A stretch of 63,719 bases of DNA, filler included, from Collodictyon triciliatum (taxonomy: Eukaryota): the NCBI GenBank assembly GCA_043381765.1. It is 6 parts of 6 records of this genome, joined end to end, with 100 filler letters (N's around TTAATTAATTAA, not from the genome) between each part and the next. Parts side by side here need not be neighbours in the genome. Positions count along the whole stretch, not along the records: positions 19,341 to 41,872 come from JBHJMP010001145.1; 5 more parts are not named here. One strand, 5' to 3'. The position numbers and the translations under genes were made by a program. How positions within the stretch are numbered: position 1 is the first letter of the stretch; the number at the start of each line of letters is the position of its first letter. Shown piece after piece: positions 1-63,719 of the stretch. The notes under the pieces were generated by a model. It made no database searches and had not been told where the DNA came from. It saw only the letters and a list, made by a program, of their open reading frames with translations.

Positions 1-466
1 CAAGAACTTTCGGTTGGTTGCGGTAGTCTTTCTTGGAGTTATCGTGCGAACAGTCCACCATCAGCCTCGGCTGCAGTCCCACTTTCACAAGCTCTGCAAC
101 AGATGAATCCACAAACGCCATCTCGTAGTTGGTTCCCTGTGTGGAGCCTCGCAGGATAACGTGGCAGTACTTATTGCCCTGAGTGTATCACAGAGGTTAA
201 TCGAGTGGATGCAGAAAGCGGGGAGACGAGTGCTTCAGCTTAGACGACTCTGCGATTATTGCGATTCATGCGGGAGTCCGAAGATGAGTCCACAGTCTTT
301 TGGGGATAAATGGGTTGTTTCGCCGCAGTTGAGATATGATTCCAAATTTATTTATATGTATTTTTAATATGCATATAAAGGCTCTGTACTTTTATCCTCA
401 CGATTGCGCACAGTCCCTGCTTTGTGACACCAGCAGGTTATCGGTGCTTGTGTTTTGTAACCCAAT
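1..466 (-). pseudogene. Type I-alpha DAHP synthase (ARO3/ARO4, AroF/G-like) fragment, 5'-truncated and frameshifted
   Basis: Exon 178-1 reads GNKYCHVILRGSTQGTNYEMAFVDSSVAELVKVGLQPRLMVDCSHDNSKKDYRNQPKVL, matching the ARO4 motifs GNxxCxVILRGG..GTNY and MIDxSHGNSxKDxRNQPKV. Exon 466-390 reads IGLQNTSTDNL then, after a frame change, GVTKQGLCAIVRIK. Only about 100 bp separate it from the ASCC1 stop. Confidence 0.8.
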
Positions 467-569
467 CTACGTAAATGTGGATGTAGGATGCAGACGGAGG
501 GAATCGCACAAACACTCAGGTATGGACGGCGAGAACATGTCGTTCTTTGCAGTTTATTCAGCTCATCAA

Positions 570-3287
570 TCAACTAAATTTGCACTTTGTGACTATTTCG
601 AAGTCTCCACGCTTGGCGAGAACCATTTCCTGGAGGGACATCGAACCAAAGTAATGGTCGCTGAACTTATCGAGGATAGGACGAGCATCGAAGGGCGTTC
701 GTTCGTTTCTTTGGAGTGTAGAAGCAGAAGTTAGGTGATGATATCTTGTGCACACACGTCTCATAAATAAATTCAGTATGTACCCATCTCGCGCTCTGTA
801 TAGGCTGTTCAAAATGGTCGCATGAATCTGGATTTTGGGAATAACAAAGTTTTGTTTACAAATGAGGAAGATAATTAATAACTTAGAATGGTAAACTATT
901 CTTTCGTTTTCTCCTTTTTTCTCCTTTTTTTCGGTTCTTCATAAAGTCACCAACTTTCAACTCTTTTTCATCGACGTACAGGCTTGCCTCCTTGAAGAGC
1001 TTGATTGTTTCATCTCAATATGTTAACCAACCAGAGAGCGTAACGGCGCATCATCGAGGAAAAAGTGTGTGAGAATCTGAGTTAGCAAAATTGGCCAACC
1101 CCCGTTTGACTCACGATTCATTTTACAGTCATTGTTCTTTGGAAGAAATAAATACCGCATATTTTCTTCAAGACCCTTTTTTCACTCATGTCTGTCACTT
1201 GCGCATAAAGCACATCGACATTACTCGGGTCATCATTCATGTATTCCAATCCCTTCAAATGTTAGGCAGTAATTTCTTTTTGTTAAACTAGTTACAGCAA
1301 CAAACCAGGCACGCTCAAATTCCTGATAAGAGGGTGATAAGTCATTTACACGGTGCTTACTTTTAGAAGAATTCGCGGAGGGTCTCTTCCTATGATAGAA
1401 GGTAGATATCCTTGCAGATTCCGCATCACAACAGAAGCTTTCTGGTATGCGTTATTAATTTCAAAGTGCAATTCATCTGAAAGAGTTGGTGTGCATGTGC
1501 GTTCAAGCTATGTCCGGTGTGATTGTGCTTTAATGTGATATTCAACACCAAATCAAATAGCAGAGGAAGACGTACTTGGACATCGTCGTCACTAAAGAGC
1601 TTAAGTATCGTTACTGTGATGTGTAAGTGCTCAGTGTCCAGAAATAACGAACGGTCAACTCCCCTTGCATCCCGGCAAGTTTTCCAGATATCATCGTAAA
1701 GTTTTCTCTTAGGGAATATAGAGCATCGGATGACAATATAAAGGTTTGAATGATAATAAATGTTAAATGGAATTTCATCGGTCTAGTTCTCATTACCACT
1801 GCATTGTGAAAAAAAAAAATGAGTCCAAGAAACAGGCTTTTTCCGGACAAAAGGTTTTTTGTACTAGTAGGATTCCTTACAGTATTCTCTTGTATTTCTC
1901 CTCCCGATATCGGTATGGAAACAAAATGTGTCACTGGAGAAGATGAAATTCCCTTTAATTTAAAATTTTATTAACTATCCTCTGTCAAATGCACACACGC
2001 TCTTTCTTTCTTGGACACTTTCATGACACACTATGTGATGTCTTTTTTTTTTTTTTTGTTTCTTTCTGGAATGACAGAGAACATCTATCGCATAGTGTTA
2101 CTGGGAAAAACACCACCGTGGTTGGTACCTTTTGAATGAGCAAATCGATTCTTGTCTGGGCTGAAAGGGCAATATCCTCGCTGGGTGCTTTGATAACTAT
2201 ACAGTAGTATTTCGTTAAAGGATTCTCTGACGGTAAGTCCATGACAAACATCGAATCACGTGCATACAACCATTAGACACGAGCAGCACCTCTAATATAC
2301 TTCAAAAAATTGTGTGATTGTGTATGCACCTATTGGACACAATCCCGCTTTGTCCGCTTTTCCGATTGTTATAGTTGAGTTTGTCTCTGACTGTATAGTT
2401 TTAATCGTGGCTCCGCTTTGCCCAACAACAAATTTCACTAGGGCCTGCAAAGATTGAATTGAGAGGTAAAGTATGAAGGCAAATTATCTCTTCCTGTGAG
2501 TGGCTTACAAAAATGTGCGCACTAGATGGAATATCTTGTTCATTTAAAGAGAAAAGCTCAACTCCACTTCATTTACGAGTTTCAAATATGAGCATGATTC
2601 TTCTCCTGTACACATACCTGACCGATGTTCATGCGGAGGGTGAAGGTCGATAACGAGCAAGACGCTAGTCCTTCCTATTGCATATGAAAGGCTTCGTACA
2701 AGGACTCATGATAAAGTTATAACCAAATAAGTTTTAATCAAGCAAGTGAATATATTTATGATGTGTCTGGCTCGGCGTGGAAGTCAAAATAAGAAACAAA
2801 TATCAAGTATGTTGATGGGAAATTATAACAAAGTGTTTGATTGATTGGTGGGGAATTTTTGTACTAGAGATGAGCCAATTAAATGATAAATAAATAGATT
2901 AAAATGATGAATGAGGAGAGGGAAAGTATCGTAAGTAGGAGAGGTTACAAACGAAAAAAAACAATGAATTGTTTGATAAACCCCGATGCGGGACTCTGGA
3001 GAGTATGCAGAAAAAAAAAACAAACGTCCTCATAGATGTCGTGGACATAAACACCTTCGCTGCTTTGGCTCCTGCATGGCTGCTTCTGATCTATATTTGC
3101 GAGGATACCATATTGCCAAAGTCCGAGTCCCGAAACATGCTGATTTCATAACCTCCACATCATATACGTATTATTTGTTATAAAAAAAAAAATTGAAAAA
3201 AAAAAAGTTAGAAAGTAGCAAACCTGCAGCGGTCAAACACACTTTGCGATACGTTCGCTTCCCAACGTTGATCAACTGGACCTCCAT
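570..3287 (-). CDS. ASCC1: Activating signal cointegrator 1 complex subunit 1 (KH + 2H-phosphoesterase), multi-exon
   Basis: Spliced exons: MEVQLINVGKRTYRK; KH GxxG loop FVVGQSGATIKTIQSET; THFVSIP; HxT motifs HITVTILKLFSDDDV and HATILNSLYR; GLEYMNDDPSNVDVLYAQV; RTPFDARPILDKFSDHYFG; TGA stop at 572-570. Confidence 0.93.
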
Positions 3288-3687
3288 CAAAGTTCACCTT
3301 CTCGATATTCCTAACCCAAGTCGCAAACATAAATTAAAGCAAGAAAAAGTAAAAAGAAAAAGAAAAAAAAGTAAAAAAAAAAGTTGACGAAGCAATAAGA
3401 AAAAATAAACGAATGAAACGAGCGCCAGTTATGATTTGAAGGGCTCCTTTGCATTTTGCAGCCAGTTCGTGGAGTCTCCGCGTTTGTTCTTGGAAATATC
3501 AATCTCGCCTTGAAAACACGGTTTTGTTGCCCCCAAGCAATGGAGTCATGCCAAAGTTCGATGCGAAAACCCTGCATATGATACATCTACCAAATAATGC
3601 ACATCCATCACCTGAGCCCATAGTAAACAAACGATTGTGCTTTGCATATAGGATAGGGATAGAAAAGAAAAGGAAGATAAGCGGGCT

Positions 3688-5556
3688 ATGAGCGTCTCTC
3701 TCGGCATTTTCGAACCCTCTTCCGATGCACCTTTCGAGCCGCCTTCAGGAGTAGAGTTTCCGAGTGTCCAACAAATGTGCGAATTTTATAACTTGCCAGC
3801 CTCATTTCCAGCTAAACAGCAAATGCATATTTGGTCGATGAGCATCGCATCTTTGGATGGAGTCATCTCAACCGCTGAACCAAATGAGAGAGGGACATCT
3901 GGCCTTGGACACGCACAATATCTTGCAAAACTTCGTGCAGATTACGCAGACCTTGCCAAAGTAACTACCGCTCACTTTTATTCATCATCTTTCCATTAAT
4001 TTGTGATTGATATGTGCATTAGTGACCTAGTAAATGAGGTCAACATCGATGCATATTTGTTAGGTGTTAAACCATTCGCCACAATAAAACATTTTCTCTT
4101 TTTTTTTATATAATTTATGTGGAATCAGCTTTTCCTTAATTTTTTTCAAGTGTGTTAATATCCGGATATTCACCATGTTAGTCAGAGCCACTCGAGAGTG
4201 AACCGCTGAAACGTTATGAAAGAGATATCAAAAGTATCGCATATGGTAAAAGAGCTGACTGGAGACTCCTGCAAATGGGATGGGCCCAGGCTGATGCGGT
4301 ATTCCTTTTTTTCTTTTTATATTTTATTTCAATCCGGCTAGGATTGAAATATTTTCTGCAACGTTAGAGAGACAGCTCATTACATTAAATCATTTCATAA
4401 TTTCATGACTTCATACTGTTTCATAGGTTTTGGGTTCCGGCGCAATCTTGAGAGATGAGCCAAATGTAAAATGGCAACCAATTGACGAAGACTTGGTTGA
4501 ATATCGGTATAAATATATGACATTACTTCTGGGAACAACCTATCGATAAAAGAAAAAAAGCACTAACACAGGTCTAATTTAAAAAAAATGACTTTCTACG
4601 GTGAATCATTTAAATTCTGGTCATATGCAAAGACTCATATATCCTATGAATGACGGAATCAATAGAAAAGAAATCAAACAGTCAGACTGGAGGGGTCCAA
4701 TTCATGTTGTTCTCACCTCCTCCGGAGATATTGATATCAACCACCCCATGATAGTAGATTCCGAAGTCCGAGTTTATTTGCTGACAACATCAAAAGGTGC
4801 TACGTTTTTTCTATTCATTTATTATTTCTCGAAATCTTGCTAATTTATTTTTCTATTGAGTGATGAGAAATTCCTATTGGATTTATACACAGGATTGGAT
4901 AAAATTACTGTAAGGTCAAAGGAATCTGGAGTTGATCTGAAAATGCTTGAAAGTGAAAAGCACACTTATGTTGTCAATCTCCAAAAAAGCGAAAATGTAA
5001 GAAACTATACACCACGGTAAATTAAAAAATATTTAAAATTCGACAGCATAATTTTTAAAAAAATATTTTAATTACTGATGGATACATGAATACCTAGAGC
5101 GAGCACATTGATATGCGAGATGTGGTTGTGTACCTTGCCGATGAATTAAATGTCAAGTATCTGGATGTGACTGCGGGCGGACTGGTCATTGGGAAGCTGA
5201 TAGAGTGCGGACTCTTGAATGAGATCCGATTAACTCTTTCGACACAGGCATTAATTTGATTATCAGCACACACACAAATCTTTTCCATTTGTTTTCATAT
5301 TTTTTTTCTCTGCTCATTTTTCATCGTGCAATACCACCAACATCTGAAATTGGTGACGAAAAGAAAAATAATGTCTCTTTGAATTCAATCGCAGCTCCTG
5401 GGCCAAACTAACTCGACCGATGACCTACGTCCAACATGGTTTTCTGGGCTCGCTGGATTCAGTCGGCAATCTTTCGCCCCACCCACATTTGCAATGGCTG
5501 GACTGAGGATGCTCTGCTCGCACCTTGTGAACCTTCGCATGCTAAAATCACAATAA
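3688..5556 (+). CDS. RibD C-terminal domain (DHFR-fold reductase) protein, multi-exon
   Basis: Motifs WSMSIASLDG, ADWRLLQMGWAQADAVLGSGAILRDEP, HVVLTSSGDID and VKYLDVTAGGLVIGKLIECGLLNEIRLTLS; TAA at 5554-5556. Head-to-head with ASCC1, 400 bp apart. Confidence 0.82.
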
Positions 5557-6037
5557 ATCTGAAACATATACTCCAGAATAGGATACGCGACTTTCAACCT
5601 GCCACTTTCAGTTATTTAGATGTGGAATTTAAATTTCTATCTCTATATTGGCTCCATTCTATAGTAAAGCTGTTTTATATTTAGCAAATTTCAGTAAATT
5701 ATATAATAATATTACGTTTATATGTGTTAAGTGTGCTTTGATTTAGTGTTTTTGTGTCGATCCTCTCATAGAACGCGTTTTTGACACTTTGATCGGACGA
5801 TGTAATCACATTCAGTTTCCTTGTTTGCGTCACAATCTCATGATCCACAAGCCCGCACGTTGCCACGGGTGAAAAAGGACGCAAGAAACTCTTTTGTTTC
5901 TTCCCAGGCAAAGACATATGCAACTAAACGTCTTTTCATCACACAATAATCACGCTCGGCGGTTCATCGACCGTGTCCTGCAATATGTGTTCCGCTCTTC
6001 GCAGCCACTCAGCAGCCTTCTTTCTCGCATCAGCATC

Positions 6038-7451
6038 ATGAACACTCTTATGTGGTTCATCCGCCTGACTCTGGTTCAGTTGGTTTGTCTTTCTTATATT
6101 ATGGTCATTATGTGCCCAACGGCCAGCTCGTTAAAGGCACGATACTGATTCAGCTGCGCATCTATGTGTTCATCAAATGTATGGATTGATGAATGGATGG
6201 AAAAGGAAAGGGCGTGGCCACTCTGTTTGTTGCTCTCGACTTGAAAGAGAAAAGAAAGTATGAGTATACATTTGCAGGTCGTCGCCATCTGCGGAAGCTT
6301 TGCGGCCGGTGCAATCAGCTATAATGTCGGCATCTTTGTGATGGGCATTTGGGCCATTTACTCGGACAAAGTCGATCCCATTCTGATTGTATCCAGCTGG
6401 TGAAAGAGTCCTGTGTTGTTATGAATAGTTTTCCTTCTTTTTTTTTTTTTTACTACAAAGAAAAAGAAGTTTATTTGCAGTATCGTCTTCATTTAGCATT
6501 TTGTTGGCGCTTCACCGAAGAGGGGTTTGGTCTTTGAATGGTTGCCACCGCTGGGCTTTATTTCTCTTAACTCTGCTGCAGTACCTCGTCTTTCTGTTTA
6601 TCAGCATGGTCTTCGACTGGGCCTGGTTTGGCGTCTATGCCGAAGACATTCTAGATTATCCCTACAGCACGAAGCAAAGCCGTGCATCAGAATTTTCTTT
6701 GGCGTAAGAATTACCGAGAAAAAAAAGAAAAGAAAAGAAAAGAAAAGAAAAGAAAAGAAAAGAAAAGAAAAGAAAAGAAAAGAAAAGAAAAGAAAAGAAA
6801 AGAAAAGAAAAGAAAAGAAAAGAAAAAAAACTTTGCTCAATACTTTTTAAACTCTACATTTTTAACTGGTTTCCTACGAACATAAAACAGGATGAGCATC
6901 ATCGGCAATGTCCTGAAGGTTTTTTATTTCCTGGATTTAAATGATTATCGTATTCTTTCATAATTTTGTTATCTCAATATTTCGTTCCCTATTAATGTAT
7001 GAAACCATGCAAACGTAAAAGTCTCTTGAAACCCATAGGCCGGTAGCCTGCTGCTTGGTTTCTTTGTCTTCAGAGAACGCGGAGGTGACATCAACTTCAG
7101 CAACTCAGGCAAGCATACCATTTTCGATGTGGGCCATACTTACTCAATAGATGAATTCATTTATCATTCAGCATTATTTGAAACAATTTTTCAATGTCTG
7201 TAAATCTGAGCACCAATCGCAACCACTGACACACATGAATCCTCATTTTATCTCTCAAAGGCTCTTACACCGAGCCTGCACCCGGTTTGTCCTTCATAGC
7301 GCGCAATTTTTTTTTGTCTATAATACCAATTTTTTTTATAAACCAGCATCGCTAATTATTTTTCATCGATATCATCTCTTTAATATTCCCTTTATTTATT
7401 GGGCAACCCCCCCAAACAGCAGCCGACAGCGGCAACCAGTCCTATGCTTAA
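6038..7451 (+). CDS. AGTRAP: AGTRAP-family small membrane protein, multi-exon
   Basis: Exons give YNVGIFVMGIWAIYSDKVDPILI, YLVFLFISMVFDWAWFGVY, FSLGMSIIGNVLK and PVACCLVSLSFRERGGDI, matching AGTRAP GMAILSLLLKPLSCCFVYHMYRERGG; TAA at 7449-7451. Confidence 0.85.
6722..6828. repeat. (AAAAG)n microsatellite in an AGTRAP intron
   Basis: Tandem repeat read directly. Confidence 0.97.
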
Positions 7452-8011
7452 GGAGAAAGTGGCTGCGTCGCAATCGCTGTTCTCTCTTCTCTTTACGTTC
7501 TTTTTTTATTCGGAAGAAATCGGAGACGTGTTCGTTGTGTTTTGCTGCTCGCTCGCCTCGGCTTAGCCACACTTCTTTCATCCGGTTCCTCACCATCCGT
7601 CCGAAAAGAAAGAATTATGAAATAAATGAACTCGGTTGCATTTCGTATGGCGCTCCGCTACCAAAGAGTGGCCGCTGGTTGGCGGTTAACTGCTTCTGTT
7701 TGTGTACAAAACACTTCCACAAAATAATATCACCCATTATTCTTGTGCAACCGGACTAATGAACAGACAAAGAGGTCGAAAGATTGTGTTTACAGTATTT
7801 TCCAGATATGGTATATTTGCGCGGGTATTCACACTTTTTTTTTTTTCACATTTTTTTCGCGATTGTCTTTATTTCTGCTTTCTTTTTCTTCGGCATTTTC
7901 TGCTGTAACTCTATTTCATTTCTATTTCATTTCTATTTTTCTCGAAGTTATTCATCTTTTATACTGCCCTGTGTCCTGTTTCGAGATTCAAGTTGTTTGT
8001 CTGAGACAGCC

Positions 8012-10908
8012 ATGAGTTTGTCAAAGTCACTCCAGAACGACTTGCGAGCAATCAGCACCGAGGCCCGAAGAAAAAACCCACAGATCAAGGAGGTCTCTTT
8101 GCCACACTTCTCTTTTCGCCTTACTCTTTGATTTTCGGCAGTTTTGCTTGTAAACTGTAATTGTTTTTCTTTTTCAATTTAGGAAATAATAATTAAGTTA
8201 ATAATTCAAACGCGACGCTTCTTCTCGAAATTAAATACTAATGCAACTGGAAAAAAAAAATAACAATAATAAAGGTTTCTGAAAGGGCACTTGTGAAGCT
8301 TCGAAACTTGGAGGATAAAGCGTTGGTTGATATTGCTGATGTTTCCGCAGGTGTCCTGAATTTGATATCAGAACCACTTTGATCTTCATCTACTATTATC
8401 ACATTGCCAATTACAAATATTTTTTTTGTTTGTTTATATGCCCTAACTTAATATATATGTTTTTTACTAATCCTGATTTTTTTGACTGCCTTGGTGCAGA
8501 AATATCCAAAATCGATGAAATATTCCAATCAATAATACAATCTTCCAAAACGGATAATGATAAGCTCATTTTGACTGCAATCACCGCACTGCAAAGAATC
8601 GTTTCACACTCAGCGTACTCAGAGGTTAGTATTTACCTTTTTTTTAATCCAAAAAAGAATACAAAATCATATAACAATTCAAAAAACGTTCTATTTCTTT
8701 ATCCTCACAGATTATTCCATTTACCCACTTTTTTGTTATTTAGAAACAAATACCTGACATCCACCAAATTTTGAGCGAACTAATCAACTCAGACGATGAA
8801 ACCATTCTTCTTCGCCTCCTACAAATCATCCCTTCACTTGTTAGCTCAAAATCAAGCATCCATGATTTTATGCTGTCCTCGGTAAATCTTTTGATGAATC
8901 AATGGCAGATCGGCCTCATTGTGATTTACATCGCGTGAATGCGCTGCACAGATTGTTTTGTTCCCTTTATGAATGTTCAAAATTATCAACTATAATGTCA
9001 GATATTCGGCCTTTGCTTCAAATTACATCTCAGTCGCTCTTTGACAGTCCACCATACAGCGTGCGCATCAATCAGACAGGTCGATGAATAACCATCACGC
9101 CACAAGGGCATTCAAATGCAAATCAGTTTAAATATAAGGAAATCTGTAGCTCTGATAAATCATAATCATAATAATCTTAATAATCTTAATAATCTTAATA
9201 ATCATAATAATCTTAATAATCATAATAGGTTATCACCATGATGTTTGAGCGAGTTGCAAAAATTGTTCCAGCTCAAGGTTTTTAATTGAACATATATTCA
9301 TTCCAACAAGTTTGCAGAGCTTTTTTTTTTTTAAAGCATCAAAGCCTCGGCACAACCCGGACAATAACCTGAACAATATCTCATTTAAATAAATCAATAT
9401 ATGAAGTGATAATAATCTATAATTCTGATAATCCTGATTTTACCAACTAATTTTTTTTCAAGAACTGGAGGCGTCTTCATCCCGTGTGAACGAGCATGAA
9501 AACCAGTTGAGTGTAGAGCATCCTGTTGTATGTCCCGATGTTAAAGACCTGGTTCTACTTATCAAGGTAAATATAAGGACACCATTTTCGTATAATTTAT
9601 ATTTCTTGTATGCGTTAGTTAAATTGCTAATGATATATATATATGTTGCTTTGTTTTGAAACAGGATATCTGCTTGTTGGTTAATGGTGATTCCACACTC
9701 TGGATGCAAGTTACCGCCATTTCAAGGATATTTGGACTTGAACTTATAGGTTTTTTTATATATAATATTATGCATTTTGATTACCAATAATGCATTGACT
9801 AAATTTATTTTCATTTTATTCAATTGTTAAGATTTAATGTTCTTGTAATGTCATTTCCCTCCTTTTGATCAAATCTCTTAAACTCCTATTTTGCTTGGTT
9901 GATTTTCGCTTCTCTTACTTCATCCAGAGACAATCCTGAACGAAAACCATACCATCTTTAGCAAAGTAAGATGTAAAACCAATTAATTGCAATATATCCT
10001 TCACGTGCCTTATTATAGAAAAAGTAATTTTATGGAAAGATTCGGGCGTATGATTATTTTTATTTTTGTTCCTTGTAGTACGAACACCTTAATGTCCTCT
10101 TAAGGGAGCGAATTGCACCCATCGCTGTCACATCATTTCACACTCGCTCTGATTTCCAAATTACCACGCGCATGATGAGAATATGCGGTATTTTGCTTCG
10201 GCAGTACAGTGATCTTTTGGTAGGTTTTTTAACATGTTTTAAAATTGATTTATATCTATACGCATGCCATTCCCCATCCTTTTATTATATGGAGTCTTTG
10301 AATTAGCACAAAAATGTTTATTTGAATCTTTGAAGTAATATTCTCAGTTTCGATTTCACAGAGTAATTCACTGACACGTTCCTTTTATTTAATTCGCTTG
10401 AACCACGTCCAGCCGGTTGAGTGCGGTAAAATCGTGTCCAGCATGAATCTTTATCTTAAATCAGACCATTATTCTTGGCAGAGGGCTTTGATACTAGAGA
10501 CTTTCAAGCATATTCTGGCATATCCTATTTTAATAAGGTTTTCTTCTTTATTTTTTCGAATGCTGTTGCTCAGTAGATTTATTTTACTGCAACATTTTCA
10601 TATTTTTATACCCAGCAAGTATGTATTATTTTCCCCCAAATCTATCTTTTATAGGAAAATATTTTCCGCGACTGAGACTCGACGTGATAATCCGAAGATT
10701 TTTGAGGAGTTGAATGCCTCATTTTCTCGCATGCTGCGTATGAAATATCCTGAAAATTGCGAAATATTTGCTCGTGCTTCATCCAAAGGAAAATAGTACT
10801 TTTCTCTTCTATGATTTTTTTGCTCAAAAACTGAACAAACAAAGAAACTAACAAAACAAAACAAAACAAAACAAAAAACAAAACAAAAAACAAAACAAAA
10901 AACAAAAC

Positions 10909-10939
<31 letters not shown>

Positions 10940-11334
10940 CAAAACAAAACAAAACAAAACAAAACAAAACAAAACAACAAAACAACGTAGATTTATTTTT
11001 TCTTGAAAAGTTTGGTTTCGATGTAAATTATATATATATTAAAAAAAAACATACATATTAAACTTATTTTCCACTGGTGTTATTCTCAAAAATCATGACA
11101 GCATCGAAATGCTTAACGACAGTGACCCTCCCCAAGTGCCAGATTCATACTTCGCCTCTTTATGTCTCGATTGTGTCTTGAACATAGCAGATGGGTTTTA
11201 CAACATTATCTGTCCAGATGACATCCCTACTGTCGATTTAGCCGAGCCAATCCGTGTCAAGATGGTATTTCCATTAAAAGCCATAGCAGTTTTATATCAC
11301 AAAATAAATGAAAACTTGTCTGTCATATATTTCT

Positions 11335-11395
<61 letters not shown>

Positions 11396-11709
11396 AGCTT
11401 CTGAGAAAATATAATGGATGGTTTCATCAGATTCTTGAAGAGTCTTGGGGACCCACAATGCAAAGCTTGATTTTTTCACTCGACCGTTTGAACGATGAAA
11501 AAACAATACAGGTTCGTCCAAGAAAAATATAGAGAAAGAGATTAACTCTTTTTCTCTGGAATTGAACTATCCTTTATGTTAATATATATCTAACACCATA
11601 AAATCTACAGATTCGTTCCTTTTTGAACTTCAAGCTTCTTTTTTTTTTCTTGTTGCTTTTTTTGGTTTTTCCTTTTTCCTCTTCCTTTTTCCTTTCTTCC
11701 TTTTTTATT

Positions 11710-11744
<35 letters not shown>

Positions 11745-14700
11745 TTTGTGATACTTAAATATGTGGCAGATTATCTTACAAGGGCTTCAAAATATTATCA
11801 TGTCTGTATCTACACTGTCAATCGTGTACGCACAACGCTCACTTTTGGAGGGTCTCTGCAAGTACTGTCGTACCTTTCAGTTCTATCGTTTTATTTTTTT
11901 TTTTATATTTTTTTTAGGGTGGTTGGATGGGCGATTCTCTAATTTTTCTTTACATGGGAAATTCAAACAGGCTTGCGATACCTATGTCGGACCCGGTAGC
12001 AGAGAAGAGCAACACATCATCGTTGAAAAATGCACTAGTTATCCAAGTATGTTCGACAACTTTCCTGAAATATCACAGACATGCCATAATGAGAGATGAA
12101 TCCTGTCCTCTGATGCATATTTAACCTTAAAATTATCTTCTGTTAAGCGCCTTTTCAATATCGCACATAAACTGGGAAACAATCTCGGCACAAACTGGGT
12201 TATTCTTTTTCGGACGTTTGAGCACCTTGAGCGGAACTTTTCCTCCAGAATGCCTATGGTACGAAAGTTAAGACAAAAGTAGAGAGAAAAAAGTGATTGG
12301 AAGAATTTTATAACAATCATACGTATAATAAAGAGATAACCGACGTACCAACCAAAATTATATCAGGCAACACAACTGGACGTCAGTTTTGATTCCTTGA
12401 GAGGCACGACAGACGGGTCACTTCTAGCAACGAGTAATCAGCTATTTTTTATCTTTTTTTTTTAATTCTATAAAATACTCTATAAAACATCTTCATTTGC
12501 ATACCAGATAAAAATAATTGCCAGGAATTTTAGGTCACCATCGAATTTATATCTTGTAAGAAAATAAACTTATATTACTATCTCTGTGTATTTTGATAGA
12601 CCTATCTGATTTGCTTAAAAGCACAAAATACATATCGGATGGGTCACTCCTACATTGCCTCGAGTCACTTCGTATGGTGAGTGCATAAAACTGAAAGTTG
12701 ATTCACTTTTCCCTGCAATTTAATGCGCCAATAGCTCAAGTTCATTTTTTAAATGCTTCACGATTACCATTCCCATTCTCAAGAGTTGAAATTATGTGCC
12801 AAGGTATCAGAAAAGCCGACGTCAATCGACAGCGGGGAGTCTTTATCATCTCTATCCCTTGGAAATCAAGTTTATTTTTCTTTCCCTTTTCCTTTCTCCT
12901 CTTTTTCCTTCCTTTACTATTTTTCCTTTGTTTCCTTTTCTCACCTCATTTTTATGCTACCTTATATTTGTAATAATTCTCCGAAATTAAAAAAAAGGAA
13001 TCCGCATATTTCATATGTCTCTTGTATAGCCTTTTCGGAAATTTGGAATGTCAAAGATGGTAGAGGCCGCGCTGAACAATGTCTATCGAATGGAGAAAAT
13101 ATGGCCAACTGTCATCAGCTTCATATCTGAAAAGGCAGTTGATTCGGTAACTTTTTTCAATAATTTCAGTTCAAATAGGAATTAAATCTTTGCGATGCAT
13201 GTTTCTTAAACACGTCATGATATATATCAACGTTTTGCAAACCCACAGAATGCAAATGTTCGTGACTCGGCCGTTTCCTATCTCATTCAGTTGATTAGTG
13301 GTATACTTGCATACAACCCTGATGTTCAAAAGGTACGGCTTCTTACCTACTGACGATAAACGAATGTTAAAATTCATTTTTACTCATTTTTAATACTAAA
13401 AAGGAGGGAAAATAGCATAAAATGAAACAATATGGCTCTAGAGCCGATAATTCGATAACTCTACTTTTCTTAGTCTTCACCAGGAGATTCAACACCGCCA
13501 ACAAAGAGCTTACCGCTCCATGAACCAGAAACTCCATTTGATCCAATAGCATTTCAGGACCAGCTTCTTTTTTATATGAACTTCATCGTAAAGTATAACA
13601 ACCACGAGACAACAGACAAGATTCTGCAATTTTTGCACCAGATATTGCAATCATATGGGCAGGTAAATAGCTCGGTGATTCTCTGCAAAATCAGAATTTC
13701 GAAATATTCAATTTTTTTCAATTCAGTTTTTTTTTATTCATCCGAAACATTCGAAAATCTGTCTTGTACCTGCGATTCTAATTGAATATTCTGGTTCGTT
13801 GACTTTATTGACCAATTAATAATAAATTCGATTTGATTTTGGCTATACGCTGCATAGATGCTGACAACTGGTTGGCCAGAGGTAATTTCCATAGTTGTTG
13901 GAGGAAGTAAAGACACACCCACAACAAGTCGAGCATTCAAGATTGCACAATACATTTGCACTGATTTTTTGTCCTCGCTTCCAAAAAGTAATTTTTTTCT
14001 TTAAGGGAGTTAATATGTATGATTCATTATCAATTTAGTAAGTGATGTGTCAAATATATAAATATATGTATACATGTGAATTATCTATTGTACCGCAGAT
14101 TGCATAGAGCCGTTTGTCAATATGTCTGTCAGCTTCATTCAGCAACCCAATGACATTAATATAAGGTACTCATGATGGCCTGATATGGTGCATTATGATT
14201 TTTTAGAATAGAATTTGTAAGATGTACAAAGGTGCAATCTTTATCTCAAATTCCATTTCTTTAAGTCTGTCTGCAATTGGTCTGCTTTGGAACATATCGG
14301 ACTTCCTGCTGAAAATCTATTCATATATCAATTCTTCGTTTGTCTTCATTACCACACTCCTTTTTCATAGATACTGTAGTTATTTTTACTCGATAAATTA
14401 TATCTTCCTTTTTAAAGGAAAATATGAAAGTATTTTAACAGCATAAAACTCTTGTAATCAGAGACTCCAAAAAATTTATTGAAGAAGGATTAGAAAAGTT
14501 TACGAACGATGATTTGAGCAGTTTTGTAAGAGCTTTTCACATCGCCTCTATTTACTTAGTATTTTTACATGCTTATCATACTGACTTTTTATTTTCATAC
14601 ATACATTCTATGTGTGTTGAATTTATTTGAAAAAAATGTAAATAAATCCAAAACAATAATAAGCATAAAAATTGATGCAAGTCAAATTAAAAATCTATTC

Positions 14701-17700
14701 CAGTGGGTCGTTGTCTTCAGTGCCCTTTCAAATGCAGCCACAGACTTTCGTCCAGAAGTTCGGAACAGTGCACTTCGAACCCTTTTCACAAGTTTGGCAA
14801 CAGATGGAAACGCCTTTTCTCAAAAAATATGGGAAGACATTGTTTGGAAGGTCACCACCATTCTTCTTCAAATTCTGTCTGATTGAAGTGATATTCGAAT
14901 TGAAAAATAAAGAAATATAAATAAATAAATGGTTGATTTCCCTTCACATTCATTCTCTCCTTTATCTCATTTGAGGTTTGGGTTCGCATAATCTGTAGGT
15001 TCTGTTTCCTGCCCTAGAAAAAATAGAGGAAGAATCACAAAAATCAGCAGCTTCAAAATCACCTGAGATGGGCAGAGACACATCAAAGGGAGTTTTCATG
15101 TAATGGTTTTGGTTCTATTGTTCTCGATTCTCTGTTTTAAACTAGACAGTCAGAGACTAATGGCTGATACCTATTTATGCAGAATGGTTCATCACAGTAG
15201 AAATACTGCTGAGAAGCAGTGGGATGAGACGAAGGTTTGATTTAGAAATAGCTATTCGTAAAAACTTATAGAGGGTGCACAAATCCGTCGTTTGGTTATT
15301 TTTGCCGAGTAAAGTTAAAGCAAAATTTTATATCATTTCCAACCCCATAGTCTCTATGTAGTTGTACAATGAACTGTATAGATGACCGTGATTGCGTCCC
15401 TTAATTTTATCTTTTTTTTCCCATCTATATATTTTTCTTCTATGATTTTCGTCGTTTATATATATATTTTGTTCTTTTTTTTAAAAAAAAAAGGTTGCAG
15501 CTATTACGGGTGTTTCCCGGGTCATCAAAGTATATCTCCCTCAACTACTTGGAATCAACCGTTTCAACGAAGTCTGGTCAAAGTTAATGAGTCTTATATC
15601 TGCAGCCTCAAAAAGCTCGAGCAAGGAGATTGCACTTGTGTGTGATGACATATTTCTCCTTTTCTTTTCTTTTCTTTTTTTTTTTTAAAAAAAAAAAACG
15701 TTCTTTATTTACCAATACATCAATACACCATTTAATTGATGAAATAGTTCCCATATTTTCGATACATGAAGCACTAGAACTCTGCACTTTTTGTTTTTTC
15801 TTCTTCTTATTTTTCGAACATCCTTCAAACATTCATGAATATCGTTACAAAGTTACTATATCGCATATAACACCCATGAAATAATTCTCAGATAAGCATA
15901 CCGTCTTGGTCGGATGTGATGAACTCGTTGGTTACGAAATCTTTCCATCGGACTTATTGGGACGAAGGCTGGCAAATCATACACAGCCTTTTTGAAGTGC
16001 AGTCGCAGGTCACCCCTTTTTTTTTGTACAATCTTCCACCGTGAATTCAATACACGAGCTGACATGATTGAGAAAACCACCACGTTTCATTCAAGAGACC
16101 CTGGTGTCACACCTTCGTCCCACCGAATTCATCTTTATAAAATAACAATTTCTCTTTTCCCTACCTTTTATATATTAAAAGTAATAATACTGGTAAAGTA
16201 ATAAAATAACCCTCTCCATTTACAGGACAATCCAGCTATTAGGAATGATATTTTCATCAATGTTGCAGAAGGATTTGAGTCCCTTCTTTCCCAAGGGCGC
16301 ATCTACTTTACAGACACTGACTTGCGAAGGTGGAATCAACTTTATCATCTCCAGCTTATAATGACCCACGGGAAAAAGAATATCACTCCCTATTCAACCA
16401 TATTCCATAATCTTTTTGACAGAGTGATTGCTCTCTTGGACCAAATTGTCTCTGAGGCCATTCTTTCTTGTTCTAACGTCGTCTTGAAAGTAAACTCTCT
16501 GCAAGCCGCTATTCTTGCTGTTTACAGCAAACTGGTATCCCTGTTTTGCACCATTTGACTAACTAAAAGAAATAATAGTTCTATAGAACAACGATTTATC
16601 ATACAAGTTAGAAAGAAAGGAAAGCAGCAGATTCTGCCTGTTGATGACATAATTACGCCATGCATCTATGATTTTGACAGCATTCGAAGCTAACATATTC
16701 CAATTCAACATCCTCTTATACAGACACCTGCCCCAAACTCCATTCTTCTGCTTGCGTTTGAGCGACTTCTGGACTACTTACTTCATGACATTGACTCCAA
16801 AACACCTAATGGACAAACAACATGTCTATATCTACGATATCGCCAATTTTTTTTTGTCTGATAAATCATGCATTTGAAGTTATGTAAAGCTGACTAACAC
16901 ACATGCATGCGCAAACTACAGCGATGCCGATTGCAAGGTCACCTGTTTTGGCTCCGTTTCCAGAGAAAGTGATTGGTATGTACGCAATAGGAAGAGATAA
17001 ACCATTCTTTTATCTATCATTCCCTTCGAATGGTCAAGGCACCAAATTTTTGCTCAAAGAAAATATAAACATATTTGTGTGTATATATATATTCCAAAAC
17101 ATGTTCGTTATGCAATGCATTTGTTGAATTATAAATTCTCTCAATTCCTTAAATACGTTTTTTTTTTTTTCCTCAATTTTCATCTCGCCTCCCCAAGCAA
17201 CCATATCCGATTTATATCTCCAATCACCCCTTGACGTCAAGAACAAAGTATTGGACGATGTTCTCTTGGTATGTCGCAGCAAGCAAAGCATATATAAACA
17301 AATGTTTGGAAAATATGCATGTAATACTTAACCGAAATGATAGGGGATGGCAAAAATTGCTGCCAATAAGAACCATCCAATATTGCCGCCCACAATTTGG
17401 ATACAAGCAGTTCGAACGTTCATCAAAATAGCCCATGCTGGATTCGAGGCGCTTCAAGGTACTTTATTGTATTTTTTTTTTTAAAAAAAAAACAAGACGT
17501 TTTATATGATTATTTTACTTTATTAAGGTTTCATTAACTCAATTGATTATTGGCTTATTTATGTGTGTATTTTTATTTTACGCCTTTTAATATTTTTGGA
17601 TCACACTTGATTCAATCTATCCTACCAAAAAAATGTTAACTTTAACTTCTTTTTCGGTTTCATTCCTGAATTTTTTTTTTTTTTTGCAAGACATCGCTCA

Positions 17701-19163
17701 CCAAAGGTCGTCGGAGTGCTGGACTAAGATAGTCGTCAACCTGAAAATGTTTCTGTTCATTGAAAAGTACGTTTTTTCATCGATGATTACATTTTATGAA
17801 TGAGAGAGAATGTTTCTTTGTCTATACAAAAGTCATATCTGCATACCGTAGCGAAAAGCCAATCGACCAAGTTGCCGAGTCCAGAAATATTGAGATTGAC
17901 CTTATCGAGTGCGTCGGGAAGTCTATTCTTTTAGAGGTTTCTTTTATCTTCGTTCTTTGAATGACATTAGGCATCCATCTAGAAAGGCATTCGTTATTAT
18001 AAACATGTGAGGTATTAATGTCGATATGTTTCTCTCTCTCATTCTTCCTCTTTCCACACTCATAGGCATCACACTTGTCCCAAGAGACACAGTTTGAGTT
18101 GATCCAGTTGGTATCATCAGGCTGCTCGCTTAAGGTCAACCACAAGATAGAAATAAATAATCAAAAAAGCAAAAAGCAAAAAGCAACATCAACGTGAACA
18201 CCTTTTTATTTATCGTTTATTTATTTCTCTTTTTTATCCTGACAGAAGCTACTTTAGAGCAAAAATTTGGTGAATTCGAACTATTATCATCACAGTGATG
18301 GTAATTTTTTTAACCTTTTTGTTTCGTTTTCTGTTCGTTACTTTAGGCTGATGATATCGTCATTTCTTCACAAAGCGGTACAAAGAAGGATTATATCATA
18401 GCTTGCTTTACAAACATGTTTGATATTTGTAATCGTGTCGGCCAAAGGCAAGGTTAATACGTCAATATTACATGGATGGATTTTCCTATGATTGATTTGA
18501 TGCTGTGTAAAGTTAGTGTATTCCCAAATACCCGTCATAAAAGAGAGAATTGAGATTGCCTTTCAAACTAAACCCCGTTTTTAATTTGTAGACTGGTATT
18601 GTCTCAATTTATTTATTTTTATTTTTCTAAAAAAAACTCTTACACAACCAGAAAAGCATTTGCTTCAATCAGATATATCAGTAGGCCGTATTTCAATCAA
18701 GATTCTGCTGGAAAAGTGCCATCAAGTGTTGTCCTATATGTCCTCCGAGTCTGTGAAATCTGATGCATCGTTGATTGCGTATGACCATCCCACCCAATAA
18801 TTTTTCCGTCAGTTTGATTTTAAACTGAGACGACAGATAACACTCACCAATGCAAATGGAAGGCAGTACAAATGACTTGCCTGTCACGCAGAAAGAGTTA
18901 TACGGATTATCATCTCCGTGTATTTATGTGTCTTCTCTTGGAATTAATAATTTACTGTCAAATTTGCAAACATGAAAGGTATCACAAGGACGAAATTCTA
19001 CGAGTCCTGAAGGGACTGCAACAGCTGAATGTCCATCAAGAAGTGTTTGATATCCGCGAGTTTCTTTCTGCAAACCGTCGAGCAATCCCACTTGATTCGG
19101 TTTGCACAAATCCCCGCCGCCATCTGATGTATCTGTACCCTTACATCGTCGAGTGCATTTTAA
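8012..19163 (+). CDS. MON2: MON2 (Sec7/Arf-GEF-related, Dopey partner), many exons, 3' end cut by contig end
   Basis: MSLSKSLQNDLRAISTEARRKNPQIKE start; FGLELI; LSAIGLLWNISD; DFRPEVRNSALRTLF; MVHHSRNTAEKQWDETKV; HLMYLYPYIVECI. GT-AG introns in the junctions checked. Confidence 0.95.
10851..10986. repeat. (AAAAC)n microsatellite in a MON2 intron
   Basis: Tandem repeat read directly. Confidence 0.97.
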
Positions 19164-19240
19164 GTAAGCAAAAAAAAAAAAAAAAAAAAAAAATCTTTTT
19201 TTTCTTGAGAAAGTGTTTTTTAAATTTTTATAAAAAAAAA

Positions 19241-19340
19241 NNNNNNNNNNNNNNNNNNNNNNNNNNNNNNNNNNNNNNNNNNNNTTAATTAATTAANNNN
19301 NNNNNNNNNNNNNNNNNNNNNNNNNNNNNNNNNNNNNNNN
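19241..19340. other. Artificial contig spacer (N-run, TTAATTAATTAA, N-run)
   Basis: The same 100-nt all-frame stop linker recurs at 41873, 53738, 60768 and 62345. Confidence 0.97.
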
Positions 19341-20211
19341 TGGGTACTCTCGTTGCTGTTGAGGGTGCGCTCCCGCTTTGTTCCAGTCTGCTCCGGCGTG
19401 TGGGCGGCCGTGGAGGTGGGTCTTTGGAACACAGACGCAGATGCAGATGCAATCATCTGGTGGGAGGACATCTGCTGGGCGACTTTTTCGGCGATAGCGG
19501 CTTGGCGTGTTACTCTGCGGGTAGCAGACACGCCAGCCTTTATCGCGGAGGTGGCTGCCTCTGTTGGCTTTGTCTGTTTGAGGGTGCTGCGAAGTGTTGT
19601 CTGTTTGCAGACATCGGAGTTGCCGCTCGCCTTCGCTTGGGTGGCGGTGGGCTTTGTTTTTGTCCGCTGTGGGGCGGCGTTGGGTGCGGCTTTGCCTGTG
19701 AGGGTGCCTGCCGATTTGGAGGGCACGTTTGGGTCTTTGTCCGCAGTGGAAGGGGAGCCTCTTGTGGAGTCTTTAAAGTTGGCGGGGTTTTGCCTGGGTT
19801 GGTGTGTGTGCTGACTCTGGAATTGACGCGAGCTGTGATGTGGCTTTGCCTTTGTTGTGGGGTAAAGCGCTCGGCCGTCTCCCTGCGGGGTTACGCAAGG
19901 CCCAGTCTGCTCGACAGGTCGGATGCCAGCAGCACAACGCCCTCCGTGGCGCACTCGCGGGTGCGGTGGACTTCGCACAGCTGCCCCAGCAAACGCAGGC
20001 GTGTGGCGTGCGTCAGTGTCTCAGTGTATTCGCCCACAAGGCGCACCACACAGCCGGCCGGGTAGAGTCCCTTCTCCTGCAGCCCCGCTGCTCGCTCCAC
20101 CGGTCGCGTCCGGCAATGCTCGTAGACCACATTCTCGTCGTCAAAGTGAGGCACCTCGCTCTTGTGCGTTTCGCTTGCGCTCACCGCACCTGAGCTCGGC
20201 TTGGTTGCCAT
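19341..20211 (-). mobile_element. Probable degenerate ORF1 of a non-LTR retrotransposon
   Basis: GC-rich and intronless. Reads GLYPAGCVVRLVGEYTETLTHATRLRLLGQLCEVHRTREC, then a stop/frame change into an A/T/K/S/P-rich tail. The tail resembles the ORF1 tail preceding the LINE endonuclease at 42300-42540. Sits at a contig end. Confidence 0.4.
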
Positions 20212-21140
20212 ACGTGTGGTTTTTGTGCAAAACCAAAAGGGCTTTGTGTGCGATCGTTACGGACAATTTACGCGAATGAAACAGCGGGCTCCTTTTTTCC
20301 GGGGATAGGTTCTACTTTACTGGTCATATTATCACACGATTATCAGGAAAAAAGCGATGCTTGTTCTGATTGAATAAAAAAAATCTTGTCACTATTCCAA
20401 GCTAAAAAAAAACAAAATAGAACAGAAGAGAAGAAAAGCGAAGAAAAGCGAAGAAAAGCGAAGAAAAGCGAAGAAAAGAGAAGAAAAAAATTGCATCGAG
20501 CAGGTGAATGTCGAAGAATTAATCGAGACTAATCGCACAGGGAGCCAAAAACCAAACACAAACACACACCAAACACACACCAAACACACACAAAACAACA
20601 AAACACTTCGCCAAACAATCAAACAACTGCAGATTCAACAGACAATGATACAGTCAGTCAAGGATATGGACAGCCTTCAAGTCGATGAATATAATATAAG
20701 ACAGAATAAAGGCACACAAAGCGAGTGCATGTATCGTTACAGCCCTCGTCATACACGAAAAGAAAAGATTGTGTTCATGAAGCTGACATTGTGACTTATA
20801 AGAAGCGAATAAAAAACTAAGTAATCAAATGAAATCATACAGCCTCAGTAGTACGATGATAACCAACACATAATCATTCCTTTCGCCTGTGATACATACT
20901 CAAGGTCGATTATCAAACAAACAGGAGATGTGTCACCTTTTTCGGCAAGTGCTGGTGAGGTTGGGTTGATTATTTTATTTATTCTTTTCATCCAGCCTCT
21001 GCAAACAAGCTAGCAATCGTCTGTATTCATTCGGTTTGGCGGTCATCGTGATAGTACTCACATGCACTTGTTTCTGTGGAAAGGCTGGTGTATGTGTGGA
21101 TGAATGGATTGTTTAGAAGGGTTGGTAACTGACGAGCCCC

Positions 21141-24100
21141 TTATTGGGTCAGCTTCTTCTGTGCGCTCATCATTTGCTTTTCTGAAAGCTTTGTATGAGG
21201 ATGGTCTGCGCCATAGACAGCGTTGAAAATTGTGTTGGCTTTTTGGGACATGTCCAGAGCCTCTTGGTATTTCTTCTGGTTAATGAATAGGCTACCAATA
21301 TTCCCATATGACATCGCAACACTAGGGTGTGTCTCTCTATATACATTCAGTGTAATGCCAAGGTCTTTGTGATAGTATTCCAGGGCTTTATCATGTCCAT
21401 TAAATAATAAGTTGATGAAATTAATAAACATATACATGATCAAATAAATCATACTTTCCAAGATTCTTGTAAACTATTCCAATGCTATTATAGGAAGTGG
21501 CAACACCAGTATGTATTTCTCCAAACACTTTCAGTCGGATATCCAGTGATTTTTGATAGTATTCAAGAGCTTTGTCATGTCTATTAAATAATAAGTCAAT
21601 TAAATGATAAATGTAACATATAATCAAATAAAAAAATACTTTCCAAGTTCATCGTAAACGTGCCCAATATTTCCATATGATTCTGCAACATCAGGGTGTA
21701 TTTCTCCAAACACTTTCAGTTGAATTTCAATTGACATGTGGTAGTATTCTAGAGCTTTGTCATATCTATTAAATAATAATTTAATAACAAAAAAAATCAA
21801 TTAAAAATCTAATAAAATCATACTTTCCAAGTTGATAATAAACAATTCCCAGGAAATTCAGATTTTTGCTATTCGAACCTAAAAAAGATGAATCAAAGAA
21901 TTATTAACACAGTCAAAAAAATACACACAAATCACCAAACCCTCATCCGTCTCAACAGAAATGCGGTGCTCGAGAATCGGAATCAAAAAGGCATTCTCTT
22001 GAATTTCTTGAAAGTATTCAACCAACGCAGAGCCAGCATGATTCAGTTGCTGTTGTGCATAGTCATTAAAATTAATCCATGATTGATATATGTAATTGAG
22101 TTTTATCACCTTAGCCAACTCACAATACACAGCTTTGTCGTCATAACCGTTCTTATTCAGCTCTCTCCAGTATCCATAAAACTCGAAGCGATAGTTGCCA
22201 TGCAGCATGCTCACAACAACCTAAAGACTATATTACAACATATGTCACAGTAATAAAAATAAAATCCACAATTTAACCTTTTCAATCTTCATAAAATCCA
22301 CCAATTTATTGTATTCGCTCGAAATCCTCAGTTTGTGTCACATTTCGGCAACAACACTCTTGTCTTCAGTGTCAGAGCCATATTCACCCAGCAGCCACAA
22401 TCCATATTCACGTGCTTCCCTTGTTGTGTAAGCTTCACCCTTAAAGTATCGCTCTTTGATGGATTGTGCCAATAACTGGTGAGAGAACGCATATCTAAGA
22501 TAAAACATTGTGATTAACAATAACGATCATTAAAACTATTGAATAACCGTATCACCTCCCGTTCCTCACAAAGAGCGAGTCCAGCAATACAAAAAGAAAT
22601 GATTTCCTATTATAAAAAATACGATTTATCAAAAGTTTGCATATAAATCATATGACAGGAATCGATATACCAGGTTGTATGGTCGATTTGCATGTGAATT
22701 TGGTGAAGTCGATGCTTCATGTATTTGTCCAGCTCGTTTTCATGAAGACCGATGCGCGACACATAAAGGACACTGATGGACAGACGGACAATATCCTCTC
22801 CTAAAATTCCATATAATTCAATAAATCATATTAAAAGAACCACTTTAGATGCATCACAAAACCGTATTTCTTTTCCCAGCGGCTCATCACAAGGTCGAAC
22901 AAATTGACAACTCCCTTCGTCTTCAGCATTTCATGAATCTCAGCATCAACTCTTTCATACACTCCAAACGCACGGAGCTCATCCAACACGATACGCAGGT
23001 AGAGTGGATGACCTGCTCTCGTATTCATCATCATTAAAATATGTGTCCTAAAAATAAAATATAAAAATATTCGAATAATTAGCTACACTCACCAGTATCA
23101 CCACATTTACTCAGTATCACATCCATCTGTTTCTCGTTCAAGGTCTTGTTGTAGCGCTTGAAAAACGAGGTAGTTGCTTGTCTGATTCCGACATCATCAA
23201 GCTTCGGCACAGGAATGACATCTAGCCCTGCTGACTTGGCATCCTATTCAAAAGCGATTGGATTAATTCAATCATATTATATCCTCGAAAAAATTAACAA
23301 ACATTGCAGGATTCGTGGGTGTCGATGGTTGATGCGACGATGGAAGTGTTCTTTATTGTCTTTTTGGGAAGCCATTCAAGGCGGTGGACGTGCTTGTTTT
23401 GCTCTGAATTGACCAACTGGTTGAATGCATCGATGACCAAGACAACTTGCTTTTTTCTGTATTGATAGGCTCGTCAGATAGTATTTATTTTAATAAAAAA
23501 AGTGATTATTGAAATTGACTCGTTTCTTGAAGCAAGCTTGAGTATATGGTCTAGTCCCTTCTTCAAAGCTTCTTTCCCTGCAACAAGGCATAAAAACAAA
23601 TTAATGCCTATGTAACACGTAGAATTAATGCTTTCAAAAATAAATAAACCATTTATCGTTTTGACATATAAACCTTCTTCGGAGTCAAGTTTTAGATCGA
23701 TTGCTTCATTTTCAACAAGAATGCGAGCTACACGCTCCACCAAACTATTGCAAAAATGGTGATTGATATAATATGACCAATTTAAATATGTAAACTTACT
23801 ATATTTTTTTCCTTTATTCGAATTTAAACTTACTATATTATTCGATTATTCTTACTTATCTACGTAGTTACTCAGGTTTGAGCATCCGACAAAGTGGTAG
23901 ATGACTAGTAAATTCGACTTTTTGCCCGCGTTCAGGTCACGAACCAGCCCGCTCATAATCGTCGATTTGCCAATACCAGACTCTGCACCAACGACGGTAA
24001 TGTCAGAACCTTCAATATCGAGTTGCAGCATCGCTCTGTCTTTCAAAATGGCCAAGATGGTGTCTCTTCCTTCCAATCCAATCAGTCGATGTCGCATAAA

Positions 24101-25354
24101 CTGCTTATGCGCCATGTCCTCAGGATGCTTATGCTACAAGGTTTTGATATTATAATTAAAGAGCCAAAAATTCTTTCTTAAATGGTTATAATTACGAGTA
24201 AATTTAAAAAATGTATTGAAACCTTACCCCTTGGTCGGGAAAATCCTCGTTGATTGCTTCCATCAAATCATCAACCATCATCGGGACAAGCTGCTGGGGT
24301 GTCTTGTATGGCTTGACTTCAAACACATTTCCAATCTTTTCTTTCAATCCATCCTGGTTTTCTCTCTGAAATAAAGGGTAATATGTGTTTTTGAATTATT
24401 GAGGTATTATAAAGGGAAATGGTCCGAACTCCTTTCTGCTTACGTCATTTTCATCGATTGGGCGATATAATGCACGCTCTGCATTGGTTTCAGCAACATG
24501 GTTGACTGCATGTTCTTCATCTCGGGAATAGAAGAGTGCACGTCGGGCAACAGGATTTTCTTACAGAGCACCGTGAACAAACTATTTGATATAATTGATG
24601 TTAGATAAGAGCAGTAAAAAATACAAATGTTTGACAACAAGCGAATATACTGTATAAATAAACCTCGTAGTCAGTCACACTGAGACCCCTAACTCTTTGA
24701 GGTATGGAAACGTCAAATCCGTGTCTGGATGCCATTCAGATGGGTTTTCATGTTTTGGTGACCAGCCATAACGTGAGCCGAGCGTGCATAGAAAGTATGG
24801 ACATTCCTCGATAGACTCAAGGCAGCTGATAACGACCTATATAATCGTGATAATTTAAAACTGATAAATAATAAATGAAAAATAGAAAAATCAAGAAAGA
24901 ACTTGAATAATTCCCACCAATCCATTTTCAGATCTCTCACTGGTTAGCCCCCAGCGCAAGTCAATGAAAACAAGGATGACACCCTCCTTTTTGGCAAAGT
25001 CTTTGAGTCTGCAACAATTTTTTGATTTATAAATAAATCCAACATACAAACATGTAATCATGAATTTTTTAATTGAATAAAACGATGTTACTTTTTTTCG
25101 GCATTTGCAAAGAACTCGTCTCTTTCTCTTTGCATGTCTCGAAACGTGGAGGACATGAAGATTCTCAATACTCTGGTATCATAGACAACAGTCCATCTCC
25201 CTTCGCCATCATAATAAACTGCGCCTGGAATTAAGCCTCTGCAGATTTTCTCATCAGCTGGTGCAGGTTCTCGTATTGGTTCCATCTGTTTCTGGTCTCC
25301 AGATTCTTGCTGGTTGGCGGCGTCAGATTGTCTGCTTGGTGATGGCTCAGACAT
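21141..25354 (-). pseudogene. DUF4062-NACHT/STAND NTPase-TPR (NPHP3-like/NLR-like) gene with four lesions
   Basis: LRIFMSSTFRDMQRERD, FIDLRWG and LGSRYGW (DUF4062); Walker A GAESGIGKST; YHFVGCS; Walker B VVLVIDAFNQL; GHPLYLRIVLDELR; SRIGLHENEL; 42-aa TPRs DKALEYY..SL.I.LKVFGE.HP.VA.SY..IG. Lesions: frameshift near 24690, TAA 24563-24561, TGA 22340-22338, GG acceptor 21398-21397. Confidence 0.88.
21397..21823 (-). repeat. Tandem exon+intron cassettes of about 184-185 bp, each encoding one TPR
   Basis: Exons 21765-21640 and 21580-21455 are 126 nt each. Phase-2 introns 21823-21766, 21639-21581 and 21454-21397 are 58, 59 and 58 nt and share GTAT.. donors and TTATTATTTAATAG-type acceptors. Confidence 0.9.
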
Positions 25355-25929
25355 ATTCCTGTTGATTAAATGCGAATAATATATGGGATTAAGAATTGTC
25401 AAAGAATATACTATAATCGTATGCTATTCTCTCTGTTTGATCGCCTCGGATGATTCAATACGATTAATCGACTCGTCATATTTCCTATCACTTTTGATTT
25501 TCATGATAACTCCACTAAAAGGAGTATTATTGATAGAAATTCTCGGATAAATACATTTTTGTACAATAGTGAGGGTTAAAACTCCACCCTTGATTACAAT
25601 CTTATTTTTCAACTATATAATGATGAATCTTTAACAAAGCCCATATTTGAAAGTAAAAATAAAGGTAAAATAATGTGTGAATCATGAAAGATGAGGCCTT
25701 TCGAAACAAAGTATTTGCTTCTAGATTATGCATTATATTATTTTAAAAAAAATTATCTGAGAACAAAGAATTAGTTAGTTTAGACCATTTTGACCCATAA
25801 GCCAAATCGTGCTTGAATGTTCTTGATAAAAAAAATTATTCTTCTCATTTTATTAAACAATCATATATACAAAAAATGCATCTTAAATAATCCAGCAGCC
25901 GATGCGAGAGGCCTGTACATTCCTTTACT

Positions 25930-28650
25930 TATATACTTAGCCTCCAAGGAACGGCATGAAACTGTAAATGGAACAGCCTTTTAGTTATAACCTTTCCGTA
26001 ATTTCGAATTGTAGATAATTGGAAGCCATAATCTGAGCTGAAAGGAAACAAGCACATATTCTACAAATTATGAATACTTACAAATGATAATGTCGATTGC
26101 AATAACTATGAGACTTGGTCACTCGTAATCCCGTAGATTTCGGAAATGGTTCGACAAATCTGCATATTTGTTGTATAATTCAGATTAAATCAATATGATA
26201 TATAATACTTGCCTTGTATGAATGCGGGTCAAGCAAAAAAAAAATAATGAAAATATAAAGTTGCCATTTTAATTGTTCAACATATGATAGAGAATGGGTG
26301 ACTTCATGACCCATAGAACAGTCTAACTTTCAAATCAGGCATATTTCGAAAAGATAAACCGTATTGTCAGAGTTTGAAGCATATAGGCGGTGGATACAGA
26401 TCGCACTGGCCCCCTATAGTTATTTTCTTAAAAAAAATCATTTTATCGTACATAATTGTTGTTGTAATATGAGTAATGTCTGGGTACAAATAAAAAAATG
26501 CTCACAGAAAACAAGGGCGTGTTCTGTCTGCAAAAAAGGCGATTTGGTCATCAAGTTCGGGTGTGAAAATAAACGCTTTTAACCTCACGTGTTGAGTTGG
26601 AGGGGAGTGGTATATGGATTATTTGGAAATCTTCAAGCCTACAAATTCTGCAAAATAATAATGTATTAAGACGAGTAGAATGATAATGGAAACCCCTTTT
26701 CCTTAAATCGCATAAAGAAGCATTATAAAACATGAGTACAAAGCTCACCATATAGTAAACCTTCATATGTTGGTAAAAAGGCCTCGAACGGTGGGTGTAT
26801 ATAGGTAGTGCCAGTGCGTTGTTTGTAGTCTCATATTCCCTGGGGGAGGGTGATGTCTGATATATCTCTTTTTGGTGCGGGTTCATGACTTCAATAATAC
26901 CGTTAGCCTGCTCTCTAAACAACTTCCGCTAAAATTATCAATTGTTTACATAATTAAATACGATTCCTGATACAAATTCGGACGGCATAATAGAGGCCCA
27001 AGTTAGGCATTTTCTGGTCTCCATTGATATATCAATACTTTTCATAAAACGTATGAAAATCTAGAAGCGTCATATGAAGTTGCTTCACTGCCAAGGGAAA
27101 CTCCTAACATAGAAAATTGAGACGGTTTTAAGTGAGATTAGTATACAAATAAAGACATTCATCTTAATCTGTAAAACATTAATAATACTTATTAATTGGC
27201 TGCTGTAAGCGCGGGGTTGTAGCGTAGATGCATGTTCTTCCGATGCAAACCAACAAAACCACTAAATGATTATAGAGTCTGCATAATAGAGAAAAATTAA
27301 TCTGGAGACTATGAATCCATTTTAATCTCTTGTGTAAGCCATTAAACATATGATCATATGTACCTTGAATTTGTAGTAGCCGCGAGAAACCCATTTCTCA
27401 GCCACCTTGGATTTGAAATTGTAGTTTTCTCAATTTTTTGATATTTTTTGAATGATTAGACAAAGACATACTAACTTTCACGCACAACACCCCCACCGTA
27501 CGTTCTTAGACCTTTACTTCAGGCCATCGAGAAAACTAGGAGCCGCCAATCCACTACCTTTCCCCTTCATCCAAGCAGTAGATCGAAACACTTCCCTTTC
27601 CCACAGATTTTGTCTTTTGTTCCTTCCTTTTTCGACTGTATCAGAGTTTTTCCATGACTTAAGTTTGAACAGTTTCCTATTAAAGTTGAGTAAATAACGT
27701 GAAGTATGGTGTGTTGAATATAATAATGTGATTTTTCAGTTGGTTCTTGATGTAGCCAGATAGAGCCATTTATCGAAAAATACATTTGGCATAGAATGAA
27801 GTTTAATTGATTAACATTTTGTTATATTTTTGCTAGGAGAATTGAAACTCAGTGTGTGCGTATTTTGTTTTCTATTGTTGAGTATCAATCATGTGATCAA
27901 TTTTATGTCATGAAATTTATCATTTTTATCATATTTTCTTTTTAGGAGTAAAAAATACCAGGTTTGTTCTAATATCACAACGCCGATGAAATCTGGTCTA
28001 AAGATTCCACTCTCCCGTGAAATGTGCAATGATAATGTTATTTATGAGTTTTTTAATGCATTGAATTTTTTCAAAATGATATGAGTGAAACTATGAGATA
28101 AACAAAATAAATATAATTTATAAGAAATGAAGCGATAAAAACTCACTGTATGACTTGTATAAGACCAAAAAAATGCGACCGAAGAGTTTTCTGTGCGATG
28201 AGATAGGGGAAAATGAGCCCTTCTTGATAGTTCGTGAGGTGCTACTATGAAAAGCTTTTGTTAGGGTCCACTCTGAGATCATTTTATAATTTCAGTTGCT
28301 GTAACTTTGTGTATTAAAAATATTTCAGTTTTTCATTCTATGAAATATCCTTTAATTCCATTTTAATCAATCACCATTATTTTCAAATTTGATTTCTTAT
28401 AATTCATACATCGTCCAATTTCATTTATGCCCTGTGAGAAGTATGTAAAATTTTACCAAGATAATAAAAAAAAAAACAGACTTTATCTTTTATTTACAAT
28501 CATAAAATCAAAATTCATGTAGATTAAGTCTTGTAAAGTGTATCATACTTGAATTCGACTGATTGAAGAGATATTTTGTGACTAAAGGTGCCAAATTGAA
28601 AGGGCGACTATCTCCGGAATATTAGAATGGATTTAGTTTGTTTATGTTTC
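25930..28650 (-). pseudogene. Relic of an unidentified intron-containing gene
   Basis: Regular AG-exon-GT pattern on the minus strand. Exon-like blocks include SKVAEKWVSRGYYKFK, TL*SFSGFVGLHRKNMHLRYNP, EFPLAVKQLHMTLLDFHTFYEKY*YING and EQANGIIEVMNPHQKEIY..ALPIYTHRSRPFYQHMK. No family recognised. Confidence 0.4.
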
Positions 28651-31600
28651 TAAAATATTGAAGTATATTCCAGTGGCTAATTTAATAATAAATCAGATAT
28701 GTTTATTTGGATTTTACCCAACAAATCAAAAAATTAATCTTACCAATTCCACTAATCCATTTGTTGCAGATGGTGTGCAAGTATGTCAACTGTTACATAT
28801 AATCTGCTGAAAATTATATATGAGTTGGGAGATATGAGTAGGGAGATGGAAACGATTTTTGAAGTTGAATGGAGAAAATAAATAAATAAATAAATAAGAA
28901 GAATGTGATAGTAAATTTCAATAACATTAAATAAAGTATCCGCATTTTAATCATTTAGATCGAATCCTACTCCTCTTCGGCGGTGGCAAGTATTCGAGTG
29001 TACTATTAATGTTGTGTAGTAAATCAATTTCATTTTCATAACATTATATCATATGCTAAGAAGTATGTATAAAAAATCCCGATACTTCTTAAAACGATAA
29101 GTTTATGGTTAAAATGTTTCTTATTACTTTTCCTATGCCAAATTTTAGCTTCAGTCGTAGGGGATGCAGTCATTAAAGATGAACTTTTCTTCCTTTTTGG
29201 CCAAAACTCAACCATTTTCCTTATCCTATGGGCAGTGTGGGTCGTTTAGGTATGGTTTATATATACATGGAAAATAAAAGTAAATAACGACGTATATTTT
29301 AATACGGACCGTGATTAACAAAACTCAACAATGGTAGTAAAGAGATATTCAAAGGCAATTGATCATTAGCCCTTACTCGTAAGCAATCCCCCAGGCACAG
29401 AGAACAATAAGGAACTTAGTCTGTAATCCTGATAGTAAACTTCCAGGCATGTTATATTAATGGCAGTTTCACTTTATGGAAAAATAAAAATTTTGAGGGA
29501 AGAGGGCATATAATCATTCTATATAGATGAGAAAATGGTTTATTTTTTCACTAGTAAGTGAATCCCATAAAAATAGCCGAGTTGAGAAGAGAAAAGCAAA
29601 CAGATCAAAATACCCAACATGAAAACATATATGCGACTAGATGAGATGCACTAAAAGGTTGCACCTTTGGAAGAGTCCGTCGAAATGAGCGTGGTGTGGG
29701 TAACAGAGCAACCAAAGGCCCAGTCGCCGTAACGCCCATGAAAAGTGTCACAAACTGTACGAGATGGGATTGGAGTCCACTTCATGCAATTAATAAAATT
29801 ATAACGCTTGGGCTATATCTTTATTGATAAAATGGATAAAAAATGAGGTAGTTAGTTCAGATAATATGGAAGCGTGACCAAAAACGCTCGGCAACAGGAT
29901 GCTCCATAACTTGAATAGTCCCAGTTCTCCTTGGCTCGCATATTGCTGTATTAATGAGAGCCCTTACAAACTGGCACATAAAATTAGATAACTTGAATTC
30001 ATTGTTATTTTGATGAGTAAATGAGTTTTCAGGATAGTCTTGAGCTTGTTTGATAATAAACAACATAACCCAACGATAACACAAGCAAGAACAGAGCTAA
30101 TCATTAATAGTTTTACTGGAGGACTGATTTGCTGCCATTGCTTGTATCTTTTATAGTTAGAATTATTTGCCAGCGCTTGATAGACTACCCCACTCTCGAT
30201 AAAGTGTTTTGGCTTTTTGGCTATGGTGAAAGACTTGCATAGGTTAAAACCTTCGCTTTTTGAAGAAAATGAAGCTATTTTTTCATGTTGGTTTCTTCAG
30301 TTTGCTTGGCCTTTTGTAGATATTGTCTGTTTTTTGTGTGGTGAAAAAGAATGAGGGTCCACGCCATATGGATTCAACGAATTAACTCTGTTGTGTTGTG
30401 CTGGTTTTTGACTTTTGTTCTTGAGTGATTATGTGCTTGTGTCGATAGAAATGTGCTTATCGAGTGATCTGCTGTGGACTTGTGTACTGGTTTGTTTTTT
30501 AAAAGATCGGAACAGGTTTTTTTTTTTCGCACATAAAGTGGTTCTTGTTTTTTATATTGAAGGAGAGAGAAATAGGTAAATTTTGTTTTCTATAATTAAT
30601 TTTGGTTACACAGGGAATCCAAAGCAAAAAATCAAAAGAAAAAATGCTGGACGGGGCAAAAGTGGAAAAAATGGAGCTGGCGTCTTGGTCATCTGAATAA
30701 ACGGGTTTGTCATAGCCTTGAAAGCAAATTCAGCCAGGAATATAAATGATTGTTAATATTGCAAACCATTCTATAGCACCAATCACATTATCAACCCTTG
30801 GTCGATTTTTCATTGTTTTTTTTTTGTAAGCGCCCTTTCAACAGAGGCATATTACAACTGCGCATAATAAAGTGCGCACCCACGGAAGGTATATTAATCC
30901 TGTCACATTCACATTCACTTAATGCCAAAGACGAAAGCACCAGAATATCCATTCAAACCTGTTGAAGAGAAAAGCACATTGCGCGCAACAAATGGCCCAC
31001 GTATCGACCTTATCCCATCAGATATTTGATGGAAAGGGATACATGCCGTGATCTAAAAAACCAGTGAATTAAAGCACTTTGATACATTTCACTGCCTATT
31101 GTTGCTCTTGAAAGCACTGCAGGCACATATCGCTATTGTAATCCAAAGTCTAGTTTAATAGCTTGTTAACTTCTTCCTTCTCTTACTTCTTTCTTTTTAA
31201 TTCTTTGTTTATTAAACGAACACATTGTTGAATATGAATACCGTTTCTTTTTTATGTATGCTTTATTTTGTTTTGAAAAGGCTAATATTTGATGCGGGCT
31301 TAAGTGACGCGCACCGCCTTTCGAGTATCTTTATTGACCCATTATAGTGGCTTACAAAACCCAGCACAAAGCAAAGGTTTATGCTCGTATATTACTTTTT
31401 TTTAATTTTTAAAAGGTACATATGATATAATTGGATATTCTGTAAAAAAAAAAAACAACTTATTAGATCACTGCTAGAATATCTTTTTTTTTGTAACTTA
31501 AAAATTCTTGGGTACCATAAAGGTCGGTGTGGCACATTGATTTCTTTTCATTTCTATTTAGTTCAAAGAATGTGTTTTATTATTATTCTACAGCCCGCCC

Positions 31601-32136
31601 TAGTTGTTGCGCCTTGGTTGAAAGCACGAACGCGTTTTGGATTCATGTGCAGGTCGGTTTAGTATAGAAACAAAATTCATCACTCATATAAGTACATCTA
31701 TTGTGGGTCGAGCTTCATACAATCCTAAAAAGCTGCAACTACCAAATGCCTGACCTAAATTCAATCCTAGGCCGAACTTCCGTCAAAGACTAAGTGTCGC
31801 GACTGATTTAAATCAGACAATCAATGCATGACCAGCAAACGCAGCATGCGAAAGTCGTTAATCTTGTTCTAAAAGAAAAGAACATTCAAGTTGTATAAAA
31901 TGCTGTATTATGTTTTTTTTTTGTATTGTTATTCGATGGAATGCCGTTTGCCATGATAAATATATGTATCTGAACTATGCTGACCCACTACAACCTATTT
32001 CTTGAGTACACTCATTGAAGTGTTTGTTGCAAAGCTCCGTTTAAATGCATCGTTCATAAATCAATCGCATTCGTATATTTATTTTATCCACGAAGCCGAA
32101 GTCAAATCCATTATGGCCGGCTAATAAACCCATCAT

Positions 32137-32790
32137 ATTTTTTTTTATTTATTATTCCTTTCAATTTTGCGCAGGATGGTGAAGATGTTTCAAAGGTGCC
32201 AGCCATTGTTTCGCGTGGACGCTACTTGTTGGCCGGGTGGCGGAGAAGTAGTCGGTAATCAGGAATTGCATCCTGCAGTTTGGCCTGTAGCCTGGGTCTT
32301 GTGCTTGCATGAGAGATACAAATCGAAGTTTAATTTCTTTCTCAGCTTCTTTCCACATGTCTCTTCTCACAGGGTCTGAGTAGTAGAGAACATGCAGGTG
32401 GCGAAGGAAGCTATTGAGGAAAGAGATTTGTATGATGTCATTCAGCCTATTATCAGGAATGGGTGGCTGGTTGTTGAGTCTTGCTTTGCGTGAGTATATG
32501 CGCGCTATCCACATAGTCCATAGCAAATGGCCTCGCGTCACTGCCCAGAGTGTTTTTGCATCTGGACGCAGCTGTTGCAGAGGCCCAAATATCGCCTGGA
32601 TTGGGCCAACAGCCGCAGCCGTCTTGATTGTCAGTCGAAGAATCTCACCGGCTGTTTCGCGCATGGTTTTGAGCGAAGGGACATTGCACAGATGTGTGCT
32701 CAATGGATTCATCACCGTTGCTGCAAAGTGTGCGTTGTTGGGAGACTTTGCCGGCTTTTGCCGCGCGTGTGCCTATCCATAGCTCCCTAT
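32137..32790 (-). mobile_element. 5'-truncated L1/Tx1-type LINE, ORF2 3' end with A-rich tail
   Basis: Degenerate CCHC finger RTLCSNGDESIEHTSVQCP, a frameshift near 32666, then the LLWTMWIAR motif; stop at 32163-32161 followed by AATAAATAAAAAAAAAA. Confidence 0.8.
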
Positions 32791-33051
32791 TGGTGATATT
32801 AAGCATTAGAGAGCGGTGATTTGGAAGGACTTGCTAAAAATATCGACCAAAAATCGACCAAAAAATCGACCAAAAATCCAATATAAATCGAACAAAAGAG
32901 TGCGTGTGGTGTCGTTCGTGGCGCTGTTCCTTTTTCTTTTACTTTTTCCATACTTCCAATCAGGGTTGGGAGGTTTCCTCTTGAATACGAGCGGAAAGAG
33001 ACAGGTCGGTAAGTCTGTATACTTTTCACTGATCTGCAGGAAGCCTTAGTA

Positions 33052-35747
33052 ATGATCACTCCGCGCTTCCAAGTCACCCAGGACGAAAACTATGTCATCG
33101 TCACCATGAAAACGCCTTACATAAAGTCTGACGCAGCGGAGTTCAACATCTGTGGCAATGAGTTTCGGTTCCACGCAAAACCATTCTTTCTGAGGTATTG
33201 CGCTGATTGATAATAACGACAACAAAAAGAAATCATTTCTAAGTTGACGGCTCTTTTCATCCTCTGACCACAGCGATCGCTTCAAAATAGTTGTATTATG
33301 ACTCAATAAATGATATGTTCCATTCTCTTTTCCTCATAGGCTTTGCTTTCCTCGCGGCTTGAAAGAGGACGGAACTGAGTCGGCTAGTTTTGATGTTGAC
33401 AACGGAGTTTTTACTGTGAAGTTGCCCAAAGAAGTTCGTTTTCTATTATTTGTCACCTTTTTATTTATCTTTTATTTATCTTCATCTTCATCTTCATCTT
33501 CATCTTCATCTTCATCTTCATCTTCATCTTCATCTTCATCTTCATCTTCATCTTCATCTTCATCTTCATCTTCATCTTCATCTTCATCTTTTTATACGTA
33601 TCTTTACATATTTTACTATCACCATTACATCCAGTCAGTGACAATAAGGCAGTTGCTGGTCATTACTTTATGAAATATTCTAATATATTCTTCCAAAAAT
33701 GATTAATCTAGAATCCAGGAGAAACTTTTGAAAATCTCGACCTACTCACCCTGTTGGCTCCAAAATTAACTCAAAAGCCTTCTTTCGGGATAGGGAAAGG
33801 CCCATTAATCGAGGTCCTCCCTTCCGATGAAAACGAAGAATCAGCGACCTCCAGAGAAGAAAACCAGGAGCTTATATGGGACTTTGAGCAAAGATTGCCA
33901 GAAGAACCCTCGGTAATTATCCTTCACATCCATCAATGTATTACGCTATATTTCAACAAAAATCGCCACGCAATCTGTGTCTTTGCAACGCATACTACTT
34001 ACAATAAATTAAGATACAAGATGTACTGCGCCAGTCTCATTACGGATTCAATAAGCAAAAAAGCGGAGTATTTTCGAATCTTTCCGAGGACCAAACAGCA
34101 GAGATATGTCTCCTGCCATCACCAGGTAATTAGAACACTCGTATGACTGATTGCCGTTTTCATGAAATGATAAATGAACTCTTCTCCCTTTATATATCCA
34201 ACATATGCAAAAATAAATGAAAAAAATGCCTAGATAGCATGACAGAATCTGAAAGACGAAGCCATCGCATCAGATCAGAAGATATTAAATTTGATGCAGA
34301 ACATTACATGTAATAACCATTCAATACAAATCAAGATATGATGTACACAAGTCTACAAAAGCACTTATCTTTATTGTCTTGTTGTTACCTAGAGCCGATT
34401 TCGCCCTTGAAGAAGAGATTGTTGATATTCTCGAATACAAACAAAACTGGGATGTGTATACCGGCAATTTGGAGTTCAATGAGAGAGAAAGAGAAATCAT
34501 ATCGAAGCTGCCCCACAAAGAATGTAACAATGCTCTTGAATTTGTATCAGTTGTTGCATTTACATCCTTTATCCTATCTCGGCTCTCCTCTTTCTTTTTT
34601 TTTTCCCATTGCCTTTTCATCATATACTATCTCTGGCACCAGCCTAGGCTCCTTTTCTTTCTTTCTTCTTTTTAATCAAAACACATGTGTTTTGTTTTCA
34701 GCACCACCCCACCTCTATAATTGTAAAAACTGTTCATAGATATTATTGAGGACGAAAAAGAGGTCCTGTTAGGCTTGGCCGATATCTTGTTTGCCTATTG
34801 TTACGATAAGCGCACAACCATGGGAGAAGAAACTGTAGAGAGTGCTTGGACGATAAGTAAGCTTTGTGCGACCCTGGGCTGTTTCGAGGTGATAATAACG
34901 AGAAAATTTAGATGATATTCCATAATCTTTTCGTCCTATTTCATGTCATCTACATCATTTATAAATCGCTATAACTCGGGTTTGTGAGAACTACAAATTC
35001 CTCACAAAAATCGGATAATCACAAGGACTCAAATACTTTCATTGAGACAGGTGTTTCGTACACTTCCTGACTTGGTCAGTGTCATGTTTCGACGCAGTCT
35101 ATGCTATCCGCTCTATCGGAACTGGAAGCTTAGCATGGTAATAATTTTCAAGATTTTTTTCCCTTGAACCTTTACTTGATAAACCTTTTTTTTTCATCAT
35201 TTTTATATACCTCGAAGTTTTATTCATACCCACACGGCGACACTGAGGATTTTGTTGCCCCTTTGTCTCATTTTAATCTATTTTTTTTATATCTAGGCTG
35301 TGTTCAAAGACATGAAAAGTATAATCCAAAAAGGGAAACGTTGCATTCTTCAGGCACTTCTTGAAGTGAAAAGCATGTTTGAGATGGTATACTATTTTTT
35401 CATGTGATAGGCGATATGGCACTTTCCTACTGAAGATTTTTTTTTATTACCACCGACCACAAAACAAGTAATTTTCTCTCTACACGTCTTTCTATTCATT
35501 CTTGTTTTGTAATCTTCATCAAAGTTTATAAGCATCAAAAGTAATTTCACACGTTTATAGTCTGGAGAGAGTCGATATATCATCAACAACTTATACATCG
35601 ATGATTACTGCATTTGGATTCAGTCGACTAGAGACGAAAATATCGCGTCCCTCTCAAAGGCACTGGAACTCGTCAAGATTGAAAAGCCTATGGTTGGGTG
35701 GAACTTGGAATCTTTGGAGGCAGAGGCAAACTCAAGAATGGAGGAGG

Positions 35748-35822
<75 letters not shown>

Positions 35823-35833
35823 GTGATGATTAA
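33052..35833 (+). CDS. SHQ1: H/ACA RNP assembly factor SHQ1, multi-exon
   Basis: MITPRFQVTQDENYVIVTMKTPYIK..FRFHAKPFFLR; FENLDLLTLL; HYGFN; KFDAEHY; DILFAYCYDKRTTMGEETVESAWTISKL; RRSLCYPLYRNW; RYIINNLYIDDYCIWIQ; acidic tail; TAA 35831-35833. Confidence 0.95.
33478..33589. repeat. (TCTTCA)n microsatellite in a SHQ1 intron
   Basis: Tandem repeat read directly. Confidence 0.97.
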
Positions 35834-36255
35834 ACAAAATAAACGCGTGTCTGAAATTCCATAGCTATCTGTCTGACACTTTCCTCTGCCTTTTCAACCT
35901 TTGTTGCTCGGTGTTTGGCTTCGTCCCAGTCCCTTTCCTTCTTCAGGAACAAAACAAAGACCATCAAGGAAAGGCAACAAGAAAGAAAAACATAAAAAAA
36001 CGCAAGAAAAGCAACGACATCCACTCGATGCACCCATCGTTCTAAAGACAACAGATAACATCATTTTGGGTAATGCTAAAAAAACAAAAAGAAAGAAAAG
36101 GGCGACAGATTATAAAGATCAAAGACTGCAACTCTTCAGACTTTCCTCGGCTGGTTTTGCTATGTGCAAAGGAACTTGTTTAGTCTCTTAAGGTTCCACT
36201 CTTTCTGCTTAATCACAGGCAAAACAACACGTTGAAGCAAGACTGGTGTAGAGAC

Positions 36256-39458
<3,203 letters not shown>

Positions 39459-39799
39459 NNNNNNNNNNNNNNNNNNNNNNNNNNNNNNNNNNNNNNNNNN
39501 NNNNNNNNNNNNNNNNNNNNNNNNNNNNNNNNNNNNNNNNNNNNNNNNNNNNNNNNNNNNNNNNNNNNNNNNNNNNNNNNNNNNNNNNNNNNNNNNNNNN
39601 NNNNNNNNNNNNNNNNNNNNNNNNNNNNNNNNNNNNNNNNNNNNNNNNNNNNNNNNNNNNNNNNNNNNNNNNNNNNNNNNNNNNNNNNNNNNNNNNNNNN
39701 NNNNNNNNNNNNNNNNNNNNNNNNNNNNNNNNNNNNNNNNNNNNNNNNNNNNNNNNNNNNNNNNNNNNNNNNNNNNNNNNNNNNNNNNNNNNNNNNNNN

Positions 39800-41206
39800 C
39801 GAAGATAGATAGGTCCCGAGTAAAGAGTCCAGAGATGATTCAGTATTTCCCATAAAGTTATGTAAAAATGATCCAACAGTGGTCCAGCTACGCTCAAGAA
39901 TAGAATCCTCAGCCCCAGATGTTCCAATTAAAGCCAATCCAATTACTTTCTCGCGATGAGCAATCTATCATTTGATCATTTGTGTTTTATTTTTTGGATT
40001 GTAGTTCAGCATATTATCAAACATAGAAATTAGAACGAGAAGCAGTCATCTTGGTTGTAAATATAGATATTATCCTTAAATCCTTTTTTTTATTATTATT
40101 TAAAAACTGCATATTTTAAACCATAGAAATTGCTTACTGCATAATGGAGCAAAACGCTTCCTCCTATACCTGCGCCAAAGCCAATGAAACACTCTATACT
40201 AATTTATTATTATTATGGGCATCTTTATTAGTTAAATATGACTTTCGTTAAGAGCAAAAGTAAAAATTAACAAGCAATTATATGGAAAATAGAAAAATAT
40301 GGGTGATGTACTTTAGTTTCTCCACCACTTGGTTTAGCTGTTTTGCAAGATCAACCATGCTTTCGCATGTAGAGACTTGCTCCATGGGAGTAGCATCGGA
40401 ATGGTGGCCGGGAGCATCAACATGAACGATACAGAATCTGTCAATCGCGTTTGCAATCGAGTCTTGATGGAATATAGGGCCAAAACAGACTTGGTCTGGG
40501 ACATAAATATTTACAGTTTTATTATTATTATTATTAATTATTAGGGGTTTAGAGTCGAATAAAGAAAAAATGATTTTTCTTTTTCTTTCTTTCTTTTTTC
40601 TTTTTTTCTCTGGGGGGGGGGGGGGGGGGGGTGGGGGGTTAAAAAAGCAAAGAAATCAGAATGCCAGTGCATGCATGCACAATATATGAAGGATATACGA
40701 TTCAATCCGACATCGTGGTATGTGAGAATCACTCGCTTCTTGAGCTCTCCCTCGATAGTAACAAACACATCACCAAAATCAGTCTCGATCAAAGCCACCT
40801 GACCGGAGACAAAATGTTACAGGTCAAACACGCAGCGAATTCAAATAAAGGTATTCAGAAAGACAAAAAGAAAGACAAAAAGAAAGACAAAAAGAAAGAC
40901 AAAAAGAAACATTATAATGATGAAAGGACAATTGAAAGTGATCAGGCGTAGGATAGTCAGATAATGTAAGTGCCCAATCTTGCACAATTTAAAATAGAGA
41001 ATCTAAAATAAAATAGCGCAAGTGTGTAGAGATGCAGCAAAACCTACGCGATTCTGTGCAGGAGAGAGCTGCTCCATACCAAAAAGCGAGTCAGATGTGC
41101 GTGCTTGGCTCTGCGAGAGATTTTGTGGGGTATTCGCTTCTTGAAAAATGCTTATCTCCACTAGTTCATTTTCTGCCTGAAGTCTCGCCAACGTGCTCGG
41201 ATCCAT
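39800..41206 (-). CDS. NDRG/Ndr-family alpha/beta-hydrolase-like protein, 3' part in N gap
   Basis: ETDFGDVFVTIEG..VILTYHDVGLN; FCIVHVDAPGH; IGFGAGIGGSVLLHYA; KVIGLALIG. The first exon MDPSTLARLQAENEL (41206) is tentative. Confidence 0.88.
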
Positions 41207-41972
41207 ACCCTTAGGATACTTGGTTTCAGTCCTAGTCTCAAAGAAAAGAAAACAAAAAGAAAACATAAAGAAAACATAAAGAAAACATAAAGAAAACAAA
41301 CCACATTAGAAAGGGGAAATGTTCTTTGTGCCTCTCTTCTCCAACTTTGTTATTTGTTTGGTAGTTGACTGCCCAGGAGGTCAGTCCAATGCGAGGTGGG
41401 CATGGTGGAATTCAGGCTTTGAGTACCAACTTTGCGAGCCAGGCTCTTTGAGACTTGATAGCAAAATACAGAAAGTCTTTTATATATCCACGGCGAATTC
41501 TTTTGTAGAATACAAACGGACGAGGGTTTGTCTCAGCCACTGGTCAGAAACACACAACTTTACTTCCAGGGTCTGCCTTCTGCTCTTTTGCCTTTGAGAC
41601 GCGCGTAATCACTTTCTACCCACAGACACAGTACTGTGTGTGCTGCAATGGAAACAATTTCGATTGCAATTATATTTATCTTTCTCTCTCTCTCTCTCTC
41701 TTTTTTTTTTTTTTCATTGAGAGAAACGGCAGGTATCCGGTGGAATGTGGGTGTTGGTGTGGCTTTTATCTTTTGTTGTTGTCTGGGATAACAATAGAGC
41801 TGGGATGATCGGCGTGTTTTCCTTTAGCTTTATGTTTGTTGTTTATAGTGATTCTCTGAGGTTCTTTTTTTTNNNNNNNNNNNNNNNNNNNNNNNNNNNN
41901 NNNNNNNNNNNNNNNNTTAATTAATTAANNNNNNNNNNNNNNNNNNNNNNNNNNNNNNNNNNNNNNNNNNNN

Positions 41973-42540
41973 TTATACGAGTGTCAGCTCCATCGATTTG
42001 GATATCGAGACTTATGCAGCGGCCAGGAATAATCTCTCTGAAGCGAGGATTGAGTTTGGCTATCCATTTCTTGCATAAAAACGCTACACCTGCGTGTCTC
42101 TGATGATTGTCGTCACAGAACCACATTTGTGGACCTTTCCATATTTCATCATTGGTTAGATTGTCAGGGCTGAGCCATGTTTCTTGGAGGCAGATGATAT
42201 CTGCATGAGTGAAAAGAGCAGTGTTTAGGGCCTCTTTTCTTTTTTGGGGGTCGTTAATCCCCGTAACGCTCCACGACAGAACGTTAAAACGCATGAAAAG
42301 TCTATTGGCTTTTGGAGGCCGTAGCCTCCGGTGATTGGTCCTCTCCGCTGGAGCTGGGTTACTCAGAGTGGGATGGTTTACTCGATTTGTCCTTCATTTG
42401 GCCGCTACTATTATTGCTCGTGGTTCGGCCAGGATTTGTCAGATAGTCTTGGGCTTTGGGCTGTAGCCCCTTTGTAGCTGGCGTGTTGGGAGATGCACTC
42501 TGTTGGTCATTGGCAACCCTTGGTTCCACTTTTTTACCTC
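41973..42540 (-). mobile_element. L1/Tx1-type LINE: ORF1 tail plus start of ORF2 APE endonuclease (ATG 42294), cut by contig edge
   Basis: MRFNVLSWSVTGIN..DIICLQETW..AGVAFL..GRCISLDI is an APE endonuclease signature. It is preceded 7 nt upstream by the stop of a low-complexity ORF1 tail that has an internal TAA. Confidence 0.88.
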
Positions 42541-42731
42541 ATCGGATGATAGGAAAATTTACTTGAATATCCCATTTAGTTTTCTTCCTTGTTGCGTGGT
42601 TTTCATATAAGATGCATCTGTAGACTACTTCAGATGCTTCAGTAGGATTGGTACAGCTCAAAAATATTTATGTGCATTTCATTACAACAGGTTGTTATGT
42701 TTTTTTTTTTTTTTAAAAAAAAAAAAAACCA

Positions 42732-42777
<46 letters not shown>

Positions 42778-42938
42778 AAAAAAAAAAAAAAGCCAAAAAG
42801 AATAAAAACCAGCAATCGGTCGAAAATATGTAGAATATTCATAAAAAAAACTTATGCTTTTTATGACACCAATCTACCATGATTTTTATTTAGTTTTGTT
42901 AGAAAGAAAATGGTGTCAGAAAGTCAAATTCATGTTAT

Positions 42939-45900
42939 CTATGCATTTGGACGGATGAATATTGCAGCACGTGGAGCTAGGCCTATGTGATATGTATGAA
43001 GACTATTTAATAAGATGAGATTGTATTTGGGAATGATAGTTCAAAAATTAGTAAAAAGGAAGAGGGATGAGTAAAGAGGGAAAAAGTAAAGAGTAAAAAG
43101 TAAGAAAATAAAATAAATGAGAATGAATGAAGAGTAATCAAACTAATGACCAGCTTCTCTCAGCGTTTGAGACATTGTTTCTGGGCCAAACTCCTTTCTG
43201 GGCATATTTATGGCAAGAATGAAGCCGTTTTCCTTCATTATACAAATTAGGTTAGTTATCTCAGCAAACAAATGGGCATAGCTGATTAAGGTGGGTAAGA
43301 CTAACGTGATTGTAGAATTCGGAGACGTAGGAATGTATCGATGATAGTATGTCATTTTCGCTGAATACCACTCGCACAGCGGCTCCGCTTGGTAAGCGAA
43401 GCTGTTTTATAATAAGAAATGTGAGAAAAGAGACTATACGATGCTTTAGTTGATAGAGCGCTACATGATTATGCATCACTCAACAATATGTACAACACAC
43501 AGAAACGGTTAGCATTTACAAGGAAGCTTTTGTAACAACTCTTCTTTCCCATGCAAACCTGGATGGTGCAAGGTGCCCCAGAATTAACAGAGCGCGTTTC
43601 TTGCTCTGTAGGAATCGCTCGAAGGGTAACTGCTGCAGGTTTCTGTATCTCAGCAGGTCGTGCTTGAGTCTCCGCCTTAGGTGCCTTAAATGTGATCAGG
43701 CTCAGTGGAGTCTTAACCGATTCAAATATACTTTCATTTACATGAAAATTTTACGATATAAAATTGAGAGTGTATGCTATAGTTAGGGTTAGATTCAAGC
43801 AAAATGGAAAACATCCATCCCATCTGACAAATCAAAGAACTTAAATTTAGTCACCTCTTTTGGAGTCTCTTTCACAGGGATAGCTGCTTTCTGATGGGAT
43901 TCCTGTGCAGGCGGGGTGGTCAGTGACGTGCGACTCTGTGATTTATCCATTCGAAAATAGAAAAAAAAATCATTTAAGGTTTAATGTAATATCTAATTTG
44001 TGAAAGGTGACAACGAGATAAAAAAAAAGTGGCGATGGAATGATGGGGGAAGGATAGAGAGTGACGAGGTTCAATCGATCAATTCAGTACCGAAGTGATT
44101 GATGGTGTCTGTGTGGGACGATATTTCTCAAGCTTGTTCATTTCAGCAAACTCGGTTACTTTAGAATTACAGTACAAGGTATTAATAAATTAGATGAAAG
44201 TAGAGCACGTAAGTTAATTAACCAGAAGAACAATGGAGTAGCCAGGAATTACATATATCAAGCATTTCGAATGATTCACGGAATCCTGTAATAGTTTTCT
44301 TCAGCTCTCCTGTAATTTTAATAGTCATATCTAAATAAACTTGTATACTTTGTGCAATTAAATTGATATTCTCTGAAAAAACCAAAAATTAATTAAAAAT
44401 GAAAATAAAAAACCCGTTCTAGGATCCATGATTCCAACCCAAGGATACTTGAGGACTTTGTAAAATGTTTGAATGTAGACCCCATCATCTTCGTCATGTT
44501 GTATCTAAAATCAGTAACAACATCACAATTACTATCCATCGAGTTAATTTGCCATAGCAATACGAGGAAGAATAATATATGACTCTGACATTTGACCAAT
44601 ACCGCTATTGTTGACTTTTTTTTTAAAAAAAAAAAACCTGCAAAAAAAGATACATAGTAGGCAGAATAGATTTTAACTCTAAATAAGTTATTATATTAGT
44701 GGTAGATATCGATTATATTAAGTCTACTAAATTAGTATTTTTTTAAAAAAAATAGAAAAGGCATCATTTCAATGATAGCTGCCCTTTCCTCACCTGGGTT
44801 GGACCAAGTGTCTCGATTTAGTCTTTGGCTGTTGAAGTCATCTCTTTTATGGAGGTGGATACACAGCCATTTCCCATCAAAAGACCCAACATCTTTTGCC
44901 TATCAGGGTAGAGCATTACGTCGTTGTAACAGCCTTGGGGAATAGTCTATAATTGCGGAACACATCATTAATGAACGCAGACTTACCGATTGGAATCCTC
45001 TGCGAAACATGATATCAACGGGAGGGGCAAATAGGTCGGTCAAACCTAAATTATTAGAAGATTTATCAACATTTGATCATCGTTGGAAAAGATAAGTTAA
45101 TTCGATAACATAAAGTTTGGAGATAGGGAAGATGACAAAAAAAAAAAAAAAAGTAATTTAAGCTCCAGAGACAATATAGGAGATCAATGAGTTTAATAAT
45201 TTACCAGCATCCTTCTTTTTGGGCAAAAGAGGATTCATTAGTCGCATTTCATTTTCAAAGTCACGTGTGTGGTCGATCAGAATAGCTTCTTTTTGAACAG
45301 GATTGGATACCCTACCAGGCTCTAAATATATTTAACATAAGTCTTGGAGAGAATGATAATCTCATCATCGTATTCACACTAGCACGATTCCTGTATCCAC
45401 ACTATTGATACAAAAAATGAACAATTAAATCAGAGTAACATACTAAAAAAAAACAAGAAAAAAAAAAAACAACTGGGCGTCGAATTTTATCAGCTTTGGT
45501 CTGCTAGAACTCATACCGTTCGATTTTGTGGGGGTCATGATGGGCACTTTTGTCTCTGGTGCTTTTGCAGAGTGTGCATTGGAAGCGGAGCCTAGACTTG
45601 GCTGGCGACTCAAGCGGGGTTGTTCTGTGGCTGCCTTTTGTACTGCCGATGTCTCCATTTCATCTTCTTGGGTACTACACATGTCGATGATAAGGAAACG
45701 GCAGAGGAAGACAGACTATCGCTTGTGCATTCGATAGGTAGATGAGAAGGAACATGATCAAAAGTTTGATTAATCGAGGCCATCATGAGCAAAGTTCGGC
45801 TTACTCCCTGTCCAAAAAAAACTGATTTGCAGCCAACTCCATGTCCCATCCAAAAGCCTTCAGGTATATTTCATGAATTAGTATATATATATATTAGCAT

Positions 45901-46400
45901 TAGTTATATTTGACTATTTGCCTTTTAATAGAAAAAACGCAGTCTACCTTCTCCACCTAGATTGATAATAGAAAGAGAAAGAGAAAGAGAAAGAGAAAGA
46001 GAAAGAGAAAGAGAAAGAGAAAGAGAAAGAGAAAGAGAAAGAGAAAGAGAAAGAGAAAGAGAAAGAGAAAGAGAAAGAGAAAGAGAAAGAGAAAGAGAAA
46101 GAGAAAGAGAAAAAGAAAGAGAAAGAGGAGAAAAAGAAAAGAGAAAGAGAAAGAGAAAGAGAAAGAGAAAGAGAAAGAGAAAGAGAAAAAGAAAGAGAAA
46201 GAGGAGAAAAAGAAAAGAGAAAGAGAAAGAGAAAGAGAAAGGAAAAAGGGGCACACGACTAAATATTTGATTCCATCATGTTGTGTTGCGTTGTTTTTCA
46301 ACTAACAAATCACCTCCAAGTAAAAAGAAGCACGATCGCGGGTGGCACCGGTCAAACTAGTGAACTCGTCAAAAAGCTTGCTTTTGTTTGCGCCGCTCAT
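42939..46400 (-). CDS. UBXN7: UBA-UAS-UBX domain protein (UBXN7/Ubx5-like), multi-exon
   Basis: UBA-like FTSLTGATRDRASFYLEAFGWDMELAANQFF; LTDLFAPPVDIM; FNSQRLNRDTWSNP; YPWVGIMDPRTG; UBX QLRLPSG..MPRKEF..TLREAGLAPRAAIFI; TAG 42941-42939. Confidence 0.88.
45969..46240. repeat. (AGAGAA)n microsatellite in UBX gene intron 1
   Basis: Tandem repeat read directly. Confidence 0.97.
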
Positions 46401-46995
46401 TTCACCTGCTGATTTTGCCCGTTGCTTGCTTCGTGTTCTAAGCCAACTCTCTGTACACCTGCCGTAGATCCAGAACAGATGTTCAGTTTTCTGGGAGGAA
46501 CAACAAAGACTTTGCACAACACCCACAAGGAAGTAATTCAGGCCGCGCAGGGTATTTTTCCTACCCCCACAGTAGTGATAAAATACAAAGAAACAAAGAC
46601 TATAGCAACTAGAAACCTCAAAGGCGCAAGTATTTTCTTTTCCGATCACTTATTAGCGGTAAGCGTGGCTGGTGAGGACCGAGTTTCGGAACCTTCGATT
46701 GCACTGCCGCTGATTGATTGTTGGATGCAAAAGGCGAAGAGACAAGATGCAAGCAAAACGGGAAAAGAAAAAAAAAACTAGACGTTGAAACAAATGTGGA
46801 AAATAAAATGACGCATTTTAGTGTGTGCCTCTGGTGAACCTTCAAGGCTGTCCTCTAGTAAATAAGTGAAGCAGAATATAAGTGTCATATATTTTCGACC
46901 TCATGGACAGGAAGCTGGTGTGTGCGATGTAGCTACGTTTATATGCGCGTTGTGTGTGTGTGTGTGTGTTAGTTGTTTGGGAGTTTGGCTTCAGG

Positions 46996-48263
46996 TCAGT
47001 TTGAAATGGGGCGGAAGGGCGTTGGGGCCGGGAAGCAGATGCCTTGGGAGTCACAGCCGTAGGGGCAGTAAGGCGGGGACGTGGCGCCGACAAAGAAGCA
47101 GTCGCAGTTGTAGCAGGGGCAGGAGACGCCATACGTGAAGGTGTACAGGCCGTTGCTGAAGCCAGAGAGGAGGGTGCCCACATATTCGGTCACGCCGTAG
47201 GGAAGTGCGGTGTATCTGGCGGGGAGGAGGGGATGGCTTAGAGTCCCTGCTGGTGGTGCGCTTCATGCGGCATGCGTAGATACATATATGTGCGGACAGA
47301 CGAGNNNNNNNNNNNNNNNNNNNNNNNNNNNNNNNNNNNNNNNNNNNNNNNNNNNNNNNNNNNNNNNNNNNNNNNNNNNNNNNNNNNNNNNNNNNNNNNN
47401 NNNNNNNNNNNNNNNNNNNNNNNNNNNNNNNNNNNNNNNNNNNNNNNNNNNNNNNNNNNNNNNNNNNNNCGAGAAGTAGTACTTGTTGCGATTGTTGTCG
47501 ATGGTGAAGAAGCCTGGTGAAGAGAAAGTCTGCTTTTAGATTCTGCACTCTCCGCTCGTTGGCTTGCTTCATCAAGGTCGCGGCCAGCAGCAGGGTTGGG
47601 TGCTGGATGTGTCTTTCCTTTGTGTTTTTCATGTCCCCTTTCATTTCGGGACGGGGTAATTAGGTCTTTCTTACCGTAGAATGTGTCGCACATCATGCAA
47701 AGAAGTCGGCGGAAGGCGAGAGAGCAGTTCTCGGTCTGCGGGATGGTGGAGAAGCGATTTCTGAGCTCATTGCCGAAGGGGCCTGAGCAGCAGCCGGGGT
47801 TGTATCTATTGCACAGAAACAGGTTCAGCTTTGCTTAGAGGCGTATGCCTTGCTTCCTTTTGCTGAGAGGGGGATATGTCGCAAGACTTTGCGGTAAACC
47901 TGGAGCAGTAGTCGGATGAATCAACAGGCGCAAAGGGAAGGCCAGGAATGCCTTCGGGCTGCGTGGAGGTGTTGAAGAAGCGCAGACAGGTATTCTGGTG
48001 TCCGCTGTATATTCCTCCGAGTTAGAGTTGGCATAATATTCTATTGTCTTGCTGGGACGTGCAACTGAAAGGCTTATTATTATAATTTTTCTGTGCACCG
48101 TGGTTCCTTTGATGCCTTCACCAAGCAAACACCCAGTTTTACTCTATTCAGAGACGACATGGTAGGAATGAATAGAAGCGTACATGTCTGAGCGAGCCAG
48201 CGTAGGGTAGACAAGGGCAAATACCAAGCAGGCGCAGGCCAAGGTCTTTGTGGTGGCGTTCAT
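46996..48263 (-). CDS. Secreted Cys-rich protein with HHIP-N/folate-receptor-like CRD, spanning an N gap
   Basis: Spliced: MNATTKTLACACLVFALVYPTLARSDI/GHQNTCLRFFNTS..DYCSR/YNPGCCSGPFGNELRNRFSTIPQTENCSLAFRRLLCMMCDTFYG/FFTIDNNRNKYYFS..gap..YGVSCPCYNCDCFFVGATSPPYCPYGCDSQGICFPAPTPFRPISN*. Confidence 0.65.
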
Positions 48264-48637
48264 TCTATTAGGCGAGCTGCCTACAAAATAGCCACGTCAG
48301 GCTTCCTGCTTGCCCAGCAGCCATTGCCAAGAGGCTGGTTGCATTTATCGGTGTGTAGAGCCTTGTGTCCCGCTCTTCTTTGTGGGCTTTTTCCACAGTC
48401 TCTGCTGAGTTGCCCTGCCTACGAAACGAATCACAGGTTTGATTTACTTGTTCGGCAGACGAATCCCCGCGTATCTGCGTGAGACTTATACCCACAAGTA
48501 TTCTTGGGCTGGAATGAGGGTTACCGAGGGTTCTTATCGGGTGGGCTGGTGGGCCCGCATTCCTTATTTGCACGCCTTATTGATGTATTTCCCAGATATA
48601 GAACTTTTATTGAGAGTCGGTTGTGGAGGGTAGATTT

Positions 48638-50748
48638 CTAGACGCTGTCGTTCAGTTTCACAAACGAATCTGGTGCAATATTGCTCTTTTCCTGCTTCAG
48701 GACCCAACGACGATACCAAAAGTGCGAATCATCCACTGGGATGTGGCTCGGGATGGCCATTAGCTTTTTTTTTTTAAAAAAAAAAAATTATTAATCACGA
48801 TGTTTTTTTCTTCTAACTTTTTGGTAGCAACAGAGAAAGGAATACTTCCTGCCATACATTCGGGGACATTGCACAAACTCACGTTAAATTCGGAGACAGC
48901 ACCAGCAATCACCAGCCCCTGTACGTTGACAGACGAACCGTCCCCAGTAAAGGAAGAGTAGGCCGATGAAAAAAGGATGGTAATTGGGAACAAGAAGAAG
49001 GGCGTCGTGATGTTGATGAAGATAAAGAATATGTACCAAAGAATCTTTCTCAATAAGAGTCTGTCGCCCAACCTTATTCAAATTCAAATAGATAAATGAA
49101 TCTGATAAGACCTAAAAAAAAAAAAAAAAAGAAGAAAGAAGAAAGAAGAAAGACCAAATAACAACAGTAATAAATATAAATGACAGCAAAATGATCAAAA
49201 AATAAAATAATTGAGACCAGAGACTGTGAAATTACCTTTCGCTCTCCGATATCCAACCGGTAACGGCAGACAAAAACAATATTATAGAAGAGTATGATAT
49301 TATATTTCGAAGTTCCCCTGATAAATTAGTTAGAGAGCTCAAAATGATAGCCATAGTGAAAAGAAATAAGCATCTGACATTTGAATCCATTTTTTAGTTA
49401 TTGATAAACAATTTTAATCTATTTATTATTATGAATACAACGTTAGGACAGGAATGAACGAAAATATACCAGGACTTATATCCACGGCGAATTCGAACGA
49501 AAGGTCTGGTAGCATGTAGCACCCATAAACTTTATTCGGAAGAAAGCATAGGACAAACAAAAGATGATACAGGTAAAATCCTGAGATGTTGGAGGTCATC
49601 CTTTCAAAGAGATATTCTGGGGAAAACATCTTGACACGAAGGAAAAGCATGATTGGGAACAAAACCACCTTTATAAGGGTTTATGTAAAAATTAATAGTT
49701 AAAAATGGTTTTGGAAAGGTGAATTTTTTTTTCATATAATACATCCATGAGAAAGATATGGGACGGTAAAACTCACATATACAAATTGTGTGATTATAAT
49801 ACCAACGTCGATGATAAAGTATAGTGAGGCTGAAAATGCTTCATTTGATATTCCCTAATCCAAAATAAAAAAAAATTTAAGCTTCATAAAACAAAAAAAA
49901 AAAACAGCCATCATAAATATATGAGTCTCATAACAGGAAACATTTCTTTGGGGTTGCAAGATGGATTACTAACTTGAAAACGATCTGCGCTTATGGGGAA
50001 CAGATCATTTCTATTTGGAACGATGTATGATTCGCAGGTGTCATCGTTTTTCACCATTGTGTACTGTTCGTTGATTGCAGTTTCAAGACAAAAGTGTGTT
50101 TTTTCAGAGATGTAGCACACGCTGGAATCATTCCGAGAAGCAAAGTATGTGAAATTTCCCTATGTTAAGATTATTTTACAACATCGTATTGTATTCTATT
50201 TGGATTATCAAAAAAAAAAAAAAAAACATATATATCATACGTAGTTATCACACTAGGATATCTTGTGAAACGCATACGGTGTAGTTATCAAATCCGTTGT
50301 AGGTGAAAAAAACGTATAGCAGCAGGAGCGAAGGCCGAATCACCATCCAGACGAAAGAGGCGCGTGCCGTCTTGATTTTGAAAGGAAAATAGGATTTTAC
50401 GAATACTTATAAAATGTCTAAAAGCTAGTCTGTGTAAAATTTTTCATATGTGTTTTTTCCCCATTTTAAATGAGTTGGTCTATAGGCTATCCCATGGTTG
50501 ATATATGATTTTTAAGAGAAAAAGACAAAATCTAAACTGGAGTATTCCACTATAGCATTTGTTTTTCTATAAAAGCATTTTCTAACATTTATTAAAAAAT
50601 GGAGGAAGATCAAATATAATGAGCTGAATAAAAATTGCAATAAGAATACGGCAAAATTTAAAACGATGAGGATGTTGGAAATCCTTACATTTTCCTTGTT
50701 GGCAGCCTCCGGATCCTCTTTGCTCACAGCTCCAAGAACTGCATCCAT
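48638..50748 (-). CDS. Orphan multi-pass membrane protein, multi-exon
   Basis: In-phase exons carry several hydrophobic segments (FVWMVIRPSLLLLYVFF, SLYFIIDVVVLFPIMLFL, FYLYHLLFVLCFL, ILWYIFFIFINITTPFFLFPITILF) and a Cys/N-x-S/T-rich first loop; TAG 48640-48638. Confidence 0.65.
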
Positions 50749-50843
50749 TCTTTTCTGGTTGCTTTTTCAGAGGCAATATATGATATAAATACACGCAAAA
50801 ATAACATGGAGACAATATGAAAAATGGCATGGCAATAAAAGGC

Positions 50844-51002
50844 CAAAACAAAACAAAACAAAACAAAACAAAACAAAACAAAAAAAAGTAAAGAAAAGTA
50901 AAGTAAAGAAAAGAAAAGAAAAGAAAAGAAAAGAAAAGAAAAGAAAAGAAAAGAAAAGAAAAGAAAAGAAAAGAAAAGAAAAGAAAAGAAAAGAAAAGAA
51001 AA
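50844..51002. repeat. Compound (AAAAC)n-(AAAAG)n microsatellite
   Basis: Tandem repeat read directly. Confidence 0.97.
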
Positions 51003-51864
51003 GGAGAAACTCCTGGCTGGATATGATGAATTTGAAGGACAAAAACGAAGACGGGAAACACTCGGAGTGCTGTGTTGCACACACCCCAAGTGGGAAGCAA
51101 GACATGGCTGCCTCTCACACAAGCCCACTCTCACATTGCCGACTCCGCCCTCTCTGAAAGGCCAAACACCCTTTGCTGCTGGGCGGACTCACCCGGCCTT
51201 TTGTTGCCTGCTTTGGGATTTGGCCGGGTTGATTGGCACTTGCGTCTGTCAAAATTTCACGCCTTTGTCAAAGAAATGCCCGCCACTCTCTACTCATCCA
51301 GAAGCAAGCACCATTATTTGCGCCGTGGGAGGATTGTTCTTTCATATTGTTGCCCAATGAGTTTATGTGGTATGCGTCTTGGCAGCCACTAGAGATCTTT
51401 ATTGCCTTTGTTGTCTCCGTCATTCCTCTAGCCTTTCCTCTACTTCTTTTCCTTCCTTTTTCTTTCCTTTCCTTTCCTTCCCTTTCCTTTCCTTTCCTTT
51501 CCTTTCCTTTCCTTTCTTTTCCTTTTTTTTTTTCTCCTTCTTTTGAAATATGCTTGGCTTGGCCTTCGTACATTCTGAGGGCGCCTTTTGGAACATAGCC
51601 TTTGATCTGGCCACAACAACTAAGCCCTTGTTTTTACAGACAGCACAGGAACGCCTTGTCCCATTGCCGCCAAGGACCGACAGCGTTACTTGATCACGAT
51701 CCACCCCGTTAAATAGATGGACGCCCAGTAAGAAGACCAAGATCACCATTCCATCCTTCTTCGCTGTCCTATTCTATTGCCTTCGATGTGTGTGTGCGTT
51801 TTTTCTTTAAAAAAAGAAGATAAAGATCAACAATACGCTTCGGTCAAAAGCTGTCAAATAATAT

Positions 51865-53587
51865 ATGACTTCTCTCATTTCTCAAGACATTGACTTCAAC
51901 CACAGGAAAAAAAATAAACAAAAAATAAAAAAAAACTATATATTTGCTTCAATAAACCAGATAAAATGCTGGCAACAACAACAGCAATAACAATAGAACA
52001 ACAAGAAAATTAAAAATCTCGTTTTACCACAAATTGAGTTGTGAATAAGTATACCAATCTTTATAGTCAACTAAGCATCTTACTTATACCGTGATATAGC
52101 GAGGCTTTCCAACGATTTTTTATTAACACGGAATGGGCTACGCTGAGAAAAAAAGCTTTGGAAGAAGGCCTTACGTCATTTCCTCTTCGAGGGTTATGCT
52201 GGAGGGTATGCCTATCACATTTCATTTTTCGATAATGTGTTTGAGTGCCCTTGGCAATCGCAAATTGTTTCTTGCATTTTTCTTGCTGCTTCTTCGCTCT
52301 TTTGCTTTCCCTTATTTACTTTTGCCAATAACTCATCTTACTAGGACAGGTACCATATTTTTATTATCAATATTTTATTATAACAATACTTATTCTATTA
52401 TAGGTTTTTTTAGAAGTTGTACCTCCAAATGAAATAATAACCTGGGACAAAGTGGTCCAAAGCTCAAGAAATCTTTACGTCAGATCGAGGCTTGAATGCT
52501 TTAATCCAAAGACACTTCCAAATGCCATTGAGATGGTCCAGCTGACTTCAACATCTGCAGTTCCATCAGTAACGTTTTTCTTACACGAATATAAGATGCT
52601 TCGACTTATGCAAACCCTGACAATCAAGTATCAAACTATCGAATGTTCGATATTATAATCCAACTATTCCTTCTTTCTTCTTTTTTATTTTTATTTTTGT
52701 TTGTGATAGGTTAATATAGACGCAGTTGCCATAGAATATGATGAAGTTAAAAGGGAGATTAGGCAAGACATCGAGCGAACGTTTGCATCATTCATTCTAC
52801 CTCCTTTCTTATGTCTATCTTTTCCTTCACATTAGGTTACCAATTACATAGATAATCAACAGGACAATCCAAAACTAGATTCCCCGACCAATTATTCTTC
52901 CAAGATGAGAAGATACGAACGATGATGTTGAATATTCTCTATATTTATGCCGTTCAACATCCCAGCGTCAAATATAAACAAGGAATGCACGAGCTCTTGG
53001 CTGTGATAATCTTTGTACTGAATAACGAAACCATGAAAAATCGAGGGTGATGCATCATTCAATATACTTTCCTACTGTATGCGTGAAACTTTGGTGATAA
53101 GAAACAATATTTGTCGCGTTCTTTTCCTATATTCCTTTGAGATTACCCAAATACTCTGAATGTTGTTTTGTTCACACACACACACACACACATACACACC
53201 TTTTATTATGCATGTATTAAGGATACCCATGTGTCGATTAATCAACTAACTTTCATTTACCACTTGCATAACAGAGATTTGCTCAGCTTCTTGATTGATG
53301 AAGAGTATCTCGAGCATGACTCTGCTACTTTGTTCTTCAAGCTTATGGAAACCTGTGTCGCTTGGTTTATTTCCACGACGACCGAACAAGTATGAATTAT
53401 TCAACTTCCTACGCCAAAAGAAGATTTCTTTTATATCCCGTCGGATGGCTTTGAACCTGCCATATAATAATATTTATATTATTGCAAAAAAATAATTTTT
53501 AAAGTCTTTTTTTATCATGTTACATAGGCAAGCCCCTTTCAAAAAATATCCAGAGCAATCCAAAATCCCAGAAAAGAAGATTATGAG
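51865..53587 (+). CDS. TBC1D5: TBC-domain Rab-GAP, TBC1D5-like, 5' part
   Basis: LRGLCWRVFL; IRQDIERTFPDQLFFQ (Arg finger); YKQGMHELLA (Gln finger); EEYLEHDS..F.KLM. First exon uncertain; truncated at contig end. Confidence 0.87.
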
Positions 53588-53660
53588 GTTATATAATATA
53601 AAAAAAATTATGTCTGATCGTCTTTCTTTGAATCAAATAAAGGGAAAAAATGTCTGATCG

Positions 53661-53737
<77 letters not shown>

Positions 53738-53838
53738 NNNNNNNNNNNNNNNNNNNNNNNNNNNNNNNNNNNNNNNNNNNNTTAATTAATTAANNNNNNN
53801 NNNNNNNNNNNNNNNNNNNNNNNNNNNNNNNNNNNNNC

Positions 53839-54024
53839 AGAAGTGGCCAATCGACGAGAACGTATGTCGTCAATTACAAGGCTGATGTATTAGGGATGTT
53901 TCACCAGTATGTAGAGTGGATGGGGGCCACCGAAGAAGGCGGACATCCAAAGAACGAAGGACCGGCGCAACAGAAAGAGATGCGTCATGAAGTAGAGGAT
54001 GAGAAAAGGGATGCACAAAATTAA
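53839..54024 (+). CDS. Probable terminal exon of an unidentified gene
   Basis: Open frame from the contig edge, RSGQSTRTYVVNYKADVLGMFHQYVEWMG..EKRDAQN*, followed by an AATAAA-rich 3' region. Confidence 0.45.
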   Translation, partial: RSGQSTRTYVVNYKADVLGMFHQYVEWMGATEEGGHPKNEGPAQQKEMRHEVEDEKRDAQN

Positions 54025-54761
54025 AAGAAAGAATAAATAAATAAATAAATGAATGAGACAAGGGAATCATTGATTTGATTTTCATTAATACATAAAAAAA
54101 AGAAACCAATAAATTATGCATGTCGGTGGGGTCGAAATGTGAACCACTTTATTGAAACTTAATTTTTTTTTATTAGTGTATATTTTAGAAGTAGTGGACA
54201 TTTACTTATTTCTTGCGAAAATGTAGTTCAATTAATTTAATTTTATTTTTCATCATCTGTTTCACTCTACCAAAAAAAAAGGGCTATTCCCAATCAAATT
54301 CTTGATATTTTCTTTTTCTTTCATGCATGTGAAAGCTATTAAGTAAATTCGGACAAACTATGTGTGAGGTATTTTCTTACAGAGAAAATTCTCAAAAAAA
54401 TGCCCTGTATTCCAGAGCTTATATTGAAAATACTGGCTTTATCACTGGTACTCTCGAGTATGATTATCATTTTTGGTAGAATCACATTTAGATAGGTGTA
54501 TTTTGAGTTTAGAAACAAAAGGGAGTTGACTTTTTATGTGTTGATTAGTGCATTTATGATTTTTAGTGGCTTTACTCAAATGTAGAATCAACTTAAGAGA
54601 GGCGCACTTGGCTGAAGGGCGGGTTATGCCACTGCCAAGAACTTTTCAAGAGTGAGTGATGTAAGGCGGTGTATTGCGTATGTTCCGACGATATTTGAAT
54701 AGCCTAATATCACAACCGAAAGATGGCTTATCTTTCCGGCAAGAAACACGAACGCAGATAT

Positions 54762-56285
54762 TCACGACGATTTGTGGATTGCAAGAGACGCCCTGTCTTC
54801 ACAAAAAATCATATCTCCATCACGAGCGTTGAGCTGCGCAAGCGTCTTTGTCGGGACCGAGATGCGTTCTAGCCCGAAGCGTCCCTCTGCACCCACATCA
54901 TCATAGTACAGAGTCTGGTTCTTTGATGGGATTCCAAAAAACTCTTCGCACATTTCCTTCAACTGGCGCGCGCAAGTGTAAACAGACAGTGTGCGAAGCA
55001 CAGATTGGTGGCCATCAGCACGTAGCAGAATGGAGACCGCTAAAGGTGCTCTCAAATCCACAGATGCCAGCGGCTCCAATTCACCGTGCTTGGAAATGAG
55101 TCTCTCCATGTGTTTCCGAGTGGCCTCGCTGTTGAAGTCCATCGAAGCACGAACAGATATATCCAGCTGGATTTTAGGGTCGTAGTAGCGGATGAATGCG
55201 CGCTCTGCATCCTGTAGAAAGCAAATGATGAAAGCATAAGCATCCTGGCAAATCATTGAGTGTGTTTGTGAACAAAAATAGCCCGGATGTATTAGGAAAG
55301 GTATGAAATCGTCATTTTCCGAATATTGTGCAGATTAATCAATCAAAAAGTGAAGTTATGTGAAAACTTATGATTATTGCAGGATACGTACCTCCCGCTC
55401 TTGTTCGGTTATTGAGCCTCCATTGAGGACTCTCAGATTGGGAAGTCGTCCTATTACTAGGAATCGGAACAGGGTTACATCAGAGTAACGGGACGCCAAT
55501 GGTGTGTTTGAAAGCCGGATTTCGGTCAGAGATGGGAATTGGAGAAATGAGTCCACAGAGTCCCATGAATCTATGATTGAGTCTGCGACGTTGATTGACA
55601 AAAGACAAGGCAGTGGTGAAGGCACATTAAGCCTCATGACCGGATTCTCAGAGAGGATGAGTTTGCGCAGGGCAGGAGTAAAGTGCTCAAGAAAAGCAAA
55701 CAGCTTGTCGGTGGACTCGATGCCGTTTCCCACCAGACTCAGCAGCTCTAGGCTCAGCAGGGAGCCCGCATGACTATCGACATTTTCCGGAACTGTTCCA
55801 AGGCCAGATGCGCGAAGGACAAGCTGCTGCAGATGGGGAAAGCAACGCGCGATGCGGATGATTTGTGGCCACGTCTGCTTGGCTTCGTTGAGAATGAGGA
55901 TGCGCAGATGAAGGCAGACAAAGGCAGACGCTGATGCCTCGTCCATCTCCCCGAGCGGAACAGCACTCAGGTCGAGCTGCTGCAGTCGTGTCCATTGGGC
56001 ACATAGCGAGAAGACGTCAGGCCATGAAAGTCCCTTGGCCCCTCTCAAATCTGCCTCCTCAACCATGGGGCAGGCCTGCTGCAGCGGCTCGCTCTCGCTT
56101 GTGGGCTGCTCGTATAGAGCTTTGCGGGTCAGGTCGAGGTTGTGAAAGGAAATCACGCGCAGTTGTGTCAGGGCTGGTCGACGCACTAGATGATGTCGGC
56201 GAAAGGCTCCCGCTTCTTCTGGTGTGAGGAGCTGCTTGGGTGTGTACTTTTCTCGGATGGCTTCTGCAAGGACGTGCAGGCTCAT
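54762..56285 (-). CDS. TBCEL: Tubulin-folding cofactor E-like protein (LRR + ubiquitin-like), one intron at about 55213-55392
   Basis: AIREKY N-terminus without CAP-Gly; LRRs; VIGRLPNLRVLNGGSITEQERE/DAERAFIRYY; KHGELEPLASVDLR; C-terminal Ubl domain. Confidence 0.92.
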
Positions 56286-57499
56286 AGCTCTTCTGTGGTA
56301 CAAATGATGAGGGAGAGTCAACACGTTTTCTTTTTGTTTGTTTGCTTTTTGCTTCTTTTTGCTTTTTTTTTTNNNNNNNNNNNNNNNNNNNNNNNNNNNN
56401 NNNNNNNNNNNNNNNNNNNNNNNNNNNNNNNNNNNNNNNNNNNNNNNNNNNNNNNNNNNNNNNNNNNNNNNNNNNNNNNNNNNNNNNNNNNNNNNNNNNN
56501 NNNNNNNNNNNNNNNNNNNNNNNNNNNNNNNNNNNNNNNNNNNNNNNNNNNNNNNNNNNNNNNNNNNNNNNNNNNNNNNNNNNNNNNNNNNNNNNNNNNN
56601 NNNNNNNNNNNNNNNNNNNNNNNNNNNNNNNNNNNNNNNNNNNNNNNNNNNNNNNNNNNNNNNNNNNNNNNNNNNNNNNNNNNNNNNNNNNNNNNNNNNN
56701 NNNNNNNNNNNNNNNNNNNNNNNNNNNNNNNNNNNNNNNNNNNNNNNNNNNNNNNNNNNNNNNNNNNNNNNNNNNNNNNNNNNNNNNNNNNNNNNNNNNN
56801 NNNNNNNNNNNNNNNNNNNNNNNNNNNNNNNNNNNNNNNNNNNNNNNNNNNNNNNNNNNNNNNNNNNNNNNNNNNNNNNNNNNNNNNNNNNNNNNNNNNN
56901 NNNNNNNNNNNNNNNNNNNNNNNNNNNNNNNNCGATGCAAAGTCACCCGATTTAATATTCTTTTGTATCACCCGAAAAAGCCCGTGTCCACAACACACCT
57001 TTAAAACGTGGAAGCTTGCTTTGCCTCCTATCTTTCCCTTTGTCTGCATGTTTTTCCCCTATCAAGATGCTGTACTCACCTCCAACCTTGGGGATATATT
57101 CCGTGCTCCAGAATCGTGCGAGCAGCCGAAGCTAGCACAACCGAATCTTAAAGCCACTCATTACAAAGTTCGGCTTAGAATGCTTTTTTTTTTTTATTGT
57201 ATCCAAACAGGGAAAGGGGAGATTTATCGGGGGAGATAAAACACAAAAAGTATTTTATAGGAGAAAAAATGAGGCACGTGTGATAAGAACGAGGTGGTAA
57301 AAAAGTGCACCTGAAGCGTTAATGTGCCGGGATGGGCAGAAAGAGCCATAGACACTATCATTTTTACCACCATCCATAATCATCACAAATCAAGGCTTTT
57401 TTTTAGGACAGGACCATACCCAAATTCTCACTCATTTTGTTATGATAATACTGAAAGAAAAAAAAAGGAACAGGTAAATGAGGCTCTGGTCAAGCTGAG

Positions 57500-58168
57500 T
57501 CACACATTGGTATGTGGATGGCGGATAGAATAAGGAGAGAGGCATTGCGGGACTATCGGAGATGCCCCGGCTTTGGAGACAGGACGACGGGCAACCGGGC
57601 AGCGAACAGCAACAGCTGATGAGTCTGACGGTCTTTGTGCCGAGCGCGCACTCATGTGTCGAACAGTCTCCAATAGGAGCATAAGATCGCCTTCGGGGAC
57701 CGTCACTCCACTCAAACTCTGCTCTTTCGCCTTTGCCTTTGTGTGGTTGTGGTTGTAGTTGTAGTTGTAGTTATGGTTATGGTTGTGTTTACGAATCTGG
57801 CTTTGCCGCTGTTCTTTGGATCGGCCTTGCTGCGGAACATATGGGCGGCTTTGTTGGGGCTGCTCAACCGAAGGCCACACGTGGGGACTCGAGCGGAGGT
57901 GGGCTGAGTCTGTGTTTCGAGAAGCTGGTAGTGGAGGTGGCTGTTTTGACAGGCGAGAAGACAGTCAGGTGGGGTTGACAGGGGAGACATGTTGCGACAG
58001 ATTCGATGAGGTACTTACGTGCGTCGCGTGTGTGGTTGCGTGCCATGATTGTGTCAGAAAGTGCTTGCGGACGGAGGACAGGTCGGGCAGAGAATCACCG
58101 GAGCTGTCGGAATCACTTTCGTGTCTGTTTTGTTGCGCAGTTGTTGTTGTGAGGCTGTCTGATTCCAT
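57500..58168 (-). CDS. Low-complexity hypothetical protein, two exons
   Basis: MESDSLTTTT..ATH, an intron (GTAAGT..CTGAC..AAACAG), then in-frame PPPLPASRN..HNHNHNYNYN..DLMLLLETVRHM. Confidence 0.4.
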
Positions 58169-58206
58169 CCGAGCTGCTTGTGTGGGGGGTTTTTTTTTGT
58201 TTGCTT

Positions 58207-58237
<31 letters not shown>

Positions 58238-58240
58238 GAT

Positions 58241-58290
<50 letters not shown>

Positions 58291-59442
58291 AGGTTTCTTT
58301 GTGCTGTCGGCCACGGCTGCTGTCTGTGAGAGAGACTGAGTAGCAAATGCAGGAGGCTGCGTTCTCGTGCAGAGTCTGCGTTGTGGGTAATGTGTTCTCA
58401 CCTCCAGCTTCGGTCTTGCTGTGCGCCAAGGAGAGTGGTATATGCTTTGATGTCACACCCACGGCCGGCGATGTGGGCAACCAAAAAATAAAATAGTGTT
58501 GGGAGACCGAGCAGGCAAAACTTTGCGGAGGCTGCCTTTGCATTCTGGGATATTTTCTGAGACTGTTCTGTGAAATGGTATCTGTGTTCTCTCTCCCATT
58601 CCGTTTCTGTAAGTGATGTCAATTTTTTTCCCGATCTCAGATTACTTGCTCCAGTTTTGGATGGGCGATTCACCTGCTGTGGGTATGCTTATTTTGGTAT
58701 GGTCTACCGCATTCATCCGCTGTCTTCTCTTCTATTTTTGCCTGGGCGTCCTCTTGTCTCGGCGCTGCGATGTGGGGGCGCATGGCCAAGCATCAGAGAC
58801 GTTGCGGCATGCAAGGCACGATGTAATGGTGGGTGTTCGTTGGGTGAATAACTGGCGAGTTATGGCCAGCCGCCTCCGCCTCCCAAAGAGCAGTCTCTGC
58901 CTTTCAGGTCAAATACGCTCAGGCATCGGGAATCCGTCGTGGATGTGCCCCTGTGTTGGGAGGAGAGCCCTAATCGCTTGTATCTGGAAGTGGTTTTATT
59001 TTCACAGTCTGTGTCTCTGGAAGTGAGAAGCGGCGGTGTAGGAAGGAGGGGCCGGAGATGCTTCAGAAATTGAATAGGAATCATAGGCCAGGGCAGAAAG
59101 ATGGGAGGATAAGAGGGACGCAATAGGATATGTTGCTCTTTTCAGACAGGGGCAGTGTGCGTCCGAGTCAGCGTACGGTACGAAGGTCGGTTAACCGCAG
59201 CGTCGAGAGTAAGCGGGCACCAGAAGAGAACCGAGTACCTCACAATGGCAGGGGCACTACCAACTATTCGGATGGTCTGTGAGCAGGGTGGTGTGTGGAA
59301 TAAGGTGAGAGTGAACAGAAGAATTAAAAGCATAAACCCCCCAGCATTTACTGACAGGAGGTCTCTTGTCTTGTGCAAACATGCTGCGAATTCTAACAAT
59401 GCGCACACACCAAACATGCTCCCAGCGCCTTGGACAGGGTGC

Positions 59443-60668
59443 TTAGTACTCATCCATGGGAGGGCAGGAGCAGATCAGATGGCGATCGCCATATGCATTG
59501 TCAATGCGGCCGACAGAGGGCCAGAACTTGCGGGCCTTGACCCAGGGGAGCGGGAACGCAGCCTTTTCTCTCGAGTATGGGCGGTCCCAGTTATCGTTCA
59601 CAACAACGTCGCAAGTGTGCGGGGCGTTGACAAGAACGTTGTTCTTGGGGTCAGCCTTCCCTTCCTCCACTTCACGAATCTCCTGTCGGATGCTGATGAG
59701 GGCTTCCACGAGTCTGTCGAGCTCAGCCTTGGGCTCGCTCTCTGTAGGCTCAATCATGAGTGTGTTGGGGACGGGGAAGGACATGGTCGGAGCGTGGAAA
59801 CCTGCAATGCGTCCGTAGAGTGTAAGTTATATTTGGTGTCGAATAAAACAAATGGGTCACAGAACGGCCATGAGTGAATTGTGGTGATTCAAACTCTACC
59901 GTAGTCTTGAAGTCTCTTGGCGATGTCTTCGGCCTGGATTCCAGACGACTTGAGGGTGCGGATATCCATGATGAATTCATGGGCGCAGAATCCTAGCATT
60001 TGATTATTCAGTGTACTATTTGTTAGAATGTTCCCGATTCGCCAGTTATCCTTTCTCTCTGACTGCTTTAAGCTTATGTATGTGAAATGGATTAAAATGT
60101 ATGGGATGTGCTGTTATGGACAAATGTATTGTGCGTTTACCTCCGGGTCCACTGTACAACATATCGTAGTGACCGGACAGCTTCTTGCGCATGTAGTTTG
60201 CATTCAGCAGGGCAACCTAGTCAAGTATTAAGATTGGGACGCATCCTTTGACAAGCGCACGAGAGAAAAGAAATTGAAGAAATTAAGTTCTTGTGTCTGG
60301 TGGGTGCAGTAGCTTTACCTGAGTGGCTTTCTTGAGACCAGCACCTCCCATCAACTTGAGATATACCCATGTAATGGGCAGGATGCTTGCGCTTCCGAAG
60401 GGGGCTGCAGAGACTGGGCCAATTGACTGCACCCGGATTTAAATTGGTCACATGTGTAAGTTAGAGACTGGAAAAATGAAGTCCTGAGCTTGTTAGTAAA
60501 GATACAGAGGGCACGAGGGTACCTGGTCAGTGCCGGTGTGAATGACTGGATGGGTTGGCAGGAAGGGGGTGAGGTGCTTGGCGACACCAATCGGACCCAT
60601 TCCAGGGCCTCCTCCACCGTGAGGGATACAGAATGTCTTGTGGAGGTTCAAGTGACAGACATCGGCAC
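59443..60668 (-). CDS. GLDC: Glycine dehydrogenase (glycine cleavage P protein), C-terminal exons
   Basis: [97 protein letters not shown] stop. Confidence 0.97.
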
Positions 60669-60708
60669 CTGGGGCAAGGGGTTCGATGGTTAGTGTATCT
60701 ATTTCTTT

Positions 60709-60742
<34 letters not shown>

Positions 60743-61569
60743 TTGGGTTTTAATTGGGAATTTGTTTNNNNNNNNNNNNNNNNNNNNNNNNNNNNNNNNN
60801 NNNNNNNNNNNTTAATTAATTAANNNNNNNNNNNNNNNNNNNNNNNNNNNNNNNNNNNNNNNNNNNNACATCAGAATCATTACATATTTCCATTGCATTA
60901 GCTCAAAAATAAAGTAAAAAAAAATGCACCAAACAATGTCAGAAGAAGAATAAAAAAAAACAAAGGTGAATAGATGGATGCGTGATGTCTGGGGGTGGAC
61001 ACACAAACAAAAGTCGCCGAATCTGCAGACACAGTACACCCGCCCCTACCGACTACTATCTGTATTTCCGGTATGAGAATGCAGCTGCCCTTCGATAAAG
61101 ATAAGATCATCAAATATGGACCTAGATTACAAACGATTCTTCGACATTCATCCAATATGGAGCCGCCTCCCTTTTTCGCCCACTTGAAATCATGCACTAC
61201 ACTTTCATCATTTGTGGATACATACCGTGGCCATTAAAAACCCTTATTTCAAAACCAAACCAACATTAATTTTTCAATCTCAGCCCGTAATTCTCGACTT
61301 CAGAGAGCAGAAATCGCCCCAGGTCTACCAAAACCAGCGCCCGCACCCATATTCAGCCCATGAAAAGCTCGACCACTTTGCCTCCTCACATGATCGAGCG
61401 GATATATGGCTAGGAGTGAAGCCAAGAGAAAGAAGATTATCATTATCATTATCATTACTCTAAAAATAAAAAGAAGGAAGGTGGCTGCCGCTCAGCCTGT
61501 TGCTTCTTGGCTGGCTTGCCCTGTCGATTTACCCGAGCGTTTTCTGCAATAAAGTCAAAACAGGAAAAC

Positions 61570-62344
61570 ATGATGAACATCTTCCCCCAAATCGCCCGCC
61601 GATCCCGTCTGATTCTTGGGATGGCCTCGGTCTCTGTCGGAGTCGGAATCGCCGCGTCTCGAGGTTACGTGCGCCCTGTCGTTGCCGAAGAAGAAGGCGC
61701 CTTCAGCCCAAAGGAGTTCCGGTTGGCCTAAAAACAAATATTCGCATTTTTGCCTGTGTCTATTCCTGCCACACACTCATATATTTACTTTTATATATTT
61801 CGCTTTCTACTTTGCACTTGAAGAAGCAGCTTCTAACCTTGCCTGCTCTCTTTAGTGCTTTCACCCTCCGCGAGAAAATCTCTCTCAACCACAACACCGC
61901 CATCTACCGCTTCGATCTTCCTAAAGACAAGAAGAGCGGTCTGCTGTCCATTTTCTTTCTTTTTTTTCCCCCTCGTTCAGAATCCAATATTTTTTTAATT
62001 TTTCCCTTTTTTTTTAATACTACTTGTTTCGTGTTTTTTTTTTCCTCCTATTCCTTACGCAACATATTAAGTGGCAGCAAAAAAAATCCGAAAAAAAAAA
62101 AAAAAAAAAACTGGAAATTGAGAATAGAAACATGTTCACTTAGGACTGTTTGTTACGTCCAAACTAAACACGTATCACTTATCAAATGTCTATTCACAGG
62201 TATGTTTGTTGCTTCATGCCTTCTCACCCGCGCCGAAGTCGATGGAAAGGAAGTTGTCCGCCCCTACACACCAGTCAATGACCCTGAAGCCCGTGGATAC
62301 GTCGATCTTCTCGTCAAGGTCTACCCTGAGGGAAACATGTCCAA
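61570..62344 (+). CDS. NADH-cytochrome b5 reductase, mitochondrial MCR1-like, 5' part
   Basis: Arg-rich presequence plus hydrophobic anchor; HNTAIYRFDLP; VASCLLT; FAD motif VVRPYTPV; LLVKVYPEGNMS. Confidence 0.92.
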
Positions 62345-62444
62345 NNNNNNNNNNNNNNNNNNNNNNNNNNNNNNNNNNNNNNNNNNNNTTAATTAATTAA
62401 NNNNNNNNNNNNNNNNNNNNNNNNNNNNNNNNNNNNNNNNNNNN

Positions 62445-63719
62445 TCTATGGAAGTGACAATGTGATAAATTTAGCACAGACGAAACTGAACGAATGCGAA
62501 TAGGACAGAATTTAATGATCACTTTCAAACAGTGACAACTAATGCCAGATTTCAAGCACCGGATGGAGACACAGCGGGGTATCGCTTTACTAATAGTGGG
62601 GACAATAGAGTTGTTTGTAACAGTAATGTCGTTTCTCTTCGTGCACAGGGTGTAAATACATTATCTGTTTCAAATACAGCAGCGACTGTCAACGGCAATT
62701 TATCAATATCTCAACAGATCATTCAACCAACCAATGTAATTACTGTAACTGCCAACAGTCAAACTTTTCGACCTGGGCGCAACATTAGTAACAATGTTTA
62801 TAGTTGGATATGGCGGGTTTTTACACCTGTGGTATTAAGATTTCTTAGCTCTGGCTTTACAAATGGAATGTCATTTTATATTGTGCCGAATAGCAATTTA
62901 TCAGGCGCTGTTCTTCAATTAACGCCAATTGCGGGTGTTACTTTACGAGTTTATCAAGGAGGGCTAACAAATAATTATACTACGACAATCGATGTATCAA
63001 CACGCGCATCTCTTCACTGTACATTTCATAATAATATCTGGTACATTAATACACATTGGATGGCAAGCAATGCAACTTTTCCAGGGACGGTTACAGCTAC
63101 CGGGTTCAGTTCTTCGGGTAGCGCATCGATCACAAATAATCTAACCGTGGGTGGAAATGTTGCGGCGACTAGTGTAGAATTGCCTTCGGGGCAGGAAGTT
63201 CAGTTTGGTACTGTTTCTTCGGATACAAATTGCATCAGAGGCGGGACAGAGAGCTCACAATTTTTTGTAAGTATTACTGTCAATACGAGTCGGAATGTAA
63301 TTTTTAGACCTGATAAAACCGAATTTGATAAACATATTGAACAAACAAAATGCCCAATCCAAGATTATGCGAACCATAACACGTCAGGAGAAATCACTCT
63401 CGGGGCTAATAGTCCTCCGATATATTTTATTAGTCGTCCTCAGCAACACACTGTAGTCGCAAAATTAAAACTTCCGTCTGCAAATACTGCTAGTATTTTA
63501 GATGGATGGACTATTAAAATTATACACCTTGACCAGGGTGGGTTTGCAAGTGCTTTTGCTCAAGTAGAATTTGCTTCAGATAGTGTAAATTTGTGGTCCG
63601 ATGGCACACAAACAGCTTTCAATGCTGGCGAAATTAAAAATATTCCAATTGGGTCCTGTTGGACAATTATGTGTCAAAAAACATTAAACAAGTGGGTAGT
63701 AACAGGCTGGTCCAAGCCA
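62445..63719 (+). CDS. Virus-like fibre/spike protein, partial and intronless; main frame open 62490-63719
   Basis: 410 stop-free codons by manual translation, rich in T/S/N/V/G beta-repeats (TVNGNLSIS, TVTATGF, NNLTVGGNVAATS) with knob-like modules (KLKLPSANTASILDGWTIKII..KWVV). An upstream FSTDETERMRI motif lies in an adjacent frame. Confidence 0.7.

What the first reader, a model, noticed from the sequence alone, without database searches (positions are those of the whole stretch)
21141..21880. NLR-like receptor whose TPR sensor is built from duplicated one-repeat exon cassettes with variable positions
Seen: each TPR is a 126-nt exon flanked by 58-59-nt phase-2 introns that are themselves homologous, so the unit of duplication is exon plus intron (about 185 bp). 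Scaffold residues are nearly constant (DKALEYY, LKVFGEIH, VAxSYxxIG, LGK). A fixed set of positions changes in every copy: HMSIEIQ/QKSLDIR/HKDLGIT and ESYGNIGHVYDE/TSYNSIGIVYKN/MSYGNIGSLFIN. Known: STAND-TPR receptors with conserved repeats and hypervariable sites occur in fungal NLRs, and one-repeat-per-exon shuffling is described for brown algal NB-ARC-TPR and ROCO genes. Inference: this organism has a DUF4062-NACHT-TPR family that diversifies specificity by cassette gain, loss, exchange or in-frame exon skipping, which would be a candidate innate-immune system.
Basis: partly seen in the sequence, partly recalled or inferred. Interest (0 to 1): 0.78.

Follow-up and report, generated by a model that had tools for sequence, protein, structure and literature searches.

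The report
Broken NLR-like gene with TPR exon cassettes
The repeated 185-base exon-plus-intron unit is real and forms the sensor end of an NLR-like gene (NADase-type domain, NACHT switch, TPR repeats), but this copy looks like a disabled member of an expressed protist gene family, and both its architecture and its one-repeat-per-exon layout are already known elsewhere.

Summary
Observation confirmed with corrections. On the minus strand, 21141-25354 holds a 20-exon gene of 948 codons: DUF4062 (NIR), then NACHT, then about 4.5 TPR units of 42 residues. Two exons are exactly 126 nt. A third unit is the first 126 nt of the last exon. Three phase-2 introns of 58, 59 and 58 nt are homologous (73-75% identity, against 57-60% for other introns of the gene).

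Interpretation partly supported. RNA contigs from four public runs show spliced relatives at 85-99% identity. The nearest full-length proteins (30-49% identity) are at least 16 Diphylleia rotans transcript clusters with 5.6 to 11.6 units, and their truncated isoforms end at unit borders.

This copy carries four lesions: a 1-nt deletion that the relatives lack, in-frame TAA and TGA codons, and a GG in place of the AG acceptor of the last cassette intron. A neighbouring gene shows none, so this copy is probably a pseudogene.

The cassettes are old (dS 0.55-2.2) and under purifying selection (dN/dS 0.15-0.49). Their variable sites are the generic variable sites of this TPR type. None of 48 isoform pairs skips a cassette. 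DUF4062-NLR-like proteins and 126-nt TPR exons are both in print.

The parts
21141..25354 (-). Coding span of the NLR-like gene. It has 20 coding exons and 948 codons plus a stop when read through the lesions. Exons: 25354-25092, 25008-24918, 24836-24664, 24581-24444, 24365-24228, 24133-23856, 23744-23674, 23577-23520, 23456-23303, 23243-23093, 23012-22863, 22800-22671, 22606-22556, 22494-22278, 22220-22110, 22049-21941, 21878-21824, 21765-21640, 21580-21455, 21396-21141.
   Evidence: Model. It has 19 introns of 57-111 nt. All are GT..AG except the last acceptor, which is GG. Joints in RNA contigs of relatives match 14 introns (tables 5 and 5c). Loose ends match 2 more (table 7). Three were not seen. 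The translation is collinear end to end with D. rotans proteins at 30-49% identity.
24444..25178 (-). DUF4062 (NIR, TIR-like NADase-type) domain, spread over exons 1-4
   Evidence: Pfam DUF4062 scores 27.4 bits (cut-off 24.7) on 24678-24836 and gives a weak hit on exon 1. The relative P0024 matches the solved TEP1 domain 11gz_A at E = 4e-18. The SVTDYE motif, which holds the conserved Glu, is at 24681-24664.
24691..24693 (-). Frameshift: one base is missing between 24693 and 24692 (GAG[A]TTAGG in the relatives)
   Evidence: Contigs in all 4 runs run unbroken over 24664-24834 and carry one extra letter behind 24692 (tables 4 and 8). With that letter the frame reads KEIRGLSVTDYE, as the relatives do.
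24561..24563 (-). In-frame TAA, codon 183
   Evidence: It aligns with a variable site in 7 D. rotans proteins (K, M, C, I, Q, R, I).
23093..24133 (-). NACHT / NPHP3_N P-loop NTPase module (exons 6-10), with Walker A GAESGIGKS and Walker B VVLVIDAF
   Evidence: The exon fragments give only weak Pfam hits to NACHT and NPHP3_N (E = 0.0024 and 0.01, below cut-off). The relatives pass the NACHT cut-off: P0004 27.5, P0005 35.4, P0010 30.4 bits against 26.7.
22338..22340 (-). In-frame TGA, codon 668
   Evidence: It aligns with Cys in 4 of 7 D. rotans proteins, and with A, T or V in the others. No SECIS element was found.
22050..22109 (-). 60-nt in-frame intron inside what first looked like one exon
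   Evidence: It is GT..AG. It appears as a 20-residue insertion against all relatives. An X5 contig joint runs 22051 to 22115 (table 5c).
21824..21878 (-). 55-nt exon 17, the first half TPR unit (SNSKNLNFLGIVYYQLGK)
   Evidence: It is homologous to the 3' third of the cassette.
21766..21823 (-). Cassette intron, 58 nt, phase 2
   Evidence: A joint 21758 to 21817 is seen in X2 and X5.
21640..21765 (-). Cassette exon 18, 126 nt, one 42-residue TPR unit
   Evidence: Pfam TPR_12 E = 3e-9 on the open frame that covers it..
21581..21639 (-). Cassette intron, 59 nt, phase 2
21455..21580 (-). Cassette exon 19, 126 nt, one TPR unit
21397..21454 (-). Cassette intron, 58 nt. Its acceptor reads GG (21398-21397) where the other two read AG.
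   Evidence: The relatives splice here (joint 21390 to 21449 in X2 and X5). A 151-nt contig of X1 that is 100% identical to the window (21380-21530) is unspliced and includes the GG (table 8).
21271..21396 (-). Third cassette-like unit, fused into the terminal exon
   Evidence: 64-66% nt identity to exons 18 and 19. TPR_12 E = 4.4e-14.
21141..21270 (-). C-terminal capping TPR unit and the TAA stop
   Evidence: It aligns with the C-terminal cap of P0027. It is 43-45% identical in nt to the cassettes.

Best explanation
The locus is the 3' end of a eukaryotic NLR-like (STAND) gene. The N-terminal DUF4062/NIR domain is a TIR-like NADase-type effector. It is followed by a NACHT/NPHP3_N nucleotide switch with a helical arm, and then a sensor of kinesin-light-chain-type 42-residue TPR units.

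In this gene family each internal TPR unit is one symmetric phase-2 exon of 126 nt. New units arose by tandem duplication of exon plus intron (about 185 bp), most simply by unequal crossing-over. This keeps the reading frame and changes the length of the sensor.

The three units in the window are old duplicates kept under purifying selection. The window's copy has since been disabled by a 1-nt deletion in the NIR domain, two nonsense codons and the loss of a splice acceptor. It is best read as a young pseudogene of an expressed multigene family.

Shown: the anatomy, intron homology, lesions, spliced expressed relatives, variation in unit number between paralogues, and intron positions shared with D. 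rotans.

Inferred from homology: in intact paralogues, ligand binding by the TPR array would drive NACHT oligomerisation and switch on NAD+ hydrolysis, as shown for bacterial DUF4062-Avs proteins.
For: Architecture:
- Pfam gives DUF4062 at 27.4 bits (cut-off 24.7) and TPR_12 at 52.9 bits (cut-off 30.1).
- The relatives carry DUF4062 + NACHT/NPHP3_N + TPR_12.
- The TPR part matches kinesin light chain structures at E = 1e-31, and the N-terminal part matches TEP1 chain 11gz_A at E = 4e-18.

Cassette:
-.

Gene model:
- 16 of 19 introns are matched by joints or loose ends of RNA contigs.

Family:
- 22, 255, 229 and 62 contigs were laid in the four runs, spread over all identity classes.
- Only 17 proteins among 1.84 billion representatives matched at E <= 1e-3. 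Eleven of them are D. rotans.
- Five more D. rotans clusters came (named).

Shared intron positions:
- Eight truncated isoforms (P0007, P0009, P0020, P0021, P0032, P0275, P0276, P0279) end or diverge exactly at unit borders. P0034 and P0014 do so within one or two residues of a border.

Unit numbers:
- 4.5 here against 5.6 to 11.6 in the relatives.

Lesions:
-.
- Control for assembly errors: the neighbouring glycine dehydrogenase exons match an independent 326-residue protein with 0 mismatches over 260 codons.
- The GG acceptor is seen in an independent contig.

Mechanism, from two bioRxiv preprints (10.64898/2026.09.04.749371, sections 5, 8 and 9 read; 10.64898/2026.05.01.722283, sections 5 and 11 read):
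- DUF4062 hydrolyses NAD+.
- It is the effector of an Avs2 STAND-TPR antiphage protein.
- It heads most eukaryotic DUF4062 proteins, which are NLR-like.
Against: - It has no row at the TAA or the TGA, so I cannot say that the relatives have sense codons there.
- Apart from the four lesions the reading frame and all motifs (Walker A and B, GHPLYLR, the capping unit) are intact. Either the gene was disabled recently, or some lesions are alleles or errors.
- No DNA reads of the source organism and no whole assembly were available.
- Transcription of this very copy is not shown. The single 100% identical contig could be DNA.
- NADase activity and an immune role are inferred. Purified human NWD1, NWD2 and NPHP3 were inactive in vitro in the Osinski et al. 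preprint.
- Unit-number differences were measured between species, not within this genome.
Confidence: 0.68

Rival explanations
1. The gene is intact and functional. The four lesions are assembly errors, alleles of one haplotype, or are bypassed, for example by readthrough or recoding of TAA and TGA.
For: - The frame is otherwise fully open over 948 codons and every conserved motif is kept.
- One search lists differences shared by all runs at 24485 and 22419 but none at the two stop codons, so the expressed relatives may carry the same codons.
- The TGA aligns with Cys in 4 of 7 relatives, as a Sec/Cys pair or a Euplotes-type code would.
Against: - The missing base is not in a homopolymer, and it is present in the contigs of all 4 runs.
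- The GG acceptor recurs in an independent contig.
- There is no SECIS element.
- The neighbouring gene shows 0 mismatches in 260 codons.
- D. rotans relatives give ORFs of 1000 residues or more under the standard code.
- TGY-to-TGA and AAA-to-TAA are single-step mutations.
- Transcripts of relatives run at least 140 nt past the terminal TAA (record 5), unlike organisms with context-dependent stops. This last comparison is recalled.
Confidence: 0.15
2. One reading: an actively diversifying immune repertoire in which cassettes are gained, lost, exchanged or skipped at high rate, and a fixed set of sites is under diversifying selection.
For: - The symmetric phase-2 126-nt exons allow in-frame gain, loss or skipping.
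- Unit number differs between paralogues.
- There are many expressed relatives.
- Odd joints (21396 to 21688, 21580 to 21938) and loose ends that read like other cassettes could be paralogues with other cassette orders.
- Sites 28, 35 and 38 of the unit correspond to canonical TPR helix-A positions 2, 9 and 12, which lie on the ligand face (recalled from the TPR literature).
Against: - dN/dS is 0.15-0.49 and dS 0.55-2.2 between units. Nucleotide identity is only 64-75%, far from the near-identical repeats of fast-shuffling systems.
- The variable sites match those of unrelated prokaryotic TPR_12 arrays.
- 0 of 48 D. rotans isoform pairs have an internal unit-sized gap.
- There are no spare or inactivated cassettes and no second gene in 63.7 kb.
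- The odd joints have unknown letters between their sides and short sides of 24-31 nt.
Confidence: 0.12
3. The family has no immune role. It is a set of NPHP3/NWD/TEP1-like scaffold or regulatory STAND proteins, for example of the flagellar apparatus, and the cassette structure is only a relic of how TPR arrays grow.
For: - Source annotations of prokaryotic relatives and Pfam models point to nephrocystin-3 (NPHP3_N, TPR_NPHP3).
- Mammalian DUF4062 proteins have no known immune function.
- Purifying selection acts on the units.
- PADLOC finds only a generic TPR model.
Against: - At least 16 diverged paralogue clusters in one protist, with variable N-terminal additions (RRM, CH domains) and variable unit numbers, plus a pseudogene here. 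This looks like a birth-and-death family rather than a single-copy housekeeping gene.
- The conserved Glu of the NADase motif is kept in all relatives aligned.
Confidence: 0.2

Closest known systems
Ectocarpus NB-ARC-TPR genes with repetitive TPR exons (Zambounis et al. 2012, PMC3341825; passages read)
   Same: It is a STAND NTPase followed by TPRs in which each 42-residue unit is one 126-nt exon. The exon lengths preserve the frame. The family shows birth and death with pseudogenes, and exons are inactivated by nonsense mutations or lost splice sites.
   Different: - Here the NTPase is NACHT/NPHP3_N with an N-terminal DUF4062, not NB-ARC.
- The introns are 58-59 nt and co-duplicated.
- There are no inactivated cassettes inside introns and no clustering in the window.
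- No sign of positive selection was found here.
- The nearest relatives are in a freshwater diphyllatid flagellate, not a brown alga.
- Exon phases in Ectocarpus could not be checked, because the supplements are closed.
Eukaryotic NIR (DUF4062)-NLR-like proteins: NWD1, NWD2, TEP1, TTC41, NPHP3 (bioRxiv 10.64898/2026.09.04.749371 and 10.64898/2026.05.01.722283)
   Same: An N-terminal DUF4062 with the conserved Glu sits next to a NACHT-type NTPase and C-terminal repeats. The preprints report thousands of such proteins across EukProt.
   Different: The mammalian members mostly carry WD40 repeats. Only TTC41 and NPHP3 carry TPRs. In the sections I read, the exon-cassette build of the sensor is not described. 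Table S5, the hit list, could not be seen, so I cannot say whether the D. rotans family is listed there.
Prokaryotic DUF4062-NACHT-TPR proteins, including DUF4062-Avs2
   Same: They show the same three-part order at 27-31% identity over about 95% of the 720-residue non-TPR part. 1572 proteins scored E <= 1e-5 among the 8000 scored. The 42-residue TPR consensus is the same. NAD+ depletion on sensing a phage protein has been shown experimentally for one Avs2.
   Different: They have no introns and form a continuous TPR array. PADLOC models of Avs give no significant match to the relatives apart from a marginal Avs1b hit at E = 8e-4.
Fungal NACHT-TPR NLRs with highly conserved 42-residue TPR-like repeats (Podospora anserina; PDB 4y6w and 4y6c)
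   Same: They pair NACHT with 42-residue kinesin-light-chain-type repeats. P0025 matches 4y6w and 4y6c at E = 2e-17 and 6e-17.
   Different: As I recall it, fungal repeats lie in one exon and are nearly identical within a gene, with a few hypervariable sites. Here the units are 64-75% identical in nt and are split by introns.

Membership tests
DUF4062 / NIR (TIR-like NADase) domain | Match to Pfam PF13271 above its gathering score | tested here: met
   27.4 bits against a cut-off of 24.7 on the exon 3 peptide. Relatives score 38-43 bits.
DUF4062 / NIR (TIR-like NADase) domain | Conserved catalytic glutamate (E1008 of human TEP1, E108 of PsAvs2) | tested here: inconclusive
   The window encodes SVTDYE. 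The second Glu is invariant in all 8 aligned relatives that cover this site. By eye it lines up with SVTEMEV of the TEP1 chain. That this Glu is E1008 rests on assumed chain numbering. In the window it lies 3' of the frameshift.
DUF4062 / NIR (TIR-like NADase) domain | NAD+ hydrolysis | not testable with these tools
   This needs an enzyme assay.
NACHT-type STAND NTPase (NLR-like) | Walker A and Walker B motifs, and a match to the NACHT or NPHP3_N models | tested here: met
   GAESGIGKS and VVLVIDAF can be read directly. The exon fragments score below cut-off (18.2 and 16.1 bits). The collinear relatives pass: NACHT at 27.5-35.4 bits against 26.7, and NPHP3_N at 27.5-30.7 against 24.8.
NACHT-type STAND NTPase (NLR-like) | Three-part order: effector, NTPase, C-terminal repeats | tested here: met
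Kinesin-light-chain-type TPR (TPR_12 / TPR_10, 42-residue period) | Pfam match above cut-off, and a 42-residue period | tested here: met
   TPR_12 at 52.9 bits (cut-off 30.1) and TPR_10 at 34.9 bits (cut-off 27.5). Units of 42 residues. The relative matches KLC1 and KLC2 structures.
Exon-cassette TPR receptors (Ectocarpus NB-ARC-TPR type) | One 42-residue TPR per 126-nt exon of symmetric phase | tested here: met
   Two exons of 126 nt enter and leave in phase 2, and there is a third fused unit. The same borders are inferred in D. rotans.
Exon-cassette TPR receptors (Ectocarpus NB-ARC-TPR type) | NB-ARC nucleotide-binding domain | tested here: not met
   The Pfam hits are NACHT, NPHP3_N and nSTAND1. 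There is no NB-ARC hit in the window or in the 8 relatives scanned.
Exon-cassette TPR receptors (Ectocarpus NB-ARC-TPR type) | Signs of ongoing shuffling: inactivated cassettes in introns, gene clusters, lineages with omega > 1 | tested here: not met
   There are no further cassette matches in the window. Pairwise dN/dS is 0.15-0.49. This is only one locus and three units, so power is low.
Functional (intact) gene | Open frame and canonical splice sites throughout | tested here: not met
   Frameshift at codon 167, TAA at codon 183, TGA at codon 668, and a GG acceptor before the last exon.

The most novel reading that the evidence does not exclude
A freshwater protist lineage near Diphylleia builds the TPR sensors of a large, expressed family of NLR-like receptors with NADase-type (NIR) heads from symmetric one-repeat exons whose introns are duplicated along with them. 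This would be an origin independent of the brown-algal NB-ARC-TPR genes, or a very old shared design. Sensor length (4.5 to about 12 units) would then be tuned by cassette gain and loss, and perhaps by regulated intron retention at cassette borders, as part of an immune repertoire with rapid gene birth and death. A second, less likely surprise would be that the in-frame TAA and TGA are shared by expressed relatives and are read through.
Probability: 0.25. Interest if true: 0.65.

Novelty: new member of a known kind. Interest (0 to 1): 0.38.

Why it matters
DUF4062-NACHT-repeat proteins have just been linked to NAD+-depleting immunity in bacteria, and they are widespread but functionally obscure in eukaryotes. 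This family sits in a deep-branching protist lineage. Its sensor is modular at the exon level, as in brown-algal candidate receptors. It could show how repeat sensors of STAND proteins grow and shrink, and whether the exon-per-repeat layout arose more than once. The window's own copy adds little beyond that: it is probably a dead member, and the signs of diversifying selection that would make it a strong immune candidate are absent.

Tried and rejected
- **Whole genome:** none is held, so paralogues and repeat numbers in this organism could not be counted.
- **Public runs:** none holds more than 9% of the gene's words. Parts without cover are not used as evidence.
- **Metagenome scans:** the exon 15+16 peptide as first modelled (21941-22220, which reads through a 60-nt intron recognised later) gave 339 pattern matches but no relative. 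A 22-letter cassette pattern gave 26 loci, all intron-less TPR arrays at 25-51% protein identity, with no cassette and no NACHT relative.
- **Word-index search:** the P-loop exon against longer proteins found nothing, although HMMER later found relatives.
- **First gene model:** it held a false 74-nt intron (24762-24689) and missed the 60-nt intron at 22109-22050. Both were corrected.
- **Selenocysteine at the TGA:** no SECIS element at the gathering threshold in the whole window, nor at E <= 10 in 20000-22400.
- **Alternative genetic code:** not supported by the neighbouring genes or by the D. rotans ORFs. It is not excluded for the two stops.
- **Earlier findings of this scan:** four look-ups found nothing.
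- **Rfam:** no RNA family in the window.
- **PADLOC:** only a generic TPR model and marginal Avs1b and mad8 hits.
- **Structure prediction and complex prediction:** not run.
- **Literature:** a search for Diphylleia + NACHT found one unrelated paper. I therefore found no description of this family in print in the searches.
Full report
**What is there**

The region lies on the minus strand of an intron-rich eukaryotic sequence with about 37% G+C. Tandem Repeats Finder reports a 185-bp period at 21366-21779 (2.2 copies, 78% matches, score 481).

I built an exon chain from ATG 25354 to TAA 21143-21141 and corrected it twice. The final model has 20 coding exons and 19 introns of 57-111 nt (mean 72). 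All are GT..AG except the last acceptor. It reads 948 codons when carried through the lesions.

RNA contigs of relatives in four public runs support the model. Fourteen introns are matched by joints, two more by loose ends that continue into the next exon, and three were not seen (tables 5, 5c and 7). The same contigs showed that my first 74-nt 'intron' at 24762-24689 is exon sequence. An X5 joint, together with a 20-residue 'insertion' against all relatives, revealed an in-frame 60-nt intron at 22109-22050.

**Domains**

- Exon 3 passes the Pfam cut-off for DUF4062 (27.4 bits against 24.7).
- The P-loop exon gives weak NACHT and NPHP3_N hits. It reads GAESGIGKS, with VVLVIDAF downstream.
- The 3' end gives TPR_12 at E = 4.4e-14 and TPR_10 at E = 1.4e-8.

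**The cassette**

- Exons 21765-21640 and 21580-21455 are each 126 nt and enter and leave in phase 2.
- The first 126 nt of the terminal exon (21396-21271) is a third unit.
- A 55-nt exon (21878-21824) is a leading half unit.
- The last 126 coding nt form a diverged capping unit that aligns with the C-terminus of P0027.
- The three introns (58, 59 and 58 nt) are 73-75% identical to each other. In 42 control comparisons with seven other short introns of the gene, the mean was 57-60% and the maximum 67%. They share the 3' end TTATTATTTAAT[A/G]G.

The window holds no other copy of the cassette or of the gene.

**Age and selection**

- Unit-to-unit nucleotide identity is 64-75%.
- Nei-Gojobori dS is 0.55-2.2 and dN/dS is 0.15-0.49 for the three cassette units. 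The duplications are therefore old and the units have been under purifying selection.
- Six of 42 sites differ in all three units: 13, 15, 25, 28, 35 and 38.
- I took 36 units from D. rotans and one Stenamoeba relative, and 147 units from 27 intron-less prokaryotic homologues. The per-site entropies of the two sets correlate (Spearman 0.67, p = 1e-6).
- The six sites carry 2.5-3.8 bits in the prokaryotic set, against a median of 1.85.

The 'fixed set of variable positions' is thus the ordinary variable face of this TPR type. Three of the sites fall on canonical helix-A positions 2, 9 and 12, which is the ligand face. That register is recalled, not computed.

**Lesions in this copy**

1. One base is missing between 24693 and 24692. 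Contigs in all four runs carry it and then read KEIRGLSVTDYE, as the protein relatives do.
2. TAA at codon 183 (24563-24561), at a site that varies among relatives.
3. TGA at codon 668 (22340-22338), aligned with Cys in 4 of 7 relatives. There is no SECIS element.
4. The acceptor of the last cassette intron is GG. The next AG would shift the frame and hit a stop after 16 codons, as read directly.

A 151-nt contig of run X1 is identical to the window over 21380-21530. It contains the GG and is unspliced. As a control for assembly quality, the neighbouring glycine dehydrogenase exons match an independent 326-residue protein with 0 mismatches over 260 codons and no frame break.

I read this copy as a young pseudogene, because every motif is still intact.

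One caveat remains. One search printed only 40 of 305 differences, and none lies at the two stop codons. I could not verify that the relatives have sense codons there (note).

**Relatives**

- HMMER of the P-loop exon against 1.84 billion representatives found only 17 proteins at E <= 1e-3.
  - Eleven are Diphylleia rotans transcript ORFs in EukProt.
  - Three are short fragments from NCBI or JGI contigs. One of these is 88% identical and ends where the exon ends.
  - Three were not looked up.
- A second search added five more D. rotans clusters and one from Stenamoeba. It then ran into prokaryotic DUF4062-NACHT-TPR proteins at 27-31% identity: 1572 scored E <= 1e-5 among the 8000 scored.
- The window protein aligns end to end with the D. 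rotans proteins at 30-49% identity.
- Their C-terminal repeat regions span 5.6 to 11.6 units, against 4.5 here. One alignment failed and was dropped, and two values include non-TPR tails.

**Isoforms in D. rotans**

I compared 48 pairs of Trinity isoforms within 12 clusters. None differs by an internal gap of unit size. One pair shows a 7-residue substitution block and nothing else.

The shorter isoforms stop or diverge exactly at TPR unit borders, or at sites homologous to other introns of the window gene. This fits retained introns at the same positions and phases. One tail starts as if the intron began GTATGC, which resembles the GTATGA seen here.

Exon-per-repeat structure is therefore a family trait. 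Cassette skipping is not seen.

**Mechanism and literature**

Two 2026 preprints show that DUF4062 is a TIR-like NADase.
- It is the effector of an Avs2 STAND-TPR antiphage protein that depletes NAD+ when triggered.
- It heads most eukaryotic DUF4062 proteins, which are NLR-like (NWD1, NWD2, TEP1, TTC41; NPHP3 is marginal).
- Human TEP1 is active through E1008, whereas purified NWD1, NWD2 and NPHP3 were not active (sections read as listed).
- The relative P0024 matches the solved TEP1 domain at E = 4e-18.

Zambounis et al. (PMC3341825; passages read) describe 13 Ectocarpus NB-ARC-TPR genes whose TPR domain is built from 126-nt, 42-residue exons, along with pseudogenes and exons inactivated by nonsense mutations or lost splice sites.

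What is new here is their combination, in a lineage whose nearest relatives are diphyllatid flagellates. My searches found no description of that. Supplementary tables that might list it were closed.

**Verdict**

The locus is a likely pseudogene member of a known kind of receptor family. Cassette duplication is real but old, and diversifying selection and exon skipping are not supported. Interest is moderate.

Noticed in passing
window 59446-60669 (-): Only the C-terminal ~260 codons of a glycine dehydrogenase (GcvP2_C) are found, in at least 3 exons. They match P0146 (JGI, 326 aa) with 0 mismatches. Residues 1-719 of the 94%-identical full-length P0147 find nothing in the window. The best named relatives of the last exon are Bacteroidota at 75-79% identity. 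This could be a gene fragment, a masked stretch, or a gene of bacterial ancestry.
   Followed up: partly
window 62490-63719 (+): A 410-residue open frame runs off the end of the window. It is rich in T, N, S and G and has no Pfam match.
   Followed up: partly
window 41973-42393 (-): A fragment of an Exo_endo_phos (LINE-type) endonuclease lies next to a run of N.
   Followed up: no
window 25355-25360 (-): RNA contigs of X1 and X6 leave the window sequence at 25360, just after an AG and four bases before the ATG. This suggests a 5'UTR intron in the relatives.
   Followed up: no
window 20426-20487, 45925-46305, 50582-51130: Long microsatellite arrays: (AAGCGAAGAA)n just 3' of the gene, and (GA)n and (GAAAG)n-like runs elsewhere.
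   Followed up: no
window 19241-19340, 41873-41972, 53738-53837, 60768-60867, 62345-62444: Paired runs of 44 N separated by 12 bases recur at five places. Longer N runs lie at 39459-39799, 47305-47469 and 56373-56932. They are presumably masked stretches.
   Followed up: no
P0002, P0030, P0033 (D. rotans relatives): Family members carry extra modules. P0002 has WD40 propellers after the TPRs. P0030 has an RRM and P0033 a calponin-homology domain at the N-terminus.
   Followed up: no
window 54762-56372 (-): A gene with LRR_9/LRR_4 repeats has one exon of more than 330 codons, unlike the finely split NLR-like gene.
   Followed up: no

Follow-up and report, generated by a model that had tools for sequence, protein, structure and literature searches.

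A fragment of a virus-type fibre gene with modular knobs on a 1275-bp contig in the Collodictyon triciliatum assembly

The window analyzed here is a stretch of 63,719 nucleotides from the Collodictyon triciliatum assembly GCA_043381765.1. It consists of six contigs (positions 1-19240, 19341-41872, 41973-53737, 53838-60767, 60868-62344 and 62445-63719), which are joined by five identical 100-nt separators, each composed of 44 N, the core TTAATTAATTAA and another 44 N. The cores are located at 19285, 41917, 53782, 60812 and 62389, and TTAATTAATTAA gives a stop in all six frames. According to the part of bioRxiv 10.1101/2023.02.08.527609 that deals with such separators, a six-frame-stop motif between runs of N is a device for concatenating contigs that prevents gene calls across the joint; the separator given there is analogous to that of the window, but its letters differ. 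No paper describing the exact linker was found among the literature matches listed. The last separator (62345-62444, no strand) is thus an artificial, non-biological sequence, and 62445-63719 is a free-standing contig of 1275 bp (JBHJMP010001333.1) bounded by a linker on one side and by the contig end on the other. Because only this linker joins it to the preceding eukaryotic contig, the piece has no genomic flank, and a cytochrome-b5-reductase exon just 5' of the linker is therefore not its neighbour. The sequence-only reading, which spoke of the rest of the contig and of flanking genes, overlooked the linker, and that premise was wrong. In general, a stretch beyond an N44-TTAATTAATTAA-N44 linker is a separate contig, and "flanking genes" across such a linker are uninformative.

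The piece codes on the plus strand. In the frame of 62448, the last stop is at 62487-62489, and from 62490 onward no further stop occurs up to the window end (63719), a total of 410 codons. This open frame, reported earlier as free of stops, is real and far beyond chance, with relatives detected at E ~1e-199. The strings NNIWYI, NKWVV, KLKLPSANTASILDGWTIKII, NRTEFNDHFQ and DKTEFDKHIE, all quoted in the sequence-only reading, were found in its translation, and the reported absence of homopolymer tracts was also confirmed: there are no runs of at least 8 bases in the piece, compared to 1.2-4.7 per kb in the other five contigs. The F-x-T-x-x-x-ERMRI motif, which had been assigned to the same open frame, is instead present as F-S-T-D-E-T-ERMRI in frame 62446, upstream of the last stop. 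In a literature search for "ERMRI", all of the matches listed were to MRI-type words.

Comparison with protein relatives (P0001, P0002 and P0005) explained this displacement. The relatives have a single-frame text in this region, ...YG(S/T)(D/N)(N/G)VINF(T/C)T(E/D)GTERMRIGQNFND(H/S)(F/Y)Q..., whereas the window needs three frames for it: YGSDNVIN (62447), FSTDETERMRIGQN (62446) and FNDHFQ... (62448). Therefore, the frame changes at the T runs 62470-62472 and 62511-62513. The first coding segment, YGSDNVIN of the fibre shaft (62447-62470, plus strand, frame 62447), is followed by a second segment, FSTDETERMRIGQN, which carries the ERMRI motif (62470-62511, plus strand, frame 62446) and has a frame change at both ends, and then by a shaft segment in the main frame, FNDHFQTVTTNARFQAPDGD...SVSNTAATVNGNL (62511-62708, plus strand). 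Both of these 5' frame changes were placed with protein relatives alone; the four aligned environmental runs described below cover none of 62445-62659. Positions 62490-62510 are open in the main frame but represent an out-of-frame reading. This affects the internal repeat proposed earlier (NRTEFNDHFQ versus DKTEFDKHIE), in which "NRTE" comes from reading in the wrong frame the codons for what is RIGQN in relatives, so half of the repeat is an artefact. The remaining similarity, FNDHFQ versus FDKHIE, was not significant, and a BLASTP self-comparison showed no internal repeat.

Environmental contigs from four public runs (four studies) were 95-100% identical to the piece where aligned and shared the same few single-base gaps relative to the window, which cluster at 62765-62818. 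For example, one contig (X2 record 2) covered 62766-63155 (390 nt) with 0 substitutions and 4 gaps, and another (X5 record 5) covered 62707-62963 (257 nt) with 1 substitution and 5 gaps. Compared to these almost identical contigs, the window has five single-base length differences in short homopolymers (62765-62818, plus strand; sites 62765/62768, 62784, 62799, 62806/62807 and 62814/62818). They scramble approximately 18 codons without creating a stop, leaving residues ~92-116 (SQTFRPGRNISNNVYSWIWRVFTP) garbled, and no gap was seen after 62818. Altogether, the piece contains seven frame breaks, all in short homopolymers and all within the first 375 nt of the contig. A run index placed the piece in 20 runs from 13 studies, all of which were metagenomes (best share 0.31), and no RNA runs were listed among them. 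The labels of the four aligned runs were freshwater (two), estuary (one) and none (one); habitat was taken from these four, and the small-share runs (X3, X4, X6 and X8-X20) were left out. The environmental contigs also define the gene end. The window contig stops at the last sense codon, and the environmental contigs read TAA immediately past 63718/63719 (G TAA); close relatives all finish in ...VTGWSKP. The piece thus corresponds to the C-terminal ~420 residues of a protein of 670-850 aa, and since the contig begins within the gene, it lacks the 5' part, which comprises ~260-430 codons in relatives.

We identified five relatives in a HMMER search of 1.84 billion representatives, all of them from metagenomes or run assemblies. 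The best match was P0003 (776 aa, E 9.8e-200 to 3.1e-199), with 79% identity over 99% of the query. The nearest full-length relative was P0004 (737 aa, 74% identical, E 2.2e-167 to 7e-167), encoded on a metagenomic contig designated L001; the others were P0001 (674 aa, E 8.6e-139), P0005 (850 aa) and P0002 (718 aa). A profile search with full-length proteins increased the number of relatives to 57, which were named "hypothetical protein" at most, and the closer ones were on contigs of 13.6-17.2 kb. Pfam detected no family in the piece at E <= 1, and PHROGs detected none. Pfam fibre domains (PF03406, PF13884, PF13385, PF01391, PF12789 and others) gave no relevant match for P0004 at E <= 0.01 or for P0001, P0002, P0003 and P0005 at E <= 10. 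When P0004, the capsid protein of L001 and a 13-sequence fibre profile were compared with PDB sequences, the sole match was a methyltransferase (E 0.11). In BFVD, 180 matches were found at E <= 0.001, mostly fibre-like proteins of uncultured tailed phages and giant viruses, with low TM values (0.14-0.24), and an Atlas structure search with P0004 was uninformative (TM <0.3 by query). The fibre family is small, has no Pfam or PHROG model and is so far confined to small double-jelly-roll virus contigs from water. This kind of protein is already known, but the family itself is unannotated.

Alignments of the relatives revealed a common build: a conserved N-terminal part of ~65 residues, which is absent from the window piece; a variable shaft rich in G, S, T and N; one to three modules of ~115-125 residues separated by shaft segments; and a C-terminal module. 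Three parts of this build follow the proximal shaft segment in the 410-aa translation. Module B, a beta-sandwich "knob" ending in NNIWYINTHW, occupies residues 74-190 (62709-63059, plus strand). The distal shaft (residues 191-286; 63060-63347, plus strand) lacks order in the monomer model, and the trimer model shows it intertwined among three chains. Module C, the C-terminal knob (KLKLPSANTASILDGWTIKIIHLD ... NKWVVTGWSKP), corresponds to residues 287-410 (63348-63719, plus strand) and is likely the receptor-binding tip. The sequence-only reading had also recognized two knob-like modules; both are indeed beta-rich and of like size, but homology between them found no support (hhalign probability 0.2 for module B versus module C). 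In contrast, module B has a homolog in P0004 and P0005, a further module termed A (hhalign probability 94.7, E 5.9e-8), and module A also matched a module of P0002 (hhalign probability 94.9). In nucleotide sequence, the piece matched L001 at 95.2% identity (475/499) over 63221-63719 and at 67-70% over 62685-63100. This mosaic pattern of identity shows that modules have been exchanged between lineages by recombination.

Structure predictions provided further information on this architecture. The AlphaFold monomer model of the 410-aa translation had a mean pLDDT of 46.1; module B was the best part (53-76), and residues 191-300 were at 24-32. In a fold search with module B against 48,161 PDB representatives, the top match was 9ny6_C (Z 10.4, rmsd 2.5, 98 residues aligned), followed by 7rej_A (Z 9.6) and 24qj_A (Z 9.1), and the first unrelated row had Z 5.3; these matches were obtained with a module of middling confidence, since the monomer model is poor. 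Two further phage rows (Z 11.0 and 7.5) were set aside, with rmsd values of 17-18. Module C gave weak fold matches (best Z 3.5), which were left uninterpreted. A trimeric structure prediction had been proposed along with the original claim of a fibre, and it yielded a homotrimer. Three copies of residues 191-410 had an ipSAE of 0.91 in all three runs, compared to 0.00 for the best of three controls; in a calibration that used two copies rather than three, 21 of 30 proteins solved as one-chain pairs attained such a score, but none of 23 single chains did. The trimer model had a pLDDT of 87 and a partner pLDDT of at least 86, and at least 91% of contacts were common between runs, with contacts along all of residues 191-293. 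Residues 191-410 are thus predicted to form an intertwined homotrimer, and the model fits a fibre whose shaft exists solely as an intertwined trimer.

The genomic context of the family came from contigs of the relatives. L001, which encodes P0004, is 16,409 bp long and has 10 ORFs. One of them is a Pox_A32 packaging ATPase (E 1.5e-9, 38.1 bits versus a cut-off of 22.8), and another is a D5-like primase-helicase (DUF5906, E 4.7e-13, 50.2 bits versus a cut-off of 27.6; phrog_1156); PHROG matches on this contig also included primase and packaging ATPase. A 533-aa ORF had Atlas feature scores of 0.97-0.98 to virus clusters of Preplasmiviricota and Nucleocytoviricota, some of which carry Sputnik_MCP (29% of members), Capsid_N/Capsid_NCLDV or DJR-like families, and its structure matched double-jelly-roll clusters with TM 0.65-0.71. 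A 655-aa ORF gave an integrase-core match below threshold (rve_3, 18 bits versus 26.5). No terminal repeats were found in L001, which may be incomplete. The fibre gene is preceded by a 267-aa ORF, 19 nt apart, and homologs of the C-terminal half of this ORF are directly upstream of the fibre gene in two shorter contigs (L002 and L003), so that the order was kept in 3 of 3 loci. From its gene position, the 267-aa ORF is a putative penton protein. Its AlphaFold model had a pLDDT of 33, and its sole PDB profile match was chain 6ncl_a6 "P1" (E 0.68), the penton protein of PBCV-1. Overall, L001 looks like a Polinton-like virus; this viral context was read from a single long contig, with a fibre 74% identical to that of the piece, and from two short ones, and the 1275-bp contig itself has no capsid gene.

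The sequence-only reading had left several virus types open. Of these, a Polinton-like virus fits best, given the A32 ATPase, the primase-helicase and the double-jelly-roll capsid protein on L001, and a tailed phage is unlikely. More broadly, the piece might encode the tail fibre or spike of a bacteriophage, possibly a tailless double-jelly-roll one, whose bacterial host contaminated the sample. Several observations point in this direction. The Atlas feature clusters nearest to P0004 were all viral and mostly labeled Uroviricota (0.91-0.93), including one with T4_gp9_10_N in 11% of members and one phage tail-fibre C-terminal family; the fold matches of module B are phage spikes; and the L001 ATPase also matches a PHROG named terminase large subunit. 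In addition, distant relatives, which have only the N-terminal LPSQTGNSGKFLTTNGS..SW motif in common with the fibre family, carry PF03406, PF11133, PF05658, PF18454 or PF01391, and some are on contigs of 36-79 kb. However, tblastn against 50,697 phage records (E <= 0.01) found no match to the piece, and a pattern scan of 185,579 prokaryote species genomes, which detects fairly close relatives only, gave 33 pattern matches, none of which was confirmed. Scans of IMG/VR with P0004, with the capsid protein of L001 and with profile A4 also detected no relatives. Moreover, the capsid protein of L001 is of the NCLDV/virophage type, no portal or tail families were found among its 10 ORFs (Pfam and PHROGs), and a Shine-Dalgarno-like motif was present in 0 of 10 L001 genes, whose upstream regions are AT-rich. 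Preplasmiviricota includes tailless phages as well, and since the nearest clusters of the fibre are labeled Uroviricota, a bacterial double-jelly-roll virus accounts for part of the possibility of a phage origin, which as a whole we regard as improbable.

A second alternative is that the piece is a cellular gene of the host coding for an intronless adhesin-like surface protein. It belongs to a eukaryotic assembly, and protists do have surface proteins that are beta-rich and repetitive. However, all five relatives found among the 1.84 billion representatives are metagenomic, viral genes adjoin the fibre gene of the relative on L001, and the same upstream ORF adjoins the gene on small AT-rich contigs. 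The piece also has no introns and no long homopolymers, and its composition is unlike that of the host contigs: the 3-mer distance was 0.017-0.031 to L001-L003 versus 0.039-0.056 to the other window contigs, such that the k-mer comparison suggested with the earlier claim groups the piece with its metagenomic relatives. A host adhesin is therefore very hard to reconcile with the data. In contrast, a virus-type fibre gene with modular knobs, as originally proposed for this sequence, is supported by the viral context of L001, the predicted homotrimer and the phage-spike-like module.

We further examined the relationship between this gene and the sequenced eukaryote. The sequence-only reading proposed an endogenous viral element or a co-assembled virus or phage, and the scenario corresponding to the former is a Polinton-like virus copy integrated in the genome, in which the assembly was broken by repeats and the frame breaks are inactivating. 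Polinton-like viruses are reported to integrate and expand in protist genomes (PMC12220804); L001 has the weak integrase-like match; the piece was kept in a eukaryotic assembly with otherwise cellular contigs; and the seven frame breaks within 1275 nt may be genuine mutations in an integrated copy that is no longer active. On the other hand, there is no junction, the piece being bounded by an artificial linker and a contig end. The other five contigs contain no match to any ORF of L001-L003, the fibre being the only one that matches the window. Their 96 open frames of at least 100 aa belong to cellular families only (22 families, including glycine dehydrogenase, FAD_binding_6, Pkinase, Mon2/DCB, Ndr and TPR), with no capsid, ATPase, polymerase or integrase family. 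The composition of the piece differs from that of these contigs, as described above, and breaks in homopolymer length, with 0-1 substitutions over 250-390 nt and no in-frame stop, argue for read error over decay. An integrated copy is accordingly a rather unlikely source of the piece, and the term "endogenous viral element" is not supported for this contig. A low-coverage co-sequenced virus is more likely than an endogenous element, of which a young integrated copy is a more plausible form than an old insertion, and it fits better than an old insertion because the breaks are confined to homopolymers in the first 375 nt, with no stop and almost no substitutions, and because the contig is tiny and ends inside the gene at one side and at the gene end at the other.

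Taken together, the 1275-bp contig is probably a fibre fragment of a small (~14-17 kb) Polinton-like double-jelly-roll virus known from water metagenomes only. The fibre protein would be a homotrimer, as predicted, whose conserved N-terminal part, located off this contig, may anchor it at the capsid vertex. An intertwined beta shaft would bear one to three beta-sandwich modules of ~120 residues, and the C-terminal knob may bind a cell-surface receptor. Modules are swapped between relatives by recombination, as the mosaic identity shows, and such swaps could change host range. In the simplest reading, the seven frame breaks would be errors made in base calling or assembly of a contig with low coverage, and the piece would represent a co-sequenced virus or a stray viral fragment rather than a demonstrated chromosomal insertion. 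A bolder version, in which the contig is the trace of a freshwater Polinton-like virus of ~17 kb that either infects the sequenced eukaryote or is integrated in it and that encodes an unannotated family of fibres with exchangeable knobs, is speculative and appears doubtful at present. If it were true, a virus clade known purely from metagenomes would gain its first host lead. The modular and mosaic fibre family is a candidate determinant of host range in these viruses and may offer a weak host lead. Until reads indicate otherwise, a viral contig of this kind, 1.3 kb long and error-laden, is best marked as possible contamination in the assembly.

Several known systems resemble the fibre family in different parts. 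One example is Phage_fiber_2 (PF03406): the motif LPSQTGN.G..LTTNGS..SW occurs once in the N-terminal region of the fibre family and in tandem in the distant relatives that carry PF03406. The position of this motif is outside the window piece, and the piece and its close relatives are below every Pfam threshold. Another example involves phage spikes. The fold matches of module B correspond to the Pa223 capsid spike (9ny6_C, matched residues 195-294, the distal domain), the N-terminal region of the CBA120 tailspike TSP4 (7rej_A, residues 79-180) and the C-terminal domain of the Solidus tailspike depolymerase (24qj_A, residues 611-701). Residues 79-192 of the window protein superimposed on these three spike domains with rmsd 2.2-2.6 over 89-98 residues. 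Sequence identity was 8-14%, and the window fibre differs from these spikes in having no enzymatic beta-helix body.

The adenovirus fibre is a penton-attached trimer with a shaft, a knob and an N-terminal anchor at the vertex. The two viruses share a realm, that of double-jelly-roll viruses, and on the proposed reading the fibres would work in a similar way, although Pfam gave no sequence match between the adenovirus fibre and the piece, and no such fibre was present among the fold matches listed. The closest parallel involves the fibres of Polinton-like viruses, including those of cryptophytes and other protists and Gezel-14T, which the portion of PMC12220804 dealing with fibres describes as phage-like, modular, homotrimeric and penton-attached. 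Among the domains mentioned there, the Peptidase_S74 chaperone, laminin_G_3, collagen repeats, avian adenovirus fibre, phage tail repeat and BppL_N were undetected in the piece and its five closest relatives, and, compared to the fibres described in that portion of the paper, the window protein has no C-terminal chaperone domain and ends in a knob of ~124 residues. Nevertheless, both are long modular proteins encoded beside the capsid genes of a double-jelly-roll virus of ~14-40 kb. The fibres discussed in PMC12220804 are expected to form homotrimers on the penton, to serve in cell attachment and to have shuffled modules, and the same scheme may apply to the family identified here.

Along the fibre piece (window 62445-63719, a separate contig carrying the C-terminal part of the virus fibre gene), nucleotide identity to L001, the 16.4-kb metagenomic contig of a probable Polinton-like virus that encodes the closest full-length fibre relative, rose abruptly from 67–70% to 95% near window 63105-63225. 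The high-identity part corresponded to window 63221-63719 and L001 10140-10636. The switch marks a recombination boundary directly ahead of the terminal knob, the C-terminal module of the fibre (window 63348-63719).

In L001, an ORF of 1188 amino acids (10670-14236, minus strand) is convergent with the fibre gene. One half of it is Q-rich and coiled-coil-like; the ORF also has a very long stretch rich in Pro and Ala, as well as a conserved C-terminal part. No Pfam family was found for this ORF. Its C-terminal part was kept in L002 (2663-2923), a contig of another relative with a fibre gene, at 37.5% over 96 amino acids. Nested inverted repeats were also observed in L001 (5325-5524), with 65-nt arms that are 89% complementary and spaced by 70 nt, plus a 48-nt pair. 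These repeats lie in the AT-rich spacer that separates the primase-helicase gene from the following ORF, and they may represent an origin or a regulatory hairpin.

The window itself is composed of six contigs, whose separators are all alike (N44-TTAATTAATTAA-N44, at window 19285, 41917, 53782, 60812 and 62389), and the same caution is due for any finding that crosses one of these linkers. Three additional plain N runs (39459-39799, 47305-47469 and 56373-56932) look like ordinary scaffold gaps. The contig at window 53838-60767, which contained the exon encoding the glycine dehydrogenase C-terminus as well as an LRR frame, had a GC content of 0.47, compared to 0.36–0.39 in the three larger contigs. 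Right where the second contig begins (window 19341-20276), both strands carry several long open frames that overlap one another, and one of these frames, checked singly, had no Pfam family; the region is possibly repetitive or of low complexity.

Within the fibre family, a LPSQTGNSGKFLTTNGS..SW motif was present as a single copy in the N-terminus (residues 40-64 of P0004, the L001 fibre protein). The same motif occurred in tandem repeats in distant relatives with PF03406, such as P0016, P0019, P0023, P0024 and P0044.
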